Below the pieces are notes generated by a model. The model was not told the DNA's origin. It did no database searches and was given only the letters and a program-made list of their open reading frames with translations. A DNA stretch of 64,000 nucleotides, from contig CAZWPK010000001.1 in assembly GCA_964635905.1 (NCBI GenBank), positions 68,894 to 132,893 on the forward strand, given 5' to 3'. Below are positions 1-64,000 of the stretch, one piece after another (position 1 is the first letter of the stretch; the number at the start of each line of letters is the position of its first letter). The position numbers were made by a program, and so were the translations under genes. This DNA comes from an uncultured Pseudomonadales bacterium (GTDB lineage Bacteria > Patescibacteriota > Microgenomatia > UBA1400 > UBA12028).

Positions 1-131
1 ACCAGAGTGTGATCACCATGCGACGCATGATTGATATGCTTGGCAAAGATGAACGCACCATGATTTTGCTAGACCGATTAAAGAAAACCAAGACCAACAA
101 AGAGTTCTTGGCCTCACTCAAAGAGGGGTAA
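1..131 (+). CDS. 3' end of an upstream gene (partial, product unknown)
   Basis: Open frame enters from the window edge and stops at TAA 129-131 (...MRRMIDMLGKDERTMILLDRLKKTKTNKEFLASLKEG*). No recognisable family from about 40 aa. Confidence 0.25.
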   Translation, partial: QSVITMRRMIDMLGKDERTMILLDRLKKTKTNKEFLASLKEG

Positions 132-191
132 GCACCTCTGGCACAGATCAACTAGCGTTTTTTCGTTGTATCGATTATCCTAGCAACACGC

Positions 192-1340
192 ATGACGATT
201 GGAAAACACGACAGTATTTTGGCGCAGTTTAAAACCTTTAACCAGTTTTTCAAACGATACTGGAAGGTTCGGGCGTACGCGTTGTTTTCTAAGTTTGAAT
301 TTCTAAAGGATCTGGTTGTTGATCTGCTCTACAAGCGACGCGGCAAGTATGCACGTCCCGTGTTGCATACACTCCTGTTTGTCACGCTCTTTTTTGGGAT
401 CACACTAGGACCATTAATTCTCAAGAATGAAACGGCCGAAGCAACCGCTCCGGACACCTTGCCTTCCGGGGTTCTGCTGGACTCCTCCGGTCAAGAAATT
501 GGTGGTACCGGAATTGTAACGGTGCAAGGAGAAGACGTCTTCAAATATCGGGGTGGAGAAATCTTTGAGCATGAAGTCTCCCAAGGTGAAACGCTGCAAA
601 CGATTGCCAAAAAATACAACTTGGAAGAAATCACCACGATAACCTGGCTCAACAACATCTCCGAAAAAGATCCCATTCGTCCTGGTCAAAAACTCCGTAT
701 TTTGCCAGTCGATGGAGTGTTACATAAAGTCAAGAAAGGCGACACGATCTGTTCGATCGCCAAAACCTACAGTTTGATTGAAAAAGGGGAAGACTGTGGA
801 TCGGGTGCCCAGCCTATCGTTGACTATCCCTTCAACACCTTTACCGATGATGAATTCGGTTTGCAAGTTGGTCAGTATCTTGTGGTTCCGCAAGGGGTAA
901 TGCCGACTCCAGTTCAAAGTCAAACCCGCCCAACTGTGTCACGTCCATCTACCCCCAACGCTGGATCGGTCAGTGCGACCGGCCAGTTCATTTGGCCAGC
1001 CTCTGGCCGCATTACTCAGGGCTATGCCTTCTATCACAAAGCTTTTGACATCGCCAATAAGGGTGGAGGTGCAATTCTTGCAGCCGATGCAGGGCGAATC
1101 ATTGTGGCAGGCTGGAAAGATAACTCCGGGTATGGAAACAGAGTCATGATCGATCACGGGAATGGCTTTGTGACCTTGTATGCCCATATGTCGTCGATTT
1201 CTGTCAAAGAAGGACAAACAGTTCGTCGTGGTGATGTTCTGGGCACTATGGGTTCTACAGGCCGTTCTACGGGTACACATTTACACTTTGAAATCCGCCA
1301 GGGTGGAGTCAATCAAAATCCAGGAACTTGGTTAAAATAA
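192..1340 (+). CDS. LysM-domain M23 family metallopeptidase (murein hydrolase/activator type), N-terminal TM anchor
   Basis: Two LysM-like segments (GETLQTIAKKYNL..., GDTICSIAKTYSL) and a C-terminal M23 core GYGNRVMIDHGNGFVTLYAHMS...GSTGRSTGTHLHFEIR (HxxxD / HxH zinc motifs). Confidence 0.85.
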   Translation: MTIGKHDSILAQFKTFNQFFKRYWKVRAYALFSKFEFLKDLVVDLLYKRRGKYARPVLHTLLFVTLFFGITLGPLILKNETAEATAPDTLPSGVLLDSSGQEIGGTGIVTVQGEDVFKYRGGEIFEHEVSQGETLQTIAKKYNLEEITTITWLNNISEKDPIRPGQKLRILPVDGVLHKVKKGDTICSIAKTYSLIEKGEDCGSGAQPIVDYPFNTFTDDEFGLQVGQYLVVPQGVMPTPVQSQTRPTVSRPSTPNAGSVSATGQFIWPASGRITQGYAFYHKAFDIANKGGGAILAADAGRIIVAGWKDNSGYGNRVMIDHGNGFVTLYAHMSSISVKEGQTVRRGDVLGTMGSTGRSTGTHLHFEIRQGGVNQNPGTWLK

Positions 1341-1341
1341 T

Positions 1342-1659
1342 ATGGTAGAAGTTTCAAAACTAGTCTTGCTCAAACCCGAACTATTTCGAGGGACGAAACT
1401 ACGTATTGTCCAACTCTTGATCGCGCACAATACGAGCACAAAAGAGATCGCAGAGAAGCTAGGAATGTCTGAAGATACCGTGCGTGCGCATCTGTACAAA
1501 CAGCCCGACACCAAAAAAGGAGATCCAAGGGAAACCATCTGGAGTATCGTCGAGGAATTGGCAGATGGAAGAAGAATTGAAAATCTGACAGGAATTCTGG
1601 AATACATGATCACGACAGGTATAGTGGCTGTTGTCCCAATTGATCATCTCCGCGATTAA
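1342..1659 (+). CDS. small LuxR/GerE-type HTH protein
   Basis: 105 aa. TKEIAEKLGMSEDTVRAHLYK matches the LuxR-type HTH consensus. ATG lies 2 nt after the upstream stop. Confidence 0.5.
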   Translation: MVEVSKLVLLKPELFRGTKLRIVQLLIAHNTSTKEIAEKLGMSEDTVRAHLYKQPDTKKGDPRETIWSIVEELADGRRIENLTGILEYMITTGIVAVVPIDHLRD

Positions 1660-1692
1660 GTGAAGTAGAAAAGTAGTTGCTTTCAAAATGAA

Positions 1693-3078
1693 TTACGTGG
1701 AGCTAGAAGGAGCTTCTGCGTTGGGGAGTTCAAACCAGAAAGTGGAGCCTTTTCCAACCTGCGAACTCATCCCAATACTTCCATTCATCATCTCCGCAAA
1801 TTGTTTTCCGATATAGAGTCCAAGCCCGGTTCCTTCAATTGTAGCCATTTGCTTGAATGATGTGCCGACACGAGAGAATTTCTGAAATAATTTTTCTTGA
1901 TCTTCCTCTGAGATTCCCATTCCCGTATCCGATACTAGGATACGAATTACAGAGTTACGTTGTTCAACCCCAATGGTGACAGAACCTTGAGGTGTGTATT
2001 TTATGGCATTGGAGACTAGGTTGTTTAAGACATCTCGAATCTTCATGTCATCGGCAAGCACATATAACTCAGTTTCTAGTAATCCCACATGATTGATGAG
2101 TTCGAGGTTTTTGGCTTTGGCTTGAGGATCATAAATCTCGATTGTTTCTTTGATGACCTTCGAGAGGGGAATGGGCTTGAGCTCTAAACTCACACGTCCA
2201 CTTTCTATTCTTGAAACATCGAGCAAATCATTGACCAGCACAATCAATCGCTGAATCGATTCATAGGCAATGGTCAGATATTCATCCAGCTTTTCGGGAT
2301 GATCTTTGCCTTTATGCAGCGCCATCCAAAGATAATTCTTTACCGCATTCATTGGACTCTTAAGCTCATGACTTGCCATGGAAAGAAATTCGTCCTTGAG
2401 CATATCCAGTTTTTGCAGCGCTTCGTTTGCTTGACGAACATTTTCGTGCAGTTGAGCCCGATCGATGGCGATGGCAATCAAATCAATCACTTCTTCGAGT
2501 GTCTGTTTTTCGGCTCTAGAAAGGTCATCCGCTGGTTTTGTTAGCCCAACGGTCAAACTTCCCACGCTTTTTGTCCCTAACGCGATGGGATAAATAATAA
2601 GGGTTTTAATGCCAGTCAGGTTCTCAATGTCATCAGCGACTTCCTGGCTGACAAACGGAGTTATGATATCTAATACGTTTCCGGTGATCTGGCGTTTATT
2701 TTGATGAATGGATTGTGCGATTAAATTTTGAGGATCATTAATTTCCAAACAGAGCTCTTGTAAGGGCTTGCCAATCAGTTCTAGTGATTTTGAGATACCT
2801 TCTGAATTGGTAATGGCAACGGGGTAGAAGTATTTTTCATCTGGCAATACCAGTGAGAGCATGGAAAATGAGATGCTGAGCTCTTCGGAGAGTGTATCGA
2901 CGATCTTTTGACAAACGTCCTTAACATCGAGAGTAGCCATGCTGATTTCATACAGCTTAGACAGCACCCCTAACGTTTTATTATGAATAGCCAGCTGTAC
3001 ATTTTGTTCATACAACTGTTTTGCAATATCTGTTGAGCCAGATGCATCGTTTGGAATTACAGCTGTAGGATCGGACAT
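1693..3078 (-). CDS. cytoplasmic sensor histidine kinase (GAF-like N-terminus, HisKA, HATPase_c)
   Basis: H-box SHELKSPMNAVKNYL. N/G1/G2 boxes NLVSNAIKYT, VSDTGMGISEE, GTGLGLYIGKQFAEMMNGSI. No TM segments. Confidence 0.85.
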   Translation of the reverse strand: MSDPTAVIPNDASGSTDIAKQLYEQNVQLAIHNKTLGVLSKLYEISMATLDVKDVCQKIVDTLSEELSISFSMLSLVLPDEKYFYPVAITNSEGISKSLELIGKPLQELCLEINDPQNLIAQSIHQNKRQITGNVLDIITPFVSQEVADDIENLTGIKTLIIYPIALGTKSVGSLTVGLTKPADDLSRAEKQTLEEVIDLIAIAIDRAQLHENVRQANEALQKLDMLKDEFLSMASHELKSPMNAVKNYLWMALHKGKDHPEKLDEYLTIAYESIQRLIVLVNDLLDVSRIESGRVSLELKPIPLSKVIKETIEIYDPQAKAKNLELINHVGLLETELYVLADDMKIRDVLNNLVSNAIKYTPQGSVTIGVEQRNSVIRILVSDTGMGISEEDQEKLFQKFSRVGTSFKQMATIEGTGLGLYIGKQFAEMMNGSIGMSSQVGKGSTFWFELPNAEAPSSST

Positions 3079-3127
3079 CCTTACATCCTAACAAATTCGA
3101 GAGCAGAAGGGAACAAAAGATCTGTTT

Positions 3128-3958
3128 CTAGCACTTTTGAAGTGACGCAGTAAATTTATCAAATCCTTCAGCCATCACATATTCAATCTGGAGTTCCACT
3201 TTTTCCGATTTGCTGACGTGCAGCTCGTTAAGCGGGATGATGACCGGCATATTCAGATCGGTGGTACCCCAAAGAGACTGGCTTGGCGTTAAATGTATTT
3301 TGGACTCGAGAACAAGAGCATTGCATGTGCCGGGATTTATAATATCGAGTGTCATTTTTGCATTCACATGCGTCTCGACCGGCTGGTAGAAATTCACATC
3401 AGCATAAACCGTTCTTTTTGAAAGGTACTGCTTAACTTTTTTTCTGACTCCAAAATTTCTGGCCTGAATGACAAAGGGCATGTGGAACCCATAGAAGTCG
3501 AAATCGTAGTCAATTAATGTGGCAACACATTGATAGCGAAAGGGAATGATTTTAGTCCCAGGATGGATAACTTTTTGTGCATGTAACGCATTAATGACAG
3601 GCGCTTGTTGTTCCCCAACCATGCCAGTATCCATGAGCTCCATGGTTATGACATCGACCGGGGGAAGGGTTGAGAGCGTTTTTGCATCTGCATGAATGAC
3701 CTCAACGATATTCTCCAGACCATTTTGTTTGACGTTTTTGCGCGCAAAATGGACGATGTCCTCTGCGATGTCAATCGCATACACTTTTTTTGCACCGGCA
3801 CGAGCACACATCATCGCAAGGATTCCGGATCCAGTGCCGATATCAAGTGCTGTACAGCCTGGAGTCACCACGTTTTTAATTGCGTGTTGAAAGGCTTTAG
3901 TGCGGCGGAAATCCAGCAAACATTCTCCCACGACCATTAGATTTGAAAATACATCCAT
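3128..3958 (-). CDS. class I SAM-dependent methyltransferase, protein arginine N-methyltransferase-like
   Basis: Motif I LDIGTGSGILAMMCARAGAKKVYAIDIAEDIV resembles PRMT1 [27 protein letters not shown]. An acidic loop TMELMDTGMVGEQ sits where the PRMT double-E loop is. A C-terminal beta-barrel-like region follows. Confidence 0.6.
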   Translation of the reverse strand: MDVFSNLMVVGECLLDFRRTKAFQHAIKNVVTPGCTALDIGTGSGILAMMCARAGAKKVYAIDIAEDIVHFARKNVKQNGLENIVEVIHADAKTLSTLPPVDVITMELMDTGMVGEQQAPVINALHAQKVIHPGTKIIPFRYQCVATLIDYDFDFYGFHMPFVIQARNFGVRKKVKQYLSKRTVYADVNFYQPVETHVNAKMTLDIINPGTCNALVLESKIHLTPSQSLWGTTDLNMPVIIPLNELHVSKSEKVELQIEYVMAEGFDKFTASLQKC

Positions 3959-3987
3959 ATTCGAAGTAGATTACACGTCCGAGAATA

Positions 3988-4278
3988 TTATTGCAAGATT
4001 AGAGGGAGGTCTTTTGTAGAAATAGTGATATTCGCCTCGCGCAGGGCATCTTTACATACTTCAATAGAAGTGTTCCCAAAGATCTGGGCGTACTTATCGA
4101 CTAACTCAATCAGAATCTGTTGGGGATCAGTATTCGTGTCTGGGATCTGGACTGAATTTTGCGAGACAATAACTCCTTTGACCTTACTAGCTTGTTGTGT
4201 GGCTAAAGGCCCGATGATCTCTGTTTGATGTTTAACAATTGCGGTAGCGATTTCGCTAGCAACTGAATTGCTCAACAT
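3988..4278 (-). CDS. hypothetical protein
   Basis: 96-aa ORF with no recognisable motifs. Position between two minus-strand genes supports it weakly. Confidence 0.35.
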   Translation of the reverse strand: MLSNSVASEIATAIVKHQTEIIGPLATQQASKVKGVIVSQNSVQIPDTNTDPQQILIELVDKYAQIFGNTSIEVCKDALREANITISTKDLPLILQ

Positions 4279-4283
4279 ATGGC

Positions 4284-5099
4284 TTATTTACTCTTACGCA
4301 ATCTCTGGTTTACTAATCGTAATTCTAGAACAGCAAGCGTCATCATTGTATAGGCGGTTAAATAAATATAGTCGTTTATTCGTCCACCTTCCCAGGTTCC
4401 TATACTATTCTGGTATAAGAAGGTGAAATCCGCTAAGTATTGTAATAAAAAGGCAATAAGTAGAAGAAAAATTCTCGAACGCATGATTCCGCCAAGATAT
4501 TTGAAACTGAGAACATACACAAGCAATGCTAGGGAAATATAGATGGCTTGACCAAACGGATTGCCTAAATCGATCAACGTTTTAATGGGTTCGGAAAGAT
4601 TTAATTCATACCCGCGTAAAAACAAAAAGTACGATGCGGATAATAAGAGGACCGGATACAGAATGACTTGGATCCGATTCTTTAGGGTGCTACTTCCCAA
4701 CTGTGCTCTCACTGCTTTTGCCAACAAGAGCATTCCGAAAATGTAGAGGGGAATACTTCCAAAAAAACCTAAGTCTCCGATGGAAGGATAGGGGATTTCG
4801 ACATGTAGGACGTAGGCATAATAGGAATAGGCGAGCTGTCCAAATTCTTGCGAAAGTAGTCCGCCGGCAAAACACAAAATTGCTTTTCCAAATACACTAC
4901 GAGATCCGCCCCATTCCTGAGCAGTTTGATATCCCCAAAACGCTCCCCACAATGCAATCAGTCCATACACTGCAGCAAATATAGATCGTTGATCTGGACT
5001 TGCGCTCGGAGCTTGCACCAGAAGCCACCACAGGCTCAGACCCCCAAAGAAAAGTCCTGTGATGACATGATATGGTCGCTCTTTTAGAAAAGACGTCAT
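4284..5099 (-). CDS. polytopic integral membrane protein (about 8 TM), unknown function
   Basis: 271 aa with hydrophobic helices throughout. Aromatic-rich. Confidence 0.6.
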   Translation of the reverse strand: MTSFLKERPYHVITGLFFGGLSLWWLLVQAPSASPDQRSIFAAVYGLIALWGAFWGYQTAQEWGGSRSVFGKAILCFAGGLLSQEFGQLAYSYYAYVLHVEIPYPSIGDLGFFGSIPLYIFGMLLLAKAVRAQLGSSTLKNRIQVILYPVLLLSASYFLFLRGYELNLSEPIKTLIDLGNPFGQAIYISLALLVYVLSFKYLGGIMRSRIFLLLIAFLLQYLADFTFLYQNSIGTWEGGRINDYIYLTAYTMMTLAVLELRLVNQRLRKSK

Positions 5100-5130
5100 A
5101 GATCCAGCCTACGGAAAATTTAAAAAAAAG

Positions 5131-5160
5131 TCAAACAGACGTACAGAAATACAGTATAAT
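5131..5160 (+). promoter_or_regulatory. sigma70-like promoter candidate for the 5187 gene
   Basis: TCAAAC (5131-5136), 18-nt spacer, TATAAT (5155-5160). This is 27 nt upstream of ATG 5187. Confidence 0.35.
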
Positions 5161-5186
5161 AGAAAGAATGTTTCTATTGTGCTCCT

Positions 5187-6098
5187 ATGATTCCTCAATT
5201 TCCTTTGTTTAAGGCTCTCGACCTTTCGGACAAAAATGACATTGAAGTGTTTACACAGCGCTATCCTCCATATTCAGACCATAACTTTACCGGGTTGTGG
5301 AGCTATGACACGAATTCACTGACACAACTATCGATATTGCAAGGGAACTTGTGCTTAAAGGTTCAAGATTATACGGATCTTTCCCTTTTTTATACGCTTT
5401 TAGGTGAGAATCAAGTTGATAGCACGATTCAAACCTTGTTAGAGCTAGCCAAGACTGAACCAGTAAAACCGTACTTAAAACTCGTTCCTGAAGCTGTCGT
5501 AGAGAAGATCATTCATCCAGAACTGTTTTACATCCAAAAGGACCGAGATAACTTTGACTACATTATTGATGCGGATGAATTTACTGCATTAGACGGTCGA
5601 GACTATCATAGTAAACGGAAAGACTACACGCATTTCTTTGACGAAAATAAAGATCCCATTGAGCTGACCGTGTTAAATATTTCTGATCCGCAACACCAGG
5701 CAGAAATTCTTCGCCTGTTCGAAGAGTGGAACGTGTTATCCGGCAAAGATGGAGACGAGAGTCTGCATGAGATGCAAGCGACCCAAAAAATCTTTTCGGG
5801 CGTGGGAGTCCTCAATCTTCATGCCTTTGGAATCCGTATTTCGGGAAAGCTTGTTGCCTATTTAATTGCAGAAGTGGTTCATCATTCTTATGCAGTTCTG
5901 CATTTCGGTAAATGGGATTATCGATACAAGGGGATCGGAACGGTCATTCAGCACCACAGCATCGACTCCTTAGGCAAACTTGGATGTAAGTATATTAACT
6001 ATGAGCAAGATTTGGGAATTGAGGGTATCCGGCGCGCCAAAGAGCTATGTAAGCCAGCTTTTTATTTAGAAAAGTATGTCATTTCGTCGTTGTCTTGA
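5187..6098 (+). CDS. DUF2156-like protein (standalone MprF/LysX C-terminal aminoacyl-phosphatidylglycerol-synthase-like GNAT-fold domain)
   Basis: C-terminal INYEQDLGIEGIRRAKELCKPAFYLEKY resembles the DUF2156 signature (N.EeDLGieGLRkaK...P). N-terminal YSDHNFTGLWSYD resembles its FxNLWxW-type motif. No TM domain. Confidence 0.5.
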   Translation: MIPQFPLFKALDLSDKNDIEVFTQRYPPYSDHNFTGLWSYDTNSLTQLSILQGNLCLKVQDYTDLSLFYTLLGENQVDSTIQTLLELAKTEPVKPYLKLVPEAVVEKIIHPELFYIQKDRDNFDYIIDADEFTALDGRDYHSKRKDYTHFFDENKDPIELTVLNISDPQHQAEILRLFEEWNVLSGKDGDESLHEMQATQKIFSGVGVLNLHAFGIRISGKLVAYLIAEVVHHSYAVLHFGKWDYRYKGIGTVIQHHSIDSLGKLGCKYINYEQDLGIEGIRRAKELCKPAFYLEKYVISSLS

Positions 6099-6115
6099 AG
6101 AGGAGATGATATACT

Positions 6116-7060
6116 TTGGCTATGTCCTCACTTTTCTGGGTAGTCCCCGCGCTTCTGTCTCCGATTTTTGCGGCTCTCGTCAATCACATCGATAAAGCGT
6201 TGTTATCGCGATATTTTAAAGGGGGCGGAGCAGGGGCCTTAGTGATTTTTTCTGCGTGTATTGGGTTTCCCATTGCACTCTTTATTGCGATATTTTCTTC
6301 ACAAATCTGGGTGATAGCCCCATCCGCTGTAGCGATCTTAATTGTCAATGGAATGATCTACATGGCAGGGATCGTTCCCTATCTGTATGCATTAATGGAA
6401 GATGAAGCTTCAATCGTTTCCCCTTTATCGCAAATGATTTCTCCCATCAGTCTTGTTCTCGGGTTGCTCTTTTTAAATGAGGCTATCGCCGTAGAGCAGA
6501 TGGTCGGTGGGGTGATCGTTATGTTGGGAGCGGTGTTGCTGTCAATAAAAGTAGGTGAATCAGGGAAACAAAAAAGACATATTAGTATTAAGAAAAAAGT
6601 TGTGGGCTTAATGTTTGTAGCCTCTTTTTTTGTAGCCTTAAACGGGCTTCTTTTTAAATCGGTTGCAATTCATGCGTCCTTTTGGACGACCGCATTTTGG
6701 GAGTATGTGGGTGTCATGGTGTTTGGACTGCTTGCGTTCTGTTTTATTCCTTCGTATAGACATCAGTTCATCGATGTTTTACGACAAAATAAGCTCTCCA
6801 TTCTTAGCATCAATGCGATTAATGAGGTGTGTGCGGTAGTTGCAAAACTTACCTTACATTTTGCCACATTATTAGCGCCGTTGGCTGCAGTATTCTGGAT
6901 CGCTGAAGGTTTTCAACCAGTTTTTGTGCTGGTATTTGGAATACTTTTAACGATGTTTTTCCCGCACATTTCAAAAGAAGAAATCAAAAGACAAGTTCTC
7001 TATCAGAAAATTGCAGCAATTTTTGCAATGTTGCTGGGAACGTATCTATTGGCAAAATAA
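6116..7060 (+). CDS. 10-TM membrane protein, DMT/EamA-like permease candidate
   Basis: 314 aa in two hydrophobic halves of about 5 TM each, suggesting a duplicated EamA-like architecture. Family assignment is tentative. Confidence 0.5.
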   Translation: MAMSSLFWVVPALLSPIFAALVNHIDKALLSRYFKGGGAGALVIFSACIGFPIALFIAIFSSQIWVIAPSAVAILIVNGMIYMAGIVPYLYALMEDEASIVSPLSQMISPISLVLGLLFLNEAIAVEQMVGGVIVMLGAVLLSIKVGESGKQKRHISIKKKVVGLMFVASFFVALNGLLFKSVAIHASFWTTAFWEYVGVMVFGLLAFCFIPSYRHQFIDVLRQNKLSILSINAINEVCAVVAKLTLHFATLLAPLAAVFWIAEGFQPVFVLVFGILLTMFFPHISKEEIKRQVLYQKIAAIFAMLLGTYLLAK

Positions 7061-7078
7061 ACGCGAACAGTTTAACAC

Positions 7079-7438
7079 TTATCGGGATAACGTGGTTTGT
7101 TTCATCTCTTCCGCTTTGAAGTACTCTTTGCAGTAGTCTGCGGCGTCTTGCGTGTCAAAATCCTTACACGAAAAAATATCAATAAAAGCTCTATTTTCGT
7201 ATTCATCCATATGCACGGTAATCGAGGAGGTTTCGATAAATTGAAGGGCAGAGTATCCAGGTCCTGGATGTTTGCTTGGATCACCAAAGCGTTCGATGTG
7301 CAGTGGGCCATGGGCTTTCATCTCAATATGTGGAATGATATCCGCAACAAACTGAGCGATATATGTCGGGTCACAAATGAGATCGTGTGCACACCCGTGA
7401 AGGTCGATTGCAACTGATTTTCCCCAAGGCTGATACAT
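7079..7438 (-). CDS. speH: S-adenosylmethionine decarboxylase proenzyme-like (pyruvoyl-dependent, class 1b SpeH-like)
   Basis: 119 aa. FIETSSITVHMDEYENRAFIDIFSC matches the AdoMetDC core (ES-H-TIHTWPE...DIFTC), including the serine expected to be the self-cleavage site that generates the pyruvoyl group. Confidence 0.7.
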   Translation of the reverse strand: MYQPWGKSVAIDLHGCAHDLICDPTYIAQFVADIIPHIEMKAHGPLHIERFGDPSKHPGPGYSALQFIETSSITVHMDEYENRAFIDIFSCKDFDTQDAADYCKEYFKAEEMKQTTLSR

Positions 7439-7599
7439 ACATGTTCTTTCTAACGGTAGCGAAATATGAAAGGTGAGTGCTACACAGCGTCAAAGACGGA
7501 TTATATAGCCTATATTATATATTTGTCAAATTATAGATTCTAAAAAAAGGTCTGTGACCTTTCATCAACAGTAGCGTAACCAGAACAAATTGAAAAGAG

Positions 7600-7989
7600 T
7601 TAGCCTAAAATACTATGAATTTTAGCGAGGAATTGTTCTGGAGTGATGTCTGTTTTGATGATATATCCGTCACTTCCCAGAGCCTTGGCATTCTCTAAGA
7701 CACTTTCCTGTCCCAGTGCAGATAACATATAGATCGGACCATGCTTGGCGCGAATCGGATTGTTGTGCAGGGCAGTCAAGGTTTCCATTCCATCTTTGAC
7801 TGGCATCACAACATCCAAGAGAATGAGGTCAAAATGCTCCGTTTTTTCGATGAGTTCTAAGGCTTGGGACCCATTTTCTCCGGTGAGGACCTCATAGCCT
7901 TCATCTTTGAGGATTTCTTGATAGAAATCCCGGTTGTAGACATCGTCATCAATAATGAGAATACGTTTTTTCGTTGGGGAATCGGCCAT
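7600..7989 (-). CDS. single-domain response regulator (CheY-like receiver)
   Basis: ILIIDDD...DLILLDVVMPVKDGMETL...K. Contains the DD pair, the phospho-accepting Asp, and T/K residues. Confidence 0.85.
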   Translation of the reverse strand: MADSPTKKRILIIDDDVYNRDFYQEILKDEGYEVLTGENGSQALELIEKTEHFDLILLDVVMPVKDGMETLTALHNNPIRAKHGPIYMLSALGQESVLENAKALGSDGYIIKTDITPEQFLAKIHSILG

Positions 7990-8162
7990 AGGTACTTGCG
8001 ATAGTACTCAGACTTTCAAGCCGCTGTCAAGCGTTGTTCTCACCAAAAAGCGTGTGTAAGAAAACCGCGCTCGTTATTCTGACGGCGACAGGATATACTA
8101 CACTTGAGAAAATGTAGCAGATGGGAAGTCTTTTTCAAGAGTCTTCTTGAACGTTCGATACT

Positions 8163-9506
8163 ATGGTTGATTTTGTCAAAATTCAGTTATCAGCAGGAAA
8201 CGGCGGAGATGGTCGGATTTCCTTTTTTAGAAATCGGTACCAGCCCAAAGGTGGACCCGATGGTGGAGATGGAGGAAAAGGCGGCAGTGTTATCGTTAAA
8301 GCCAACCCCCATCTGGCTACATTGCGCGATTATGCCGGGAAACAAGTGATTGCCGCGAATCATGGGGGAATGGGAGGCAAGGAGAAAATGCACGGCGCGG
8401 ATGCCGATGACATTATTCTTTCGGTCCCTGTTGGAACGCGCATTTGGAGTGTCATTGACACCTATTCACCAATACGACGAAAACGCATGTACACTGTGGA
8501 TCGCGATACCGGGAGAACAGAAACTCCGATCTATACAAAATCGCATCACACAGCGATTACGCAAAAAAATGGAGTCTTTGGGTTACAAGGTGCCTCTCAA
8601 TCTGCACGCGGAATTGAAGAGGAAGCGCAAGCTGGCATGAATGAGGAAGGTACGGAAGTCGAAGAGGTCACTCAGAGTGCGATTGATCAGACCGGATCAC
8701 AGCGCGTTATCAGAGTAGGGAGCCAGGAATTTTACGTCCGTTTAGTCGGAGATGTTATCGAGGAAGATCAAACGCTCTGTATTGCCAAGGGAGGGAAGGG
8801 CGGTCAAGGCAATTTTGAATTCCGATCCTCACGCAACACAACCCCACGACAAGCTGAAACCGGTGAAGACGGGGAACGCGGACTCTATATCTTTGAATTA
8901 CAACTTCTTGCCGATATTGGTCTGGTCGGATTACCCAACGCAGGGAAGAGCACGTTGCTTTCTGTGCTGACCAATGCCAGTCCCAAAATTGCGAACTACC
9001 CGTTTACCACCATTGAACCCAACTTGGGTGTCATTACCTTTGACTCTAAATACACGGATCGACATACGGCGGTGATTGCAGATATTCCTGGAATCATTGA
9101 AGGTGCGAGTGAAGGAAAAGGGTTGGGTCACGAATTTTTGCGCCACATTGCCCGCTGCGATGTCTTGGTCTTTGTCTTGGCATTAGAAGACTCGTTTATT
9201 CTTGAAAACTCTAAAAATACGCAAGTTATATTAGACGAACTGATCAAGCAATATCGACTGTTAGAAAAAGAATTGTCCTCATATGTTGAGGCCCATCCAA
9301 CCCAGGCTGCCGATGAATATGGGGTTGCGATGGATAAAAAAGAACGCGTAATTGTCTTAAATAAACGTGACTTATTATCAGAAGATCAACAACAGGACAT
9401 CTTTAAGGGAATGAAGGGAATTCAACCAACGATTTGTTGGACTTCTGGAGTGACTCAAGAGGGCATTGAAGAATTAAAGAAACTCCTGGTTTCCAAATTG
9501 CGATAA
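8163..9506 (+). CDS. obg: GTPase Obg/CgtA with an insertion of about 100 aa in the N-terminal Obg fold
   Basis: N-terminus FVDFVKIQLSAGNGGDGRISFFR. G-domain DIGLVGLPNAGKSTLLSVLTNASPKIANYPFTTIEPNLGV, DIPGIIEGAS, NKRD. Confidence 0.9.
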   Translation: MVDFVKIQLSAGNGGDGRISFFRNRYQPKGGPDGGDGGKGGSVIVKANPHLATLRDYAGKQVIAANHGGMGGKEKMHGADADDIILSVPVGTRIWSVIDTYSPIRRKRMYTVDRDTGRTETPIYTKSHHTAITQKNGVFGLQGASQSARGIEEEAQAGMNEEGTEVEEVTQSAIDQTGSQRVIRVGSQEFYVRLVGDVIEEDQTLCIAKGGKGGQGNFEFRSSRNTTPRQAETGEDGERGLYIFELQLLADIGLVGLPNAGKSTLLSVLTNASPKIANYPFTTIEPNLGVITFDSKYTDRHTAVIADIPGIIEGASEGKGLGHEFLRHIARCDVLVFVLALEDSFILENSKNTQVILDELIKQYRLLEKELSSYVEAHPTQAADEYGVAMDKKERVIVLNKRDLLSEDQQQDIFKGMKGIQPTICWTSGVTQEGIEELKKLLVSKLR

Positions 9507-9552
9507 CTATCGATTATTTGAATCTTGCTCTGCTCTAGAGTACGATTGTTTC

Positions 9553-10257
9553 ATGCATCGATATCCTAGCAGTCTTGTTACTAAAGCTAGAACGCTAAGA
9601 AGTACTGGGGTCACCTATTCTGCTATTCAGAGAGCTTTGAAAAGAAACATTCCGAAAAGCACATTATCGGATTGGTGCAGTGGTGTTACGTTGCCTGATT
9701 ACTATTCAGAAGATATCCAAGAATTAAACTTGTCTAACCTTCATAGAGGACGTGCAATTGCGGCTGTTTCAAACAAACATAAAATTGAGATGCAAAAGCA
9801 AGCCTTCTACGAAAAAAACCTGCCGATTTCAAATCACATACTGGATCCAGACACTGCAAAAATTGCGCTCGCTATGCTTTGCCTTGGTGAAGCCTCAAAA
9901 TCTAGAAAAGGTGGGACGACAGTTTTCTATTTGGGCAACACTGATCCGCGAATCATCGTGCTGTTTATACAATTACTAAAGTACTGTCTTCCATATGACA
10001 TTGAGAAAGTCCGTTGTACTGTTCAATGTAGGGCAGATCAAGACACTAAAGAGCTGGAGGAATATTGGATAGGAGTCACTGGAATTCCAAAAAAATACTT
10101 TTATAAACCTCAAATAGATCCAAGGACTTTGGGTAAACCTACTCAAAAGAAAAACTACAAAGGCGTTTTAAAAGTTGAATATCATGATAGAAGAGTTCAG
10201 CTTGAGCTGGAATCTTTAGCAGATCTGTCTTATAATCGGATATCTCAGGGCCCGTAG
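9553..10257 (+). CDS. hypothetical protein, N-terminal HTH-like segment and weak LAGLIDADG-like pattern
   Basis: 234 aa. LAMLCLGEASKS then IIVLFIQLLKY is loosely reminiscent of a degenerate LAGLIDADG block. The stop overlaps the 5' end of tRNA-Ala. Confidence 0.4.
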   Translation: MHRYPSSLVTKARTLRSTGVTYSAIQRALKRNIPKSTLSDWCSGVTLPDYYSEDIQELNLSNLHRGRAIAAVSNKHKIEMQKQAFYEKNLPISNHILDPDTAKIALAMLCLGEASKSRKGGTTVFYLGNTDPRIIVLFIQLLKYCLPYDIEKVRCTVQCRADQDTKELEEYWIGVTGIPKKYFYKPQIDPRTLGKPTQKKNYKGVLKVEYHDRRVQLELESLADLSYNRISQGP

Positions 10258-10318
10258 TTCACCGGTAGAATAATTCGATGGCATCGAATAGAAAGGGGTT
10301 CGATTCCCCTCGGGTCCA
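10248..10318 (+). tRNA. tRNA-Ala (anticodon GGC)
   Basis: Hand-folded cloverleaf. Acceptor GGGCCCG/CGGGTCC with a G3:U70 pair and A73. D-arm GTTC-ACCGGTA-GAAT. Anticodon stem ATTCG/CGAAT, loop ATGGCAT. T-arm AGGGG-TTCGATT-CCCCT. CCA is not encoded. Confidence 0.75.
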
Positions 10319-10351
10319 CAAAATCTTATTTTTCTTCCAGGGAAAATAGTA

Positions 10352-10735
10352 TTAAAGCATTCTCAATACATGGGGCAAGAAAATTCTGACTCCGATCACT
10401 GCAGCAGCTGTTGCAGCAATTAAGACTGCTCCCGCCGATAAATCTTTAGCTTTCCCAAGTTTCTTGTTTGCATACGGGACGTGGCAATCATCACGGATCA
10501 GATTAACGAGCTGCTCGATCGCTGTATTAAACGTTTCTGCGCTCAAAACTAACCCAATTGCAAATAATAATTCAACCCAGTCTGCAGAGGATAAGGGAAA
10601 GAAACAAGCCACGATTAGGACCACAATTGCGGCAATCGCATGCACTTTCATGTTTCGTTCTTGAAAAGAAAGCTTGACCCCGTTAAAGGCATAGATAAAT
10701 CCCTTAAAAAATTTCTTCATCCTTTGATGATACAA
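10352..10735 (-). CDS. dgkA: diacylglycerol kinase / undecaprenol kinase family (DgkA)
   Basis: 127 aa and 3 TM. SAETFNTAIEQLVNLI and KAKDLSAGAVL match the DgkA signature (E-x-NTAIE, KD-x-SAAV). Confidence 0.8.
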   Translation of the reverse strand: MYHQRMKKFFKGFIYAFNGVKLSFQERNMKVHAIAAIVVLIVACFFPLSSADWVELLFAIGLVLSAETFNTAIEQLVNLIRDDCHVPYANKKLGKAKDLSAGAVLIAATAAAVIGVRIFLPHVLRML

Positions 10736-10752
10736 TATCTACACATTCTTTG

Positions 10753-10823
10753 GGGCTGTTCGTATAGTGGTAATACATAGCATTCGCATTGCTAGAACGG
10801 GGGTTCGATTCCCCCACAGTCCA
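10753..10823 (+). tRNA. tRNA-Ala (anticodon CGC)
   Basis: Acceptor GGGCTGT/ACAGTCC with G3:U70 and A73. D-arm GTAT-AGTGGTA-ATAC. Anticodon stem TAGCA/TGCTA, loop TTCGCAT. T-arm GGGGG-TTCGATT-CCCCC. Confidence 0.75.
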
Positions 10824-10900
10824 CCCGTATCCTTCTTCAAATTTGGTTTTCCTTGTTTCGTTAAAAAGTGCTATTCTTATTCCTTAAAAAGGAGAATCCT

Positions 10901-11113
10901 ATGGCAACAATTGAAGAGCAAATGGAGAGAGCACATCATTTCGCTGACACCAGTTCAGTGATTGGTAGGGGATTTAGGCCATCACCTGGAGTAAAGGAAA
11001 TAGAACTCAATGATCCAGACCTAACGACTGAACCCGGAACAAAAGTAGATCTTTCAAAAGAAACGCAATCACCATTCATGCGTTTTCTACGAACGATACT
11101 CCGGAGCAGATAA
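10901..11113 (+). CDS. small hypothetical protein (70 aa)
   Basis: ATG at 10901 is preceded by AAAGGAGAATCCT (SD-like) and sits in frame within track ORF 10868..11113. Acidic N-terminus. Confidence 0.4.
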   Translation: MATIEEQMERAHHFADTSSVIGRGFRPSPGVKEIELNDPDLTTEPGTKVDLSKETQSPFMRFLRTILRSR

Positions 11114-11339
11114 CGGCTTATTTCCCAACCACTTGCTTTAGGGCATCAAGCACAAACTGGACCACAAACTTAATCAGTTGTGCGCCAAAGATAATCGTCT
11201 TTTCAAGAATTGACGTTCCTGCCTGTATAGCAACACGTTTAAAATCGTTTTTATCGGGTTGGTAGGGGGAGTTGTAGGCCATGGGCATAGTATACTCCAG
11301 ATACCGACATGTCGTCACGGTGCTACAATAGTAGGCTCT

Positions 11340-12311
11340 ATGTCCGTGATTTCTGTAAAAAATCTCACTAAAACGTTCCAAATTAGCCAAAAAGACCCTG
11401 GTTTTTGGGGTGCAGTTCAATCCTTTGTGCATCGGAAAACGATTCCCATGACGGCAGTGGATGGAGTATCTTTTAGCATCGATAGTGGCGAACTAGTTGG
11501 ATTTATCGGTCCAAACGGTGCGGGGAAAACGACCACTTTGAAGATGCTTTCTGGGTTACTTTATCCCTCAGATGGAAAAGTGAAGGTATTAGGGCATACA
11601 CCCTTTGAACGGAAGCGGGAATTCTTGCGGCAAATCTCGTTGGTGATGGGACAGAAAAATCAGCTATGGTGGGATCTTCCTGCAATCGATACTTTTTTAC
11701 TGAATAAAGAAATCTACGAAATTGAGACTGACAACTTCAAAAAAACGTTGGATCGTTTAATTGAACTTTTACATGTTGGTGATGTGCTAAAAACTCCGGT
11801 TCGAAAACTGTCCCTGGGGCAACGGATGAAAATGGAATTGATTGCGGCGCTCTTGCATCAGCCTAAGGTTCTCTTTTTGGATGAGCCAACCATCGGTTTG
11901 GATGTAGTAGCGCAATCCTCGATGCGCGAGTTTATCAAAGAATACAATACAACCTATGGGGCGACCATTATCTTGACGAGCCATTACATGGAAGACGTCA
12001 AGGAATTGTGCAAACGGGTCGTTATGATTGACCACGGAAAAGTACTCTTTGACGGTGCATTGACTGACTTGATTACCAAACACACGAAATGGAGGCGTAT
12101 AACGCTTCGACTTGAGAAGAAGGTGGATGAAAAAACGCTTGAAACGTTTGGAATTGTCAAAAAGAACGACCATCCCATCGTTGTCATCGATGTTGATCGA
12201 TCAGCAACCAAACGCGTTGCCTCCACAATGTTAGCTACACTCCCAGTTGCAGATATTGAAATTAGTGAACCGAAAATTGAAGATGTTATTCGGGATGTAT
12301 TTATGTCCTAA
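11340..12311 (+). CDS. ABC transporter ATP-binding protein (ABC-2 exporter type)
   Basis: Walker A GPNGAGKTT. ABC signature LSLGQRMK. Walker B LLFLDEPTIGLD. H-loop TSHYM. Start placed at MSVISVKNLTKTF; the longer track ORF is an upstream in-frame extension. Confidence 0.85.
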   Translation: MSVISVKNLTKTFQISQKDPGFWGAVQSFVHRKTIPMTAVDGVSFSIDSGELVGFIGPNGAGKTTTLKMLSGLLYPSDGKVKVLGHTPFERKREFLRQISLVMGQKNQLWWDLPAIDTFLLNKEIYEIETDNFKKTLDRLIELLHVGDVLKTPVRKLSLGQRMKMELIAALLHQPKVLFLDEPTIGLDVVAQSSMREFIKEYNTTYGATIILTSHYMEDVKELCKRVVMIDHGKVLFDGALTDLITKHTKWRRITLRLEKKVDEKTLETFGIVKKNDHPIVVIDVDRSATKRVASTMLATLPVADIEISEPKIEDVIRDVFMS

Positions 12312-12437
12312 CCAGAATGCGTGGAAACCACCATTTTCGGTAGACATGATCCGTTCTGCTGTATCTAGAAGTAGAAAGATGTGGATAGATCATGTCTTGA
12401 AGTACGCGGTGAATGTTCTGGTAATGGTTAGTATGAT

Positions 12438-13235
12438 ATGAAAAGACACGTTGCCTTATTTTTACTCCATATGCAGGATGTGCTGCAGTATAAGCTGCGT
12501 TCCTTGGTGTGGATGCTGGTCAACTGTACCGGAATTGGAATTTTAATCATTTTTTGGATGGCAAAAATACATTCCAATCCGTCCGCATACACCAACGCGG
12601 ACCTACAGACATTAATTTCGTATTACTTACTCATGCTTCTGTGTGGCAACGTATTGATTTCGCATACGGAGACTGATGTCTCGGTCTTGGATATCCAAAA
12701 AGGCGAACTTTCTAACTATTTGCTCAAGCCCATTTCCTATCTGGTCATGAAGTTCTATGGGGAGATTAATTGGAGAATTCTCTCTGGCTTTTGGGCAGTT
12801 CTTCTGCTGGTTGTGGTTTGGCTATCGGGATTTCCGATTCACATTACGCAGTCCCTTGGCTTGATGCTGTTGTTTCTGGTCAGTGCATGTCTGGGATTTC
12901 TCATTTCCTTTCTCCTTACCATGCTACTTGGATTAAGCGCAATCTGGGTTACCTCGACCAAAGGTTTGTTTGAGCTCTACGAGGTCGTCCTATTATTGTT
13001 CACCGGATCCATGATTCCGTTATCGCATTTCCCAGAGCAATTCAAGACCATGGCCTACCTTACACCGTTTGCCTCGATTCTTCCCATCCCTGTGGAATTC
13101 TTGCAGGGGATTCCGCACGGACCCACGATCTTGTGGAGATTGGTGCTGCAGCTTCTCTGGCTGACGATCTTGTACCTTGGATACCGGGTGATCTGGAAAG
13201 TTGGGGCTCGAGCCTATAGTGGGGTAGGACAATGA
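12438..13235 (+). CDS. ABC-2 family permease subunit
   Basis: 265 aa and 6 TM. It is translationally coupled to the next permease with a 4-nt overlap and lies downstream of the ABC ATPase. Confidence 0.7.
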   Translation: MKRHVALFLLHMQDVLQYKLRSLVWMLVNCTGIGILIIFWMAKIHSNPSAYTNADLQTLISYYLLMLLCGNVLISHTETDVSVLDIQKGELSNYLLKPISYLVMKFYGEINWRILSGFWAVLLLVVVWLSGFPIHITQSLGLMLLFLVSACLGFLISFLLTMLLGLSAIWVTSTKGLFELYEVVLLLFTGSMIPLSHFPEQFKTMAYLTPFASILPIPVEFLQGIPHGPTILWRLVLQLLWLTILYLGYRVIWKVGARAYSGVGQ

Positions 13236-14020
13236 AACGCATTGCAAACATCTATCGGCAATTGTTTAAAGCCAACTGGAGCAAAACCTTGGTCTATCGG
13301 ATGGACTTTATTAACAGTGTGCTCTCCGGTTTCTTATGGGGAGGCTTTAGCATCATCACGATTAGCTTATTAACCTCCAATGTTTCCCAAGTAGCGGGGT
13401 GGAAATCCGGAGAGATTCAGATGCTCAACGCCGCATACTGGGTGCTCGCTGGTATTTTTCATCTTTTCTTTACCAAAAACTTTTCAGCAGCCGCTCGAAT
13501 GCTTCATTTCGGAGAGATTGATAGCTTAGCCCTAAAACCCATCAACACGTTATTTCTGTTAACCACCAGCGAAATTGCCTATGCGTCGACGATTCGTATG
13601 ACAGCCGGGATCTTCTTTCTGTCCTGGTTAGCGGACCGTCAGGGGATCGCGTTATCGCCGGAACGCTGGGGACTTTTTTTCTTGATGGGGATTGCGGGGA
13701 TAGCAATCCTGTATGCCGTACACGTTTTGCTAATCTCCTTGTTACTCTGGAGGAGTTATCTTTCTAATCTGCTGGAGTTGGGGTCCCTATATATGTCCAC
13801 TGCGCGAAATCCCGTGGACTTACTCCGCTATGTGCCTTCCGTACTTTCTCCAGTCTTTTTTATCGCGCTGATAACCGTCAGTATCCCGACACAGTTTTTG
13901 CTTGGAAAGGGAACGCTGGAACGCGGCGGACTCTTGATCGGAACAGCAGTGATGTTACTTTTTTTTAGCACACGCTTTTGGAATTATTCCTTGAAACGGT
14001 ACACCGGTGCAAGTGGGTAA
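13232..14020 (+). CDS. ABC-2 family permease subunit (second)
   Basis: 262 aa and 6 TM. Start overlaps the previous stop. Confidence 0.7.
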   Translation: MKRIANIYRQLFKANWSKTLVYRMDFINSVLSGFLWGGFSIITISLLTSNVSQVAGWKSGEIQMLNAAYWVLAGIFHLFFTKNFSAAARMLHFGEIDSLALKPINTLFLLTTSEIAYASTIRMTAGIFFLSWLADRQGIALSPERWGLFFLMGIAGIAILYAVHVLLISLLLWRSYLSNLLELGSLYMSTARNPVDLLRYVPSVLSPVFFIALITVSIPTQFLLGKGTLERGGLLIGTAVMLLFFSTRFWNYSLKRYTGASG

Positions 14021-14176
14021 ATCGGTTCATCTCTGGCAAGTTACCCCCACCACAGCTTCGATGTTTCACTGGAGTAGTCCACACTCTTTTGCACAAAAGC
14101 ATTGACTGTGTGGATAACAACGATCGGGTTTTCGTACGACGACAACAAAAAGAGACGAGGTGCCGTCTTTGGGGGT

Positions 14177-14205
14177 TTGAGTACTGTCAAAAAACAGGCT
14201 ATAGT
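14177..14205 (+). promoter_or_regulatory. sigma70-like promoter candidate for the pilin genes
   Basis: TTGAGT (14177-14182), 17-nt spacer, TATAGT (14200-14205). ATG at 14219 gives a near-leaderless transcript. Confidence 0.4.
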
Positions 14206-14218
14206 AGGAAGATAGGCT

Positions 14219-14755
14219 ATGGCAGTGACACGTCAAAAATTCTTTCTCGATTCTGGTTTTACTCTTCTTGAGTTAATTGTTGTGATGGCAATTATTGGCA
14301 TCCTCGCAATGCTGGCGGTAGGCAACTTTCAATCCAGTCGAATCAAAGCTAACGATGCACGACGGAAGAGTGATTTAAAACAAATCCAGGCTGCTTTAGA
14401 ACAATATCATGCAGACTTTGGAAACTATCCTGGATCTGCCAGTAATGGAACTATCCTAGGTTGTGGAGCGGGGACGTCAACGTGCAGTTGGGGTGCTGCC
14501 TTTTCGATTACTGGAGGGGCAGTGTATATGAGTAAATTGCCCTCAGATCTGTCTCCTCAACGGTACTATTATGTGGGAAGCACAACAGGTCGATCTTACC
14601 AACTGTTTACCACCCTACAAAATACTCGAGATAATGACAATACCACCTTCACTGCGATTGCACCCAACTGTGCCTCCACGGGGACACTGGCGTGTACCTA
14701 TGGAGTATCCAGTTCAAATGTCACGATCGGTAGTGCTGTATCTACCATGCCATAA
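14219..14755 (+). CDS. type IV pilin / pseudopilin (prepilin-type N-terminal cleavage/methylation domain)
   Basis: N-terminus ...SGFTLLELIVVMAIIGILAMLAVGNFQ (class III signal, G|FTLLE). C-terminal Cys pairs (GCGAGTSTCSWG; CASTGTLACT). Confidence 0.85.
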   Translation: MAVTRQKFFLDSGFTLLELIVVMAIIGILAMLAVGNFQSSRIKANDARRKSDLKQIQAALEQYHADFGNYPGSASNGTILGCGAGTSTCSWGAAFSITGGAVYMSKLPSDLSPQRYYYVGSTTGRSYQLFTTLQNTRDNDNTTFTAIAPNCASTGTLACTYGVSSSNVTIGSAVSTMP

Positions 14756-14765
14756 AGGAAATGCT

Positions 14766-15263
14766 ATGAAGATCAAAGTGCTTTCGCGTTTTGTCCTCCA
14801 ACAGGGGTTTAGCTTAGTGGAATTGATTGTGGTTATTGCGATTATCGGAATCCTTACTGGACTAGTGGTAACCAATCTTTCTGGCGCTCGGGAGCGTGCC
14901 CGTGATGCACGACGAAAAGCAGATCTTCGGGCTATACGGGATGCACTACAGCTGTATCAAAATGATTATGGTGCATTTCCTGGAAATAATGCTTCTGGCC
15001 AAATCTTAGGTTGTGGAGCCTCCGGAACATCTGCCTGTGCCTTTGGCAGTGCATTTAGCGCAAATGGGAATGTCTATATGGGGCGTATTCCGCAGGATCC
15101 ACTCAATCGGAGTACCTATGTGTATCGCTATGCGGCAAATGCAACCGTCGATTATTTGTTGACAACAAACCTAGAAAACATCTCCGATCCGGATATCGCC
15201 AAATCACAAACGCGTTGTAACGTGTCGACAGGTGGAACACAATACGTGGTGTGTAACCAATAG
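14766..15263 (+). CDS. type IV pilin / pseudopilin paralog
   Basis: MKIKVLSRFVLQQGFSLVELIVVIAIIGILTGLVVTNL. Shares the YxxDxGxxPG...ILGCGA...C..G.AFS core with the upstream pilin. ATG 14766 is in frame with the longer track ORF. Confidence 0.85.
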   Translation: MKIKVLSRFVLQQGFSLVELIVVIAIIGILTGLVVTNLSGARERARDARRKADLRAIRDALQLYQNDYGAFPGNNASGQILGCGASGTSACAFGSAFSANGNVYMGRIPQDPLNRSTYVYRYAANATVDYLLTTNLENISDPDIAKSQTRCNVSTGGTQYVVCNQ

Positions 15264-15308
15264 GAATACTATTGACCCCAGTACACTTGAGACTATAATC
15301 AGATATCT

Positions 15309-15599
15309 ATGACAGAGACTACCCTTTATCGACAACTTACAATTGAACAGGTAACCGCAGCAATAGCTCGTAGTCTAGAGGATGCGCGATTCACTGACCA
15401 ACAACAGGTTTTAGTAATCCTACTTGCGCAGGCCCGCATGCTAGCACTAAACGCTCATGTAGGGATCTATAAAGTAGCAGAGGAGAAATCGCAAACTAGA
15501 AAAGTCCAAATCGCTTCCGCGTTGCAATATTTTGCCAGCCGAGCTGGAGAGTCTGATATCTTTGCCGCCTACGAAATCATTCCGGCACCACGGGACTAA
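15309..15599 (+). CDS. hypothetical protein (96 aa)
   Basis: ORF only. Position follows the pilin pair. Confidence 0.4.
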   Translation: MTETTLYRQLTIEQVTAAIARSLEDARFTDQQQVLVILLAQARMLALNAHVGIYKVAEEKSQTRKVQIASALQYFASRAGESDIFAAYEIIPAPRD

Positions 15600-15613
15600 T
15601 GATTGGTATGTAT

Positions 15614-15645
15614 TAAAACCGCCCCTGATGGAGCGGTTTCTTGCA
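15614..15645. terminator. hairpin between convergent genes (bidirectional terminator candidate)
   Basis: AAAACCGC-CCCTGATGGA-GCGGTTTC, with T-runs on both strands. It lies between the + gene ending 15599 and the - gene ending 15665. Confidence 0.35.
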
Positions 15646-15664
15646 TTCTATTTTTCAACTAACA

Positions 15665-17800
15665 CTATTCCTCCGGCACATCCGGAATCGCCGATGCGGA
15701 GGCAATCCCTGCGTCATCCGTCAAGCTGACGGGGGTGTTGACTTTTGGAGTGGCACTTTGGGTCGCCTCAATGGCTTGTGGTCGAGGCGTTGCTGTTGGC
15801 TTCGGGGTTGCAGAAGGCGTTGCTGTCTGTGTCGCCGCTGCGCTGGCGGCATCCCCCAGTTTCTTGCGTAAGGCATCTGCTTCTACTTTAATTTTTTCAT
15901 ATTGTGGATCATCTTGTTTGATCAGAGTGAGAGTCTTATCTAAGTAGGCAAGCTGTTGTGGTTCCTTTTTTACTTCTTTTGCAATATCAGCCAAGTTAAA
16001 GTACGCATTAGCGTAATCTGGTTTGAGTTGGACGGCCTGTTCTAATAATCGAGTAGCCTGGTCTAAGTTTTTCGCGCGGCGGAAAACACCGGCTAAATCA
16101 ACCCGGATTTTAGGATCCGATGGCGCTCGTTGAATGGCTTGAACATAGGCAGCAACTGTCCATTGGTCAGCTTGTTGTGCAGCTCCAATCAGTGCTTCAT
16201 AGATGGTTGCTAAGGTTTGCCAGTTGGCTACATTAGCAGGATCAAGCGCTACTGCAGCTTTTGCTTCATTAATCCCTTGTTGAATCAAGGTGAGCGCTGT
16301 CTTTCGATCATCCTCCGAAGGTTCTTTTTTTTGTGTTAATCCTTGGGCAATCAGTACGTTCGTGTTTGCAAAGGAACGGCGAAATTCCTCATGATGGGGA
16401 GCGATTTGAATTGCACGTCGTGTTAAATCGTACGCATCTTTTGCCTTATTTGCTCGAATGGCAGCTAATGATTGATTAAAAACAGTTTTGGCAATCGCTG
16501 AACGGATGTTAAAGAAAAGGGCAATTCCAGAAAGAGCGCACAAAACCACACAGACAAATCCCAAGACACCAAAAGCAACCTGACGTTCATCCTTACTTGT
16601 CTTATCCTTCGCGTTGACTAATGAGAATTCCGACTCCTCCACTCCCTCACTGGGAAGAGAATAGGAACGGGTATTTGTTGCCCATACCATTGCCAACAAG
16701 GTAAAGAGAGCAAGCAAAATGACATTGACGGGGAGAAGAAGGAAGAGAATGACGATCGTTAGGGTTGCGGCGGCAACAGGTAAGTCTTGTTTCTGTGTTT
16801 TTCTCAGTAACGCAAGAATTCCCAAGCCAATGAGAGCTAGTGCTGATAAACCGACAATTCCATGGGTCACCACAATATCGAGTGGGAAGCTACGAGCATT
16901 TGCGTATCGAATGAACCAGAACTCACCTTGGTTCATGGCAACAGGGCGCAAAATGCTAAAAGCATTGAGATAACTTTCAGTTCCAACCCCTAGGATTGCA
17001 GTACGTGGATTTTTAAGCACATCGAGCGCAATACTCCAACTTTGCTGAAAACTCATTAATACTGGACTTTGTGGTTGACCGGGAAGCAAGAGAGAGGCAT
17101 TGAGGAGCAATCCTAAGACCATGAGTCCACTCATCGCAGCGACAACCAATTTTTCTACAGTTTTCTTTGAAGTTACAAAAAATGTGAGTGTAGCAGCCAA
17201 TGCGACGATAAGCACCGTGGTATTGAGAAGAGGACCTCCATTGGGAAAGATTCCCGAGAGGGTGGAGTTGCCCGCACCAATCAAGGGGTTGAGGTTTATT
17301 CCAACCCGATCGAGCGCAGAAAGGATACTTATTATTACTCCACTGGCACCCAAGGCGTAGACAATTTTTGACGTTAATCGACTATGTAGCAACGCCGTTC
17401 CTAGGAAGTAAAGTAAAGCACAAGCAATATAAAACATTCCTGTCCCAGTCAGAGCTGCCATTTTATTTGGTGCGGAAACAACGATTGACATTAATGTCGA
17501 GAGGAGTAAGACAATAAATCCAAGGTTGAGTGGGGTGCGTGTGATCACTAACTTACGACGGAAAAAGGAAAGAACTGCAAAAAGAGTCAAACCAATCAAC
17601 GCTAGGGCAATGACAATCAGTCGTTTACCACCTTCAAAACTCTCCGGTAGAAAAGGGAGAAAAGCCAACGGAAGCAAGAATGTTAATCCGACAGCACTAA
17701 CGGCACTGAATTTGGAGAGAAGTGAGTTGCGCATAAATAAAACCCTTTGTAGAGCTAACAACCGGAGTATAAGGTTATCGAATATTCTTTCCTTCCACAA
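15665..17800 (-). CDS. O-antigen ligase-like (Wzy_C) polytopic membrane protein fused to C-terminal TPR repeats and a Pro/Thr-rich tail; candidate pilin/protein O-glycosylation ligase
   Basis: About 12 TM in the N-terminal 400 aa, with a loop motif RSFPLDIVVTHGIVGL resembling the ligase H-N-x-x-L...E-x-G-x-x-G block. The C-terminal 250 aa carry TPR-like helices (AYVQAIQRAP, DYANAYFNLADIAK). The tail is ATQTATPSATPKPTATPRPQ. Confidence 0.55.
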   Translation of the reverse strand: MWKERIFDNLILRLLALQRVLFMRNSLLSKFSAVSAVGLTFLLPLAFLPFLPESFEGGKRLIVIALALIGLTLFAVLSFFRRKLVITRTPLNLGFIVLLLSTLMSIVVSAPNKMAALTGTGMFYIACALLYFLGTALLHSRLTSKIVYALGASGVIISILSALDRVGINLNPLIGAGNSTLSGIFPNGGPLLNTTVLIVALAATLTFFVTSKKTVEKLVVAAMSGLMVLGLLLNASLLLPGQPQSPVLMSFQQSWSIALDVLKNPRTAILGVGTESYLNAFSILRPVAMNQGEFWFIRYANARSFPLDIVVTHGIVGLSALALIGLGILALLRKTQKQDLPVAAATLTIVILFLLLPVNVILLALFTLLAMVWATNTRSYSLPSEGVEESEFSLVNAKDKTSKDERQVAFGVLGFVCVVLCALSGIALFFNIRSAIAKTVFNQSLAAIRANKAKDAYDLTRRAIQIAPHHEEFRRSFANTNVLIAQGLTQKKEPSEDDRKTALTLIQQGINEAKAAVALDPANVANWQTLATIYEALIGAAQQADQWTVAAYVQAIQRAPSDPKIRVDLAGVFRRAKNLDQATRLLEQAVQLKPDYANAYFNLADIAKEVKKEPQQLAYLDKTLTLIKQDDPQYEKIKVEADALRKKLGDAASAAATQTATPSATPKPTATPRPQAIEATQSATPKVNTPVSLTDDAGIASASAIPDVPEE

Positions 17801-17839
17801 TAGCAGGTTTTTTAACTTATCTCTAGAGGGATCTCTATG

Positions 17840-20800
17840 CTATGGAGAACCACTGGACGGGCCAAATTTAACCGCACTTCCAGCTTGCATGAGCTTAAGA
17901 ATTTGAGCTTGTGTAAGGGGGTAACTGTAGATTCGAAAGTCATCAATTTTCCCTGTAAACCACGAATCGGGACTATTATCTTCAATTTCTCCGATTGTGG
18001 CATTCTCGGCATCTGTTGCAATATCATCAAACCAATCATCAAGAGTTCCGGTGCCTGCTAACGTTGTGGAAGCCCAGTTAACAGGTTTGGCATTGATGTA
18101 GAGATCGACGCCAGTGCCATCTTGCACATAACAGATATGTTCCCAGGTCTGTCGTCGGACTACATCGTTTGCTGAAAGATAGGTAATCTGATTTGATGTA
18201 GTGCTATTTCGAAGACTTGCGTAAACTGCAGCAGAGTCAGCGCCGGTGTCTGAGATAAAAAAGTTATGTTTGACATTCGATCCAGTGGAGTCAGAATAGG
18301 AAAAGAGTGTTCCTTGTGTCCCTACGTCTGTCGGAACGTCATAATAAAACCAGGAACACAGGGAACCGATAGTTTGGGTATCCATGATGTCATCCGGCAG
18401 CGCAACATAATCATCGGTCCCATCAAAATTAAGGGAGGCGTTAATTTTCCCCGTTGCCCCATTTCCCCAGGCAGTTGAACTTGTGTTACACGTGCCAACA
18501 GCTGTTTGAGACCCTGAACTTGTTCCAAACCAGGTTCCATGGTTTGTGTTTCCACTAACATCATTCATTGCGGTTCCTTGACATTCGTCAAATTGGTAGA
18601 AAAGAAACGGACCACCTCGATTATAGTCATATAGTATCTGTGTTGGTGTTCGTGCGTAGTTATAGATTACCGTGTGATCGATCGTGCCATCAAATAAATT
18701 GGATCCGGCGGATGACTGGCTTCCCCAAGTCAACGTGTTGGCAACTCCCAATCCAAGCCCCATCGTCGCGGTTCCCGTTTGGAGGACTCCGTTAATATAC
18801 AAACTCGGTGTATTACTGGCTCCCACGAAAACTCCAACCAAGTGGTACCAAGTATTGAGGGCGATAGCAGGATTACTCGTCGAACAGCCAGCGGTGTAGT
18901 TGGTATTTGACTTTTCAATTTCAAAGATAACGCGCGAGCCACAGGTTCCATTCGAGCTACCTACTAACGCAAGATGGTAGCCATCCGTACCTCCACTTCC
19001 AATTTGATAGGTCAAAATACGATGATTGATCGCGGCAGAAATCGTATCCACTTTTATCCACGTTTCGACAGTAAAGGATCCTGACCCAACTAGACCAAAG
19101 ATGGAGTTTGCCATCTGCATGACGTCATTATTGCCGTCAAACTGTAGACCGTTTCCAATTTTCCCGCGTAACCATCCCGTGTTTTTGCGATCCTGACCAA
19201 AGTTAGCATTCAGGGTAGCAGTATATCCGTTTCCGGAGGTATCAGGTGCGGACGTTCCACTCTTCTCGTCTAATTTCCATTCCCCTAAGGGAGGCCATCC
19301 CGCTCCATCCGCGAGTTGTCCAGATTCGCTGGCAGCAGTCACACCCAAATTCAAACTTGATCCGGCATTAAAATCCATGGCAATTTCTTGATCAGACATG
19401 ACTGTTTGGTAAATCTTAAACTCATCAATATACCCCTGATACCCATAGGTAGCCGAGGAAAGACCTTGGTATCCTCCAACATACGGTGTCCCGGTGTTGA
19501 CTTCAGCAGCACTATCAGAATAGGTGTCGGTATCAACATGTCTGCCGTTGTAATAGGTCTTGATAACTTTATTGACCCGATCATGAGAGATGGCGATATG
19601 CTGCCAGCTCCCCACCACAATTGGTGCCCCTAGCGTCACTTGAATTGCTGAACTCCCATTGGCGTATTGATACTGAAAGAGGGTTCCACTGACGTTAAAG
19701 TAGATCCAGTGAAACCCTACTGATGTGCTTTGTGCTCCGCGGTTATACAGTGTCGGCAGGGTAGAATTAGTCAAGGAAGTGGGATTAATCCACATACTAA
19801 AAGTGATGCCATCTTTGCCATCGATTGCAGGGCTGGATGTACCAGTGATAATGTCTCCAGAACCATCCATAGACAAGGATCCGTTTACTTTCCCATTCTT
19901 TTTAAAACTTGCGCCGGTAACTGTACCATTGTCCGTTCTACTTCCTGTATGGTGAGCAATAGCACCGGAGGATTCATCCATCGCCCAATACAAACTTGGA
20001 GAGAGGTTTTGGACGGTAGTCCGACTTCCATTGAAGTCTTGGTTGACTAAGCGATACGTTCGCTCGTAGTTGTAGATTATTATCTCATCTACGGAGCCAG
20101 TAAAATCATTCGAGGTGCCATCAGCATCAATTCCGATATACAGTGGATCGGAGTTGGTTAGCGTATTGGTTGCCGTCAACGAAGAATCGGTGGCAATCAG
20201 TAATCCATCGATATAGAGTTTTAGACTTGTAGCACCTAATTTCACACACTCTACATGATGCCAAGTATTGTCATCGTAGGTTGCCGCCGTGGACGTCGCA
20301 GAGTCGGTCGGTGACCAAGTCGAGTCATAATCTAACCCACACGTAATATCCCCATCCGATTCCATAATGACCTTGTAGCCAGCCTCGTTAAATTTGGACA
20401 GAATGACTTCTTGGGCAGAAGCGGTTTCATGTTTGAAAAAGAGGCTAATCGACATGTCCGCATCATCGGCAAAATCAAAATCAGCATCATCGGCACGTGT
20501 TAAATGCTGATTGGATCCAGCAAAGGCAATTCCTGATCCATATTTTCCGGTCTTCCAAGTCGGGGTATTCGTTAAGGTGAGCTCATTATCTCGTGTGGAA
20601 GTATCAAGCGCCGTACTCCCGCTATTATCGTCAAGATTCCAGTACCCAACAGGACTGGGGGGTGTGGCGTACAATTGCCGAATTTCTGCAGGACTTAACG
20701 CGCGATTATAGATACGTGGTTCATCGATTAGACCATCGTAATAGTCCGATCCCCCGAAGGAATAATGCGCAGCTCCCACGAGAAAGGTTTCACCGGTGTC

Positions 20801-22501
20801 CCCAATTGCGCTCGGAGCTCCAGTGGAAGTTGCTGCTAGTTCACCGTTGACAAAGACATTGGCAATCCGGGTTCGGGGGTCATAGGTTCCCGCTACATGA
20901 TACCAAGTTCCTGTCACTAAATTGCTGGTAGCTGTAGTTACCAAAAAGGTGTCTGTATCGATAAATAGGCGGACTTCATCGCCATATTGCGTCAGAAGAT
21001 AGCTTAAGTTCGTATCGTCCCACTTTCCGATGATATTAAAGTGTGTGGCTGCAGTAGTGGACTCCGGTTTGATCCATGCAGATAGGCTCAGGGCTCCGGT
21101 GACCGACAGAGTTGCATTGTCAGCAATGTACAAATAATTGAAGCTACCACGCTCGTTATCAATGCCATTTCCATATTTGCCATTGGCGTAGGCAGTGCTG
21201 TTGGCATTGGTTAACGTAAATCCATTTCCCGAAGCATCTGCGGCATTTCCGCTACTTTCATCCAGTTTCCAATAGCCAATTAAGCCATTGCTTAACGTAT
21301 CTTGGGGTTGTCCACCCAGCTTACCGGCGAACTGATTATAATCCGATTTAACCTGCGTTGCGCTGCGACCGTACGTATACAATTTAACTTCATCAATGCT
21401 TCCTAAAAACTTCTCTACACCATCGGCTCCTGCCGTTACGGCTCCAATCGTTAAGGCATAGGTATCATCCGACATGGCTTCAGTCACGCTACCTTCGGCT
21501 CGCTGCAGCCCGTTGACAAAAATACGTTCTGTTGTGCTATCGCGGCTGTACACCACATGGGTCCAGCGACTGGTTACGATATTTGCGGTGGTGGTTCGAA
21601 ACTCCTGCCAGCCATTCCCATTTTTGTAACTCACAGCAATTTCGTCTTGATCTAGATATAAGCTGTAGGCACGTGCATCCCAACTACTTGGAGTGCCTTT
21701 ATGCACAATGCCTTGCCAGTCAATGGTCGTACTGTTGGGGAAAATCCACGCTTCAATCGTCAGCGTATTTCCTAGATCCAACGTGGGATCATCGGTTGCC
21801 AGTACATAATCATTGGTACCATCAAAGCGTAAACACTTATCGACGACGCACTGACTATTGGTAACCCAGACAGGGTCATCGGTAGAGATGGAGGTCGAAC
21901 TTCCAAAGGTCGCATCATTGTCATTTGCGGTCGAATCTTGTGTCACTTGTCCGGTTCCTTCGTTAAATCCCCAGTACGCGACAGGACCTGGGGTAGATTC
22001 TTCGGACTGGAGGGCGAGAGAACCGAGGCCGGAGGCAGCGGAGGAGAAGTCAGCGGATTCAAATCCATTGGCAATGGTGGGGTTGCCATAATACATATAG
22101 TAGTTGGATTCCCCAGCTGGGAGGGAATCAAAGAGGACATGGATGTTGGCCGTGGCATCACAATCTACGACATAGAATTTGAGTAACTGTCCATTTTCTT
22201 TGGTGAAGCGGAGATCACCACAATCAGCTTGGAACTTGGTAGAGTCTGTGGCATCAAAGGAGGGGACAGAGACATAGACAGAGGATTCTAAGGAGGAATG
22301 GGAGGGGATGTTGACTCGTTTTCGATAGGCCCAATTGGCATCAAACCAGGCTGCTTGACTTAAGGGAGCTTGACGTAAGGAGAAGAATACCAAGGGGATG
22401 AGAATGAGTACAACAGGAAGAGTGATCGCCAAAATCAGGAGTCGAGAAAAACTCCGGGAACGTAATTTCCGGTGACCACTGCGAATGCGCTTCACTCTCA
22501 T
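17840..22501 (-). CDS. 1553-aa N-terminally anchored surface protein: DUF2341-like N-terminal module plus multiple LamG/concanavalin-A-like lectin domains
   Basis: N-terminal TM LILAITLPVVLILIPLVFF, then WAYRKRVNIP...CGDLRF...YYV (DUF2341-like). Repeated Laminin_G_3-like blocks with FDGTNDYV / FDGTDDYVALPD / LQFDGNNDVM / W..L..W.H. C-terminus ends FGPSSGSP. Confidence 0.8.
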   Translation of the reverse strand: MRVKRIRSGHRKLRSRSFSRLLILAITLPVVLILIPLVFFSLRQAPLSQAAWFDANWAYRKRVNIPSHSSLESSVYVSVPSFDATDSTKFQADCGDLRFTKENGQLLKFYVVDCDATANIHVLFDSLPAGESNYYMYYGNPTIANGFESADFSSAASGLGSLALQSEESTPGPVAYWGFNEGTGQVTQDSTANDNDATFGSSTSISTDDPVWVTNSQCVVDKCLRFDGTNDYVLATDDPTLDLGNTLTIEAWIFPNSTTIDWQGIVHKGTPSSWDARAYSLYLDQDEIAVSYKNGNGWQEFRTTTANIVTSRWTHVVYSRDSTTERIFVNGLQRAEGSVTEAMSDDTYALTIGAVTAGADGVEKFLGSIDEVKLYTYGRSATQVKSDYNQFAGKLGGQPQDTLSNGLIGYWKLDESSGNAADASGNGFTLTNANSTAYANGKYGNGIDNERGSFNYLYIADNATLSVTGALSLSAWIKPESTTAATHFNIIGKWDDTNLSYLLTQYGDEVRLFIDTDTFLVTTATSNLVTGTWYHVAGTYDPRTRIANVFVNGELAATSTGAPSAIGDTGETFLVGAAHYSFGGSDYYDGLIDEPRIYNRALSPAEIRQLYATPPSPVGYWNLDDNSGSTALDTSTRDNELTLTNTPTWKTGKYGSGIAFAGSNQHLTRADDADFDFADDADMSISLFFKHETASAQEVILSKFNEAGYKVIMESDGDITCGLDYDSTWSPTDSATSTAATYDDNTWHHVECVKLGATSLKLYIDGLLIATDSSLTATNTLTNSDPLYIGIDADGTSNDFTGSVDEIIIYNYERTYRLVNQDFNGSRTTVQNLSPSLYWAMDESSGAIAHHTGSRTDNGTVTGASFKKNGKVNGSLSMDGSGDIITGTSSPAIDGKDGITFSMWINPTSLTNSTLPTLYNRGAQSTSVGFHWIYFNVSGTLFQYQYANGSSAIQVTLGAPIVVGSWQHIAISHDRVNKVIKTYYNGRHVDTDTYSDSAAEVNTGTPYVGGYQGLSSATYGYQGYIDEFKIYQTVMSDQEIAMDFNAGSSLNLGVTAASESGQLADGAGWPPLGEWKLDEKSGTSAPDTSGNGYTATLNANFGQDRKNTGWLRGKIGNGLQFDGNNDVMQMANSIFGLVGSGSFTVETWIKVDTISAAINHRILTYQIGSGGTDGYHLALVGSSNGTCGSRVIFEIEKSNTNYTAGCSTSNPAIALNTWYHLVGVFVGASNTPSLYINGVLQTGTATMGLGLGVANTLTWGSQSSAGSNLFDGTIDHTVIYNYARTPTQILYDYNRGGPFLFYQFDECQGTAMNDVSGNTNHGTWFGTSSGSQTAVGTCNTSSTAWGNGATGKINASLNFDGTDDYVALPDDIMDTQTIGSLCSWFYYDVPTDVGTQGTLFSYSDSTGSNVKHNFFISDTGADSAAVYASLRNSTTSNQITYLSANDVVRRQTWEHICYVQDGTGVDLYINAKPVNWASTTLAGTGTLDDWFDDIATDAENATIGEIEDNSPDSWFTGKIDDFRIYSYPLTQAQILKLMQAGSAVKFGPSSGSP
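21971..22433. repeat. about 463-bp perfect direct repeat, copy 1 (5' coding end of LamG gene 1)
   Basis: Nucleotide-identical to 27035..27497 by direct comparison. It encodes the shared TM anchor and DUF2341-like module. Confidence 0.8.
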
Positions 22502-22645
22502 AGTATGCCAATTTTTTCTTGATTGTACTAGGGATAAATCAACAGTGAAGGAACAATCTACAAGATCATATTGCTACAAAAACATCCATACCATGACAAA
22601 AAAGACTCACAATATAGGGCGAAGCATCAGAACAAAACGACCATT

Positions 22646-25600
22646 CTACGGTGAACCCGAAGACGGTCCAAAGAACAGAGAGGCGTTGTTGTTATAGAGT
22701 TTGCGGGCGTGATAGATGGATAAACGATAGTTAAAGATTTGTAGTGCATCAATTTGACCGGTGAAATTATTACTACCAACCGTTGCTGCATACGTGCCAA
22801 TGGTTTTGCTACGTCCGGTTGTAGTGATGGTATTTCCGTTAAAACCAGCGCTTCCCGAGACAGTTTTACCATCTAAGAACATGTAGACCTCATGACTGCT
22901 CCCATTGTAACTGAGGGTACACACAAAGTGGTGCCAAGCACCGTCGTTGACCAGCGGGGAAGGAGAAACGGTCCCACTTCCGGAGGCATTGCCGACATTA
23001 CAAGCAACGCGATTGGTGGTGTTTACATAGATGTTAAATCGGTGGGTTGTAGTAGTCCCCACATTGGAAAAAATGTATCCAATGCCACCGGAATAATCGG
23101 CCGAAGTTTTGAACCAGACGCTTACTGATTGTTCTCCGACGTCGGGTGAAAAGATGCTGGTATCGGCAATCGAAACATAGTCATCACTCCCATCGAAGTT
23201 TAAGCTTCCATTAAATTTCCCAGTCGATCCATTTCCCCAGGCAGTGGAAGCGGTAGTGCAGGTACCAGCGGTGGTTTGGGAGCCGCTAGCCCCAACGGTA
23301 AGGGTGCCGTTGTTTCCTTTCCCAGAAGAGTCGTTTAAGGTGTTTCCTTGACATTCATCCAGTTTCCAATGAGCGATGGGAGCTCCCCGGCTAAAGTCAT
23401 AGGCAATTTGAGCATCGGTGCGGGCATAGTTATACAACTTGAATTCATCCACCGACCCATTCAAGAAAGAGTCGGGACTATTGTCTTGGATGTTGCCTAT
23501 CGTAACCGCTTCCACCGAGGCTGCACCATCATCAAACCAGTCATTTAAGCTCCCAGCTCCGCCATCGGTGGCGGTGACCGCAATCTTTACGCCGTTGACA
23601 AACATCTCGACTCCCAAGCCGCTCCCAGCTTGGCGCAGACATAGATGTGTCCAGGTAAGACGGGGAATGGCATTGTCGGCAGAGGTGTAATCGTACGCAT
23701 CATTGGCGGTGCCATCTTGTCGAATGTGGACGCGTAAACGGGCGATATCACTCCCCGTATCAGAGATATAGATCGAATGCTTGGTCACCGTTCCTCCGGT
23801 GTCGGCAACGGAGAAAAAGCTGCCCTGCGTCCCATCATCAGTAGGCTTATTGTAATAGACCCAACCACACACAGTGCCTACGGTGTGACTGTCCGTACTA
23901 TTGTCCGGAAGGGCAATAAAATCGTCGGTACCATCTAACCGCACCCCTGTCCCAATTTTCCCTTGCGTCCACACGGGTCCACTAGTCAGCGTCCCGGTGT
24001 TTCCCGTGCTACTGGTATCAACAGCAGTAGTGCCAGTATTGTCATCGAATTGTAAATAGGAAGCTGGGGGATTCCCGCTCCCATCCACGGATTGGGCACT
24101 CTCGGCGGTGGAGGTGCTATTGATATTTAAGGCTGCGTTGGCATTCGCATCCACACGAATTTCTTCGGAGCTAAGCTCACCGCTGTAGATTTTAAACTCG
24201 TCAATTCTTCCATCAAAATTTGCGGTGGTTGTTCCGCCAACCAGGAAATTTGCCGTATCTGTAATTGCAGGGGAACCCGATCCATTCGTGGAGGTTCCTT
24301 TCCGTATTCCATTTACCCACAGACTAATCTCATCGTCGCTATCATCTGTATATGTTAGGGCAATATGGTTCCAGGTGCCGGTAGTGATCGGAGAACTTAC
24401 ATTAAGCGTTGCGTCGCTTCCGGTTAAATCTAGACTACATTCAATATCCAGATTACTTCCTGACTGGGAATCTACCCGACACCAGGTAGTGGTGCCTTTA
24501 TAAAAAATTTGACCCACATCATTTTCGCCATCAGAATCGGCATTAATCCAAGAAGAGATCGTGACACCTTGTGTTAATGTCACATCAAAATCAATCGCAT
24601 CACCATTGGTGACTGTTAGGACGTCATCACTACCATCAAAGTCTAAACAACCATTGAGTTTACAGTCGGTTTTGGTTTTCCAAGTGGTGCCGGTTAAAGT
24701 CTCTGTAAACGCGATACTAGAGCGGGAGTTAATGGTGGTGCCTTGGACTTCATCCAATGCCCAATAGGCAATCGGAGAGCCAACCGGGGAACCGGCCAGT
24801 GGATGTCCCCCATTCATATCTTCAATAATTTGTTCACTGGTTCGCTGGTAGTTATATACACGAAGATCATCCATTTTCCCCGGGAACTGGGTTGAAACAC
24901 CACTGTTAAGAGCTCCTATCAAGATTGCAGCGTTGCTACTTATTCGTCCCGCGATCGCGCAGGTTTTTACCAGGACGCCATTTAAATAGATACGAACGTT
25001 CACTCCGGTTAGTGTATCTTCATAGGTGACGGCCGCATGACTCCAAGTATTGGCGGAGAGAATTCCTGTGGACGTATTGCAGCTAGTTAAGACCGATTGG
25101 GTTTGGTTGCGTACATTTCCAAACAGTCCGCCTCCAGCAAGCTGTGCCAGTCCAAACCCATATGTGGACCCATTTTCTCCTCCGGCAATCACTCCAGCAG
25201 GTGTGATTGTAGAAGGATTGATCCAGGCCATGACGCTGGCACTCCCGTTGGTGATGGTATATGGTGTGCCAACCGATCGTATATAGTCATTCACCCCATC
25301 AAAAAATCCAGCTTTGCCAAATTTCCCCTCGGCTCCACCCATGGGTCCAGTCGAATTTGGACACGCAATTGCTGAATAGGCATTTCCCGATTTTTCCTGT
25401 ACTGTGGCGGTTGAACAGTCATTGGTCCAACTCCCTTCATCCATGGGCCAGTACCCTATAGGTCCTGTAGCCCAGTTGGCAAGTTGTTCGATTGCAAGAG
25501 GTGAGAGGGCGCGGTTATAAATGCGAGCTTCATCGATAATTCCTTTGTACGGGTGGGTTGTGGGTGCACCTCCCAAGTACACGACTTCGGTTCCGGTATA

Positions 25601-27568
25601 TAAAGTGCCGGTATAGGTCGTGCTACTTTCCAATTTTCCGTCAATAAAAATAGACGCTCGAGTCCCATCCATGGTCGCGGCAACATGATGCCAAATTCCA
25701 TCATTGACTAGGGTTGTACCTGCGACTGCCACTCCATCGTTTACTCCTCCAACTTTGGAAAATAACACGATGGAGCCATCGGTTCCGTACGCACCTCCTG
25801 ATGTAAGACCGAGCCAATAATTGCGTGTGGTATTGCTATCGTTATCTTTGGATATAAACGTCTGTAAACTTCCTGAGGACGTCGTCTTCACCCAGGCGGC
25901 TAGAGTGAACTGTTGCAGTTGGAGGGAAGCAGCATTGGCAACGCTGATGTAGTCATTGGTTCCATCCATCCACACCGCGTTGCCAAAGCGCGCGGTGCCA
26001 GTTTTGTGGACAACTTGATAGTTACACGAGTTTAAGGTGGCAGCGAATGCATCCGTGGTAAAGGTTTTAGTACTCCCCACATAGTCGTTAATAACACGGA
26101 TGGTGTTAATCGTATTACCGCCACAGGTTGCGGTGATTTGCAGATACATTCCAACATACATGTCGTCAACGGACGACAGTGTTCCATCGGTATCAACTAA
26201 CACCGTTGTAGATCCACCGGAAGCATCGGCCGTCCCACCTTCATTTGTGCCGGTGATGGTGCCAGTATTCCCGATGCCCGAATCATCAACCACCGACGTT
26301 CCTGCCGTCAGTAGTTCATCCATCTTCCAGTAGCCAACGAGACCTTCCGAGAGAAAGGTGGTGGGGTCGTTTCCTCCTAGTTGAGCGGCCCGATTGCTAG
26401 CCATATCCATTTTTATCTGGGCGGGGGTACGCGCGTACCCATACATTTTGACCTCATCGATATATCCTTTATACAAATAGGTCGAACTATGGTTAAATCG
26501 ACCGATGCTTAAGGTTCCGGCGGTCGCGGTGTCGCGTGTTCCCGAAGTACTCGAGCTTGTGGCTACAGCTACACCATCAATGTACAGGGTCATTGTCGTG
26601 CCGGAAACCGTACATTCTAGATGATGCCATTTACTATCGCGATAATTCGTCGTTACGATGGCCTCTAGGTATGTGTTTCCTGAATTGGCTTGGTACACTT
26701 TACAGTGCAGAGTTTCATCGGTATGAAAAAAGATGGCATAGAGCCAGTCGTTGCTAGTTCCATAATTGACCAACACGTGACTGGACCCGGCGGGTCCAGG
26801 ATTTTTGAACCAAAGGGAAGTGGAAAAGTTTCCCGTAAACTCGAGCGCATTAATATCTCCCACGTTGACATAATCTTCCACTGCATCAAAGTATAAACAA
26901 CTTTCACTCACACAGCGATCTTTCGATTGCCAGACAGGGTCGGTGGAGTTAGCAGATGTCGAGTTGCCTAATGTGCCATCATAGTTTTTTGTCGTACTAT
27001 CTTCGATAAACTGTCCCTGGGCTTCATCCATCTTCCAGTACGCGACAGGACCTGGGGTAGATTCTTCGGACTGGAGGGCGAGAGAACCGAGGCCGGAGGC
27101 AGCGGAGGAGAAGTCAGCGGATTCAAATCCATTGGCAATGGTGGGGTTGCCATAATACATATAGTAGTTGGATTCCCCAGCTGGGAGGGAATCAAAGAGG
27201 ACATGGATGTTGGCCGTGGCATCACAATCTACGACATAGAATTTGAGTAACTGTCCATTTTCTTTGGTGAAGCGGAGATCACCACAATCAGCTTGGAACT
27301 TGGTAGAGTCTGTGGCATCAAAGGAGGGGACAGAGACATAGACAGAGGATTCTAAGGAGGAATGGGAGGGGATGTTGACTCGTTTTCGATAGGCCCAATT
27401 GGCATCAAACCAGGCTGCTTGACTTAAGGGAGCTTGACGTAAGGAGAAGAATACCAAGGGGATGAGAATGAGTACAACAGGAAGAGTGATCGCCAAAACA
27501 TAGAGCCGACGCAACGAACGAGATGCTGGTATGCGTTTTTGATGTCGTTTCATTAGTTGATAATCCAC
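22646..27568 (-). CDS. 1640-aa paralog of the upstream LamG/DUF2341 surface protein
   Basis: N-terminal 165 aa are identical to the 17840..22501 product apart from the first ~25 residues. Multiple LamG blocks (FDAVEDYV, MDGTNDYISV, FDGVNDYI, FDGSDDVLTV, LDGTDDFIALPD, FDGSDDYVSI). Same FGPSSGSP C-terminus. Start overlaps the giant gene's stop by 16 nt. Confidence 0.8.
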   Translation of the reverse strand: MDYQLMKRHQKRIPASRSLRRLYVLAITLPVVLILIPLVFFSLRQAPLSQAAWFDANWAYRKRVNIPSHSSLESSVYVSVPSFDATDSTKFQADCGDLRFTKENGQLLKFYVVDCDATANIHVLFDSLPAGESNYYMYYGNPTIANGFESADFSSAASGLGSLALQSEESTPGPVAYWKMDEAQGQFIEDSTTKNYDGTLGNSTSANSTDPVWQSKDRCVSESCLYFDAVEDYVNVGDINALEFTGNFSTSLWFKNPGPAGSSHVLVNYGTSNDWLYAIFFHTDETLHCKVYQANSGNTYLEAIVTTNYRDSKWHHLECTVSGTTMTLYIDGVAVATSSSTSGTRDTATAGTLSIGRFNHSSTYLYKGYIDEVKMYGYARTPAQIKMDMASNRAAQLGGNDPTTFLSEGLVGYWKMDELLTAGTSVVDDSGIGNTGTITGTNEGGTADASGGSTTVLVDTDGTLSSVDDMYVGMYLQITATCGGNTINTIRVINDYVGSTKTFTTDAFAATLNSCNYQVVHKTGTARFGNAVWMDGTNDYISVANAASLQLQQFTLAAWVKTTSSGSLQTFISKDNDSNTTRNYWLGLTSGGAYGTDGSIVLFSKVGGVNDGVAVAGTTLVNDGIWHHVAATMDGTRASIFIDGKLESSTTYTGTLYTGTEVVYLGGAPTTHPYKGIIDEARIYNRALSPLAIEQLANWATGPIGYWPMDEGSWTNDCSTATVQEKSGNAYSAIACPNSTGPMGGAEGKFGKAGFFDGVNDYIRSVGTPYTITNGSASVMAWINPSTITPAGVIAGGENGSTYGFGLAQLAGGGLFGNVRNQTQSVLTSCNTSTGILSANTWSHAAVTYEDTLTGVNVRIYLNGVLVKTCAIAGRISSNAAILIGALNSGVSTQFPGKMDDLRVYNYQRTSEQIIEDMNGGHPLAGSPVGSPIAYWALDEVQGTTINSRSSIAFTETLTGTTWKTKTDCKLNGCLDFDGSDDVLTVTNGDAIDFDVTLTQGVTISSWINADSDGENDVGQIFYKGTTTWCRVDSQSGSNLDIECSLDLTGSDATLNVSSPITTGTWNHIALTYTDDSDDEISLWVNGIRKGTSTNGSGSPAITDTANFLVGGTTTANFDGRIDEFKIYSGELSSEEIRVDANANAALNINSTSTAESAQSVDGSGNPPASYLQFDDNTGTTAVDTSSTGNTGTLTSGPVWTQGKIGTGVRLDGTDDFIALPDNSTDSHTVGTVCGWVYYNKPTDDGTQGSFFSVADTGGTVTKHSIYISDTGSDIARLRVHIRQDGTANDAYDYTSADNAIPRLTWTHLCLRQAGSGLGVEMFVNGVKIAVTATDGGAGSLNDWFDDGAASVEAVTIGNIQDNSPDSFLNGSVDEFKLYNYARTDAQIAYDFSRGAPIAHWKLDECQGNTLNDSSGKGNNGTLTVGASGSQTTAGTCTTASTAWGNGSTGKFNGSLNFDGSDDYVSIADTSIFSPDVGEQSVSVWFKTSADYSGGIGYIFSNVGTTTTHRFNIYVNTTNRVACNVGNASGSGTVSPSPLVNDGAWHHFVCTLSYNGSSHEVYMFLDGKTVSGSAGFNGNTITTTGRSKTIGTYAATVGSNNFTGQIDALQIFNYRLSIYHARKLYNNNASLFFGPSSGSP
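27035..27497. repeat. about 463-bp perfect direct repeat, copy 2 (5' coding end of LamG gene 2)
   Basis: Identical to 21971..22433. The two copies are 5064 bp apart. Confidence 0.8.
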
Positions 27569-30500
27569 CAGTTAAACTCCACATCCTTACTCAAGGCTTG
27601 GTCCAGCGTGACCGTAAACCCACCCACGGTAGTAGTTGTCTCGTCTTGACCTTGTTTGCCAGAGACATACAAGACTTGGTTATTCGTACTGCTCGTTGGT
27701 GTGATATAGATTAACGAGTCCGAGGACACTTGAGTGGTATAAATAATGACATCGGTTTGTCCTTGCTTCAAGACGGCTTTTCCAGTACTTGCGTTTGTTG
27801 CCGATCCACTCGCTGTGGTTGGGGCGCTCAAGGTCAGTTTAGCAAAAGTTGCAGATCCACTGGCATCAATAGAGGCAACTTCTGTCATCCCGCTCTTGAT
27901 GGCAAGTTTGCCACTTTCACTGGAAAGAACCCCACTCTCACTAGCCAGTTGAATCCCTAAAATCTTGGATTCCGGAGCAATCAAGGTTGTTGACAGTTGA
28001 CCCTGGACGGTCACGTCTTGGGTAAAGAGAGCGTCGGTTGTCACCACTAATCCACCTTCGCGATTAAGGGTGAGAGCCCCAGCTAACAGATCTAAGGTTC
28101 CAGTCCCGGTAGCTTGGACATAAAGGGTCGACTCGGTGTCGGAAATAAGATTAATCGAGTTTTTGTCAAATGCCATACTGCTTCCTACAATGAGGGCCGT
28201 ATTGATGTGAGCATTGGTGATACTGGCCGTGCCTTGGACGTTTAAGTATTCGTTAGCAAAAACCGCATCGGCCGAAATCAGATCCGCAGAACTGCTAGCC
28301 TCTGTATTCCAGTCGGCACTGTCGGAAAGCAGATCGGAGACAATCAATTTAATTTCTGGATTCAAACTCGCAAGCAATTCATCCTTTTGTTGTCCGGAGA
28401 TTGTGGAATCCTGAGCCAACAGGGATGAAATGGAAGCTTCTGCGGTAATTAGCCGATTTGCCATTTCGGTGATATTTTTAGCTGTCAAGTTTCCAGAGAT
28501 GGTGGCCTCGGCAGCCGTCAGAATTCCAGAGATGGAGGCTTCTCGAGTATCCACGCGCTCACTCTGGGAAACTAAGTATCCATTTTGTGCAATCGTATCG
28601 ATGACTAAGTTATGCAGACTCTTTCCCCCAACGGTTAACGTGTCTGTTTGAATCGACGAAGATTGAATAGTTCCAGCAATCAACGTGGTAAAGACATTAC
28701 TCGTAGACTCCACAATTTCGGAGAGGGAAGCGGCAATCGAACGAATCAGCGTTTTATTGGCTTCTGCTTCTGGATTACTGGCAAGTTGTGCTAATCCATC
28801 AGCAACCATTTGGCCTTGGTTATCCAGTGCCATCGTGGGATCAGCAAACGATGGATTCACATACACTAAGACGTCACGATCTCCAGAGCCTGGGGTCCAA
28901 GCTTCCAAGGCATATCCGATAATATAGCCTGGTTTATTGGCTTTGGTAGCGCGTCCCGATTGTGTCGAAGGTCGCAGCGGATCTCCGGGGCGAATGGAGC
29001 CTTCTTGATCGTCTAGTTTAACATCGAGCTGTCCAGTGAATCCAACCAAAGCATAACTGGCAGCAATTTGTTCATCGGTTTTCCCTTTAGGGTAGTTTCC
29101 AACAAAACCAGCGCGATTGGAGGTGATACCTAAGAGTTTGTCTCCGGACTGGAATCGACGCACTTTTCCAGTTTCATAGTTAATACCCACGACTTCATTA
29201 GTGGGCAGGTCGCCTTCCTTTTCAAAGTATTCTGCAAGGTCGGCACCCGTAGTTTGGAAGGCAGCTTCACCATAGACTGTTCCATCGGCTCGGACGCGGA
29301 AGACTGAAGCAGCATCAGAACGTGTTAAGGAATTGTACGCGGTAATTAAGTTGTAGGCAGTGGTAGATGATCCAGCCCCTTCAACAGTCAATACACCTGG
29401 ATCACCTTGGGCGCCAGCGGTTCCTACGTTGGTCATGGTGATCGCTCCCGTGTTTCCGTTACGCACCAATAATGAGATGGTATCCAGATCATTGGTGGTG
29501 ATAAATCCACCCGCCACATTAAGATCAGTGGCGGTTGTGCCGGTTACCGATGTGGAGGTGTTACTAACCACAAAGTTCCCCGTACCTGTTAGGTCGGCGA
29601 CGATATCGCCTCCATTGTAGGTGCGTAGAGTCAAGTCGTTACTCTCATAATTTTCTCCGGCTTCAATGTAGAGCGGAGCCTTGGACTTGATAGAAGATGT
29701 CGTTTGATTGGTAAACTGCAAATCATATGCCATTGAGACATCCCCAGGGGCATTAAAGGCGACTGGTAAGGCGGCAGTGATAGCAGTCTCAGAGACAGAG
29801 AAGAGAGATGAGGCCGTGTCAGCAACCGAGAACAAGTTGCCACTGGTACTGCCATTGGTGCCAATGTTGATTCGGAAGAGATCTCCAGTGGCAGACGTTG
29901 CCGATCCCGGACTCCAATCGAAGTTGGCTAAGAAACCGGAAGTAAAGGCTGTAGAGGTAGAGGCGAGGGAGAGACCGGTACCGGAGGAGAGGGCATTAAC
30001 GCTGAGCGCTAATCCAGTCCCTGTAGCCGTTGCAGACTGAATGAGCATACCGGAGGTACCAGCGGTGACTAATTCCAATCGATCATCAGTGGCTTCATCA
30101 TAGCCCAAGGTCCAATCTTGATCCAAGCCGAAAGCAATTCCATTGTCGTCACCCAAGAACAACTGCTCCCATTCCGCAGCTGCAGATCCTAGTGAATTTC
30201 CTTCGGCGGCGCCAGCTGTCAAGTTGGTGGCATTCAGGGCTAGTTCGGCAACAGAATTGATGTAGAAGGTAGCGGTATCTGCCGTGGCTTCTCCTAAATC
30301 GATGTTTTCACCACCTGCAGTGGTAATGTCACCACCGCCTACACTCAAATCTCCAGAGACTGCTGTGGTTGGTGCGGTAATGGTAACAGTTCCATCCGTA
30401 TCGTTATCAATTTTTTCTCCATTCGCAAAGGTGATATCTCCACCAACCCCTGAAAGTGTTAATCCTGTGGTCCCGGAAATGGTAGTATTTCCAGACAGCG

Positions 30501-33500
30501 TGAGATCTCCACCAGAGGGAGCGATGGTCAGATCCCCGTTCGTATCGGTGGTCAAGTCGGAGTAGGTAGACCCATCAGCATAGGTTAGTCGTAATTGAGA
30601 ACCGGAGGTAGCTAAGACATCGAGTTTTCCATCCGGTCCGGTGGTTCCGATTCCCACATTTCCAGAGGTGTTGATCGTTAAGAAGGCATTGGTACCTGGT
30701 GTTGTTCCATCACCAATCTGGAAAAGGTCGTCATCATCCGACCCTGCATCTTCTTGAACACCTAACCAGAAATCGGTATCGGTGGCTGTCTTCGTATCCA
30801 AAATAATGTTGGGATCTGCAGAGTTGATCACCACATCTCCGGTTCCTTGGAAATCAAAGACGGCATTTCCAGTTCCATAGGTTTGGAAGGAAAGGTTGTT
30901 GTTTTCAAATGATTCACCAGCTTGCAGAATCAATGGTCCATAAGACTTGATATAGGCTGCTGTTTGATTGGTAAAGAGGAGATCGTAGGCCATCGAGACA
31001 TCCCCAGCTGCCGTAAAGGAAGTTGGGAGATTTGCAGTGATTGCAGATTCTGAGACCGAGAAGAGGGAAGAACCAGTGTCTTCAATATCAAAGAGATTTC
31101 CAGTTGTTGTCCCATTCGTACCAATATTGATTCTAAAGAGATCTCCAGAGGCTGTTGTGGCTGATCCTGGACTCCAGTCCAAACTTGCAAGACTTCCGGA
31201 AGTTAAGGCTGTAGATGTAGAAGAGAGAGCCAAACCCGTTCCGGAGGAGAGGGCATTAAAGGTGGTGGCAAGACCAGTCCCTGTAGCTGTTGCAGACTGA
31301 ATTAGCATACCGGAGGTACCAGCGGTGACTAATTCCAATCGATCATCAGTGGCTTCATCATAGCCCAAGGTCCAATCTTGATCCAAGCCGAAAGCAATTC
31401 CATTGTCGTCACCCAAGAACAACTGCTCCCATTCCGCAGCTGCAGATCCTAGTGAATTTCCTTCGGCGGCGCCAGCTGTCAAGTTGGTGGCATTCAGGGC
31501 TAGTTCGGCAACAGAATTGATGTAGAAGGTAGCGGTATCTGCCGTGGCTTCTCCTAAATCGATGTTTTCACCACCTGCAGTGGTAATGTCACCACCGCCT
31601 ACACTCAAATCTCCAGAGACTGCTGTGGTTGGTGCGGTAATGGTAACAGTTCCATCCGTATCGTTATCAATCTTCTCACCGTTGGCAAAGGTGATGTCTC
31701 CACCAACTCCTGAAAGAGTTAATCCTGTGGTCCCCGATACAGTCAGGTTTCCAGCTGCGGTAATCGCGCCAGCAGTTAACGTCATGGAATCGGAGGCAAA
31801 GGCGAGAGTTGGATCGGTAGCACCTGCATCAAAGGTCCAGGTAAATCCAGATCCGGATCCATAGGTGGTAGTGCCAACTTCGGTAGAATCCCAGGCAATG
31901 TCATCGGCGTTAATATCAATCGCGGTTCCTTCACCGACATTCAAGGTCACATCGCCGGTGATTCCACCACCCGTTAATCCGGAGCCAGCGACTACACTGG
32001 TAATATCTCCACCGGATCCTGCGATCGCCGCATCCAGGTCATCGAGGACATCTTGCACGGTTGTCGAAGCGGAATTACCAAACTCATCAAAGACGCCAAC
32101 TAACGAAGCTCCAGAAGTAATATTGTCTGTTCCCACATCATTGAGGCCAATGGCACCGATGGTTAAGTCTCCACCGGTATTGATGGTGAGATTCACGACA
32201 TCCGAGACAGTACCGGTGTTAATATCGATACCATTAATTGTTTCAGCAGTTGCTGCGGTGATGGCTCCGGAGGCATCAACTTGGAAGGCGTTTGCGGTAC
32301 CAGAGATTAATGTTCCCGATACATCCAAGTTTCCAGTGATTCCAGTAGAACCAGCAGTAATGGTGAGGGCATCGGAGGCAAAGGCGAGTGTTGGGTCGGT
32401 AGCACCTGCATCAAAGGTCCAGGTGATTCCTGATCCACTTCCGAATGTGGTAGTTCCTAGTTCTGTGGAATCAAAAGTCACGGTGGGACTCCAGGCTTCT
32501 CCAGCGGAACCAGAGACATCGATGGCTGTTCCTTCCGTGAGTCCGGCGATATAATTCCCAGTGGTGTCGGTGCCGAGGGCAACCGAGTCTGAAGCAATGG
32601 TGAGTGCGGTTGTATTAGCTGCACCCAAAGTCGCAGTCACATCACCGGTGAAGGTGTGACCAGAGAGAAGTACCGTACCTGTTAAGTCAGGGAAGGTAAT
32701 GGTCTTGTCCGCACTCGTTGCATCGGCAACGGAGAAGTACGTTTCAATCGTGTTGGCAGTGGCCCCTTCAAAGATGAGTCCTGACACACCAAACTTGGAT
32801 TCATTCGCCGCGAGGGTGTGATCTCCAGATAATGCTGCAGTGAAATCGAAGGCGATGGCATCCGCAGCAACACTAATTCCGGTTCCCGCTCCAATGTTGA
32901 GTGTTAATGCTCCAACTGTTCCACCACCTGTGAGCCCTGATCCTGCAGTGACTCCAGTTGTTGCATACGTTGCCACGTTGTTGGAGTCTACCAGCGTTCC
33001 GGATCGTCCATCGAGGAGTAAGAGTTCTGCTGTAGAGAGAGTTCCACCAGTAACGGTGACATTGTTGGATCCTAATGCCAACGTTCCAGCTGCAGTGATT
33101 GTGCCAGCCGTGAGGGTCAGACTATTGTTACCAGCAGCGAGGGTGGGATCGGTTACTCCAGAGCCATTCAAGGTCCAGGTGAAGTCAGAACCGGATCCAT
33201 AGGTGGTTGTTCCAACTTCCGTCGAATCCCAAGCGATATCATCCGCGTTAATATCGATAGCCGTGCCTTCACCAATATTTAAAGTGACATCTCCAGATAC
33301 TCCTCCGCCTGTTAATCCTGAACCAGCAGTCACAGAGGAGATATCTCCCGCCAAAGCTGTAGTGATCGAGGCATCGAGGTCATCTAAGACATCTTGAACG
33401 GTTGTTGAGGCTGAGTTTGCGAATTCATCAAAAGTTCCAACCAAGGATGAACCAGAAGTAATATTGTCTGTTCCCACATCATTGAGGCCAATGGTTCCGA

Positions 33501-36500
33501 TGGTTAAGTCTCCACCGGCGTTAATGGTTAAGTTCACCACGTCACTGACGGTTCCCGTGGTGATATCAATGCCATTAATTGTTTCGTTGGTTGCAGCAGT
33601 GAGTGTCCCAGTTGTATTTAGGTTTCCGGAAGCATCAACTTGGAAGGCGTTTGCGGTGCCAGACGTCAGAGTACCCGAGACATCAAGATTTCCAGTGATT
33701 CCAGTAGAACCAGCCGTAATGGTGAGAGCATCCGAGGCAAAGGTAAGCGTAGGATCGGTAGCACCAACATCAAAGGTCCATACTACTCCAGAGCCGGATC
33801 CGAATGTTGTCGTTCCCAATTCCGTAGAGTCAAAGGTCACGGTGGGACTCCAACCTTCTCCCGGAGTTCCAGAAACATCGATAGCGGTGCCTTCGGTTAA
33901 GCCCGCGACATAATTACCCGTTGTATCAGTTCCTAAGGCTACAGAATCGGAGGAGATGGTGAGGGCGGTGGTGTTGGAGGCTCCAAGTGTAGCTGTGATG
34001 TCCCCAGTGAATGTATGACCGGATAAGAGAACGGTTCCTGAGAGGTCAGGGAAGGTAATGGTTTTGTCACTGGTGGTTGGATCCGTGACAGTGAAATAGG
34101 TTTCGATCGTGTTTGTGGTTGCTCCTTCAAAGATCAAGCCGGACTGACCAAACTTCGCGTTGTTGGCTGAGAGAGTGTGATCTCCAGAGAGGGCAGCGGT
34201 GAAATCAAAGGCAATATCATTCGCGTTCACAGCAATGCCGGTTCCAGCACCGATATCAAGGGTTAAGGCTCCGACGGTTCCACCCCCAGTTAAACCGGAT
34301 CCGGCAGTGACACCGGTTGTGGCATAGGTTGCCACATTGTTGGAGTCTACTAAGGTACCAGATCGACCATCGAGGAGCAATAATTCTGCTGTGGAAAGTG
34401 TTCCACCTGTAATCGTCAAATTGTTCGAGCCTAGAGCTAGAGTTCCTGCAGTGGTTATGGTTCCAGCAGTCAGTGTCATGGTGTCGGAGCCAAATGCGAT
34501 TGTTGGGTCGGTTGCACCCGCATCAAAGGTCCAGGTGATTCCTGATCCGGATCCATAGGTCGTTGTTCCCACTTCGGTAGAATCCCAGGCAATATCATCC
34601 GCATTAATATCAATCGCAGTTCCTTCTCCAACATTTAGGGTCACATCTCCAGAAACACCTCCTCCGGTCAACCCAGATCCCGCAGTTACCGATGAAATAT
34701 CTCCAGCTGCCCCAGCTGTGATGGCAGCATCTAAATCATCCAAGACATCTTGCACGGTGGTTGAGGCAGAGTTTCCGAATTCATCAAAAACACCAACTAA
34801 CGATGCACCAGAAGTAATGTTGTCGGAACCGACGTCATTTAATCCGATCGTTCCAATCGTTAAATCCCCACCCGCATTCACCGTAAGGTTGACGACATCC
34901 GTGACTGTCCCGGAAGAGATATCGATGCCATTGATGGTTTCTGCCGTGGCAGCGGTGATGGCTCCAGAGGCATCCACTTGGAAGGCATTTCCGGTTCCAG
35001 ATGTCAGTGTTCCAGAAATATCGAGGTTTCCGGCGATCGCGGTAGATCCAGCCGTGATCGTCAAAGCGTCAGATGCAAAAGCAAGCGTAGGATCGGTAGC
35101 TCCCACATCAAAGGTCCAGGTGATTCCTGATCCACTTCCGAATGTGGTCGTTCCCAATTCCGTAGAGTCAAAGGTCACGGTGGGGCTCCAAGCTTCTCCA
35201 GCAGTGCCTGAAATATCGATCGCAGTTCCTTCGGTAAGTCCTGCTACGTAGTTACCGGTTGTATCGGTACCTAGTGCCACGGAATCGGCCGCAATGGTCA
35301 GTGCGGTTGTGTTACTTGCTCCCAAGGTTGCAGTCACATCACCGGTGAAGGTATGTCCCGACAATAGTACTGTTCCTGACAAATCGGGGAGAGTAATGGT
35401 CTTGTCGGTTGTGGTTGGATCTGTAACTGCTAGGTAGGTTTCAATCGTGTTGGCAGTGGCACCTTCAAAGATGAGTCCTGATTGACCAAACTTGGATTCA
35501 GTGGCGGCTAGTGTGTGATCTCCAGAAAGAGCAGCAGTGAAGTCAAAGGCAATCGCGTCAGCGACAACACTAATTCCAGTTCCAGCACCAATATCCAACG
35601 TGACGTCTCCGCTTACTCCGCCGCCTGTTAATCCAGATCCAGCAGTCACGGAGGAGATATCTCCTGCAGAAGCTGTGGTGATGGCAGCATCTAAGTCGTC
35701 TAGAACATCTTGGACGGTTGTTGAAGCGGAATTACCGAATTCATCGAATACTCCAACCAAGGATGCACCGGAGGTAATATTATCTGTTCCGACGTCGTTC
35801 AAGCCAATAGCGCCGATCGTTAAGTCACCACCAGCATTTATCGTCAAGTTGACCACATCCGACACCGTTCCCGTGGTGATGTCGATCCCATTAATTGTTT
35901 CGTTGGTTGCAGCCGTTAATGTGCCTGTGGTGTTTACATTTCCCGAGGCATCAACTTGGAAGGCGTTCCCGGTTCCCGATGTGAGCGTTCCCGATACATC
36001 CAAGTTGCCTGCGACTGCTGTGGATCCAGCTGTGATGGTGAGGGCATCGGAGGCGAACGCTAAGGTAGGATCTGTCGCACCAACATCAAATGTCCAGGTT
36101 ACTCCAGAGCCAGATCCAAAAGTTGTTGTACCAAGTTCGGTAGAGTCGAACGTTACGGTGGGACTCCATGCTTCACCTGCGGAGCCAGAAATATCAATGG
36201 CAGTACCTTCGGTTAATCCTGCAACATAGTTTCCAGTGGTGTCTGTCCCTAGTGCTACAGAATCGGCGGCAATCGTTAACCCCGTCGAGTTATCAGAATC
36301 GAGTGTTGCGGTCACATCACCAGTAAATGTGTGGCCTGAGAGTAGTACAGTACCGGACAGATCAGGGAAGGTGATGGTTTTGTCAGAGGCTGTGGGATCG
36401 GTGATGGCAAAGTAGGTCTCAATCGTGTTCGCGGTTGCGCCTTCAAAGATCAAACCTGATACACCAAATTTGGATTCGTTGGCGGCCAGTGTGTGATCTC

Positions 36501-39500
36501 CAGATAATGCTGCAGTGAAATCAAAGGCGATCGCGTCAGCCGCTACACTGATTCCAGTTCCAGCACCAATGTTGAGTGTTAATGCGCCAACAGTCCCACC
36601 ACCGGTGAGTCCGGATCCTGCGGTAACTCCGGTGGTGGCATAGGTTGCCACATTGTTGGAGTCTACTAAGGTACCTGATCGACCATCGAGGAGCAATAAT
36701 TCTGCTGTGGAAAGTGTTCCACCCGTAACCGTCAGATTGTTGGATCCAAGAGCTAACGTTCCTGCTGCCGTAATGGTTCCTCCAGTGAGTGTGATGCTAT
36801 CGGAGGCAAAGGCAATCGTAGGATCGGTTGCCCCTGCATCGAATGTCCAGGTGATTCCCGATCCCGATCCAAAGGTCGTCGTTCCAACTTCCGTCGAATC
36901 CCAAGCGATATCATCCGCGTTAATATCGATAGCCGTGCCTTCACCAATATTTAAAGTGACATCTCCAGATACTCCTCCGCCTGTTAATCCTGAACCAGCA
37001 ACGACGGAGGTAATATCTCCAGCACCACCGATACCGGTAACATCGATCCAACTTAAGACTCCGGCGCCATCCGTAATCAAGACCTGGTTGGAACTTCCAT
37101 CGTTAGTTGGGAGGGTGTAGGTTACATCTTGGGTTTGGGTTCCAGTTTGGAACACGGTGGAATAGGCATTGTCACCATTGGAGATCAAAGCTAATTTTCC
37201 AGGGACGTTACTACTACCACTGCCAATGTCGGTTCCGATGGTGATTCCTGTTGCTCCGGCGACATGGAGTGCAGAGGAGGGTGTTTGGGTTCCAATTCCT
37301 ACGTTGGCGGCAATGATGTTGACCTCATCCGTCGCTTGATCATCAAACTCAATGCGTCCTGCAGAAGCACCCAATCCTAACCAGTCATCATCCGCAGTGG
37401 CATCGGTAAACACGTCGCCAGTTGCCATCGAACCGACAGTAGTGATGTCGCCAGTTCCAGCACCAATTCCAGTTACCGATTGCCAAGAGAGAACGCCACT
37501 CCCATTGGTAGTGAGCACATAATCACTGGTACCGTCATCCACGGGTAAGGTGAGGGAATAACTACCTGTTTGAGAGGCGCTTGGTTGGAGAGTCACTGAG
37601 TAATCGGTAGCTCCAAGTTCGTTGTAAACAACGATTGATCCGTCTGTTCCATTACTTCCAAAAGTTGCAGTTCCACCGTTCACCGCGAGTGTACCAGACG
37701 TAGAAATGTTTCCAGAACCATCAACTTGGAATGCATTAGCGGTTCCACTTGCTAATGTTCCTGAGACATCGAGATTTCCAGTAATCCCTGTTGAAGTTGC
37801 TGCAATGGTGAGCGCATCGGAGGCAAAGGTAAACGTCGGATCGGTGGCTCCGACATCAAAGGTCCAGACGACTCCAGATCCTGAACCGAACGTGGTTGTT
37901 CCCAGTTCGGTGGAATCAAAGGTCACGGTGGGACTCCAAGCTTCTCCGGCAGTTCCAGAAACATCGATGGCTGTGCCTTCGGTTAAGCCCGCGACATAAT
38001 TACCGGTTGTATCGGTACCTAGTGCCACGGAATCGGCTGCGATGGTGAGGGCGGTGGTGTTACTTGCCCCTAAGGTTGCAGTCACGTCGCCAGTGAACGT
38101 GTGGCCAGAGAGAAGTACCGTACCTGTGAGGTCAGGGAAGGTAATGGTCTTGTCTGCACTCGTTGCATCCGCAACCGAGAAATACGTTTCAATCGTATTG
38201 GCCGTCGCACCTTCAAAGATAAGCCCCGAGACACCAAACTTTGATTCGTTAGCGGCTAGTGTGTGATCTCCAGAAAGAGCAGCCGTGAAGTCAAAGGCAA
38301 TCGCGTCAGCGGCTACACTGATTCCCGTTCCCGCTCCGATATCCAGGGTGACGTCGCCGGAAGCTCCGCCGCCAGTGAGTCCTGATCCAGCCGTTACAGA
38401 AGAAATATCTCCAGCAGCTCCTGCGGTAATGGCGGCATCTAAATCATCCAAGACATCCTGAACGGTAGTGGAATTGGAATTGGTAAACTCATCAAAGACT
38501 CCAACCAGTGAGGAACCGGAGGTGATGTTTGTTGTACCCACATCGTTTAAGCCGATCGTTCCAATCGTTAAATCTCCACCGGCATTGACGGTGAGGTTGA
38601 CGACATCCGTAACAGTTCCGGTGTTGATATCAATCCCATTGATGGTTTCATCGGTGGCGGCACTGATGGTACTGGCTGTGACAATGGCACCAGCCGTTGA
38701 AATAGACCAATCATCCCCACCTGTTAACGCCAGCGTTGTAGAAGCGTTGTTGTTCCCAATCGTAATCACATCCGCAGCTGTACTGTTGGTTGCGATGTTA
38801 ACGGTATCTGCAGCAGAGGAGCTGACACCCGCAATATCGATCGTCTTTCCGGTGGTGTTGTCCCCGATGTTAATTCTCCCCGTTCCTTCAATCAAAATAT
38901 CATTGCGGACATCGGTGTTATTGGCGATGACAAAGTTATCGGCATCCACACTGATGTAATAATCTTCAGCTGCAGAAGTGGTGTCATTAAAATAGAGGGT
39001 AGGATCAGCCTGTTGGAATGAATGATCACTGGTCCACACAAAGGCATAGGCCTGATCAACGGCAACGCTATCCGTTGCAACGGTAATTCCATTTCCAGCT
39101 CCAACATCCAAGACTCCGGTAGTCAAGGTAAGTCCATTTCCGGCAGTGGTACTGGCCAGCTCTAGTGCGGCTGTCCATCCTTCCCCAGCAGTTCCGGTTA
39201 CGGTAATTCCATTGGTACCAGTGACGTTGGCGACATAATTTCCGGTTGTATCGGTACCTAGTGCCACGGAATCGGCTGCGATGGTGAGGGCGGTGGTGTT
39301 ACTTGCCCCTAAGGTTGCAGTCACGTCGCCAGTGAACGTGTGGCCAGAGAGAAGTACCGTACCTGTGAGGTCAGGGAAGGTAATGGTCTTGTCTGCACTC
39401 GTTGCATCCGCAACCGAGAAATACGTTTCAATCGTATTGGCCGTCGCACCTTCAAAGATAAGCCCCGAGACACCAAACTTTGATTCGTTAGCGGCTAGTG

Positions 39501-42500
39501 TGTGATCTCCAGAAAGAGCAGCCGTGAAGTCAAAGGCAATCGCGTCAGCGGCTACACTGATTCCCGTTCCCGCTCCGATATCCAGGGTGACGTCGCCGGA
39601 AGCTCCGCCGCCAGTGAGTCCTGATCCAGCCGTTACAGAAGAAATATCTCCAGCAGCTCCTGCGGTAATGGCGGCATCTAAATCATCCAACACATCCTGA
39701 ACAGTGGTTGACGCGGAGTTTCCAAATTCATCAAACACTCCAACTAGTGAGGCTCCGGAAGTAATGTTATCCGTTCCAACATCGTTCAAGCCAATCGTGC
39801 CAATGGTCAGATCTCCACCGGCATTGATGGTCAAATTCACCACATCCGAGACGGTACCGGTCGTAATATCAATGCCGTTAATCGTCTCATTGGTTGCAGC
39901 GGTGAGTGTCCCCGTGGTATTGAGGTTCCCTGATGCATCCACTTGGAAGGCGTTGGCAGTTCCAGAGTTGAATGTTCCGGAGACATCGAGGTTTCCTGTA
40001 ATTGCGGTAGCGCCTGCGGCAATGGTGAGTGCATCGGAAGCAAAGGTCAGGGTGGGATCGGTGGCACCAGAGCCATCGAAGGTCCAGGTGAAGTTCGAGT
40101 TCGCTCCAAAGATGGTGGTGCCGACTTCAGTCGAATCAAACGTGACGGTGGGACTCCATCCTTCACCTGCGGCACCGCTAATATCAATCGCAGTTCCTTC
40201 GGTGAGTCCGGCAACATAGTTCCCAACGGTCTGGGTACCTAAGTCAACGGCATTATTGGCAATCGAAATATTGGCTTCATTGGACGGTGAGGCGATCAAG
40301 GAAAATTCTGTGCCAAAATCCAAGGTATCCACGTTGGTGCCAACCGCAACATCATTATTCTCCACGTTGACCACGGCAAACGAAGCACCCGTATCGGATC
40401 CACATTCCCACAAACTGGTCGCATCATTCCATTTCAGAACTTGGCCATCCGAACACCCTTGGAGTAATCCAATGCGATCGGTGTCGACTTCTAGTCCCGA
40501 TGCAGATCCCGTGGATCCCGTACCATCGGCCGAAATCAATTGCAGGGCATCGGCATCCAAATATCCTGTGGCGGTTGTCAGCGTAACTGGTGTAGACCCA
40601 GCCAGCAATTGACCACTTACCAGGACGTTTCCACCGGAGAAGACAAATTGATCAGAGGTATTATAGGACAAACTACCAGTATCTCCAGTGGATGAATACA
40701 GCGACAGGGTTGCATCGGCAGTGGCGCCAGTCCCAATCCGAACCAGGTTACTTGCCACATTCACGGAAAAAGAAGAGGCTAGGGTAGAGCCACCAATCGC
40801 AACGTCATCCGTCGTGGCGGTAAGGTAGGAGAGGGTTCCGGAGTCTGTCCACTTGGAAGCACCCGATCCCATGGCAGAGTCAAAATCATCCAAGACGTCT
40901 TGAAGCGTCGTTGCATTGGAGTTATTAAATTCATCATACACACCAATCAAGGCTGCTCCGGAGGTGGTGTTACTGGAGCCGATGTCATTGAGTCCAATCC
41001 CGCCAATCGACAGATCTTGACCCGCTGTTAAGTTCAGAGAACCCGCACTGTTAATGGTTAACACGTCGGTTCCATCCGAAGCTTCGATCACAAAGTAGTT
41101 TGCAGTTTGGGTGCTGTTTCCTTGAATGAGGAATTGGATCTCATCGCTATCGCCATCAATGCCTAGTTTTGCTAAGTCGAGTGTCGAGCCAATAGTCAGA
41201 TCATCCGTGGTTGCGGTCAGATAGGTTACATCTCCACCATCCGTGAAGAGATTTAAGGATGCGCCATCGCCCCAACTGAAGCCACCGGTTGCAGAGTTAT
41301 AGGAGAGCAGCGCCCCATTAGCTGCGGTTCCAGAGACTTTGATATCGACAGCTGCGATACTGCCATCTTCTAACTCAGCGGAAGCAATCGAGGTCCCTAA
41401 ACTGGTTTGCAAGGATCCATTGGAGACTAAGAGTCCCGTGCCGGTCAAGTCCGTAAAGGAATCTCCATTCAGTGAGAGGGTACCAATCGTTGCCGTGGTG
41501 AGTTGGGCGTTGGGACCATACAAGGTGCCGTCCAATTCAATGTCCCCTGAAACGAATAAATCTCCGGCTGCGGAGTCAATACTTCCTGGAGTGGAATCTC
41601 CAATCAACACCGCTCCACCACCCGGATCAATGACAAGATCTCCCGGCGTTGAAAGCGTATTCCCCGCAATGGTTAAGTCTCCGCCTACGGTTGTGGTACT
41701 CGTGGCGGATCCAATGGTGATGAGCTGGGCAATCGACGGGAAGATGGAAGCGGATGTTACGGAGGTGAGCAACTGTCCACTTTCCAGGGTTAAGGAGCCA
41801 GCAATGGTTGCGTCTTTTGCCACACGGAAATTCTCATTGAGCACGGTATCAACGTTGAGCGAGAAGCGTGTGTACTCTAAGGCGGTGCTACCTAAGATAA
41901 CCGACGGCATCTGCACTGATTCCGGAGCTTTTTTGCCCAAAACGAGGAATCTAGGAGCTTGTAATCGAGGAAGACGGAAGCCTAAGGCAATCGTCTGTAG
42001 TTTTGCAAACTCCACACTGGGAGTACTCGTCACGATCAAGGACGAGAGAGCAAGTAGGGCAATACAACACACCGTTACCAAGGCTGGGCGCAGATCCGCA
42101 ATACTGAGGCTTGGAAACGACACCGTGGGGAGATGGAAAGAAGGTAGCCGTAAGGAGAGCTGCTTGTGCGTGGAAACGGAGTGGGTGATCGAGGACCTCT
42201 CAACGAGTGGTGCGGATACGATGGGTGTACTGGTGGTTGCCACTACAGTAGGGGTGACCGCCGTTTCGCCATAGGGAACGGAAGTGGAGACTGGGGCAGT
42301 ATATAACCCGCGTTCGATGGCTTTCTTGTGTTTCTTGAATTCCTGAAGTTGGAGATACGAATAGCGTCGGTGACCTCCCAAAGTTCGAAGCGGTTCTAAG
42401 ATTCCACGATCTTCCCAGCGTCGGAGAGTTTTTTCAGAAACTTTAAGGATCCTGGCGGCCTCTTGAATGGAAAGTGAGCTAGTATCGAAGTGATTTTCCG

Positions 42501-42510
42501 GCAAACTCAT
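27553..42510 (-). CDS. giant (4985 aa) repeat-rich surface protein: N-terminal MerR-type HTH, single TM anchor, long tandem-repeat ectodomain, phage tail-fibre-like modules
   Basis: Uninterrupted 14958-nt ORF. Residues 13-52 (SIQEAARILKVSEKTLRRWEDRGILEPLRTLGGHRRYSYLQL) match the MerR/excisionase HTH. TM at residues 143-162. At least 8 near-identical units of about 410 aa (NETINGIDITTGTVSDVVNLTINAGGDLTIG...). Motifs NVGIGTQTPSSALHV and NVGIGTTGPDGKLDV resemble the fibre-module signature GNVGIGTTxPxxKLxV. Gly/Thr/Ser-rich beta-solenoid-like composition. Confidence 0.8.
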   Translation of the reverse strand: MSLPENHFDTSSLSIQEAARILKVSEKTLRRWEDRGILEPLRTLGGHRRYSYLQLQEFKKHKKAIERGLYTAPVSTSVPYGETAVTPTVVATTSTPIVSAPLVERSSITHSVSTHKQLSLRLPSFHLPTVSFPSLSIADLRPALVTVCCIALLALSSLIVTSTPSVEFAKLQTIALGFRLPRLQAPRFLVLGKKAPESVQMPSVILGSTALEYTRFSLNVDTVLNENFRVAKDATIAGSLTLESGQLLTSVTSASIFPSIAQLITIGSATSTTTVGGDLTIAGNTLSTPGDLVIDPGGGAVLIGDSTPGSIDSAAGDLFVSGDIELDGTLYGPNAQLTTATIGTLSLNGDSFTDLTGTGLLVSNGSLQTSLGTSIASAELEDGSIAAVDIKVSGTAANGALLSYNSATGGFSWGDGASLNLFTDGGDVTYLTATTDDLTIGSTLDLAKLGIDGDSDEIQFLIQGNSTQTANYFVIEASDGTDVLTINSAGSLNLTAGQDLSIGGIGLNDIGSSNTTSGAALIGVYDEFNNSNATTLQDVLDDFDSAMGSGASKWTDSGTLSYLTATTDDVAIGGSTLASSFSVNVASNLVRIGTGATADATLSLYSSTGDTGSLSYNTSDQFVFSGGNVLVSGQLLAGSTPVTLTTATGYLDADALQLISADGTGSTGSASGLEVDTDRIGLLQGCSDGQVLKWNDATSLWECGSDTGASFAVVNVENNDVAVGTNVDTLDFGTEFSLIASPSNEANISIANNAVDLGTQTVGNYVAGLTEGTAIDISGAAGEGWSPTVTFDSTEVGTTIFGANSNFTWTFDGSGATDPTLTFASDALTIAAGATAITGNLDVSGTFNSGTANAFQVDASGNLNTTGTLTAATNETINGIDITTGTVSDVVNLTINAGGDLTIGTIGLNDVGTDNITSGASLVGVFDEFGNSASTTVQDVLDDLDAAITAGAAGDISSVTAGSGLTGGGASGDVTLDIGAGTGISVAADAIAFDFTAALSGDHTLAANESKFGVSGLIFEGATANTIETYFSVADATSADKTITFPDLTGTVLLSGHTFTGDVTATLGASNTTALTIAADSVALGTDTTGNYVANVTGTNGITVTGTAGEGWTAALELASTTAGNGLTLTTGVLDVGAGNGITVATDSVAVDQAYAFVWTSDHSFQQADPTLYFNDTTSAAEDYYISVDADNFVIANNTDVRNDILIEGTGRINIGDNTTGKTIDIAGVSSSAADTVNIATNSTAADVITIGNNNASTTLALTGGDDWSISTAGAIVTASTISAATDETINGIDINTGTVTDVVNLTVNAGGDLTIGTIGLNDVGTTNITSGSSLVGVFDEFTNSNSTTVQDVLDDLDAAITAGAAGDISSVTAGSGLTGGGASGDVTLDIGAGTGISVAADAIAFDFTAALSGDHTLAANESKFGVSGLIFEGATANTIETYFSVADATSADKTITFPDLTGTVLLSGHTFTGDVTATLGASNTTALTIAADSVALGTDTTGNYVAGLTEGTAIDVSGTAGEAWSPTVTFDSTELGTTTFGSGSGVVWTFDVGATDPTFTFASDALTIAATSTGITGNLDVSGTLASGTANAFQVDGSGNISTSGTLAVNGGTATFGSNGTDGSIVVYNELGATDYSVTLQPSASQTGSYSLTLPVDDGTSDYVLTTNGSGVLSWQSVTGIGAGTGDITTVGSMATGDVFTDATADDDWLGLGASAGRIEFDDQATDEVNIIAANVGIGTQTPSSALHVAGATGITIGTDIGSGSSNVPGKLALISNGDNAYSTVFQTGTQTQDVTYTLPTNDGSSNQVLITDGAGVLSWIDVTGIGGAGDITSVVAGSGLTGGGVSGDVTLNIGEGTAIDINADDIAWDSTEVGTTTFGSGSGITWTFDAGATDPTIAFASDSITLTGGTITAAGTLALGSNNLTVTGGTLSTAELLLLDGRSGTLVDSNNVATYATTGVTAGSGLTGGGTVGALTLNIGAGTGISVAADAIAFDFTAALSGDHTLAANESKFGVSGLIFEGATANTIETYFAITDPTASDKTITFPDLSGTVLLSGHTFTGDVTATLDSDNSTGLTIAADSVALGTDTTGNYVAGLTEGTAIDISGSAGEAWSPTVTFDSTELGTTTFGSGSGVTWTFDVGATDPTLAFASDALTITAGSTAVAGNLDVSGTLTSGTGNAFQVDASGNVNTTGTLTAATNETINGIDITTGTVSDVVNLTINAGGDLTIGAIGLNDVGTDNITSGASLVGVFDEFGNSASTTVQDVLDDLDAAITTASAGDISSVTAGSGLTGGGVSGDVTLDIGAGTGISVVADAIAFDFTAALSGDHTLAATESKFGQSGLIFEGATANTIETYLAVTDPTTTDKTITLPDLSGTVLLSGHTFTGDVTATLGASNTTALTIAADSVALGTDTTGNYVAGLTEGTAIDISGTAGEAWSPTVTFDSTELGTTTFGSGSGITWTFDVGATDPTLAFASDALTITAGSTAIAGNLDISGTLTSGTGNAFQVDASGAITAATAETINGIDISSGTVTDVVNLTVNAGGDLTIGTIGLNDVGSDNITSGASLVGVFDEFGNSASTTVQDVLDDLDAAITAGAAGDISSVTAGSGLTGGGVSGDVTLNVGEGTAIDINADDIAWDSTEVGTTTYGSGSGITWTFDAGATDPTIAFGSDTMTLTAGTITTAGTLALGSNNLTITGGTLSTAELLLLDGRSGTLVDSNNVATYATTGVTAGSGLTGGGTVGALTLDIGAGTGIAVNANDIAFDFTAALSGDHTLSANNAKFGQSGLIFEGATTNTIETYFTVTDPTTSDKTITFPDLSGTVLLSGHTFTGDITATLGASNTTALTISSDSVALGTDTTGNYVAGLTEGTAIDVSGTPGEGWSPTVTFDSTELGTTTFGSGSGVVWTFDVGATDPTLTFASDALTITAGSTGITGNLDVSGTLTSGTANAFQVDASGNLNTTGTLTAATNETINGIDITTGTVSDVVNLTINAGGDLTIGTIGLNDVGTDNITSGSSLVGTFDEFANSASTTVQDVLDDLDASITTALAGDISSVTAGSGLTGGGVSGDVTLNIGEGTAIDINADDIAWDSTEVGTTTYGSGSDFTWTLNGSGVTDPTLAAGNNSLTLTAGTITAAGTLALGSNNVTVTGGTLSTAELLLLDGRSGTLVDSNNVATYATTGVTAGSGLTGGGTVGALTLNIGAGTGISVAADAIAFDFTAALSGDHTLAANESKFGVSGLIFEGATANTIETYFSVADATSADKTITFPDLTGTVLLSGHTFTGDVTATLGAANTTALTIASDSVALGTDTTGNYIAGLTEGTAIDVSGSAGEAWSPTVTFDSTELGTTTFGSGSGITWTFDAGATDPTLAFASDALTITAGSTGITGNLDVSGTLISGTANAFQVDASGAITAATAETINGIDINTGTVSDVVNLTINTGGDLTIGAIGLNDVGTDNITSGASLVGVFDEFGNSASTTVQDVLDDLDAAIAGSGGDITSVVAGSGLTGGGITGDVTLNVGEGTAIDINADDIAWDSTEVGTTTYGSGSGFTWTFDAGATDPTLAFASDSMTLTAGAITAAGNLTVSGTTGLTLSGVGGDITFANGEKIDNDTDGTVTITAPTTAVSGDLSVGGGDITTAGGENIDLGEATADTATFYINSVAELALNATNLTAGAAEGNSLGSAAAEWEQLFLGDDNGIAFGLDQDWTLGYDEATDDRLELVTAGTSGMLIQSATATGTGLATTFNALSSGTGLALSSTSTALTSGSLASLDWSPGSATTASGDLFRINIGTNGTTTGNLFDIEDTGSSLFSVSESAITANLPTSFTAAGDVSMAYDLLFTNQTAAYIKSYGPLILQAGESFENNNLSFQTYGTGNAVFDFQGTGDVVINSADPNIILDTKTATDTDFWLGVQEDAGSDDDDLFQIGDGTTPGTNAFLTINTSGNVGIGTTGPDGKLDVLATSGSQLRLTYADGSTYSDLTTDTNGDLTIAPSGGDLTLSGNTTISGTTGLTLSGVGGDITFANGEKIDNDTDGTVTITAPTTAVSGDLSVGGGDITTAGGENIDLGEATADTATFYINSVAELALNATNLTAGAAEGNSLGSAAAEWEQLFLGDDNGIAFGLDQDWTLGYDEATDDRLELVTAGTSGMLIQSATATGTGLALSVNALSSGTGLSLASTSTAFTSGFLANFDWSPGSATSATGDLFRINIGTNGSTSGNLFSVADTASSLFSVSETAITAALPVAFNAPGDVSMAYDLQFTNQTTSSIKSKAPLYIEAGENYESNDLTLRTYNGGDIVADLTGTGNFVVSNTSTSVTGTTATDLNVAGGFITTNDLDTISLLVRNGNTGAITMTNVGTAGAQGDPGVLTVEGAGSSTTAYNLITAYNSLTRSDAASVFRVRADGTVYGEAAFQTTGADLAEYFEKEGDLPTNEVVGINYETGKVRRFQSGDKLLGITSNRAGFVGNYPKGKTDEQIAASYALVGFTGQLDVKLDDQEGSIRPGDPLRPSTQSGRATKANKPGYIIGYALEAWTPGSGDRDVLVYVNPSFADPTMALDNQGQMVADGLAQLASNPEAEANKTLIRSIAASLSEIVESTSNVFTTLIAGTIQSSSIQTDTLTVGGKSLHNLVIDTIAQNGYLVSQSERVDTREASISGILTAAEATISGNLTAKNITEMANRLITAEASISSLLAQDSTISGQQKDELLASLNPEIKLIVSDLLSDSADWNTEASSSADLISADAVFANEYLNVQGTASITNAHINTALIVGSSMAFDKNSINLISDTESTLYVQATGTGTLDLLAGALTLNREGGLVVTTDALFTQDVTVQGQLSTTLIAPESKILGIQLASESGVLSSESGKLAIKSGMTEVASIDASGSATFAKLTLSAPTTASGSATNASTGKAVLKQGQTDVIIYTTQVSSDSLIYITPTSSTNNQVLYVSGKQGQDETTTTVGGFTVTLDQALSKDVEFNWWIIN
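30041..31680. repeat. direct duplication of about 1.26 kb inside the giant gene (type B unit x2)
   Basis: 30041-30420 is base-identical to 31301-31680. It encodes two copies of TISGTTGLTLSGVGGDITFANGEKIDNDTDGTVTITAPTT...GMLIQSATATGTGLA. Confidence 0.75.
32600..40250. repeat. tandem array of near-identical coding repeats of about 1.24-1.34 kb inside the giant gene (type A, at least 7-8 units)
   Basis: Identical stretches can be seen directly, e.g. 38042-38266 = 39281-39505. Repeated protein blocks AT[N/D/A]ETINGIDI[T/N/S][T/S]GTV[S/T]DVVNLT[I/V]N[A/T]GGDLTIG recur. Array boundaries are approximate. Confidence 0.7.
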
Positions 42511-42557
42511 ACATGGGTAAGTTTTTAACTCAGTCTCTTTTCGTTAACCTCTTGATC

Positions 42558-42669
42558 AAATGTCCAATTCTTGTTTTCGTTTTATGTCCAAATTTAGTAG
42601 ACCATTTTTTCGCACCCGGTGTCAAGCATGGAAATTGGACATTTTTATGAGTAAAAGTCCAAGTTTTTA
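42558..42669. promoter_or_regulatory. cluster of four AAATGTCCAA(A/G)TTT-like motifs in the divergent intergenic region upstream of the giant gene
   Basis: aaatgtccaattc (42558-42570), tatgtccaaattt (42583-42595), inverted aaattggacattt (42633-42645), aaagtccaagttt (42654-42666). A fifth copy aaatgtccaagttt lies at 43252-43265. Confidence 0.45.
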
Positions 42670-43427
42670 TAGGCAGATGCAATCCCGTCTTTTTTGTGTC
42701 AAAAACCTCAAATTTGATGGCAAATTGACTAAAAATACTCTGGAAATGAAATGAACTGCATAGTGCTCTGAATACCTAAAAACCTGCGGTAGTAGCGCGG
42801 TAATATCACAAGAATACGAATCTCTTGCTTTCAAGATGTAGACAGGTAAAAAATAGTTATCACCGCAGATTAAATCAGAGATAACGCGGCAGTATTATTT
42901 GCAAGAAGTATGGAAATGGATTTTTTGTGCTGTAACCGAACTGAGTAGCTTTTTTCTTCACTTTAGTATCCAAACAGCACTTTTTTTAAACTGTCTCAAC
43001 ACGTTCTTGCAATCCCCGTACTCAGAAAATGGAGTTTTTCCGACCAAGGGGGTACGCAAACGGGGAATACCGCACGCTCATTCTCCTCGTCTCCCGTCGA
43101 TTGCGGTGGGAAGCCAGCCTATCGGCATACCCAACATATAGCGACATCTACTTTGGGTGCAACCCAATCTCAATGAGTGCGTCGATTACTACGATGCAAA
43201 GAAGAGCTCCTTAATCCAACCGTAGGTTTATGATCAATCTTCTTATAGAGTAAATGTCCAAGTTTCGCGGCACGAAATGTTCTAAATACATTGTGTTCAT
43301 CGGTAATTTAATACGCACTGTCGTTGCGTAAAATGGCCAATCTACTGCCGAACGATGCTTCGGGTATTCATTCCTCGGTGTGGAACCACTTTGCATATCG
43401 ACCAAGAACAACGCTATACTAAGCCTA

Positions 43428-44198
43428 ATGCATCGTATTGGAATCTATCTACTAGCGGCTCTATTTCTTCTCTTCGTTTCTTCGCGCAGTGTCTCTGCTC
43501 AAATAAGTTCATCGGGAGTCGCAACACCCGTGATCGTGGGGGGGACTGCGCCCTCCCTTGGAAGCGTAATCTGTTCTGGAAAGGGAAGTTATGAACTCTG
43601 CTCCAATACCTATGACACTTCTATCTTTGGTGTCGTTTCGACGATTCCTGCAGCCTCGTTTGACATGGAGCCGCAAGAGAATCAGTACTTGGCTGTTACC
43701 CATGGAAAGACGATCGTCCAAGTTGTGGGAAGTGGAGGAGCGATTAAAAATGGAGATTTGCTAACGAGTTCCGAGCGACCGGGGTTTGCCCAGAAAGCCG
43801 ATCGCAATGGCTATGTTTTGGGGATGGCTCTGGAAGATTTTAACCCGAATAGTCCGGATGAAACGACAACGCTGCTCGTGTCCTTAAACATCCATCCCAC
43901 GACCATTTTTATTGACGTCAAGAACAATTTGTTTAAAGCACTTCAACAAGGATTGTCCGCACCGATTTTGACGCCACTAGCTGCCATGCGCTATATGATT
44001 GCGGCGTTGGTCACCGTACTCTCGTTCATTCTTGGGTTCGTCTATTTTGGCCGATTTGCAAAAACCGGAATTGAAGCGATCGGACGAAATCCTCTGGCGC
44101 GGTTTCAAATCCAAACCACTGTTATTTTTAACTTATTCTTAATGGCAGGAATCTTTGTGGTCGGACTCGCGCTCTCGTACTTTATCTTAGTCTTGTAG
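43428..44198 (+). CDS. secreted protein (signal peptide) with a C-terminal two-helix membrane hairpin resembling F-ATPase c-subunit but lacking the ion-binding carboxylate
   Basis: MHRIGIYLLAALFLLFVSSRSVSAQ is the signal peptide. C-terminus GIEAIGRNPLARFQIQTTVIFNLFLMAGIFVVGLALSYFILVL compares with Bacillus-type subunit c [41 protein letters not shown], with the Glu position replaced by Met. Start placed at the Met after the in-frame track extension. Confidence 0.55.
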   Translation: MHRIGIYLLAALFLLFVSSRSVSAQISSSGVATPVIVGGTAPSLGSVICSGKGSYELCSNTYDTSIFGVVSTIPAASFDMEPQENQYLAVTHGKTIVQVVGSGGAIKNGDLLTSSERPGFAQKADRNGYVLGMALEDFNPNSPDETTTLLVSLNIHPTTIFIDVKNNLFKALQQGLSAPILTPLAAMRYMIAALVTVLSFILGFVYFGRFAKTGIEAIGRNPLARFQIQTTVIFNLFLMAGIFVVGLALSYFILVL

Positions 44199-44217
44199 TG
44201 AACCGCGTTGGTTTAAA

Positions 44218-45912
44218 GTGATTATGCTCAGTTTCTTACGACCATTGTTTGCTCCCAAGTTTCGTCCGGCTGCCAATGCCATTCCGCCCGTGGTGCTGAT
44301 TTCTCTGGACGGGTGGGGCATTGCCCCCGATTCTCATGGAAATGCGATCACCCAGGCAAAAACACCGAACTGGGACAGCTATCTTTCCACCTACCCTAAC
44401 TCGCAGCTCATTGCATCGGGAGAATCGGTCGGATTACCAGCCAATGAAGTCGGTAACTCGGAGGTGGGGCATTTAACCATGGGGGTAGGACGCGTGATCT
44501 TTGAGAGTTTGCTGCGGATCAACAAAGCCATTGAAGATGAATCTTTTTTTCGTAATGAAGCACTCCTTGCGGCCATCGACTACGTGCAGGCCCATCACAG
44601 TACATTACATTTGTTGGGACTGGTGGGAGCAGGGAACGTTCACTCTTCTGTCTCGCATCTGTATGCCTTATTAGAACTTGCTAAACGCGCGAAGCTTCCC
44701 AAGGTTTGTTTGCATGTCTTTACGGATGGGCGTGACTCTCCACCGCATGATGGGGTCAATGTAATTACCAAACTAGAATATGAGATTAAGGAACACTATC
44801 CCTTTGCGCGGATTGCTACAGTCTCAGGACGCTACTACGCGATGGACCGGGACACCCGTTGGGAACGCACGCAGAAAGCCTACGACGCAATTGTGATGGG
44901 GAAGGGAGTCCAAGCCCACAATGCAACGACGGCGGTCAGTGCCTCGTATAAAGACGGGAAGACGGATGAGTTTATTGAAGCAACGGTGATTGTGGACGCG
45001 GCTGGAAACTGCAGCCCCGTCAATGACAATGATGCCTGCATTTTCTTTAATTTCCGTGTCGACCGTCCGCGTCAGTTAACCAAAGCGTTTGTGCTCCCCG
45101 ATTTTGAATCCGGTGCATTTCAATTCGAAGAAGAGAAGAAGACTCCTTCCGCATTTCATCAACCCAAGCCTACATTTAAACGGGAAAAGCGGCCCGCCAA
45201 TCTGTTTTTTGTGACGATGACGGAGTATCAACAGGGGTTGCCAGTGAGTAAGATTGCATTTCCCAACGATACCGTACAGCACTCGCTCCCCGAAGTTCTT
45301 GCTGCAGCAAAACTCCGTCAGTTTCATCTAGCAGAAAGCGAAAAGGAACGAATGGTGACCTATTATTTCGATGGTCTACGCATCGACAAATTTCCCGGAG
45401 AAGACACCTTAATCATTCCATCTCCATCCGTGGGAACCTATGATCGAAAGCCAGAAATGTCACTTCCCGCAATCGTGGATGCTTTTAAAACGGCTCTTGC
45501 GTCCAATACCTATCACTTCTTCATGCTCAACTTTGCCAACCCCGATATGGTCGCGCACAGTGGCAAACTCAAAGCCACCATTAAGGCGTGTGAGATTGTC
45601 GATTGGGCGCTGGGGGACATGGTGCCGATGGTGTTGTCAGTAGGAGGGACCGTGTTTATCACCGCTGATCACGGCAATGCGGAGGAACTTCTAACCTTTG
45701 ATTCTTCCGGGTTCTTCTTTACCACCAGAGAAGGGGCGATGAATACCGAACACTCTAATAATCCGGTTCCATTCGTCATGATTAATACTGCCTATCAAGG
45801 AAAAACCCAAGCGTTGGCTGACGGAAGTTTGGCGGATGTTGCTCCCACCATTTTGACCCTCCTACAACTTCCAATCCCGGAACAGATGACCGGGCAAAAC
45901 CTACTCAAGTAA
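44218..45912 (+). CDS. gpmI: 2,3-bisphosphoglycerate-independent phosphoglycerate mutase (iPGM)
   Basis: VVLISLDGWGIAPDSHGNAITQAKTPNWD, NSEVGHLTMGVGRV, TDGRDSPP, ITADHGNAE. These are the iPGM metal-binding blocks. Confidence 0.85.
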   Translation: MIMLSFLRPLFAPKFRPAANAIPPVVLISLDGWGIAPDSHGNAITQAKTPNWDSYLSTYPNSQLIASGESVGLPANEVGNSEVGHLTMGVGRVIFESLLRINKAIEDESFFRNEALLAAIDYVQAHHSTLHLLGLVGAGNVHSSVSHLYALLELAKRAKLPKVCLHVFTDGRDSPPHDGVNVITKLEYEIKEHYPFARIATVSGRYYAMDRDTRWERTQKAYDAIVMGKGVQAHNATTAVSASYKDGKTDEFIEATVIVDAAGNCSPVNDNDACIFFNFRVDRPRQLTKAFVLPDFESGAFQFEEEKKTPSAFHQPKPTFKREKRPANLFFVTMTEYQQGLPVSKIAFPNDTVQHSLPEVLAAAKLRQFHLAESEKERMVTYYFDGLRIDKFPGEDTLIIPSPSVGTYDRKPEMSLPAIVDAFKTALASNTYHFFMLNFANPDMVAHSGKLKATIKACEIVDWALGDMVPMVLSVGGTVFITADHGNAEELLTFDSSGFFFTTREGAMNTEHSNNPVPFVMINTAYQGKTQALADGSLADVAPTILTLLQLPIPEQMTGQNLLK

Positions 45913-45953
45913 TCCCGCGAACTCTCGTTGCAGTACGGTTTGATTTTGAATTT

Positions 45954-46589
45954 TTGGTTGCTTTAGTTCACAATGAAACAATGGAGTTAACGCCCTTACT
46001 GATTTACGAATCATTCATCCTGATCATCGGAGTTTCTGCCGTCCTTGCCTTTGCGGCGTTCTACTATCGACTCTTAAAAGGCTACACGCTCCTGCGCCAA
46101 GACTACATCGCCCTGGAAGCCAAAACGAAAAAAGATTCTGCTGCGCTTCTGGAAGACTCACAGCAGCAAGCGATTCGGATTATTCGGGAATCCCGTGTTC
46201 TCTCCGAAGAACTCAAAGAAAAATTGGCAACCATCCTGACAGCCGCAGCCAAGAGTGAAGGGAAAGCCTACGAAGAAGTACTGGAGGGTGTGGAAGAAGA
46301 TCTCAAACGAGAATCACTGTCCAAAGTGGATGCGTTTGCCAAGAGTCTTGAAAAGGAAACTGTGTCTTCCCAGCATGAGATCGAGAAACGACTGGAATCC
46401 GCGTATGCCGCTGTGGATACCGAGGTGGAGATGGTAAAGAAAGCAAAACTAGCCAAGTTGGATACGCAAATTGCTGCCATCGTCACCGAGGTGATTTCTG
46501 CCTCTACGGGGAAAGTAGTTTCTTTGCAAGATCACGACGATTGGATTCGAAAGGCCCTCAAGGATGCAACCAAGCAAGCTGGACTCTAA
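45954..46589 (+). CDS. atpF: F-type ATP synthase subunit b-like (single N-terminal TM plus long charged coiled coil)
   Basis: N-terminal helix LLIYESFILIIGVSAVLAFAAFYY, then an Ala/Glu/Lys-rich helical region. Lies immediately upstream of the delta/alpha/gamma/beta/epsilon genes. The true start may be the internal Met (MELTP...). Confidence 0.55.
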   Translation: MVALVHNETMELTPLLIYESFILIIGVSAVLAFAAFYYRLLKGYTLLRQDYIALEAKTKKDSAALLEDSQQQAIRIIRESRVLSEELKEKLATILTAAAKSEGKAYEEVLEGVEEDLKRESLSKVDAFAKSLEKETVSSQHEIEKRLESAYAAVDTEVEMVKKAKLAKLDTQIAAIVTEVISASTGKVVSLQDHDDWIRKALKDATKQAGL

Positions 46590-47049
46590 CCTCAAGCAGT
46601 TCCTGGTCACCATCGATGATAAAGTGGCGATGCTGCAAGCGATTGCCAAATTAAAACTGGTGCAGTTCTCCACGAGTTCGGATGCCTTGGCTTCGACGCT
46701 TAAAAACGACGTTTCCTATGATGTGGCAACCGCACTTTCCGGATTACTCAAAGAGGAAACTCCTCCTAGTTTTGAAGCGATTGAAACATGGCTCACCAAA
46801 CTTCCAGTCGTTTCGTTGACGTTGCCATTTTCCCCAACACGAAGTCAGTTGCAAGCCTATCAAGAAATTCTGCAAACAGAAGGGAAACAGGAAACGATCC
46901 TCTTGCAGATTCAGGTGCGTCCCCAACTCCTTGCAGGGGTGCAGATAGAGATTGCGGGGTCGTATCGTGATTATTCACTCCAAACGGCTCTGGATTCTTT
47001 TGTACATACCCCGGCGTATCAAGCCATACTCACCAAACATCTGCAATGA
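46564..47049 (+). CDS. atpH: F-type ATP synthase subunit delta (OSCP)
   Basis: 161 aa. C-terminus LLAGVQIEIAGSYRDYSLQTALDS resembles the delta consensus (GG..v..Gd...DgSvr..L). Position fits between b and alpha. Confidence 0.6.
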   Translation: MQPSKLDSNLKQFLVTIDDKVAMLQAIAKLKLVQFSTSSDALASTLKNDVSYDVATALSGLLKEETPPSFEAIETWLTKLPVVSLTLPFSPTRSQLQAYQEILQTEGKQETILLQIQVRPQLLAGVQIEIAGSYRDYSLQTALDSFVHTPAYQAILTKHLQ

Positions 47050-48507
47050 AAACCTTTCAGGACTACCTTACCAGTACGCAGGAAATCGGCTATGTTGAAA
47101 AGCTGTTACATGGATTAGTGACGGTCACGGGGATTCCCAGTGTGCGCTTGTTTGAACTTGTGATATTGGAATCCGGTGAGATGGGACAAGTGATTAGTTT
47201 GACTCCAGAAATGGTTGAAGTCTTGTTGTTTACCGCAACTCCCATTCAGGCTGGTACCCGGGTCGTGCGAACGAATGAGCGGTTATCCGTAGGCTTGGGT
47301 CAGGGGATCTTGGGAAAACGTCTAAATGCGCTCGGTGAAGTCACTGGACTGTATGCCCCGATTCAAGTCGATGAATACCGTGGGATTGATATTCGTCCGC
47401 AAGGAATCATGGCTCGCGCTCCCATTGAAAAGCCTTTAGAAACCGGGGTTGCCGTTGTCGACTTGATCATCCCCTTAGCCAAAGGTCAGCGTCAGCTGAT
47501 TATCGGAGATCGAAAGTCCGGGAAAACCACCTTCTTACTGCAGACCCTTTTAACCCAAGCAAAAAACGGATTAGTTTGTGTGGTGGCGGCGATTGGGAAA
47601 CGCGCAATCGAGATTCGACAACTGGAAGACTTCATCAAGGCCAATGGAATTGAGTCGCAAGTGGTGATTGTCGCCTCCGCTTCCTCGGATCCTTCTGGCC
47701 TCATCTTTTTAACTCCCTATACCGCAATGACAGTGGCCGAGTATTTCCGTGATCAGGGCAGGGACACGCTGATCATCATGGATGATCTGTCGATGCATGC
47801 GGCAGTCTACCGCGAAATCACGCTGATTGCCCGACGGTTCCCCGGTCGTGCTGCCTATCCCGGAGATATCTTTTACACCCATGCCCGCTTGATGGAACGG
47901 GGAGGAAACTACAAGTCAAAATCAGGCAGTTCGGTGTCTATCACAGTCTTACCCGTCATTCAAACCGCAATGGGGGATTTGGCTGCCTACATTACCACGA
48001 ATATCATGTCCATGACCGATGGCCATTTGTATTTTGATACCCAGCTATTCGATCAGGGACGTCGACCCTCGGTCAATCCCTTTCTCTCGGTTACGCGTGT
48101 GGGACTGGAAGCCCAAACACCCATTCAACGCGATGTTTCAAGAAGCCTGCAAAGTTTCTTAGTCCAGCACGAGAAAATGAAACAATATACCCACTTTGGC
48201 GCCGAAGTCTCGCAGGGTGTTCGTGATACCTTGGCCTTAGGGGATCGGATCTATACCTTCTTTCAACAGCTCTCCGATGAAGTCTATCCCATCCACGTGA
48301 GTATCTTAATCTTGGCGCTACTCTGGGGTGGACTCTGGGCAGAGTTAGAACCGGAAAAAATGAAAGCGCTCATGAAAAAAACGATTCAACGTTACCAGGA
48401 AGAAGCCAGCTTTACCTCGCAAGTCGATACGCTGATTACGCAAGCGGCTGATTTTACCCAGCTCGTTGCTACCGCCAAATCACAGATAGATACACTCAAA
48501 GTTCGCT

Positions 48508-48518
<11 letters not shown>
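47046..48518 (+). CDS. atpA: F-type ATP synthase subunit alpha
   Basis: P-loop GDRKSGKTTFLLQTLL. DDLSMHAAVYREITLIARRFPGRAAYPGDIFYTHARLMER. Confidence 0.9.
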
Positions 48519-50755
<2,237 letters not shown>

Positions 50756-50760
50756 TCACT

Positions 50761-51021
50761 ATGGCAACGTACCCCCCAATGATGCTCACGGTTAAAAGCC
50801 GCGAAAAGACGCTTTTTGAAGGTGAAGTGACATCGATAACTTCCTATAACGAAAAAGGTAAATTTGACGTTCTACCGCTCCACAGCAATTTTATTTCTCT
50901 AATCGGTGAAAAAATCATCATCCAACCCACCGTAGGTCCTACGCAAGAAATTCAGCTAGATAATGCCGTGCTGCGTGTGATAGAAAACACGATCCAAATC
51001 TTCATTGGCATCGAGCGCTAA
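50761..51021 (+). CDS. atpC: F-type ATP synthase subunit epsilon (short form)
   Basis: 86 aa. LTVKSREKTLFEGEVTSITSYNEKGKFDVLPLHSNFISLI is an epsilon-like beta-sandwich. Confidence 0.7.
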   Translation: MATYPPMMLTVKSREKTLFEGEVTSITSYNEKGKFDVLPLHSNFISLIGEKIIIQPTVGPTQEIQLDNAVLRVIENTIQIFIGIER

Positions 51022-51359
51022 CACCAATTTTTAAACAGTTCTTTACTTGTCCCACGAGTTATCCACATTGTGTACTCCACAAACCAATCTTTTTACACGT
51101 TTCACAACGATCAGACTCTCTCATACCCATTCAACTATCATGATTATCGGGGAAAAAGCACGATCTATACACAACAAAGAAAAAACTGTATATTGTTGTG
51201 TTAGTACCATAGAAAAGAGATCGAAACACAACATTGCAATTTACTTGAGTACAATCCACAATCGTGTGAGCATTGTACCCAATGGGGGATCTGTGTCATT
51301 TTCATTTCACCTTACAAGAATGTGATTATTGAACCCTTTATCGCAATCAAAGACACACT

Positions 51360-52160
51360 ATGAAGAAATTAAAAAAAGAACTGTTACTCACGCTGTATTG
51401 TGTGCGCAGCAGTACCCATCCCGCACTTTCCGTGGGTGTGTCGTATCCTTTCCTGAATTCCATCCTTGAGTACTCTTCTAGCTCTATTCGGGAAGTCATC
51501 TCGAGCTGGGTTGCGTTGGGAGTGGTAACTGTAGTGCGTCACAACTCTATCCTGCACTTTACGCTTTCTTCCCGAGGTATGGAGCTCGTGACAGCCTCAT
51601 TTCCGGCATTTTTTGCACCAAATGGACGACAGGAGCCTGAGCAAGTGACGGTCTGTATCTGTACTGCCAAAACTAGTTCCAAAGAGTATCAAGACGTAGC
51701 GTCAACACTAGCGCAGTGGGGAACACAACTCACACGGACTGTATGGATTGGACCACCGCTCTCCACCATCCAACAACAGAAGCTCTATCACAACACAAGC
51801 GTTGTCGTAGTTACTCAGGGAATTCTTGCAGGAAATCTTTCTCAAGTGGGAGGAATCGACGCAGCACTCCAGCATCGACTGCAACAATATGTGAAAAAAG
51901 TCTCTACAGAGCTGCTTGCGTTAAAGCAGATGAAAGTGGCAAAATTCCCACGTCCCACTTCCGCGGTAAAAAAGATGCAATTATTGCTCCAAATATTTAC
52001 GCAAAACGACTGGAAGTTGGCGGCAATAGCAGGCAATATATTACCGCATAGTCAAGAAACCAGCACTCACTTCGATGAATTCTTAACACTGACGTCAATT
52101 CTATTCGTTCATCTATTACTGCATGATAAAACCAGAAGAATACCCAATGCGTCAATATAA
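51360..52160 (+). CDS. hypothetical protein
   Basis: 266-aa ORF with no motif recognised. Confidence 0.4.
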   Translation: MKKLKKELLLTLYCVRSSTHPALSVGVSYPFLNSILEYSSSSIREVISSWVALGVVTVVRHNSILHFTLSSRGMELVTASFPAFFAPNGRQEPEQVTVCICTAKTSSKEYQDVASTLAQWGTQLTRTVWIGPPLSTIQQQKLYHNTSVVVVTQGILAGNLSQVGGIDAALQHRLQQYVKKVSTELLALKQMKVAKFPRPTSAVKKMQLLLQIFTQNDWKLAAIAGNILPHSQETSTHFDEFLTLTSILFVHLLLHDKTRRIPNASI

Positions 52161-52394
52161 CTACGTATTTCATGCGACAAAGATCGATTCACGAATTCAC
52201 GATAATTTGCGATATACGTTACTACTATAAGATAATTGATGCAAAAACTCCTACGAGATCACCATTCCAGTGTATACTGAGACTAAGAAAAGAAAAGACG
52301 GATGATTCAAGCTAATTTGAATTCAAATTCGTTAGCACTAGCATGAACCAAGTGATTTCCCCTCAAGTGATAATTTTTGATGGAATATTGCAAT

Positions 52395-52855
52395 AAATCA
52401 GCGCGATTCTGTAGAATGGGGAATATTTAGGGTGCATTGTCCGATTTGTCCCAGCCTTTCTCCAGAGTAGAAGCCTATGCGCAGGAAACTCGGAAAAAAA
52501 CAGCTCCTGTTCATCACAACCGTCTCGATCTTCACCTTTCCACTGTGCTCGCGCTTCGTACAACATTGCGGCTTAATAACAGAAAGCACAACCATCCCCA
52601 ATCGATGGAAAGAACCGAAACCTCATTGGGAAAGAGTAGAGTAATGGAATGGTAAGGGTAAAATCAAAAAGGGTGGATGCATCCAAGCGCAAAGAGGGAT
52701 GAAATAGTTAGCGGAAGACGGTTGACGCTGCTACTCGTTCGGGTTGGTATAACTCTTATACCCAAGTGAAACGAATGAAAAGGATTGTGGAGCAAACACT
52801 CTTACAAATAGGCCTATAGCAGTTGAGTTTTCTTTACATAAATGATACAATTCTC
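52395..52855 (+). ncRNA. rnpB: RNase P RNA (rnpB), bacterial type; ends approximate
   Basis: Five blocks match RNase P conserved regions in order. GTAGAAGCCTATGCGCAGG aligns with GGAAAGUCCGGGCUCCAUAGGGCAGG (P4 5' strand region). TAATAACAGAAAGCACAACCATCC aligns with CAACAGARAGCAAACCGCC. CCAATCGATGG aligns with CCGAUGG. GGTAAGGGTAAAATCAAAAAGGGTGGATGCATCC aligns with GGUAAGGGUGAAAGGGUG-hairpin. ACGAATGAAAAGGATTGTGG...ACAAATAGGCCTATAGCAGTTGAG aligns with GAUGAAUGACUGUCC...ACAGAACCCGGCUUAUCGGUCAGUUUC. GCCTAT (52474-52479) can pair with ATAGGC in the 3' block, giving a P4-like helix. No plausible ORF in the region. Confidence 0.55.
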
Positions 52856-53269
52856 TTTTGATTGAGATCAAACAAGAACTAGAGCCCTAGGTCCCTACCG
52901 ATCTCGACTCTTCTTCTTTTTGTTATCTCCATCAGATTCGCTTTTTTACAAGCTAAAATCGCGCTCTCACTGTCTTGCCAGGCAGGGAGAAAAGACTCTC
53001 ATTCTTGAGCCTAGGATCCTACACACCCTGTGTTTTCGATCATAGATTCAAGCCGGCGCCTAAACTAATATTTAGGCTCTGGAAGAGATAGACGGCACAT
53101 TGGATAGATGCGGGGCGATACGCCCCGTTTTACGTTCATGAGCCTGTCTGTCAGCCCTTTACAAAGTTCATGTTACTAAGCCTAAAACTCCTTCATCTAT
53201 TTGGCTTGCATTGTGGGTTCTACTGGAATCTAGAATGCAGGTCATATAGCTATAGGGAGCGAAAAGAAA

Positions 53270-54190
53270 ATGACCCAGCAGAGCACTGACCAAGACCAGG
53301 TCTTTATTTCGGAATTTTTCGCACGTTATCCATGGTTGACAGATGAGACAAACATCAGTCGGATCCTCATGGATCGGTGGTATCAGGAGTATCGGGCGGA
53401 GCTTCCCCACACGACTGCTCTCGCGGCGCATTTCTTAAAGCAGGTGGAGAAGAATCTACTCTATCTGCTTTCAGAGGCACAGGGACTGGAGTTAAAGGCT
53501 CCCGCCCGCTATCCATTGCCCGTGCCCGCATCGAAGTGGGAAAAGCCAGGTGATCTCGCGAATCAGCTCTTCAAACCAGGGAGCTACGGGAACGCAACCG
53601 TGCCTCAGCCCATCGAGGCGAAGGAGGTAGAGGAACCCAAACCGGTCGATCCGGAAGACCCCATCCCTGACATGGACCTCCCGCCACGTCTGGAGCGTTG
53701 GATCGTCAACATGATCACCGTCCTGGACCCGGATGCGGAGATCCGGAGCAGGTTGGTAATCGCCTACGGTGCGGACATTGCGACCTCGATCGTCACTGCG
53801 ACCCGGAACACATGGGGGGCAGACCCAGGATCTGTTGCAGTTGCGGTGTTTCTCAACGTCATGGGCAGTTTCTCTGAGCTCGTGTTCCGGTTCGGCTTCA
53901 CAAGCTTCATGCATCGGATTCGCAGGTGGGACACGCGCAGTGCTGGCGATTTTGTCTTGCATCTCATTTATCTAGGGATGGCGCTCTTCGTTGCGCTCTT
54001 GGGCGGCGGAGGCTTCGTGTATAACTTTTCGATGACCGTCGAGTTCTTCGATAACCTGGCGCCAGCGGCGCTGGTGGTCTTCGAGATCGCGATGCCCATC
54101 AGCGTAGGCGCACTGTTCGGACTCCTCGTTACCTCGATCATGACAATGATCGAGTTGGAGTACCTCCTGGACAAGGTTCGCAAGAACTAA
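53270..54190 (+). CDS. hypothetical protein with C-terminal membrane helices, encoded in a GC-rich island
   Basis: 306 aa. Local GC is clearly higher than the flanks (frequent GCG/CGG/GGC codons). 2-3 C-terminal TM helices. An intrinsic terminator follows. Confidence 0.55.
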   Translation: MTQQSTDQDQVFISEFFARYPWLTDETNISRILMDRWYQEYRAELPHTTALAAHFLKQVEKNLLYLLSEAQGLELKAPARYPLPVPASKWEKPGDLANQLFKPGSYGNATVPQPIEAKEVEEPKPVDPEDPIPDMDLPPRLERWIVNMITVLDPDAEIRSRLVIAYGADIATSIVTATRNTWGADPGSVAVAVFLNVMGSFSELVFRFGFTSFMHRIRRWDTRSAGDFVLHLIYLGMALFVALLGGGGFVYNFSMTVEFFDNLAPAALVVFEIAMPISVGALFGLLVTSIMTMIELEYLLDKVRKN

Positions 54191-54211
54191 ACATGAACAA
54201 GGTAAAGGGAA

Positions 54212-54241
54212 AAGCCCCGGGATAAAATCCGGGGCTTTTTC
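54212..54241 (+). terminator. rho-independent terminator
   Basis: AGCCCCGG-GATAAAAT-CCGGGGCT followed by TTTTT (54236-54240). Confidence 0.7.
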
Positions 54242-54292
54242 ATATCTAGATACGAAAATGGCGCCCATTACTGAGCGCCATTTACTGAATAT

Positions 54293-54481
54293 TCACTTCT
54301 GACGGAAGTTTCGCGAAGCAGACGACGGTGAAGTCCTTTTGGCATTACGATAGTTTTCCATTCTTTCAAAATTTAGCCGCGTCGCGCGCGGCTTAAAGAA
54401 AGCGATCCCCACCAGGGTGAGGATCCCGAAGCCCGCGCATCCCAGCGCGAGGCCAACTGTTAGTAAACTATTAACGTCCAT
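54293..54481 (-). CDS. small single-TM protein (62 aa) in the GC-rich island
   Basis: MDVNSLLTVGLALGCAGFGILTLVGIAFF, then a basic tail. GC-rich like its neighbour. Confidence 0.4.
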   Translation of the reverse strand: MDVNSLLTVGLALGCAGFGILTLVGIAFFKPRATRLNFERMENYRNAKRTSPSSASRNFRQK

Positions 54482-54675
54482 CTTTTCTCCTCTCCGTGGA
54501 CGGGATCAAGAAACTGTAAGTGATTCCTAATCCTATCCACCGAGTGGATTTAAGCTTATTCAGTATTAAAGAGCTTCTCTATGCACTCAACTCTAGACGC
54601 CTTGTCTAAAAGAGAACTATAGAATCCTATAGTGTATTACTTTGCGGGGATTTATTCAAGAATTAATTCAGAATT

Positions 54676-56880
54676 TTAATCTTCAACCGGTTTTGTTGTC
54701 TCAACTTCTTCTTTCTTTTCTTCCTGTTTCTCCTGACTCTTTGGTCCTGCCATCATGGTTTTCTTCTTGGCATATTGTTCTCTGGAGGAGCGTAACACCT
54801 TGGCTTTGTTTTGATTATTGGAGCTTGCTAGCCCCAGCGTATGGGCGGGGAATGGTCTGGAGGTGGTCCCATCTATCATGAGCTTGATAATGATCTGGTA
54901 GCGGGAGAGGGAGACTAAGTCCTCTTGGGTATACATATTCCCGTATTCTTGCTGCAACTGTGCCGCATCGGAAGCTCCCAGGATGAAACTGGCAATGGTG
55001 CCAGCATTTCCAAAGATTGCAGATTTTACCTCTGGAGGGATCTGGTCCATGTACTGGTTGGCCAGGATTAAGTTGAGGCGATACTTTCGTGCCTCGGAGA
55101 GAATCTTGATGAAACTGGTGGTGGCAAAGTTTTGAAACTCATCGATATAGAGATAGAAATCCTTGCGATCGGCTTCTGCTTTGTAGACGCGATTCATGGC
55201 GGCTAACTGAATCTTGGTAATCAACATGGCGCCTAGAAGGGCGGCATTATCTTCACCCAGTTTTCCCTGGGAGACGTTAATCAAGAGAATCTTGCCGGAA
55301 TCCATGATGTCTTCGATGTTGATGGAGCTGTGTTGGGCGTTGACCACATCGCGGATGATCGGGGAGGTCACAAACTGTCCCACCTTGTTTAAGATCGGGG
55401 AAATCGCCTCGGTCCGCAGGCGTTCCTGCATGGGGTTAAACTCCTTGATCCAGAAGTTCTTTAACACGGGATCTTGCAGATTCTCTACCACGCGTTCTCG
55501 ATACTTCTCATTGGTCAGCATCGTAATTACGTCTTCTAATCGTGCTTGCTTGGACAGCAGGGTTAACAGGGTATTGCGCAAGATATATTCCAGTCGTGGT
55601 CCCCAAGAGTGGGCATACATCTTCTGAAAGATAGCCACAATTCCGGAGGCAATCAGTTCGCGATGGACTTCCGAGCCTCCCTCAAAGAGGTTGATCTTGA
55701 CTACGGCCTCGGGGTCGGATGGATCCAGATAGATCACATCGTTGATGCGGTGTTTGGGAATGTAATCGAGGATCGTCTCGATTAAGTCTCCATGCGGATC
55801 AATGACTGCCAGCCCTTTACCATGCTTTAAATCATTAATGATCATGTTGGCAAGTAACGTGGATTTTCCGGTACCAGACTTTCCCACCACATACATGTGA
55901 CGCCGTCGATCTTCTTCTTTGATTCCAAAGATCTGCTGAGCGTTCTTTAACTCGGTCTTGGCAAACAGATTGACATTATTTTTCTCTTCCTCAGGTAATG
56001 TGGCAAAGATAGGCAGGGTATCCGGTGGTTCTCCCCGTAGTGATTTTCCCCAGGCAATATTCTTGACGGAATTTACCAGCTTGTGGGGGAGATGACAGAG
56101 GGCAGCTAACTCTTCTTCGCTACAGTACAGTTTTCCAAACCATGGGGTGCGTGTCGTCATCAGGGAAAGCAATTTCTTATTCCCAAATAAACTGCTCTTT
56201 AATTCCAGACTATTCGTCTCACTGCTAAAGGCGTTATACGCATGATCTAAATCATGCACGATCTGGGTGGCACGTTCCGGTGTTGCTGCCTGTGCCAATA
56301 TTCCAATCCCACACTCAAACCCGACTTGGGCTAACTTTTTACTGATCTGTTCTTTGTGGGGATGCATTTTGGCAGGATCCGCAATTACCGATTGACCGGT
56401 ACTCTTCCAGGATTCCTTGGCTTTGCGCAAATGAATCTGAATCAAGGCACATTCTTCGGGCATGAGCTTGCTTAGATTCGAAAACACCGAGGCCAACAGA
56501 TCACTATCCGGATTCGTGGAGACCGTCTTTAGGGGCAAGTAGGCCGCATTCCGCAGCTTTAATTCGCGTGCATGCTTGGGTCTGGTATGCAAAAACTCAT
56601 CAAGAGGGTTATGTTCCAGCTTGGTAATCAGTGCTTCGGGGTAGGCTGCCGTTAACTGGCTATGAATGAAACTCTCCAGATGAGCAGGGATGGTCAAGAA
56701 GGTATAGATTGTTTGTCCCTGATTAAAGAACTCGACCGTAATGGATGGAGCTTGCTTGAACACATCTAGTAATCCGTGGGGAGGTGAAGGGAGGGTAGCA
56801 AAAAACTGCGCAGCCGCAGAAGATCCTTGCGGGCTTTCTCGATGATTTCTGATCTCAAAGGTGATGCTCTGCGCACTCAT
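54676..56880 (-). CDS. soluble P-loop ATPase of the TraD/VirD4/TrwB (type IV coupling protein) / DUF87 AAA-like superfamily
   Basis: Walker A YVVGKSGTGKSTLLANMI. Walker B FYLYIDEFQNFAT. Arginine-finger-like ARKYRLNLILANQY. 734 aa with no TM helices. Acidic/lysine-rich C-terminal tail. Confidence 0.7.
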   Translation of the reverse strand: MSAQSITFEIRNHRESPQGSSAAAQFFATLPSPPHGLLDVFKQAPSITVEFFNQGQTIYTFLTIPAHLESFIHSQLTAAYPEALITKLEHNPLDEFLHTRPKHARELKLRNAAYLPLKTVSTNPDSDLLASVFSNLSKLMPEECALIQIHLRKAKESWKSTGQSVIADPAKMHPHKEQISKKLAQVGFECGIGILAQAATPERATQIVHDLDHAYNAFSSETNSLELKSSLFGNKKLLSLMTTRTPWFGKLYCSEEELAALCHLPHKLVNSVKNIAWGKSLRGEPPDTLPIFATLPEEEKNNVNLFAKTELKNAQQIFGIKEEDRRRHMYVVGKSGTGKSTLLANMIINDLKHGKGLAVIDPHGDLIETILDYIPKHRINDVIYLDPSDPEAVVKINLFEGGSEVHRELIASGIVAIFQKMYAHSWGPRLEYILRNTLLTLLSKQARLEDVITMLTNEKYRERVVENLQDPVLKNFWIKEFNPMQERLRTEAISPILNKVGQFVTSPIIRDVVNAQHSSINIEDIMDSGKILLINVSQGKLGEDNAALLGAMLITKIQLAAMNRVYKAEADRKDFYLYIDEFQNFATTSFIKILSEARKYRLNLILANQYMDQIPPEVKSAIFGNAGTIASFILGASDAAQLQQEYGNMYTQEDLVSLSRYQIIIKLMIDGTTSRPFPAHTLGLASSNNQNKAKVLRSSREQYAKKKTMMAGPKSQEKQEEKKEEVETTKPVED

Positions 56881-56898
56881 ACAGTGTTAAGTGTAGCA

Positions 56899-57213
56899 TT
56901 ATTCTTGTTTGCGAAGTTTGCGCAACTCCGATTGTGTATGCTGATGGACAATCGAAATGATGTAAGTCTGGTAGGGAAGGCGACGTTGATTTGCCACGGT
57001 CTGGATGTCTGCCAGATCTGCTTCACTGATACGGAGTGAGATCATTTTATTTTTCCGCTGTTTTGCAGAGTTTGCAGCAATTTTTTGATACCGTTTTTTT
57101 TCTTCCTCGAAGTTGGGAATTGTTGTTAAGGAACCGCTTTCAAACGCATCTTCGATTTCTTGCTCTTGTGGATCTAAGATAATGGTGTGCTCGTCAGGAT
57201 TATAGTTTTTCAT
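56899..57213 (-). CDS. ribbon-helix-helix protein, BrnA/CopG-like antitoxin-type
   Basis: C-terminus ISLRISEADLADIQTVANQRRLPYQTYIISIVHQ matches the BrnA-type RHH (I.LRl.eelle.lk..A...G.pYQtli...l..). Start ATG at 57213 has GAAGAGGT 6 nt upstream. The longer track ORF is an in-frame extension. Confidence 0.55.
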   Translation of the reverse strand: MKNYNPDEHTIILDPQEQEIEDAFESGSLTTIPNFEEEKKRYQKIAANSAKQRKNKMISLRISEADLADIQTVANQRRLPYQTYIISIVHQHTQSELRKLRKQE

Positions 57214-57533
57214 AATTACCTCTTCGATAAATAATATTTTGTTGCTTTTCGACTTGGGTAGCACGTCTTTATAAATATTTTTTCTGCATCCTCTACGAAG
57301 GGGACAAAGAAAACATAGGCCTCTATTTCAATTTTTCTCTTCATTCCACCGAATCGTCTTCATACATTCTCAATCCACCCATAGTGTAATACGGCGTATA
57401 TACAATGTCAATTCATCGCATTACAGTATTGAGTTGCTTTCTCGACCGATAAGACCTATAATAACAATCTACTCTCACCCCATACTACATGGGGAATGAG
57501 AGTCTTGTCCTTTGATTTCTAGCGGAGGCAAAA

Positions 57534-57809
57534 ATGTTCGGGAATGCACTACTGATTGCTGGTATCGGGATCCTGACGATGATTCCACTCTCGTTTGCGG
57601 TCGCGGTACTCTCGAAGAGAACGGGAGAAGACTTCTTAGGGTCTGTGCTAAAAACTATCGTCGTCAACGGTGGACTTGGGGTAGTTTACTACCTCATTTT
57701 CATCAAGGCAGGGGTGCCCTACGACCCCTGGCAAACGCTCCTGACTGCTGGGTCGGCCATTGTGGCTGCCCTTATCAGTAATGTTGTCGTTTTCGTCTTC
57801 CGCCGCTAG
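57534..57809 (+). CDS. small 3-TM membrane protein (91 aa)
   Basis: Hydrophobic ORF followed by a GC-rich hairpin. Confidence 0.45.
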   Translation: MFGNALLIAGIGILTMIPLSFAVAVLSKRTGEDFLGSVLKTIVVNGGLGVVYYLIFIKAGVPYDPWQTLLTAGSAIVAALISNVVVFVFRR

Positions 57810-57816
57810 ATCTCAT

Positions 57817-57856
57817 GGCCCGCCCCCACAGTGGGGCGGGCTAGTACGTTTCTTTC
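57817..57856 (+). terminator. GC-rich hairpin, terminator candidate
   Basis: GGCCCGCCCC-ACAGT-GGGGCGGGC (9-bp stem) followed by a T-rich stretch GTTTCTTTCC. It separates the small membrane gene from leuS. Confidence 0.4.
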
Positions 57857-57950
57857 CTCTGATTTCCTTTTGTATTTTTTCCCATATATTCCTCTCGTTT
57901 GTTGCGGGATTTCATTGCACACAAATTCAAGATACAATAACGCCTACACT

Positions 57951-60473
57951 ATGAACCCATATAACCCACAAGAAATCGAAGAAAAATGGTTACACACTTG
58001 GGAAGAGAATCATCTCTTTCAGGGAACTGCAAAATCCCTTGCGACCAAATCGCTAGAAAATAAGTTCTACGCGCTCTTTGCCTTTGCCTATCCTTCTGGC
58101 TCAGGACTCCATGTGGGACATGTTGAATCCAAAACCGCGTTAGACATTCTGGTGCGCTACTTACGCATGCAGGGGAAAGATGTCTTTTTCCCCGTTGGTT
58201 GGGATGCCTTTGGACTTCCGGCAGAAAACTATGCCATCAAAACCGGTGTTCCTCCAGCTACAACCACCAAAGATGCAATCAATACTTTTCGCCGTCAGAT
58301 TAAACGCGTCGGGATCTCGTATGACTGGGAAACCGAGATTGCCACCTGTCATCCTGGCTACTACAAGTGGACGCAATGGATCTTTGTGCAGTTGTTCAAA
58401 GCCGGGTTAGCATATAGGGACAAAGGCTGGGTGAACTGGTGTCCATCCTGCAAGACCGTGCTTGCCAACGAGCAAGTCGTCAACGGCACTTGTGAACGCT
58501 GTGGGTCGGCGGTCATCCAAAAAGAACTAGAACAGTGGAAATTCAAAATCACCAAGTACCAAGATGAATTACTCGAAGGCCTGGAAACCGTTGACTGGCC
58601 AAAAGCAACCAAAGACCAACAGATGAACTGGATTGGAAAATCCAAAGGTCTCTCGATTGATTTTGCCCTGCAAGAAAAAGACATCCAACTGACAGTCTGG
58701 ACTAAGTTCTGGGAAACCGTGTTTGGTGTGACATTTGTGGTGATTGCTCCCGAGAAATTTAACGAACTGGAACTCATGGATGTTGTTCCCGTAGAGCATC
58801 AATCCAAAGTCGCTACGTATCTGGATGCCGCATTCCATATGACGGAAGAACAACGCAGAATCGGGGAGAAACATAAAACCGGTGTGGATACTGGCTTAAC
58901 CGTCAAAAACCCCGTCAATGGTGTCTTGGTTCCGCTGTATGTCGCAGACTACGTGCTCCGCAATGTCGGTACTGGAGTGGTCATGGGTGTTCCTTCTCAT
59001 GATGAGCGCGACTTTGCCTTTGCCAAGAAATTTAATCTTCCCTTGATTCAAGTTGTTGCGTATGCCGATGCAGAATTAAACGCCAAAGTCGCCTCTGGAG
59101 ACTCTTGGGCAGAAGGAGAGGGAAGGCTCCTACATTCTGGAGAATTTGATGGACAGTCCGCATGGGGTGAGGGAAAAGCTGCCATGGCGGAATGGATGAT
59201 CGAAAAAGGGGTTGCCAAGTGGCAAACCACCTACAAACTCCGTGACTGGCTAATCTCTCGACAACGCTATTGGGGTGCTCCCATCCCGATGGTTTTCTGT
59301 GAGACGTGTAAGGCAGCCAATAAAGGCGAACAGGAAGCGATGCCTGGCTGGTATAGCATTCAAGAGACGGCGTTACCTGTCCTACTTCCCGAGGTACCCG
59401 ATTTCCGTCCCACTGACGACGGAAAGTCTCCCATCGAAAAAGCTCCGGAAGAGTGGAAATACACCACCTGTCCCGGATGTGGCGGGCAAGCCAAACGCGA
59501 AGTCGACACCATGGATACCTTTGTGGATTCCAGTTGGTATTACTTGCGCTACGCCTTCTCCCGTGATGAATCACAGATCTTTAATCCTGAGGTGACCAAC
59601 GCACTCCTCCCAGTGGATATGTACTTAATTGGGCCTGAACATATCGTCTTACATCTTCTCTATGCGCGGTTCTTTACCAAGTTCTTGCGTGATCAAGGGT
59701 ATCTCTCCTTTGATGAACCATTCCAAAAAATGCGTCATCAAGGCATGATCTTGGGTCCTGACGGCAAGAAGATGAGTAAGAGTAAAGGGAACGTCATCAA
59801 TCCGGATGATGTGATCGAAAAGTTTGGCGCTGATACACTACGCGTCTACGAAATGTTCATGGGTCCTCTAGATGCCGACAAGGCCTGGGACATGAGTAGT
59901 GTTGCGGGCGTCTATCGGTTCCTGAACCGTGTGTACAGCCTATTTTCAAAGAATCAAGAATTACTCAAGGGAGCTCCACAAAAATCCAGCAAAGATCCGC
60001 TGCGCATCAAACTGCATTGGGCAATCGAGAAGGTAGGGAAGGATCTGCCAGAATTGAAGTTTAATACCGCAATTGCGGCCTTGATGGAACTCCTCAACGT
60101 CTGGCAAGCAAGTCTGGAAACGTCGGTGGGCTTGACATCCAAAGAATTGGAAACGGTTGCCAAGCTGCTTGCACCACTCGCCCCATTCCTTTCTGAAGAG
60201 CTCTGGAGCAGTCTAGGGAATACCGAATCCATTCATCAACAGTCTTGGCCAGTACTTGATCAGGATATGTTGACTCAAACAGCGATTGAAATTGCGGTGC
60301 AATTGAACGGGAAAGTGAAACTGCGACTGCAGCTTCCCATTGCGGCTGCAAGCGAATCGGAGTCCCTAAAACAGGCAGTCTTGGACCATTCGGAAGTGAG
60401 AGAACTTCTCGCAAGCCAAACGCCAAAAATGGTCGTAGCCGTGCCAACCAAGCTCGTGAACCTGGTGATCTAA
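57951..60473 (+). CDS. leuS: leucyl-tRNA synthetase
   Basis: MNPYNPQEIEEKWLHTWEE start. HVGH (HIGH motif), KMSKS, CP1 and zinc-binding CxxC blocks. Start set at the Met matching the LeuRS N-terminus; the track ORF extends upstream in frame. Confidence 0.9.
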   Translation: MNPYNPQEIEEKWLHTWEENHLFQGTAKSLATKSLENKFYALFAFAYPSGSGLHVGHVESKTALDILVRYLRMQGKDVFFPVGWDAFGLPAENYAIKTGVPPATTTKDAINTFRRQIKRVGISYDWETEIATCHPGYYKWTQWIFVQLFKAGLAYRDKGWVNWCPSCKTVLANEQVVNGTCERCGSAVIQKELEQWKFKITKYQDELLEGLETVDWPKATKDQQMNWIGKSKGLSIDFALQEKDIQLTVWTKFWETVFGVTFVVIAPEKFNELELMDVVPVEHQSKVATYLDAAFHMTEEQRRIGEKHKTGVDTGLTVKNPVNGVLVPLYVADYVLRNVGTGVVMGVPSHDERDFAFAKKFNLPLIQVVAYADAELNAKVASGDSWAEGEGRLLHSGEFDGQSAWGEGKAAMAEWMIEKGVAKWQTTYKLRDWLISRQRYWGAPIPMVFCETCKAANKGEQEAMPGWYSIQETALPVLLPEVPDFRPTDDGKSPIEKAPEEWKYTTCPGCGGQAKREVDTMDTFVDSSWYYLRYAFSRDESQIFNPEVTNALLPVDMYLIGPEHIVLHLLYARFFTKFLRDQGYLSFDEPFQKMRHQGMILGPDGKKMSKSKGNVINPDDVIEKFGADTLRVYEMFMGPLDADKAWDMSSVAGVYRFLNRVYSLFSKNQELLKGAPQKSSKDPLRIKLHWAIEKVGKDLPELKFNTAIAALMELLNVWQASLETSVGLTSKELETVAKLLAPLAPFLSEELWSSLGNTESIHQQSWPVLDQDMLTQTAIEIAVQLNGKVKLRLQLPIAAASESESLKQAVLDHSEVRELLASQTPKMVVAVPTKLVNLVI

Positions 60474-60519
60474 CTCCTGCTTGAACAACTAAAAGAGTTG
60501 CTATTAGATAATAGGCAGC

Positions 60520-61113
60520 ATGGATGATTCGTTGCCTCCGTTTGTCCAGCCGTCTGCATCAAAACAAGCGCTTGTGCTTCTAAGCCTCGTTGGAGTGGTC
60601 CTCATTGTCAGTGGTGGGATGTGGTTGTGGCGATCAACTCCTGCACCAATTGTTCCATCTCCAACGCCCTTTGCTCCTAAACGAACGATCGTCGTCGATG
60701 TCCAAGGAGCAGTGCATCATCCTGGCCTTCAAACCCATGAACGTGCGTTTGGCGTGGATTTGCGCGTTGGTGAACTCCTTGCCAGTGCAGGAGGACTGCT
60801 AGCAACCGCTGATCAAGACTATGTGAGTAAACAGATCAATCTCTCTGCCAAGGTAGAGGACGGAGAAAAGATCTACATCCCGACAAGTGGAGAAGTCACC
60901 GTTGCCACGAACCAAGTAATCGCCCAAAAAAACGGAAGGGTTGCAATCAACACGGCATCAAAAGAAGAAATTCTCAAACTCAAAGGCATTGGTGATGTAC
61001 GCGCAGAGACCATTTTGTCCACCCGACCGTTTCGTTCCTTTAGCGACTTTAGTGAAAAGACTGCATTTCCCCAATCAATCCTCACCGCGCTAGAATCGGT
61101 GCTTAGTTTTTAA
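60520..61113 (+). CDS. comEA: competence protein ComEA (TM anchor, SLBB-like domain, C-terminal helix-hairpin-helix DNA-binding domain)
   Basis: INTASKEEILKLKGIGDVRAETILSTRPFRSFSDF is the ComEA HhH signature. N-terminal TM. Confidence 0.75.
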   Translation: MDDSLPPFVQPSASKQALVLLSLVGVVLIVSGGMWLWRSTPAPIVPSPTPFAPKRTIVVDVQGAVHHPGLQTHERAFGVDLRVGELLASAGGLLATADQDYVSKQINLSAKVEDGEKIYIPTSGEVTVATNQVIAQKNGRVAINTASKEEILKLKGIGDVRAETILSTRPFRSFSDFSEKTAFPQSILTALESVLSF

Positions 61114-61124
61114 CGACACAACCT

Positions 61125-62441
61125 ATGAAGGGTATTCTTCGCCAGTTTTTGCACACGTACTCTGGAGTCTTGAATGGACATAGAATGCTATGGATACTAG
61201 GCATTCTGATCTGTTTTGGACTAATATATTTCCCGCGGTATACGCTAGAGTTTGCGTTACGGCAAAAAAATCTTGAGGATGGATGGTCGGGAAATGGCAT
61301 GGTCACGCGAGCAATTACGAAGAATCCGGGACGATTCGTGTACAGTTTTGAGGGAATGGAGCTCTCCTCAACTCAAGAGCTAGCCGTTGGAAGCGTCTAT
61401 TCTGTTGTCGCCACCGTGCAACGAGAAGAGAAGCCTACGGCGATAGTCCGGTTACAGGCGAAGTCAATCCAAGCACAACCTACTCAAGGCAGTCAGCAGC
61501 TTCTCGGAAGCTATTTCAAGGCAATTGATGGCTTACAAACGCGCATGCAGCACCGTGTCTTTCAGGCATTTTACCCCGACACCGCCCAATTGTTATTAGG
61601 CTTTGCCATTGGAAAGCGCCCAGAAGCTACGTCGTCCTTAAACCAATTGCTTCAAGATACAGGGCTTCTCCATGTCGCGGTTGCCTCTGGTGCAAACATC
61701 GTGGTGATGGCCGCGTTGTTTCATGCGGTAATAAAGTATTTCACTCCCAAGAAGGTGTCAATAATACTGACGCTGTTTTGGGTATTCTCGTACGCAATCC
61801 TTACGGGCTTTGATCCATCGATTTTACGAGCTTTTTGGATGTTTGCCATTGTCCTTGCAGCGACTTGGGTCGGTAGAAGTGTGCCGGGGATACTAGCTCT
61901 TATCTACTCAGTGATGATTGGATTGATCTATCAACCTTTTTTAATCTATTCCTTATCGTTTCAGCTGAGTGTAGCAGCCACTGCAGGAATTTTATGCATT
62001 CATCCACTCTGGTTTTCCTCTGCCAACGAAGCTCTAACAGGAGTGCGATCGAAGCTGCAATCCCTGTTGCTCGATTACGCTGGAATCACCCTTTCCTCGA
62101 GTATCTGTGTGGCGCCGTTGCTACTGGTAGCCAAGGGTAGCTTCAATCTAGGCGGAATTTTGGCCAATACAGTAGTTGGTTGGATCTTGGAGCCCTTACA
62201 ATTCCTCTCGCTGGTCTATGCCATGGGATTTTTGGTTCCCAGAGGTAATCCGCTCCAATTCCTCGAGATTCCGTTGTGGTTTCTCTCGCAGCTGTGTCTT
62301 GGAGTTCTCACTGTCATTCGACCGAGCATCCAAGTCCCGATCCAGACAGAAAATCTCTCGGGACTCATTGTTGCATGCTATTACGGAATCCTCGTTTTGG
62401 GCTATCTTTTCCTTCTGGCACAGAGGGGTCGTAAGCGCTAG
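61125..62441 (+). CDS. comEC: ComEC/Rec2-family DNA internalisation channel, short form lacking the C-terminal metallo-beta-lactamase domain
   Basis: Polytopic. LLLGFAIGKRPEATSSLNQLLQDTGLLHVAVASGANIVVMAALF is the competence-domain core. 438 aa only. Confidence 0.7.
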   Translation: MKGILRQFLHTYSGVLNGHRMLWILGILICFGLIYFPRYTLEFALRQKNLEDGWSGNGMVTRAITKNPGRFVYSFEGMELSSTQELAVGSVYSVVATVQREEKPTAIVRLQAKSIQAQPTQGSQQLLGSYFKAIDGLQTRMQHRVFQAFYPDTAQLLLGFAIGKRPEATSSLNQLLQDTGLLHVAVASGANIVVMAALFHAVIKYFTPKKVSIILTLFWVFSYAILTGFDPSILRAFWMFAIVLAATWVGRSVPGILALIYSVMIGLIYQPFLIYSLSFQLSVAATAGILCIHPLWFSSANEALTGVRSKLQSLLLDYAGITLSSSICVAPLLLVAKGSFNLGGILANTVVGWILEPLQFLSLVYAMGFLVPRGNPLQFLEIPLWFLSQLCLGVLTVIRPSIQVPIQTENLSGLIVACYYGILVLGYLFLLAQRGRKR

Positions 62442-64000
62442 CTAGTCAGGCAGGGTGTATGGATTGATCAATAGGACTAAACCCACGTTTTTTATGGGTA
62501 AAGATCGGGACGCAATTACTCGAGGTAAAATAGCGAGTAATCGTTGCTAAAAAGTATATCGGTTTCGCCTATTCTGCGTACTTTGAAGTCTCTGTAGCGA
62601 CACTCTCTAATGGCTTGAATTCCGATTATTTTGAAGCTTAGTATAGAACTGTAGGCCCCCAACCTGTCAATAGGAAAGAAAAAGGTAAGAATCAAAAACG
62701 ACAATAACAACAACTACTGCATGATGACCATTGGGATGGTTTGTAGGGAACAACTCCCTACAACGGGCCAGTTTCTTACAAAAGTATCCGGGATCGTTGA
62801 TCCCATTCCACATCCATGGACCAAAAACCCTCAATGAAACTAAACACCAACGACAACCACGATGTAAAGCTGGTCCCAAAATAGCTCAAAATCCACGATC
62901 GCGGTTAGCAAAAGCAACCCACCTCAATACATCCTCTAATAAAAATACTTATAAGATAATGGGTGAAGTTTCGGGTCTAAGGGAAGGGGTGTTTAATTAC
63001 CTCTGGTAGATAATCCACTTTTAGCACTAGCGTGGCTACTACCTGAATCTTTGTAGTGGGTAGTTTAGCTTGATGTATCAAGCTAAAACGCAATTAAGCG
63101 GGAAATAAAGGAGAGTAGAGAGGCCGAAGCAGAAAAATAGGCCTAGTATAAAATGCTATGAAGCTTTTGAGTTGTCTCCCGCAAAAACTGTGTTTTTTTA
63201 GTGATACCATGCCACCACGGGAATCGTCAATCCCAGACTCCGTTGTGGTGCCATCTTCCGAGCGCCTTCCACCGAATATTCATCGAAAATGAACAAGCCT
63301 CTCAAACGCCCATTTTGGTGTTTTTTACCGGATTACCTCATAAGAGGTGGACAGTAAAAATGACAAAACAACGTAAGATACTCGAGTAAAATCGCAGTCC
63401 GAACGAGTGATCTTTCTCTATTTTCGCAATTCTTCTCGAGAGAGGGCAATGGTTGCTACCACCGTTCTTGGCAAAACAATAAATGAATTCTTTTCAACAA
63501 ATCTATCGGAGGTAGTACCAAGCAGTCCTCCGATTTCCGCACTGGGTAGAACGTCAATCTTTTAGGGTAAACTGCCAACACTATTGCCTACGAAATCGAA
63601 ATGACGTTCCCAATGGCGAGGTAGTAACGAAAAGACAAAGCGATCGTCGTCTTTGCGAAAAACTAGTGAGACCATGACGATACAAAAACGATCATCAGTA
63701 ACACTAATAAAAAATGGGATGGGCCAATAGGACCTATAGTGGACAGAAAAACTATTGTTTTCTTCATACGATTTAAACAGCAGTAAAAGAGTAATAATAG
63801 TGAACATCGAAATAGACGGATAGAACAAGTAAAAACGGATAAAGAATGAGTTCTAAAAATAAACAAAAAGGAAACGATAAAAAGTGCAAGAACACTAAAC
63901 GTGTTCAATATAGCGTCAACTATTCGGTACTGTTACGGTAAATGAGCTAGTATGTTCGGGGAAAGACAGTGTATTGAGTACCGTGGACCATAAAACCACA

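Follow-up and report, generated by a model that had tools for sequence, protein, structure and literature searches.

A carboxylate-free relative of ATP synthase subunit c, fused to a phage-fibre-like ecto-domain, beside the F1 genes of Microgenomatia

Most CPR bacteria (Patescibacteria) have no respiratory chain, but almost all keep an F-type ATP synthase, for reasons that are an acknowledged puzzle (PMC11665869). The locus described here gives this puzzle a concrete form. Within the window, that is, the whole 64-kb stretch of DNA that was analysed, a gene at positions 43428-44198 of the forward strand encodes a secreted protein that ends in a hairpin resembling subunit c of the ATP synthase, and this gene lies just upstream of those for F1 and its stalks. 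What is such a protein doing at this place, and what does it imply for the enzyme encoded next to it?

The open reading frame is present in the ORF listing of the window with a product of 256 amino acids, and public assemblies carry an identical 256-aa protein (P0001). The protein is a fusion in which a signal peptide is followed by an all-beta ecto-domain of ~140 aa and a C-terminal two-helix hairpin, with the following parts:

43428..43499, + strand: signal peptide, residues 1-24, predicted cleavage after VSA (sequence; N-terminal hydrophobic helix 2-17 in the AF2 model; family 'V.AQ' junction)
43500..43922, + strand: ecto-domain, approximately residues 25-165, all-beta barrel (AF2, Foldseek, sequence likeness to the giant neighbour)
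43923..43973, + strand: linker, residues 166-182, with a short helix at 168-177 (AF2 pLDDT 58-72, the part of the model with the lowest confidence)
43974..44087, + strand: c-like helix 1, residues 183-220 (family alignment, hhalign, AF2, Foldseek)
44085..44093, + strand: cytoplasmic loop R220-N221-P222, within the motif G(I/V)EAIGRNPLA (counterpart of the R-Q/N-P loop in c subunits)
44091..44195, + strand: c-like helix 2, residues 222-256 (register set by hmmsearch and hhalign)
44130-44132, + strand: Asn235 in helix 2, 13 residues past the loop proline (P+13)
44145-44147, + strand: Ala240, 18 residues past the loop proline (P+18), the position of the c-subunit carboxylate (profile register)

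The N-terminus (MHRIGIYLLAALFLLFVSSRSVSA followed by Q) is that of a typical signal peptide, and the motif 'V.AQ' at its junction is conserved in the family alignment. The ecto-domain, modelled as ~10 strands with pLDDT of 82-96, contains 2 invariant cysteines (C49 and C58) and the motif GDLLTSS..PG.A.KA..NGYVLG.ALE, and the start of helix 1 is marked by P183, R188, and Y189, all invariant in alignment A1. In the AF2 model (pLDDT 86.8), residues 183-256 form two long helices that meet at R220-N221-P222. Long variants of the fusion have an N-terminal HTH-like domain and a transmembrane (TM) helix in place of the signal peptide. The gap upstream of the gene (42511-43427, 918 bp) contains no tRNA and no Rfam match.

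The C-terminal hairpin is homologous to F-type subunit c over both helices. Taken as a single sequence, the window protein matches Pfam ATP-synt_C (PF00137) at profile positions 2-59 of 60 over its C-terminal 67 aa at 14.9 bits (E 0.032), which falls short of the gathering score of 24 and hence of the curated family threshold; the NCBIfam model 'F0F1 ATP synthase subunit C' gives E 0.004, and for NCBIfam PRK07354 the score is 17.6 against a threshold of 128. The Pfam shortfall speaks for a chance likeness of two hydrophobic helices to a c subunit, an explanation that we nevertheless consider extremely improbable, being already contradicted by searches with the family as a whole. Eleven of 24 family hairpins, searched alone, match PF00137 at E <= 0.1 (best E 3.7e-5), and the nine top matches of the family profile among all PDB sequences are F-type c subunits (best E 5.8e-4), the first unrelated match following at E 0.22. 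Alignment by hhalign to seven canonical c subunits extends over 69 columns, covers both helices (E 1.1-1.5e-5), and scores 31.2; reversing the alignment lowers the score to 16.2, and none of 30 column shuffles exceeds 16.8. Foldseek superposes the hairpin on c subunits with TM scores of 0.73-0.87 and an rmsd of 1.3-2.0 Å at 18-32% identity, and the conserved position of the gene in the operon, described below, likewise argues against chance. The preliminary description of this DNA had recognised a c-like hairpin with an R-x-P loop and had proposed a profile search against ATP-synt_C, allowing for chance similarity; profile, hhalign, and Foldseek results agree on the c-subunit relationship, with R-N-P as the loop. 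The alignment it gave, limited to the loop and helix 2, reflected real homology but was too narrow, since helix 1 matches too, and the topology that it proposed, with the N-terminus outside and the loop inside, fits a c subunit.

The residue on which ion transport by subunit c depends is missing from the entire family. P+18 is never Asp or Glu in the 88 loci and 265 proteins compared, the latter including cluster representatives drawn from 1.84 billion proteins; the position is occupied by Ala in the window protein and by Ile, Val, or Leu in most relatives, and an acidic residue occurs anywhere in helix 2 in two members only, near the membrane interface. Replacement of the essential Glu/Asp by Met had been reported earlier: the carboxylate is indeed absent, but the register places Ala240 at its position, Met239 being the preceding residue. 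Helix 1 has also changed, in that the canonical GxGxGxG is missing (family consensus SFxLGFxYFGR) and bulky Phe/Tyr occupy its sites. Other features are conserved. Each of the 265 family members examined has the R-N-P loop motif, an alignment of 36 sequences shows Gly246 and Tyr251 to be invariant, and Gly246 is, from sequences compared by eye, the counterpart of the conserved Gly located 6 residues past the carboxylate in the PS3 and chloroplast subunits (alignment A3). At P+13, almost every member has a polar residue, either Asn, His, or Gln (N/H/Q counts of 57/21/2 among the loci and of 190/47/2 in the 246 proteins scored).

The family comprises at least 500 clusters at 50% identity, has no Pfam model, and is found mainly in Microgenomatia (Woese-, Levy-, and Amesbacteria); the complete genomes CP066693.1, CP055307.1, OZ246419.1, and OY970292.1 carry the fusion. 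Some IMG entries already name the fusion 'subunit c'. Within the window, the genes that follow it, and the large divergent gene that precedes it, are arranged as follows:

27553..42510, - strand: giant protein of 4985 aa, divergent, with an N-terminal MerR/HTH_17 domain, one TM helix, and long repeats
44218..45912, + strand: gpmI, cofactor-independent phosphoglycerate mutase (Pfam Metalloenzyme and iPGM_N labels on the neighbours)
45981..46589, + strand: atpF-like subunit b, one TM helix and a long helix (family profile)
46564..47049, + strand: atpH-like subunit delta (PF00213, E 1.8e-5, residues 84-146; the OSCP match covers the C-terminal part only)
47046..48518, + strand: F1 alpha (P-loop GDRKSGKT and SVTRVG Arg finger kept)
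48508..49380, + strand: F1 gamma (PF00231, E 2e-27)
49382..50755, + strand: F1 beta (DNAFRF kept)
50761..51021, + strand: F1 epsilon, 86 aa, beta-sandwich only (PF02823 covers residues 7-81 of 86)

This order bears out the earlier placement of the gene upstream of gpmI and an atpFHAGDC block, with b, delta, alpha, gamma, beta, and epsilon all found downstream. The arrangement is widespread: in 62 of 69 evaluable species loci (~90%), the fusion lies just upstream of b-delta-alpha-gamma-beta-epsilon, with alpha within 5 kb. The gpmI gene adjoins the fusion in 36 of the 69 loci, about half of the lineages, and starts 20-26 nt past it, so that the two are probably co-transcribed; in loci without gpmI, the stop codon of the fusion abuts the start of b, which is the position of atpE. 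Although sequence identity in the family falls to 28%, the operon slot is kept between lineages that are 28-40% identical. Together with the R-N-P motif and the invariant residues, the retention of the atpE slot across such divergent lineages points to a c-like role beside F1 that is under selection, and not to decay. The suggestion that the hairpin is a degenerate relic is thus not sustained, the hairpin being the best-conserved part of a very large family.

F1 itself, judged by its motifs, appears intact and catalytically competent, and it is accompanied by genes for both the central and the peripheral stalk. The P-loops, the catalytic GER, DNxFRF, and the Arg finger of alpha are all kept, and alpha and beta are orthodox F-type subunits, matching solved F1 at E 1e-125 and 1e-94, respectively, although the N-terminus of alpha is ~20 residues shorter than in solved alpha subunits. 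An apparent loss of the phosphate-binding Arg of beta was considered and rejected, as the substituted Arg is the one in 'LLGRMPS' and the catalytic Arg of DNxFRF (E. coli R246) is kept. Subunit b has no Pfam match as a single sequence, but the six best PDB matches of its family profile are F-type b subunits (E 4e-6 to 4e-4). Epsilon lacks the C-terminal helical domain, which in bacterial enzymes inhibits hydrolysis.

The membrane partners of a normal enzyme were not found in these neighbourhoods. Neither atpB nor a normal atpE occurs in the 64-kb window, in line with the earlier statement that its atp block lacks both. No canonical c or a was detected in 88 loci from 80 species, covering ~1.2 Mb of neighbourhoods with flanks of ±10 kb, and no called neighbour of the fusion carries a PF00119 or PF00137 label. 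All ORFs of 170-340 aa with several TM helices, in the window as well as in the loci, were also checked for a hidden subunit a, and none fits: some are antisense artefacts that lie within giant genes, others encode a Peptidase_M50 or a 7TM_transglut protein, and the unassigned remainder lacks the Arg-x3-Asn/Gln hallmark.

A normal a and c could nevertheless be encoded elsewhere and form an ordinary ion-translocating F1Fo, with the fusion entering the ring in a few copies or docking beside it, and so fastening a surface domain to the enzyme or reducing the ion-to-ATP ratio. Natural rotor rings can hold carboxylate-free hairpins, c1 of Acetobacterium woodii being an example, and the matches of the family profile include PDB entry 4bem, the ring partner of that c1. 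The retention of b and delta is likewise what would be expected of a stator with subunit a. This alternative draws further support from a survey in which the Microgenomatia column, whose place is inferred from the column order of another sheet of the same file, scores the KEGG F-type ATPase module as 'present', the table giving no subunit detail (PMC9166423). Against it stand the absence of canonical c and a from the ~1.2 Mb of neighbourhoods, the location of the fusion exactly in the atpE slot beside b, for which replacement rather than addition is the simplest history, and the very small size of these genomes, in which a duplicate Fo would presumably be unusual. We regard such an accessory role as doubtful.

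No Pfam family was assigned to the ecto-domain, and no Peptidase_G2 match was found in the fusion protein, but Foldseek relates its predicted fold to phage pre-neck-appendage and tail-fibre C-terminal barrels in BFVD (E 1e-11) and, in the PDB, to phage decoration/cement proteins and phi29 gp12 (3suc, E 3e-3), over a range of E 1e-4 to 3e-3. A phage origin of the whole fusion gene was rejected, as a search of IMG/VR found no relative among 2.9 million viral contigs. A homologue of the domain is encoded next door, in the giant gene, the relevant parts of which are as follows:

approximately 29095-29361, - strand: Peptidase_G2 (phage pre-neck appendage) segment of the giant protein (PF11962, E 1e-11, profile positions 14-98 only)
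approximately 28711-29109, - strand: stretch homologous to the ecto-domain, right after Peptidase_G2 (29% identity, E 4e-9, C-terminal region)

A homologous giant gene lies divergently upstream of the fusion in 55 of 69 evaluable species loci. A kinship between its HTH and that of the long fusion variants was also considered but is a hint at most, the BLASTP comparison being not significant and the Pfam HTH_17 matches weak (E 0.005-0.007).

The domain shared with the giant protein would suit another role, in which the hairpin only anchors a secreted phage-fibre-like domain that works with the giant protein, makes no contact with F1, and is linked to the atp genes through history or regulation. 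The loss of GxGxGxG and of the carboxylate is compatible with such an anchor, as are the long variants that have the HTH-like domain and TM helix but no signal peptide, and a few lineages (L027, L029, L032, and L044) in which no atp genes follow directly downstream. A mere anchor, however, would not be expected to preserve the G-x-E-A-I-G-R-N-P-L-A loop, the F1-binding site in c, nearly constant over 28-100% identity, nor to stay beside F1 genes in ~90% of species, and we judge this reading unlikely.

The explanation that we favour, at about even chances, is that an F-type ATPase has been remodelled and that the fusion serves as its membrane subunit, derived from c, non-conducting, and bearing a surface crown. 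An Fo c subunit (atpE) would have been its ancestor, rebuilt so that a signal peptide delivers a phage-fibre-like beta-barrel to the outside of the cell, while the hairpin keeps the c fold and the cytoplasmic R-N-P loop without the carboxylate and the glycine zipper of helix 1. In canonical enzymes, the polar loop of c is the docking site of gamma and epsilon. Copies of the fusion may accordingly form a membrane foot, probably a ring, beneath F1, an arrangement for which the conserved loop provides indirect support. With neither a carboxylate nor a subunit a, such a foot would be unable to carry protons or sodium ions, and ATP hydrolysis by F1 would instead set in motion, or hold in place, the foot together with the beta-barrels that crown it outside the cell, giving a mechanical or anchoring output at the cell surface. 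The likely partner outside would be the divergent giant tail-fibre-like protein with its homologous domain. Of the options in the preliminary description, a non-conducting c-like element is thus the one that the conservation, the atpE slot, and the loss of the carboxylate favour.

Several points weigh against this remodelled-ATPase reading. The Phe/Tyr residues that replace GxGxGxG in helix 1 make a tight inner packing like that of a c-ring doubtful, and, by our own geometric reasoning, since the N-terminus of c lies on the inner ring, a narrow rim would have to accommodate 8-15 domains of 15 kDa spreading outwards. The retention of b and delta implies a stator, and it is hard to explain how b would be braced without subunit a. 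Separately, the 'present' flag that the Microgenomatia column of PMC9166423 shows for the module as a whole counts against it.

A further alternative is a c subunit that still translocates ions. The conserved Asn, His, or Gln at P+13 would, with other polar side chains, have to replace the carboxylate, and a partner as yet unrecognised would have to replace a. No nearby a-like protein with a membrane arginine was found, P+13 is displaced from the canonical site by ~1.4 helical turns in the direction of the cytoplasm, Asn is unable to carry a proton, and we know of no rotor ring that works without a carboxylate; we consider this possibility very unlikely.

The subunit c-derived, non-conducting foot that we prefer can be carried one step further. 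The only F-type ATPase of Microgenomatia might be an ATP-driven rotary or ratchet motor of the cell surface, in which a ring derived from c and free of the carboxylate transmits the torque of F1 to the phage-fibre-like crown and on to the giant protein, and possibly to the surface filaments reported in CPR bacteria, and which performs mechanical work outside the cell with no movement of ions. We put this forward tentatively, as an improbable extension; if true, it would be a new way to carry rotary force across a membrane. More generally, the 'ATP synthase' of Microgenomatia probably operates without the usual ion movement. The data suggest that, for this group, the premise of the CPR puzzle is wrong: F1 and both stalks are encoded, but the membrane part has no proton-binding residue, no a is found nearby, and a surface domain is present instead. 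Metabolic reconstructions that score these genes as complex V would then mislead, and the family offers a concrete target for cryo-ET/cryo-EM and pull-downs in the few cultivable CPR systems.

Our search of the literature found no description of the fusion, the sole related item being a preprint on the Pam pilus, in which pilus gene neighbourhoods of CPR bacteria are read as a link to ATP production (Troman et al., bioRxiv 10.64898/2026.03.03.709456, June 2026); its main text does not contain the terms 'subunit c' or 'F-type', and we came upon no mention of the lack of a subunit a. Without reference to PamA sequences, no protein of the window was recognisable as a Pam-like pilin.

Among the closest known systems is subunit c itself (AtpE, PF00137). 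The fusion shares with it a hairpin of two helices whose termini lie outside and whose R-(Q/N)-P loop lies inside, a conserved Gly at the sixth residue past the carboxylate position, a fold that superposes at 1.3-2 Å, and, where gpmI is missing, a gene directly upstream of atpF. It differs in what it adds, a signal peptide and an extracellular beta-barrel of 140 aa in front, and in what it lacks, namely the Asp/Glu of helix 2, the GxGxGxG of helix 1, an above-threshold Pfam score, and a neighbouring gene for subunit a. With phage pre-neck appendage and tail-fibre barrels and capsid decoration proteins it has in common the fold of the ecto-domain, whose sequence also resembles the part of the giant protein that follows Peptidase_G2, the phage pre-neck appendage segment; unlike in phage fibres, this domain is fused to a membrane hairpin rather than placed at a fibre end, and no relative was found in the 2.9 million viral contigs. 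Carboxylate-free c-type hairpins are also present in A. woodii c1 and in the duplicated-hairpin proteolipids of V/A-type enzymes, which show that losing the carboxylate need not remove such a hairpin from a rotor ring. In every such case known, however, the same polypeptide or ring also contains hairpins that bear the carboxylate, the enzyme has a subunit a, and an extracellular domain is missing, whereas every copy of the fusion examined lacks the carboxylate. Finally, mycoplasmas have F1-like ATPases (the Type 2 and Type 3 clusters, and the G1-ATPase of the Mycoplasma mobile gliding motor; Beven et al. 2012, Toyonaga et al. 2021) that reportedly reuse F1-type alpha, beta, and gamma without an ion-translocating Fo and tied to surface machinery, as we propose here; PDB entry 9io5, that G1-ATPase, is among the matches of F1 beta. 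In mycoplasmas, however, these clusters exist as additional paralogues alongside a normal F1Fo, and no c-derived subunit is known from them, whereas the locus in the window encodes orthodox alpha and beta, keeps b, delta, and epsilon, and has a membrane part derived from subunit c.

The ORF at 43428-44198 (+) is real; an identical 256-aa protein (P0001) has been called in public assemblies. The AF2 model (mean pLDDT 86.8) and the family alignment divide the fusion protein as follows.

Parts of the fusion protein (signal peptide from its typical sequence; other parts from the AF2 model and the family alignment)
N-terminus: signal peptide, MHRIGIYLLAALFLLFVSSRSVSA, followed by Q after the cleavage point
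Next ~140 residues: all-beta ecto-domain with two invariant cysteines
Between ecto-domain and hairpin: short, poorly ordered linker
Residues 183-220 and 222-255: long helices of the C-terminal hairpin, joined at R220-N221-P222

The positive charges of the hairpin are concentrated in its loop, which together with the signal peptide gives the topology proposed in the preliminary description, N-terminus out and loop in, with the C-terminus also out, as in subunit c of F-type ATP synthases.

The relationship to c subunits posited there also holds up in profile searches, the signal being weak for the single sequence and clear at the family level. Alone, the window protein matches Pfam ATP-synt_C (PF00137) over profile positions 2-59 of 60 at E 0.032, its 14.9 bits falling short of the gathering score (24), and NCBIfam 'F0F1 ATP synthase subunit C' at E 0.004. 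PF00137 is nevertheless the family most often matched by family hairpins searched individually (11 of 24). The nine best matches of the hairpin profile among all 177,635 distinct PDB sequences are F-type c subunits (best E 5.8e-4), with unrelated proteins first appearing at E 0.22. Aligned by hhalign to seven canonical c subunits, the hairpins cover 69 of 74 columns (E 1.1-1.5e-5) with a score of 31.2, versus 16.2 for the reversed alignment and at most 16.8 in 30 column shuffles. These controls contradict the reading of the similarity as chance, to which we give next to no credence. Foldseek superposes the hairpin on solved c subunits with TM 0.73-0.87, rmsd 1.3-2.0 Å and 18-32% identity, and some relatives are already named 'F0F1-type ATP synthase membrane subunit c' in IMG. 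Because profile, hhalign, Foldseek and family-level PF00137 matches agree, both helices are c-subunit-derived; the c-like character noted earlier is genuine, and only its restriction to the loop and helix 2 falls away, helix 1 matching too.

The ion-binding carboxylate is absent, as first described, although the residue in its place is Ala240 and not the adjoining Met239: in the register of the hairpin profile, Glu62 of the Spirulina c15 ring aligns with hairpin position 58, i.e., Ala240 (P+18, counted from the loop proline P222). Across 88 loci, P+18 is Ile, Ala, Val, Leu, Phe, Met, Thr, Gly or Ser, and neither Asp nor Glu occurs there in these loci or in 265 family proteins, a set that includes representatives of 50%-identity clusters of 1.84 billion proteins. 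Just 2 of the 265 carry an acidic residue anywhere in helix 2, both near the membrane interface. P+13 is polar in nearly all members (Asn, His or Gln); an unconventional ion site built on Asn or His at this position would be a quite improbable alternative. Helix 1 lacks GxGxGxG, its family consensus being SFxLGFxYFGR. The family retains Tyr251, the loop motif G(I/V)EAIGRNPLA, with R-N-P in 265 of 265 members examined, and Gly246, which by eye corresponds to the conserved glycine that PS3 and chloroplast c subunits carry six residues past their carboxylate. A variant loop, (V/I)ENIARNPSVK, is common to species loci L029 and L079.

The family is large and unannotated. A first search returned 220 relatives, every source-named one belonging to Woesebacteria, Microgenomates or 'Patescibacteria group', and a profile search of a representative library gave 504 clusters at E <= 1e-30; at E <= 1e-10 the same-family profile reached 3813 clusters, probably including proteins that share the ecto-domain alone. 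Scanning one genome per GTDB species yielded 80 loci, with identity down to 28%, from Woese-, Levy-, Ames- and Woykebacteria and other Microgenomatia; the label on a few of the records is Saccharibacteria. No fusion relatives occur among 2.9 million viral contigs, and no Pfam family spanning the full-length window protein was found. Many of the species loci (L009-L088) come from binchicken or TPA assemblies titled 'uncultured Gammaproteobacteria' or 'Pseudomonadales bacterium', and one is titled 'Nanoarchaeia archaeon'; for these Microgenomatia-type MAGs, the organism given by NCBI looks wrong.

In agreement with the preliminary description, the fusion gene lies upstream of gpmI and an atp block devoid of atpB and atpE.

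Genes downstream of the fusion gene, in operon order
44218-45912 (+): gpmI (cofactor-independent phosphoglycerate mutase), starting 20-26 nt past the fusion gene and wedged before atpF
After gpmI (+): subunit b; the six best PDB matches of its family profile are F-type b
46564-47049 (+): delta, matching OSCP in its C-terminal part only
47046-48518 (+): alpha, P-loop and Arg finger kept
Between alpha and beta (+): gamma
49382-50755 (+): beta, DNAFRF kept
50761-51021 (+): epsilon, 86 aa, beta-sandwich alone, no C-terminal inhibitory helices

Because the beta motifs, including DNAFRF, and the P-loop and Arg finger of alpha are kept, F1 looks catalytically competent from its sequence. Compared with solved alpha subunits, alpha is missing ~20 residues at its start and therefore lacks the segment that binds delta; given the short alpha and partial delta, attachment of the peripheral stalk may be changed. 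In the window beta, the highly conserved motif SALLGRMPSAVGYQPTL is altered. Nearly all family-associated betas have lost its Gly-Arg pair, mostly in favour of Asn plus a residue that varies, and Arg survives in a few; the established catalytic residues are intact.

Alpha lies <=5 kb downstream of the fusion gene in 62 of 69 evaluable species loci, and in three further loci it is adjacent yet overlapping or rearranged. A gpmI insertion is present in 36 of the 69 and absent from Levy- and Amesbacteria-type loci; without it, the end of the fusion gene meets the beginning of b, the exact atpE slot. Among the exceptions, L027, L029, L032 and L044 have no atp genes downstream of the fusion as far as the available sequence extends, the complete genome L079 carries them on the far side of the giant gene, and in L084 b-delta-alpha-gamma-beta-epsilon diverges from the fusion gene. 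This tight linkage to F1 genes and the near-invariant cytoplasmic loop argue against the hairpin being a stand-alone anchor of the surface domain, which we judge unlikely. In the window and ~1.2 Mb of neighbourhoods, the canonical-c HMM matches fusion proteins alone, and no a subunit was detected by phmmer with E. coli a, Pfam neighbour labels, or by examining multi-TM ORFs and scanning them against Pfam. A normal a/c pair elsewhere in the genome, with the fusion as an accessory or mixed-ring subunit, is a somewhat unlikely alternative.

No Pfam family matches the ecto-domain. Its predicted fold resembles C-terminal barrels of phage tail fibres in BFVD, among them proteins named 'preneck appendage protein' (E 1e-11), and capsid decoration/cement proteins and premature phi29 gp12 (3suc) in the PDB. 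In sequence, the ecto-domain resembles (29% identity, E 4e-9) a stretch near the C-terminus of a giant protein encoded divergently upstream, directly after a Peptidase_G2 (pre-neck appendage) match.

Giant genes upstream of the fusion gene
27553-42510 (-): 4985 aa; at the N-terminus a DNA-binding-type MerR/HTH_17 domain with a single TM helix, thousands of residues of internal repeats in the middle, Peptidase_G2 segment near the C-terminus
22646-27568 (-): 1640 aa; six Laminin_G_3/concanavalin-like domains and DUF2341
17840-22501 (-): 1553 aa; six such domains and DUF2341

The two smaller genes lie directly downstream of the largest on the same strand, so the three may form one surface-protein operon. 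In 55 of the 69 evaluable loci, a gene homologous to the 4985-aa one lies upstream of the fusion in divergent orientation, and the first 500 residues of the giant protein (HTH, TM helix, extracellular start) are detectably conserved in most species loci. It is odd to find a cytoplasmic HTH in a giant surface protein that resembles tail fibres. Longer fusion relatives (P0248, P0252, P0260 and P0264; 446-538 aa) share this N-terminal layout, with an HTH-like domain (weak HTH_17 matches, E 0.005-0.007) and a TM helix instead of the signal peptide; as BLASTP of their N-terminus against the giant protein gives no significant similarity, the link is only suggestive. The 918-bp gap at 42511-43427 between giant and fusion genes (300-1240 bp in relatives) holds no tRNA, Rfam match or conserved ORF and presumably contains divergent promoters. 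The main text of a preprint on Pam pilus gene neighbourhoods of CPR bacteria interprets its link as coupling to ATP production and uses neither 'subunit c' nor 'F-type' (Troman et al., bioRxiv 10.64898/2026.03.03.709456).

Elsewhere in the window, at 54676-57264 (-) and 60520-62441 (+), a TrwB/VirD4-like coupling ATPase gene adjoins a CopG-antitoxin-like gene, and ComEA and ComEC competence genes are present. Two tRNA-Ala genes, 10248-10319 and 10753-10825 (+), have anticodons GGC and CGC and lie 430 bp apart.

From the c-type fold and loop, the missing ion site, the two stalks and the short epsilon, we propose that fusion copies form the membrane foot of an ATP-hydrolysing F1 engine. The gene is an atpE descendant whose hairpin retains the c-subunit fold and F1-docking loop; the known mode of H+ or Na+ binding is closed to it, and no gene for subunit a, the half-channel, lies alongside. 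Retention of both central (gamma, epsilon) and peripheral (b, delta) stalks speaks for a continuing role of rotation, or at least of torque between them. In bacteria the C-terminal domain of epsilon restrains hydrolysis, and epsilon here lacks it. Output would be mechanical or structural, delivered at the cell surface through a crown of phage-fibre-like barrels, with the giant tail-fibre-like protein as probable partner. Homology, carboxylate loss, synteny, F1 motifs and folds are demonstrated; assembly into a ring, contact with F1, absence of ion transport and the surface output are inferences. We rate this c-derived foot with a surface output at about even; it is weakened by the bulky helix 1, by the ecto-domains that would crowd the inner rim of a ring and by the absence of anything obvious to brace b.

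Among known systems, the fusion is closest to AtpE in architecture and position, but it scores below the family threshold and lacks the carboxylate and the glycine motif. Because of these three defining differences, it should be described as c-derived and not filed as AtpE. Carboxylate-free hairpins occur in mixed rings (A. woodii c1) and V-type proteolipids, and are not known as the sole kind. Mycoplasmas possess F1-like engines without an ion-translocating Fo, and the G1-ATPase 9io5 is among the matches of the beta subunit; those engines are extra paralogues with no c-derived part. The F1-like gliding motor of Mycoplasma mobile contains phosphoglycerate kinase, which the glycolytic enzyme gene gpmI within the atp operon recalls. 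We found no description of the fusion in the searchable literature, and it bears directly on why non-respiring bacteria keep an 'ATP synthase'.

Follow-up and report, generated by a model that had tools for sequence, protein, structure and literature searches.

A soluble DUF8128 and VirD4/TrwB-type ATPase belongs to a Patescibacteria-wide family of orphan coupling-protein homologues

We analyzed a 64-kb stretch of Patescibacteria DNA (hereafter the window) and find that a 734-aa protein encoded there is a VirD4/TrwB-type coupling-protein ATPase by family that also matches DUF87, and that it belongs to a very widespread, functionally unexplained family of conjugation-type motors encoded by a core chromosomal gene of ultra-small Patescibacteria. 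The protein shares its architecture with one set of coupling proteins, those of monoderm conjugative plasmids: an N-terminal domain whose predicted fold is VirB4-like precedes a TrwB-like nucleotide-binding domain with an all-alpha insertion. Its gene is highly constrained, phylum-wide and chromosomal, lies among housekeeping genes, and has neither a relaxase nor a T4SS gene in its vicinity. It is an ordinary member of its family, and both the existence of orphan VirD4-type homologues in Patescibacteria and the idea of their exaptation are already published. Our overall account, which we consider reasonably probable, is that the ATPase is a vertically inherited orphan T4SS coupling protein (T4CP) that would thread nucleic acid as a membrane-docked hexamer, and that the RHH gene beside it is left over from a brnTA cassette. 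Patescibacteria rely on hosts for nucleotides, and a standing question is how they acquire macromolecules. In the one species tested the T4SS is essential, yet Patescibacteria T4SSs have no recognized coupling protein or relaxase, and thousands of orphan T4CP homologues lie elsewhere on Patescibacteria chromosomes.

A soluble ATPase with the fold of TrwB

The ATPase gene occupies positions 54676..56880 on the minus strand, and Pfam and AF2 analyses of its 734-aa ORF describe a soluble protein that joins DUF8128 to a VirD4/TrwB-type ATPase, an orphan T4CP homologue. A preliminary description of this DNA had reported both nucleotide-binding motifs, and motif searches place Walker A (GKSGTGKS) at residues 333–340 (55861..55884, minus strand) and Walker B (YLYIDE) at residues 576–581 (55138..55155, minus strand). 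Across 40 homologues the Walker A residues G333, K334, G336, K339, S340 and T341 are invariant, and Walker B residues D580 and E581 show no variation. Both motifs fall in an ATPase domain at residues ~300–705 (54766..55983, minus strand) that is modeled as a RecA-like nucleotide-binding domain (NBD) with a TrwB-like inserted all-alpha domain, the inserted helices lying between about residues 404 and 528 of the full-length AF2 model (pLDDT 83.5).

The Pfam profile TrwB_AAD_bind matches residues 322–614 at 42.8 bits against a cut-off of 20.5 (4.3e-11), DUF87 matches at 26.9 bits against 23.2 (6.2e-6), and TraG-D_C falls slightly below its cut-off (20.8 against 22), while many homologues carry precomputed T4SS-DNA_transf and TraG-D_C annotations. 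Foldseek aligned the AF2 model with TrwB over ~410 columns (TMt 0.60–0.67, rmsd mostly 4.4–6.3 Å with a maximum of 7.1 Å), and its other fold matches include DotL, Cag-beta and HerA. PDB sequence searches with the single sequence or a profile returned TrwB around Walker A only (E = 4e-4 and 6.5e-5, respectively). The two profiles above cut-off and the TrwB fold, along with the plasmid homologues beside relaxase genes that are described below, bear out the earlier assignment to the T4SS coupling protein/DUF87 family.

The lack of a membrane anchor, also noted previously, is supported by a Kyte–Doolittle 19-residue mean that peaks at 1.23 and by an AF2 model with no membrane helix; a transmembrane (TM) segment is predicted in 2 of the 120 closest homologues. 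Residues 709–734 (54679..54756, minus strand) form a disordered Lys/Glu-rich C-terminal tail (pLDDT < 50) with no zinc finger, a position at which split and B1-type relatives have zf_Tbcl_2. Between the two domains, residues 274–290 (56011..56061, minus strand) carry the linker motif N-I-A-W-G-K-x-L-x-G-E-P-P-x-x-L-P. Its columns W277, G278, L281, G283, E284, P285, P286, L289 and P290 are invariant among the 40 homologues, and the motif is confined to fused members of the family.

An N-terminal domain with a predicted VirB4-like fold

The N-terminal domain comprises residues 1–296 (55993..56880, minus strand) and is assigned to Pfam DUF8128 (PF26449) from precomputed annotation. The precomputed PF26449 match is flagged as faint on the exact 734-aa protein and is unflagged on its relatives; a local Pfam scan returned no PF26449 match on the ATPase, the model probably being missing from that copy. 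A profile of residues 1–296 retrieved 3,426 cluster representatives, with N-terminal placement in those listed. The N-terminal 330 aa had been called unique, a description that does not hold given that this 300–330-aa region is DUF8128 and its profile finds so many relatives. A full-text literature search by the name DUF8128 returned no paper.

Modeled alone, DUF8128 reaches a pLDDT of 91.3 and a pTM of 0.89, and the top 14 PDB matches of this model in Foldseek are all TrwK/VirB4 of R388 (E 1e-5 to 9e-4, TMq 0.45–0.56), with no other protein found at E ≤ 1e-3. The full-length model aligns with TrwK from end to end (~860 columns, E = 3e-14), and we base the pairing with the VirB4 N-terminal domain on this alignment and on the absence of other P-loop proteins from the matches to the isolated domain. 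By predicted structure and Foldseek, DUF8128 appears to resemble the VirB4 (TrwK) N-terminal domain. In profile comparisons with hhalign, DUF8128 gave no significant match to a plasmid VirB4-like protein (E = 0.37) and a weak match, in the same order along both sequences, to the N-terminal domain of an S. aureus plasmid T4CP (E = 0.005); the Pfam families CagE_TrbE_VirB and AAA_10 are absent from the ATPase and from 120 homologues. The window ATPase and TrwK/VirB4 of R388 (PDB 7O41, 7O42, 7O43, 8RTB, 8RTD) have a two-domain layout in common, but unlike VirB4 the window protein has an ATPase domain of VirD4 type by sequence, and virB3, virB6 and virB8 are not nearby. On the speculative and doubtful reading given below, in which these proteins are a domesticated lineage, a VirB4-like N-terminal domain joined to a VirD4-like ATPase would be an informative intermediate for a derivation of T4CPs from VirB4-like ATPases.

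Full-length counterparts in plasmid conjugation clusters

Full-length homologues of the ATPase were found by tblastn on 639 plasmid records, at 20–29% identity over 89–95% of the query and with E values down to 5e-75. The S. aureus (NZ_CP062373.1) and Embleya (NZ_CP108778.1) homologues each lie directly 5′ of a gene annotated as 'replication-relaxation family', in clusters that also encode PrgI family, 'conjugal transfer' and NlpC/P60 proteins along with another large ATP-binding protein; on B. subtilis CP120602.1 the homologue is grouped with TcpD and TcpE genes. The N-terminal domain and ATPase of these monoderm plasmid T4CPs (IF710_RS13255, OG928_RS01290, P5635_00045) align full length with the window protein, and the S. 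aureus and B. subtilis homologues likewise have no TM helices. The plasmid genes differ in their surroundings, adjoining putative relaxase and VirB4-like ATPase genes that the window gene lacks within 64 kb.

TrwB is anchored in the membrane by two N-terminal helices, is not known to carry a VirB4-like N-terminal domain, and works alongside the TrwC relaxase and the RHH protein TrwA. The window ATPase has the NBD and all-alpha domain fold in common with TrwB of R388 (PDB 1E9R, 1GKI) and, unlike it, is a soluble protein with a DUF8128 domain and no relaxase gene in its vicinity.

A constrained chromosomal gene across Patescibacteria

More than 7,800 homologues of the ATPase were recovered, and those with a named source are from Patescibacteria/CPR. 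Relatives are encoded in at least 594 Patescibacteria species genomes across the classes of the phylum, the closest being 54–77% identical over 96% of the length, and plasmid sequences fall outside the Patescibacteria clade in a neighbor-joining (NJ) tree. A published survey counted 5,713 VirD4-type homologues in 2,918 Patescibacteria genomes, just 148 of them near virB4, found few relaxases and raised the possibility of exaptation (Quinonero-Coronel et al. 2025, PMC12102498). Those orphan homologues and the window ATPase belong to the same family, have the same DUF8128/TrwB_AAD_bind architecture, and are alike chromosomal, away from virB4 and without a relaxase; we see no material difference between them, and the window protein is a typical member. 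Its own subfamily, from Woesebacteria and other Microgenomates-type genomes, is fused and has neither a TM helix nor the C-terminal zinc finger, which is a feature of Paceibacteria, Saccharibacteria and Falkowbacteria-type relatives. In ~35 loci of other classes separate adjoining genes encode DUF8128 and the ATPase, with DUF8128 upstream, and an N-terminal TM helix is frequent in distant DUF8128 members.

The gene sits with LeuRS and F-ATPase genes in the window and in close relatives, between gap-pgk and tpi in other orthologues, and beside a divergent UvrD helicase gene in several. No constant partner gene accompanies the fused soluble subfamily, and a search of the neighborhoods for a conserved small membrane partner found none. 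At 76.7% identity to its Woesebacteria orthologue, the ATPase is more constrained than the ATP synthase beta subunit (AtpD, 73.5%) and also exceeds LeuRS (62%) and AtpA (57.6%) in the same comparison. Its composition (GC 0.478, GC3 0.559) is close to that of LeuRS (0.484, 0.519) and AtpD (0.485, 0.513), at odds with the suggestion that it lies in a GC island; the GC-rich stretches of the window are giant ORFs at ~29–42 kb and orf306 at 53270–54190. A 62-aa ORF with a TM segment at 54293–54481 is species-specific.

Pfam scans of most large ORFs revealed no relaxase or T4SS gene in the 64-kb window, and tblastn queries with plasmid relaxase, VirB4-like, PrgI and Tcp proteins returned nothing in the window or in ~95 related loci. 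A search of 2.9 million viral contigs gave just 9 matches. One orthologue with 54% identity (P0109) adjoins a phage-like gene and one for a large serine recombinase, so some copies may be on mobile elements. We also considered a 266-aa convergent ORF at 51360–52160 as a diverged 'replication-relaxation' protein and rejected it for lack of BLASTP similarity; this ORF has no Pfam, NCBIfam or PADLOC match and is not conserved in a related locus (L001).

A decayed brnTA cassette upstream

Directly upstream of the ATPase, on the same strand, the preliminary description had placed a BrnA-type RHH gene, and we confirm a 104-aa ORF at 56899..57213 (minus strand), 18 nt upstream of the ATPase start, with a Shine–Dalgarno sequence (GAAGAGGT, 57218–57225) 4 nt upstream of its ATG. 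The protein scores 25.7 bits on CopG_antitoxin (PF12441) over residues 52–89, just below the 28-bit cut-off, and a beta-alpha-alpha pattern is visible at residues 56–92. Its sole relative (P0122, 52% identity) scores 33.6 bits on the same profile and is a BrnA encoded just 3′ of a BrnT-like gene at locus L091, forming an intact pair; the BrnT-like toxin there scores 30 bits on BrnT_toxin (PF04365), a profile with a cut-off of 34.5. Window positions 57332–57222 (minus strand) encode a match to residues 65–101 of this toxin at 70% identity (tblastn, E = 2.5e-13). Together with DNA alignment, this match defines a brnT toxin pseudogene at 57219..57332 (minus strand) of which only the 3′ third is left, the 5′ two-thirds being missing or degraded; the surviving 42-aa ORF has no Pfam match.

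The window keeps the toxin-then-antitoxin order of BrnT/BrnA type II TA systems and an RHH protein with a match to PF12441 just below threshold, but in contrast to an intact BrnT/BrnA pair the toxin gene is cut to its last ~37 codons, which leaves a module unable to function as toxin and antitoxin. The RHH protein is, as first described, most probably a BrnA antitoxin, the surviving half of a broken brnTA cassette. It is not the clean orphan first described. No RHH homologue was found in 84 related loci, and the cassette is missing from syntenic relatives that are 77% and 76% identical at the ATPase. Since the closest relatives lack it, the cassette has no connection with the ATPase, the RHH protein is not a functional partner of the ATPase, and the earlier proposal linking the two genes is not supported. 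A sigma-70-like match (TTGACA-17-TACACT, 57383..57411, minus strand) lies upstream of the brnT remnant. It is a possible promoter of the cassette and may now read through into the ATPase gene; we treat it as a lead only, because a promoter/terminator scan found nothing in excess of shuffle expectation, the number of promoter-like matches in the region included.

Proposed function and alternative explanations

We propose that the ATPase gene is chromosomal and has been inherited vertically as part of the Patescibacteria-wide DUF8128 and VirD4/TrwB-type family, and that its product would form a hexameric ring and use ATP to drive the threading of a polymer, most likely DNA or nucleoprotein. DUF8128 would probably recruit the ring to a membrane machine, the most likely candidate being the MPF-FATA-type T4SS of Patescibacteria, whose genes lie elsewhere and include none for a coupling protein. 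The brnTA cassette would have inserted upstream in this species only and then lost most of the toxin gene, and its promoter may now add to transcription of the ATPase. SEML1_0293, the likely Saccharibacteria counterpart as judged from its architecture, its neighbors and the placement of other Saccharibacteria loci in an NJ tree, is non-essential in Tn-seq, and the T4SS is essential in the same species; the ATPase would therefore not be required for the essential function of the T4SS, at least there. More speculatively, and in our judgment doubtfully, the DUF8128-T4CPs would be a domesticated lineage serving as a core phylum-wide motor for the movement of nucleic acid between these bacteria and their hosts. 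As such they could supply the energizer or substrate receptor that is missing from the ComEC pathway or from the T4SS, which bears a pilus and lacks a relaxase. The domain boundaries, the fused and split forms, the candidate docking partners and SEML1_0293 in a tractable species offer handles for experiments.

The preliminary description had raised the remnant of a conjugative or mobilizable element; on this view the ATPase would be the last coupling protein of a decayed integrated element (ICE) and the RHH an accessory or relaxosome-type protein. Full-length homologues are indeed bona fide components of plasmid conjugation clusters, the RHH is weakly NikA-like (Pfam, E = 0.044), a TA remnant and the GC-rich orf306 adjoin the gene, and a serine recombinase lies near one orthologue. 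However, the spread of the gene over hundreds of species genomes, its synteny with LeuRS and F-ATPase in relatives at 76–77% identity, its conservation above AtpD and LeuRS and its neighbor-like composition, the failure to find relaxase, VirB4, PrgI or Tcp homologues in the window or the ~95 loci, and the assignment to brnTA of an RHH protein that is missing from all other loci largely refute this reading, which we now regard as very improbable. For annotation, the locus does not look like a scar left by a mobile element, and its RHH gene is a leftover antitoxin. An involvement with ComEA/ComEC, also raised earlier, fares somewhat better: here the ATPase would be a cytoplasmic DNA-uptake motor, a hexamer on ComEC/ComFC that pulls in single-stranded DNA as ComFA does in Firmicutes. 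In the window the comEA-comEC genes lie at a distance of 3.6 kb, one close relative keeps this neighborhood, comEC and SEML1_0293 are both non-essential in Tn-seq, and relatives with a C-terminal treble-clef zinc finger, translational coupling to an RNase_T-type exonuclease and adjoining nrdDG fit nucleic-acid handling. Patescibacteria are naturally competent, with ComEC, DprA and ComFC listed as com components and a ComFA motor not mentioned (PMC10633639). The adjacency is not conserved, however: a 77%-identical relative has a sigma factor in place of comEA, and comEA-comEC was not found beside more distant orthologues, which have glycolysis or UvrD contexts. We also know of no precedent for a VirD4-type ATPase working with ComEC, and we consider an uptake motor unlikely.

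We think it similarly improbable that the protein is a housekeeping DNA translocase, unconnected with secretion, that acts in an FtsK/HerA-like manner in repair, end processing or the segregation of chromosomes. Membership in the FtsK-HerA superfamily, HerA among the fold matches, the DUF87/HerA profile matches, the divergent UvrD gene and the very strong sequence constraint fit such a role, as does a B1-type operon with FtsZ, NrdR-NrdD-NrdG, a DEDD exonuclease, DivIC and DacB. Against it, Saccharibacteria already have an annotated ftsK (TM7x_00370; PMC10768705), so that a replacement for FtsK is not needed and this candidate role is weakened; SEML1_0293 is non-essential; and neighborhoods vary among classes. 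Many family members, moreover, have an N-terminal TM helix or a preceding small TM protein, which points to a membrane-associated task. An anti-phage defense ATPase of the HerA or MADS mad8 type is, in our estimate, scarcely credible. PADLOC matched mad8 at residues 325–620 (57 bits, 4.1e-16) and HerA weakly, but these matches are limited to the shared P-loop domain, no defense partner genes were found nearby, and the strong, syntenic conservation of the ATPase across the phylum contrasts with the patchy spread of defense genes.

A soluble VirD4-type ATPase with a DUF8128 domain

The 734-aa ATPase ORF occupies 54676-56880 on the minus strand, and a 104-aa RHH ORF (56899-57213, minus; 121 aa if the start is taken as the GTG at 57264) lies 18 bases upstream on the same strand, with GAAGAGGT 4 nt 5′ of its ATG. 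The ATPase carries a conserved Walker A motif GKSGTGKS (residues 333-340) and Walker B motif YLYIDE (residues 576-581), and has no membrane helix, since hydropathy is at most 1.23 in every 19-residue window. The preliminary description of this gene pair, including both motifs, the absent membrane anchor and the GAAGAGGT element, was thus correct; the pair is real and correctly spotted, yet ordinary.

Pfam profiles place the ATPase among the coupling proteins and DUF87 ATPases, as had been proposed, with TrwB_AAD_bind (residues 322-614, 42.8 bits against a cut-off of 20.5) and DUF87 (residues 326-538, 26.9 bits against 23.2) both above threshold and TraG-D_C slightly below it. NCBIfam matches to TraD, CD1115-type VirD4, CedD and TrbC were all partial and sub-threshold, and a sequence search of the PDB returned TrwB, the VirD4-type protein of plasmid R388, as its sole match. 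An AlphaFold2 model built from 40 homologues (mean pLDDT 83.5) has a TrwB-like predicted fold, in which the C-terminal half aligns with TrwB over ~410 columns (TM 0.60-0.67, rmsd ~5 Å) and a predicted helical insertion at residues 404-528 sits where TrwB has its all-alpha domain. Further structural matches are DotL, Cag-beta and HerA.

The N-terminal domain had been described as unique, a claim that did not survive comparison. Precomputed annotation assigns DUF8128 (PF26449) to homologues and to the exact window protein in its own contigs; our local Pfam copy gave no match to PF26449. A profile of residues 1-296 matched 3,426 cluster representatives; the matches listed carry the domain at the N-terminus, either within fused proteins 700-1100 aa long or in stand-alone ones of ~400-450 aa. 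Modeled alone, DUF8128 reached pLDDT 91.3 and pTM 0.89, and a Foldseek search of the PDB at E ≤ 1e-3 returned only 14 chains of TrwK, the VirB4 protein of R388 (TMq 0.45-0.56). Over its whole length the complete model aligns with TrwK as well (~860 columns, E = 3e-14). No VirB4 sequence signature was found on the window protein or on 120 homologues, and hhalign of the DUF8128 profile against one plasmid VirB4-like protein was not significant. We read the predicted DUF8128 fold as VirB4-N-domain-like, on structural grounds only.

A vertically inherited core gene

The window ATPase is typical of a known, very large and functionally uncharacterised Patescibacteria family, and its gene is a strongly constrained core gene inherited vertically. 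A word-indexed search recovered more than 7,800 homologues, those with a named source being Patescibacteria/CPR; the best 120 share 52-98% identity, nearly all over at least 93% of the query, and some lie on contigs larger than 1 Mb. Scanning one genome per species confirmed at least 594 relatives, in Woesebacteria, Gottesmanbacteria, Falkowbacteria, Paceibacteria, Saccharibacteria, Absconditabacteria, Peribacteria, Doudnabacteria and other groups; relatives in viral contigs numbered only 9 in 2.9 million. In the 77%- and 76%-identical relatives the gene is flanked, as in the window, by LeuRS and, on the opposite side, by the F-ATPase operon; remoter orthologues lie between gap-pgk and tpi or beside uvrD. 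Between the window and its Woesebacteria relative the ATPase is 76.7% identical, above AtpD (73.5%), LeuRS (62%), iPGM (62%), AtpA (57.6%) and AtpG (55%). GC and GC3 of the gene resemble those of its neighbors.

Homologues also occur in phages. Bacillus phage G gp156 (JN638751.1 90943-93105) is a full-length homologue (23% identity over 90% of the query, E = 2e-39), and ~60 other Bacillus-group phages encode partial homologues. At one related Patescibacteria locus (L094 8930-10927) the 54%-identical orthologue P0109 adjoins a 665-aa serine recombinase, a DUF2958 protein and a phage-like protein, and therefore some family copies may ride integrated elements.

Clustering the ORFs of 84 related loci resolved three layouts. 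The window type is a fused DUF8128-ATPase. In the split layout, a 415-530-aa DUF8128 gene, its product often bearing a TM helix at the N-terminus, is immediately followed by an ATPase gene of 510-650 aa whose product ends in a treble-clef zinc finger, and many such loci place SecD, SecF and a Sigma70_r4 + HARE-HTH protein (350 aa) before the pair. Examples from Paceibacteria and Saccharibacteria are L045, L048, L052, L071 and L080 (~1200-7900) and L010 (3729-7778). The ATPase-only layout, "B1", has a small single-pass membrane protein before the ATPase and an RNase_T-type exonuclease after it, within a conserved FtsZ / NrdR-NrdD-NrdG / DivIC / DacB operon. In loci L011, L012, L018, L025, L033 and L035 (approximately positions 1-13000 of each) the order is FtsZ, NrdR-NrdD-NrdG, single-pass TM protein, zinc-finger ATPase (C-terminal and treble-clef here too), RNase_T-type exonuclease, GT2 glycosyltransferase, DivIC and D-Ala-D-Ala carboxypeptidase; in L011 the exonuclease start overlaps the ATPase stop. 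A neighbor-joining tree of the ATPase domains separates two Patescibacteria paralogue clades, with plasmid sequences outside, and clusters the window type with the split and B1 forms. That DUF8128 and the ATPase are fused in some loci and neighboring genes in others speaks for a joint function, and the TM helices of many relatives speak for a role at the membrane.

Conjugation partners and candidate functions

A remnant of a conjugative or mobilisable element had been suggested; what we find is a syntenic core gene with no relaxase or T4SS gene nearby. Pfam scans of most large window ORFs identified housekeeping genes, type IV pilin-like genes and giant Laminin_G_3 proteins, with no relaxase or T4SS component among them, and tblastn with plasmid relaxase, VirB4-like, PrgI and Tcp queries gave no match in the window or in ~95 Patescibacteria ATPase-flanking loci. 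Conjugation partners are absent near the ATPase across the searched window. Full-length homologues with the N-domain do occur on plasmids (639 records by tblastn, mostly Bacillus, Streptomyces, Staphylococcus and Clostridium). In S. aureus NZ_CP062373.1 the homologue is directly followed by a "replication-relaxation family" gene, then a "conjugal transfer protein" and a second, 861-aa ATP-binding protein; Embleya NZ_CP108778.1 has the order PrgI family, XF1762 family, ATP-binding protein, homologue, replication-relaxation family and NlpC/P60; and B. subtilis CP120602.1 groups the homologue with TcpD and TcpE family genes. The window protein thus shares its architecture with a class of coupling proteins that serve conjugation in monoderms, and the S. 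aureus and B. subtilis homologues lack TM helices, as the window ATPase does. This picture agrees with the published derivation of Patescibacteria T4SS genes from the monoderm MPF-FATA class (PMC12102498). Across 2,918 genomes the same study counted 5,713 VirD4-type homologues, of which just 148 lay close to virB4, and it brought up exaptation as a possibility (Quinonero-Coronel et al., PMC12102498).

Published essentiality data in Southlakia epibionticum (Saccharibacteria) bear on one likely counterpart of the window-protein clade, SEML1_0293, recognized by architecture and neighbors. It immediately follows a sigma-like gene that is essential, and was itself non-essential at all time points (Wang et al. 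2023 Table S1, PMC10633639). The counterpart of the Sigma70_r4 + HARE-HTH protein, SEML1_0294 (annotated RpoS; Wang et al. 2023, PMC10633639), is likewise essential. A second gene resembling type IV coupling proteins (T4CPs), SEML1_0142, encodes a 1019-aa TraM-recognition-domain protein and is scored essential, as is its upstream neighbor SEML1_0141 (PMC10633639). As S. epibionticum has two T4CP-like genes, the general claim that its t4cp homologue can be dispensed with applies to just one of the paralogues.

We propose that the window ATPase would act as an ATP-driven hexamer threading a polymer, probably nucleic acid, because of the family's known members and the zinc finger and exonuclease coupling in relatives, and that the VirB4-like N-domain may recruit it to the membrane. 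The machine served could be a T4SS encoded elsewhere, ComEC, or none. Docking on a T4SS takes the largest share of our confidence. The Saccharibacteria T4SS is reported to be essential, and its cluster to have no recognisable coupling protein or relaxase (PMC10633639). A motor for DNA uptake through the ComEC pathway is unlikely; in its favor, comEC is needed for transformation and dispensable for growth (PMC10633639), and SEML1_0293 is likewise non-essential. We hold a housekeeping DNA translocase to be about as doubtful: the strong sequence constraint and the B1 operon with FtsZ would suit it, and the TM helices of many relatives point away from it. A remnant of an integrated conjugative element, for which the recombinase-adjacent P0109 would be a parallel, is very improbable given the syntenic setting of the window gene and its missing partners, and we lend scarcely any credence to a defense ATPase, given the syntenic and strongly conserved inheritance of the gene across the phylum. 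The added value of this analysis is modest and lies in the VirB4-like DUF8128 assignment, the fused and split evidence, the relaxase-adjacent plasmid counterparts and the measured constraint.

The RHH gene is the remainder of a decayed brnTA cassette

The preliminary description classed the RHH protein as a BrnA-type antitoxin, which holds, and found no BrnT partner, which does not: a 70%-identical 3′ remnant of brnT adjoins it. In a 5.8-billion-sequence database the RHH protein forms two clusters only, itself (six contigs of the same organism, upstream of the ATPase every time) and one 52%-identical protein whose gene directly follows a BrnT-like gene, within an island of further toxin-antitoxin genes and a Y1 transposase. 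By tblastn, residues 65-101 of that BrnT-like toxin match window 57332-57222 (minus; 70% identity, E = 2.5e-13), directly upstream of the RHH start, and DNA alignment indicates that the 3′ third of brnT alone survives. No RHH homologue occurs in the 84 related loci (0/84), the closest relatives of the ATPase locus have no gene at this position, and the RHH gene has a GC of 0.413, lower than its surroundings. The BrnT-adjacent relative, the truncated brnT, the absence in relatives and the low GC therefore identify the RHH gene as the leftover antitoxin of a brnTA cassette that inserted in this lineage and then decayed, unrelated to the ATPase. The promoter of the cassette could correspond to a sigma-70-like match at 57411-57383, but such matches in the RHH region are not above chance.

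Other features of the window

On the other side of the ATPase, a 306-aa ORF (53270-54190, plus) has a GC of 0.56 and GC3 of 0.70, compared with 0.47 in the window. Its C-terminal half is hydrophobic, and Pfam, NCBIfam and PADLOC return no match. The ORF is missing from L001, the syntenic relative at 77% identity, and so appears to have been inserted recently between the ATPase gene and the operon for ATP synthase. Four consecutive very large ORFs (15665-42510, minus) encode proteins of 711, 1553, 1640 and 4985 aa, probably giant surface or adhesin proteins; the first has TPR repeats, the second and third have six Laminin_G_3 domains each plus DUF2341, and the 4985-aa ORF (27553-42510) coincides with a GC plateau of 0.50-0.52. 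The plus-strand ORFs 14219-14755 and 14571-15263 encode type IV pilins or pseudopilins, each with an N_methyl prepilin motif as well as a T2SSG-like domain; their overlap hints at a misassigned start codon in one of them. Just downstream of ORF 9553-10257 lie two tRNA-Ala genes (10248-10319 and 10753-10825, plus) with anticodons GGC and CGC, ~430 nt apart.
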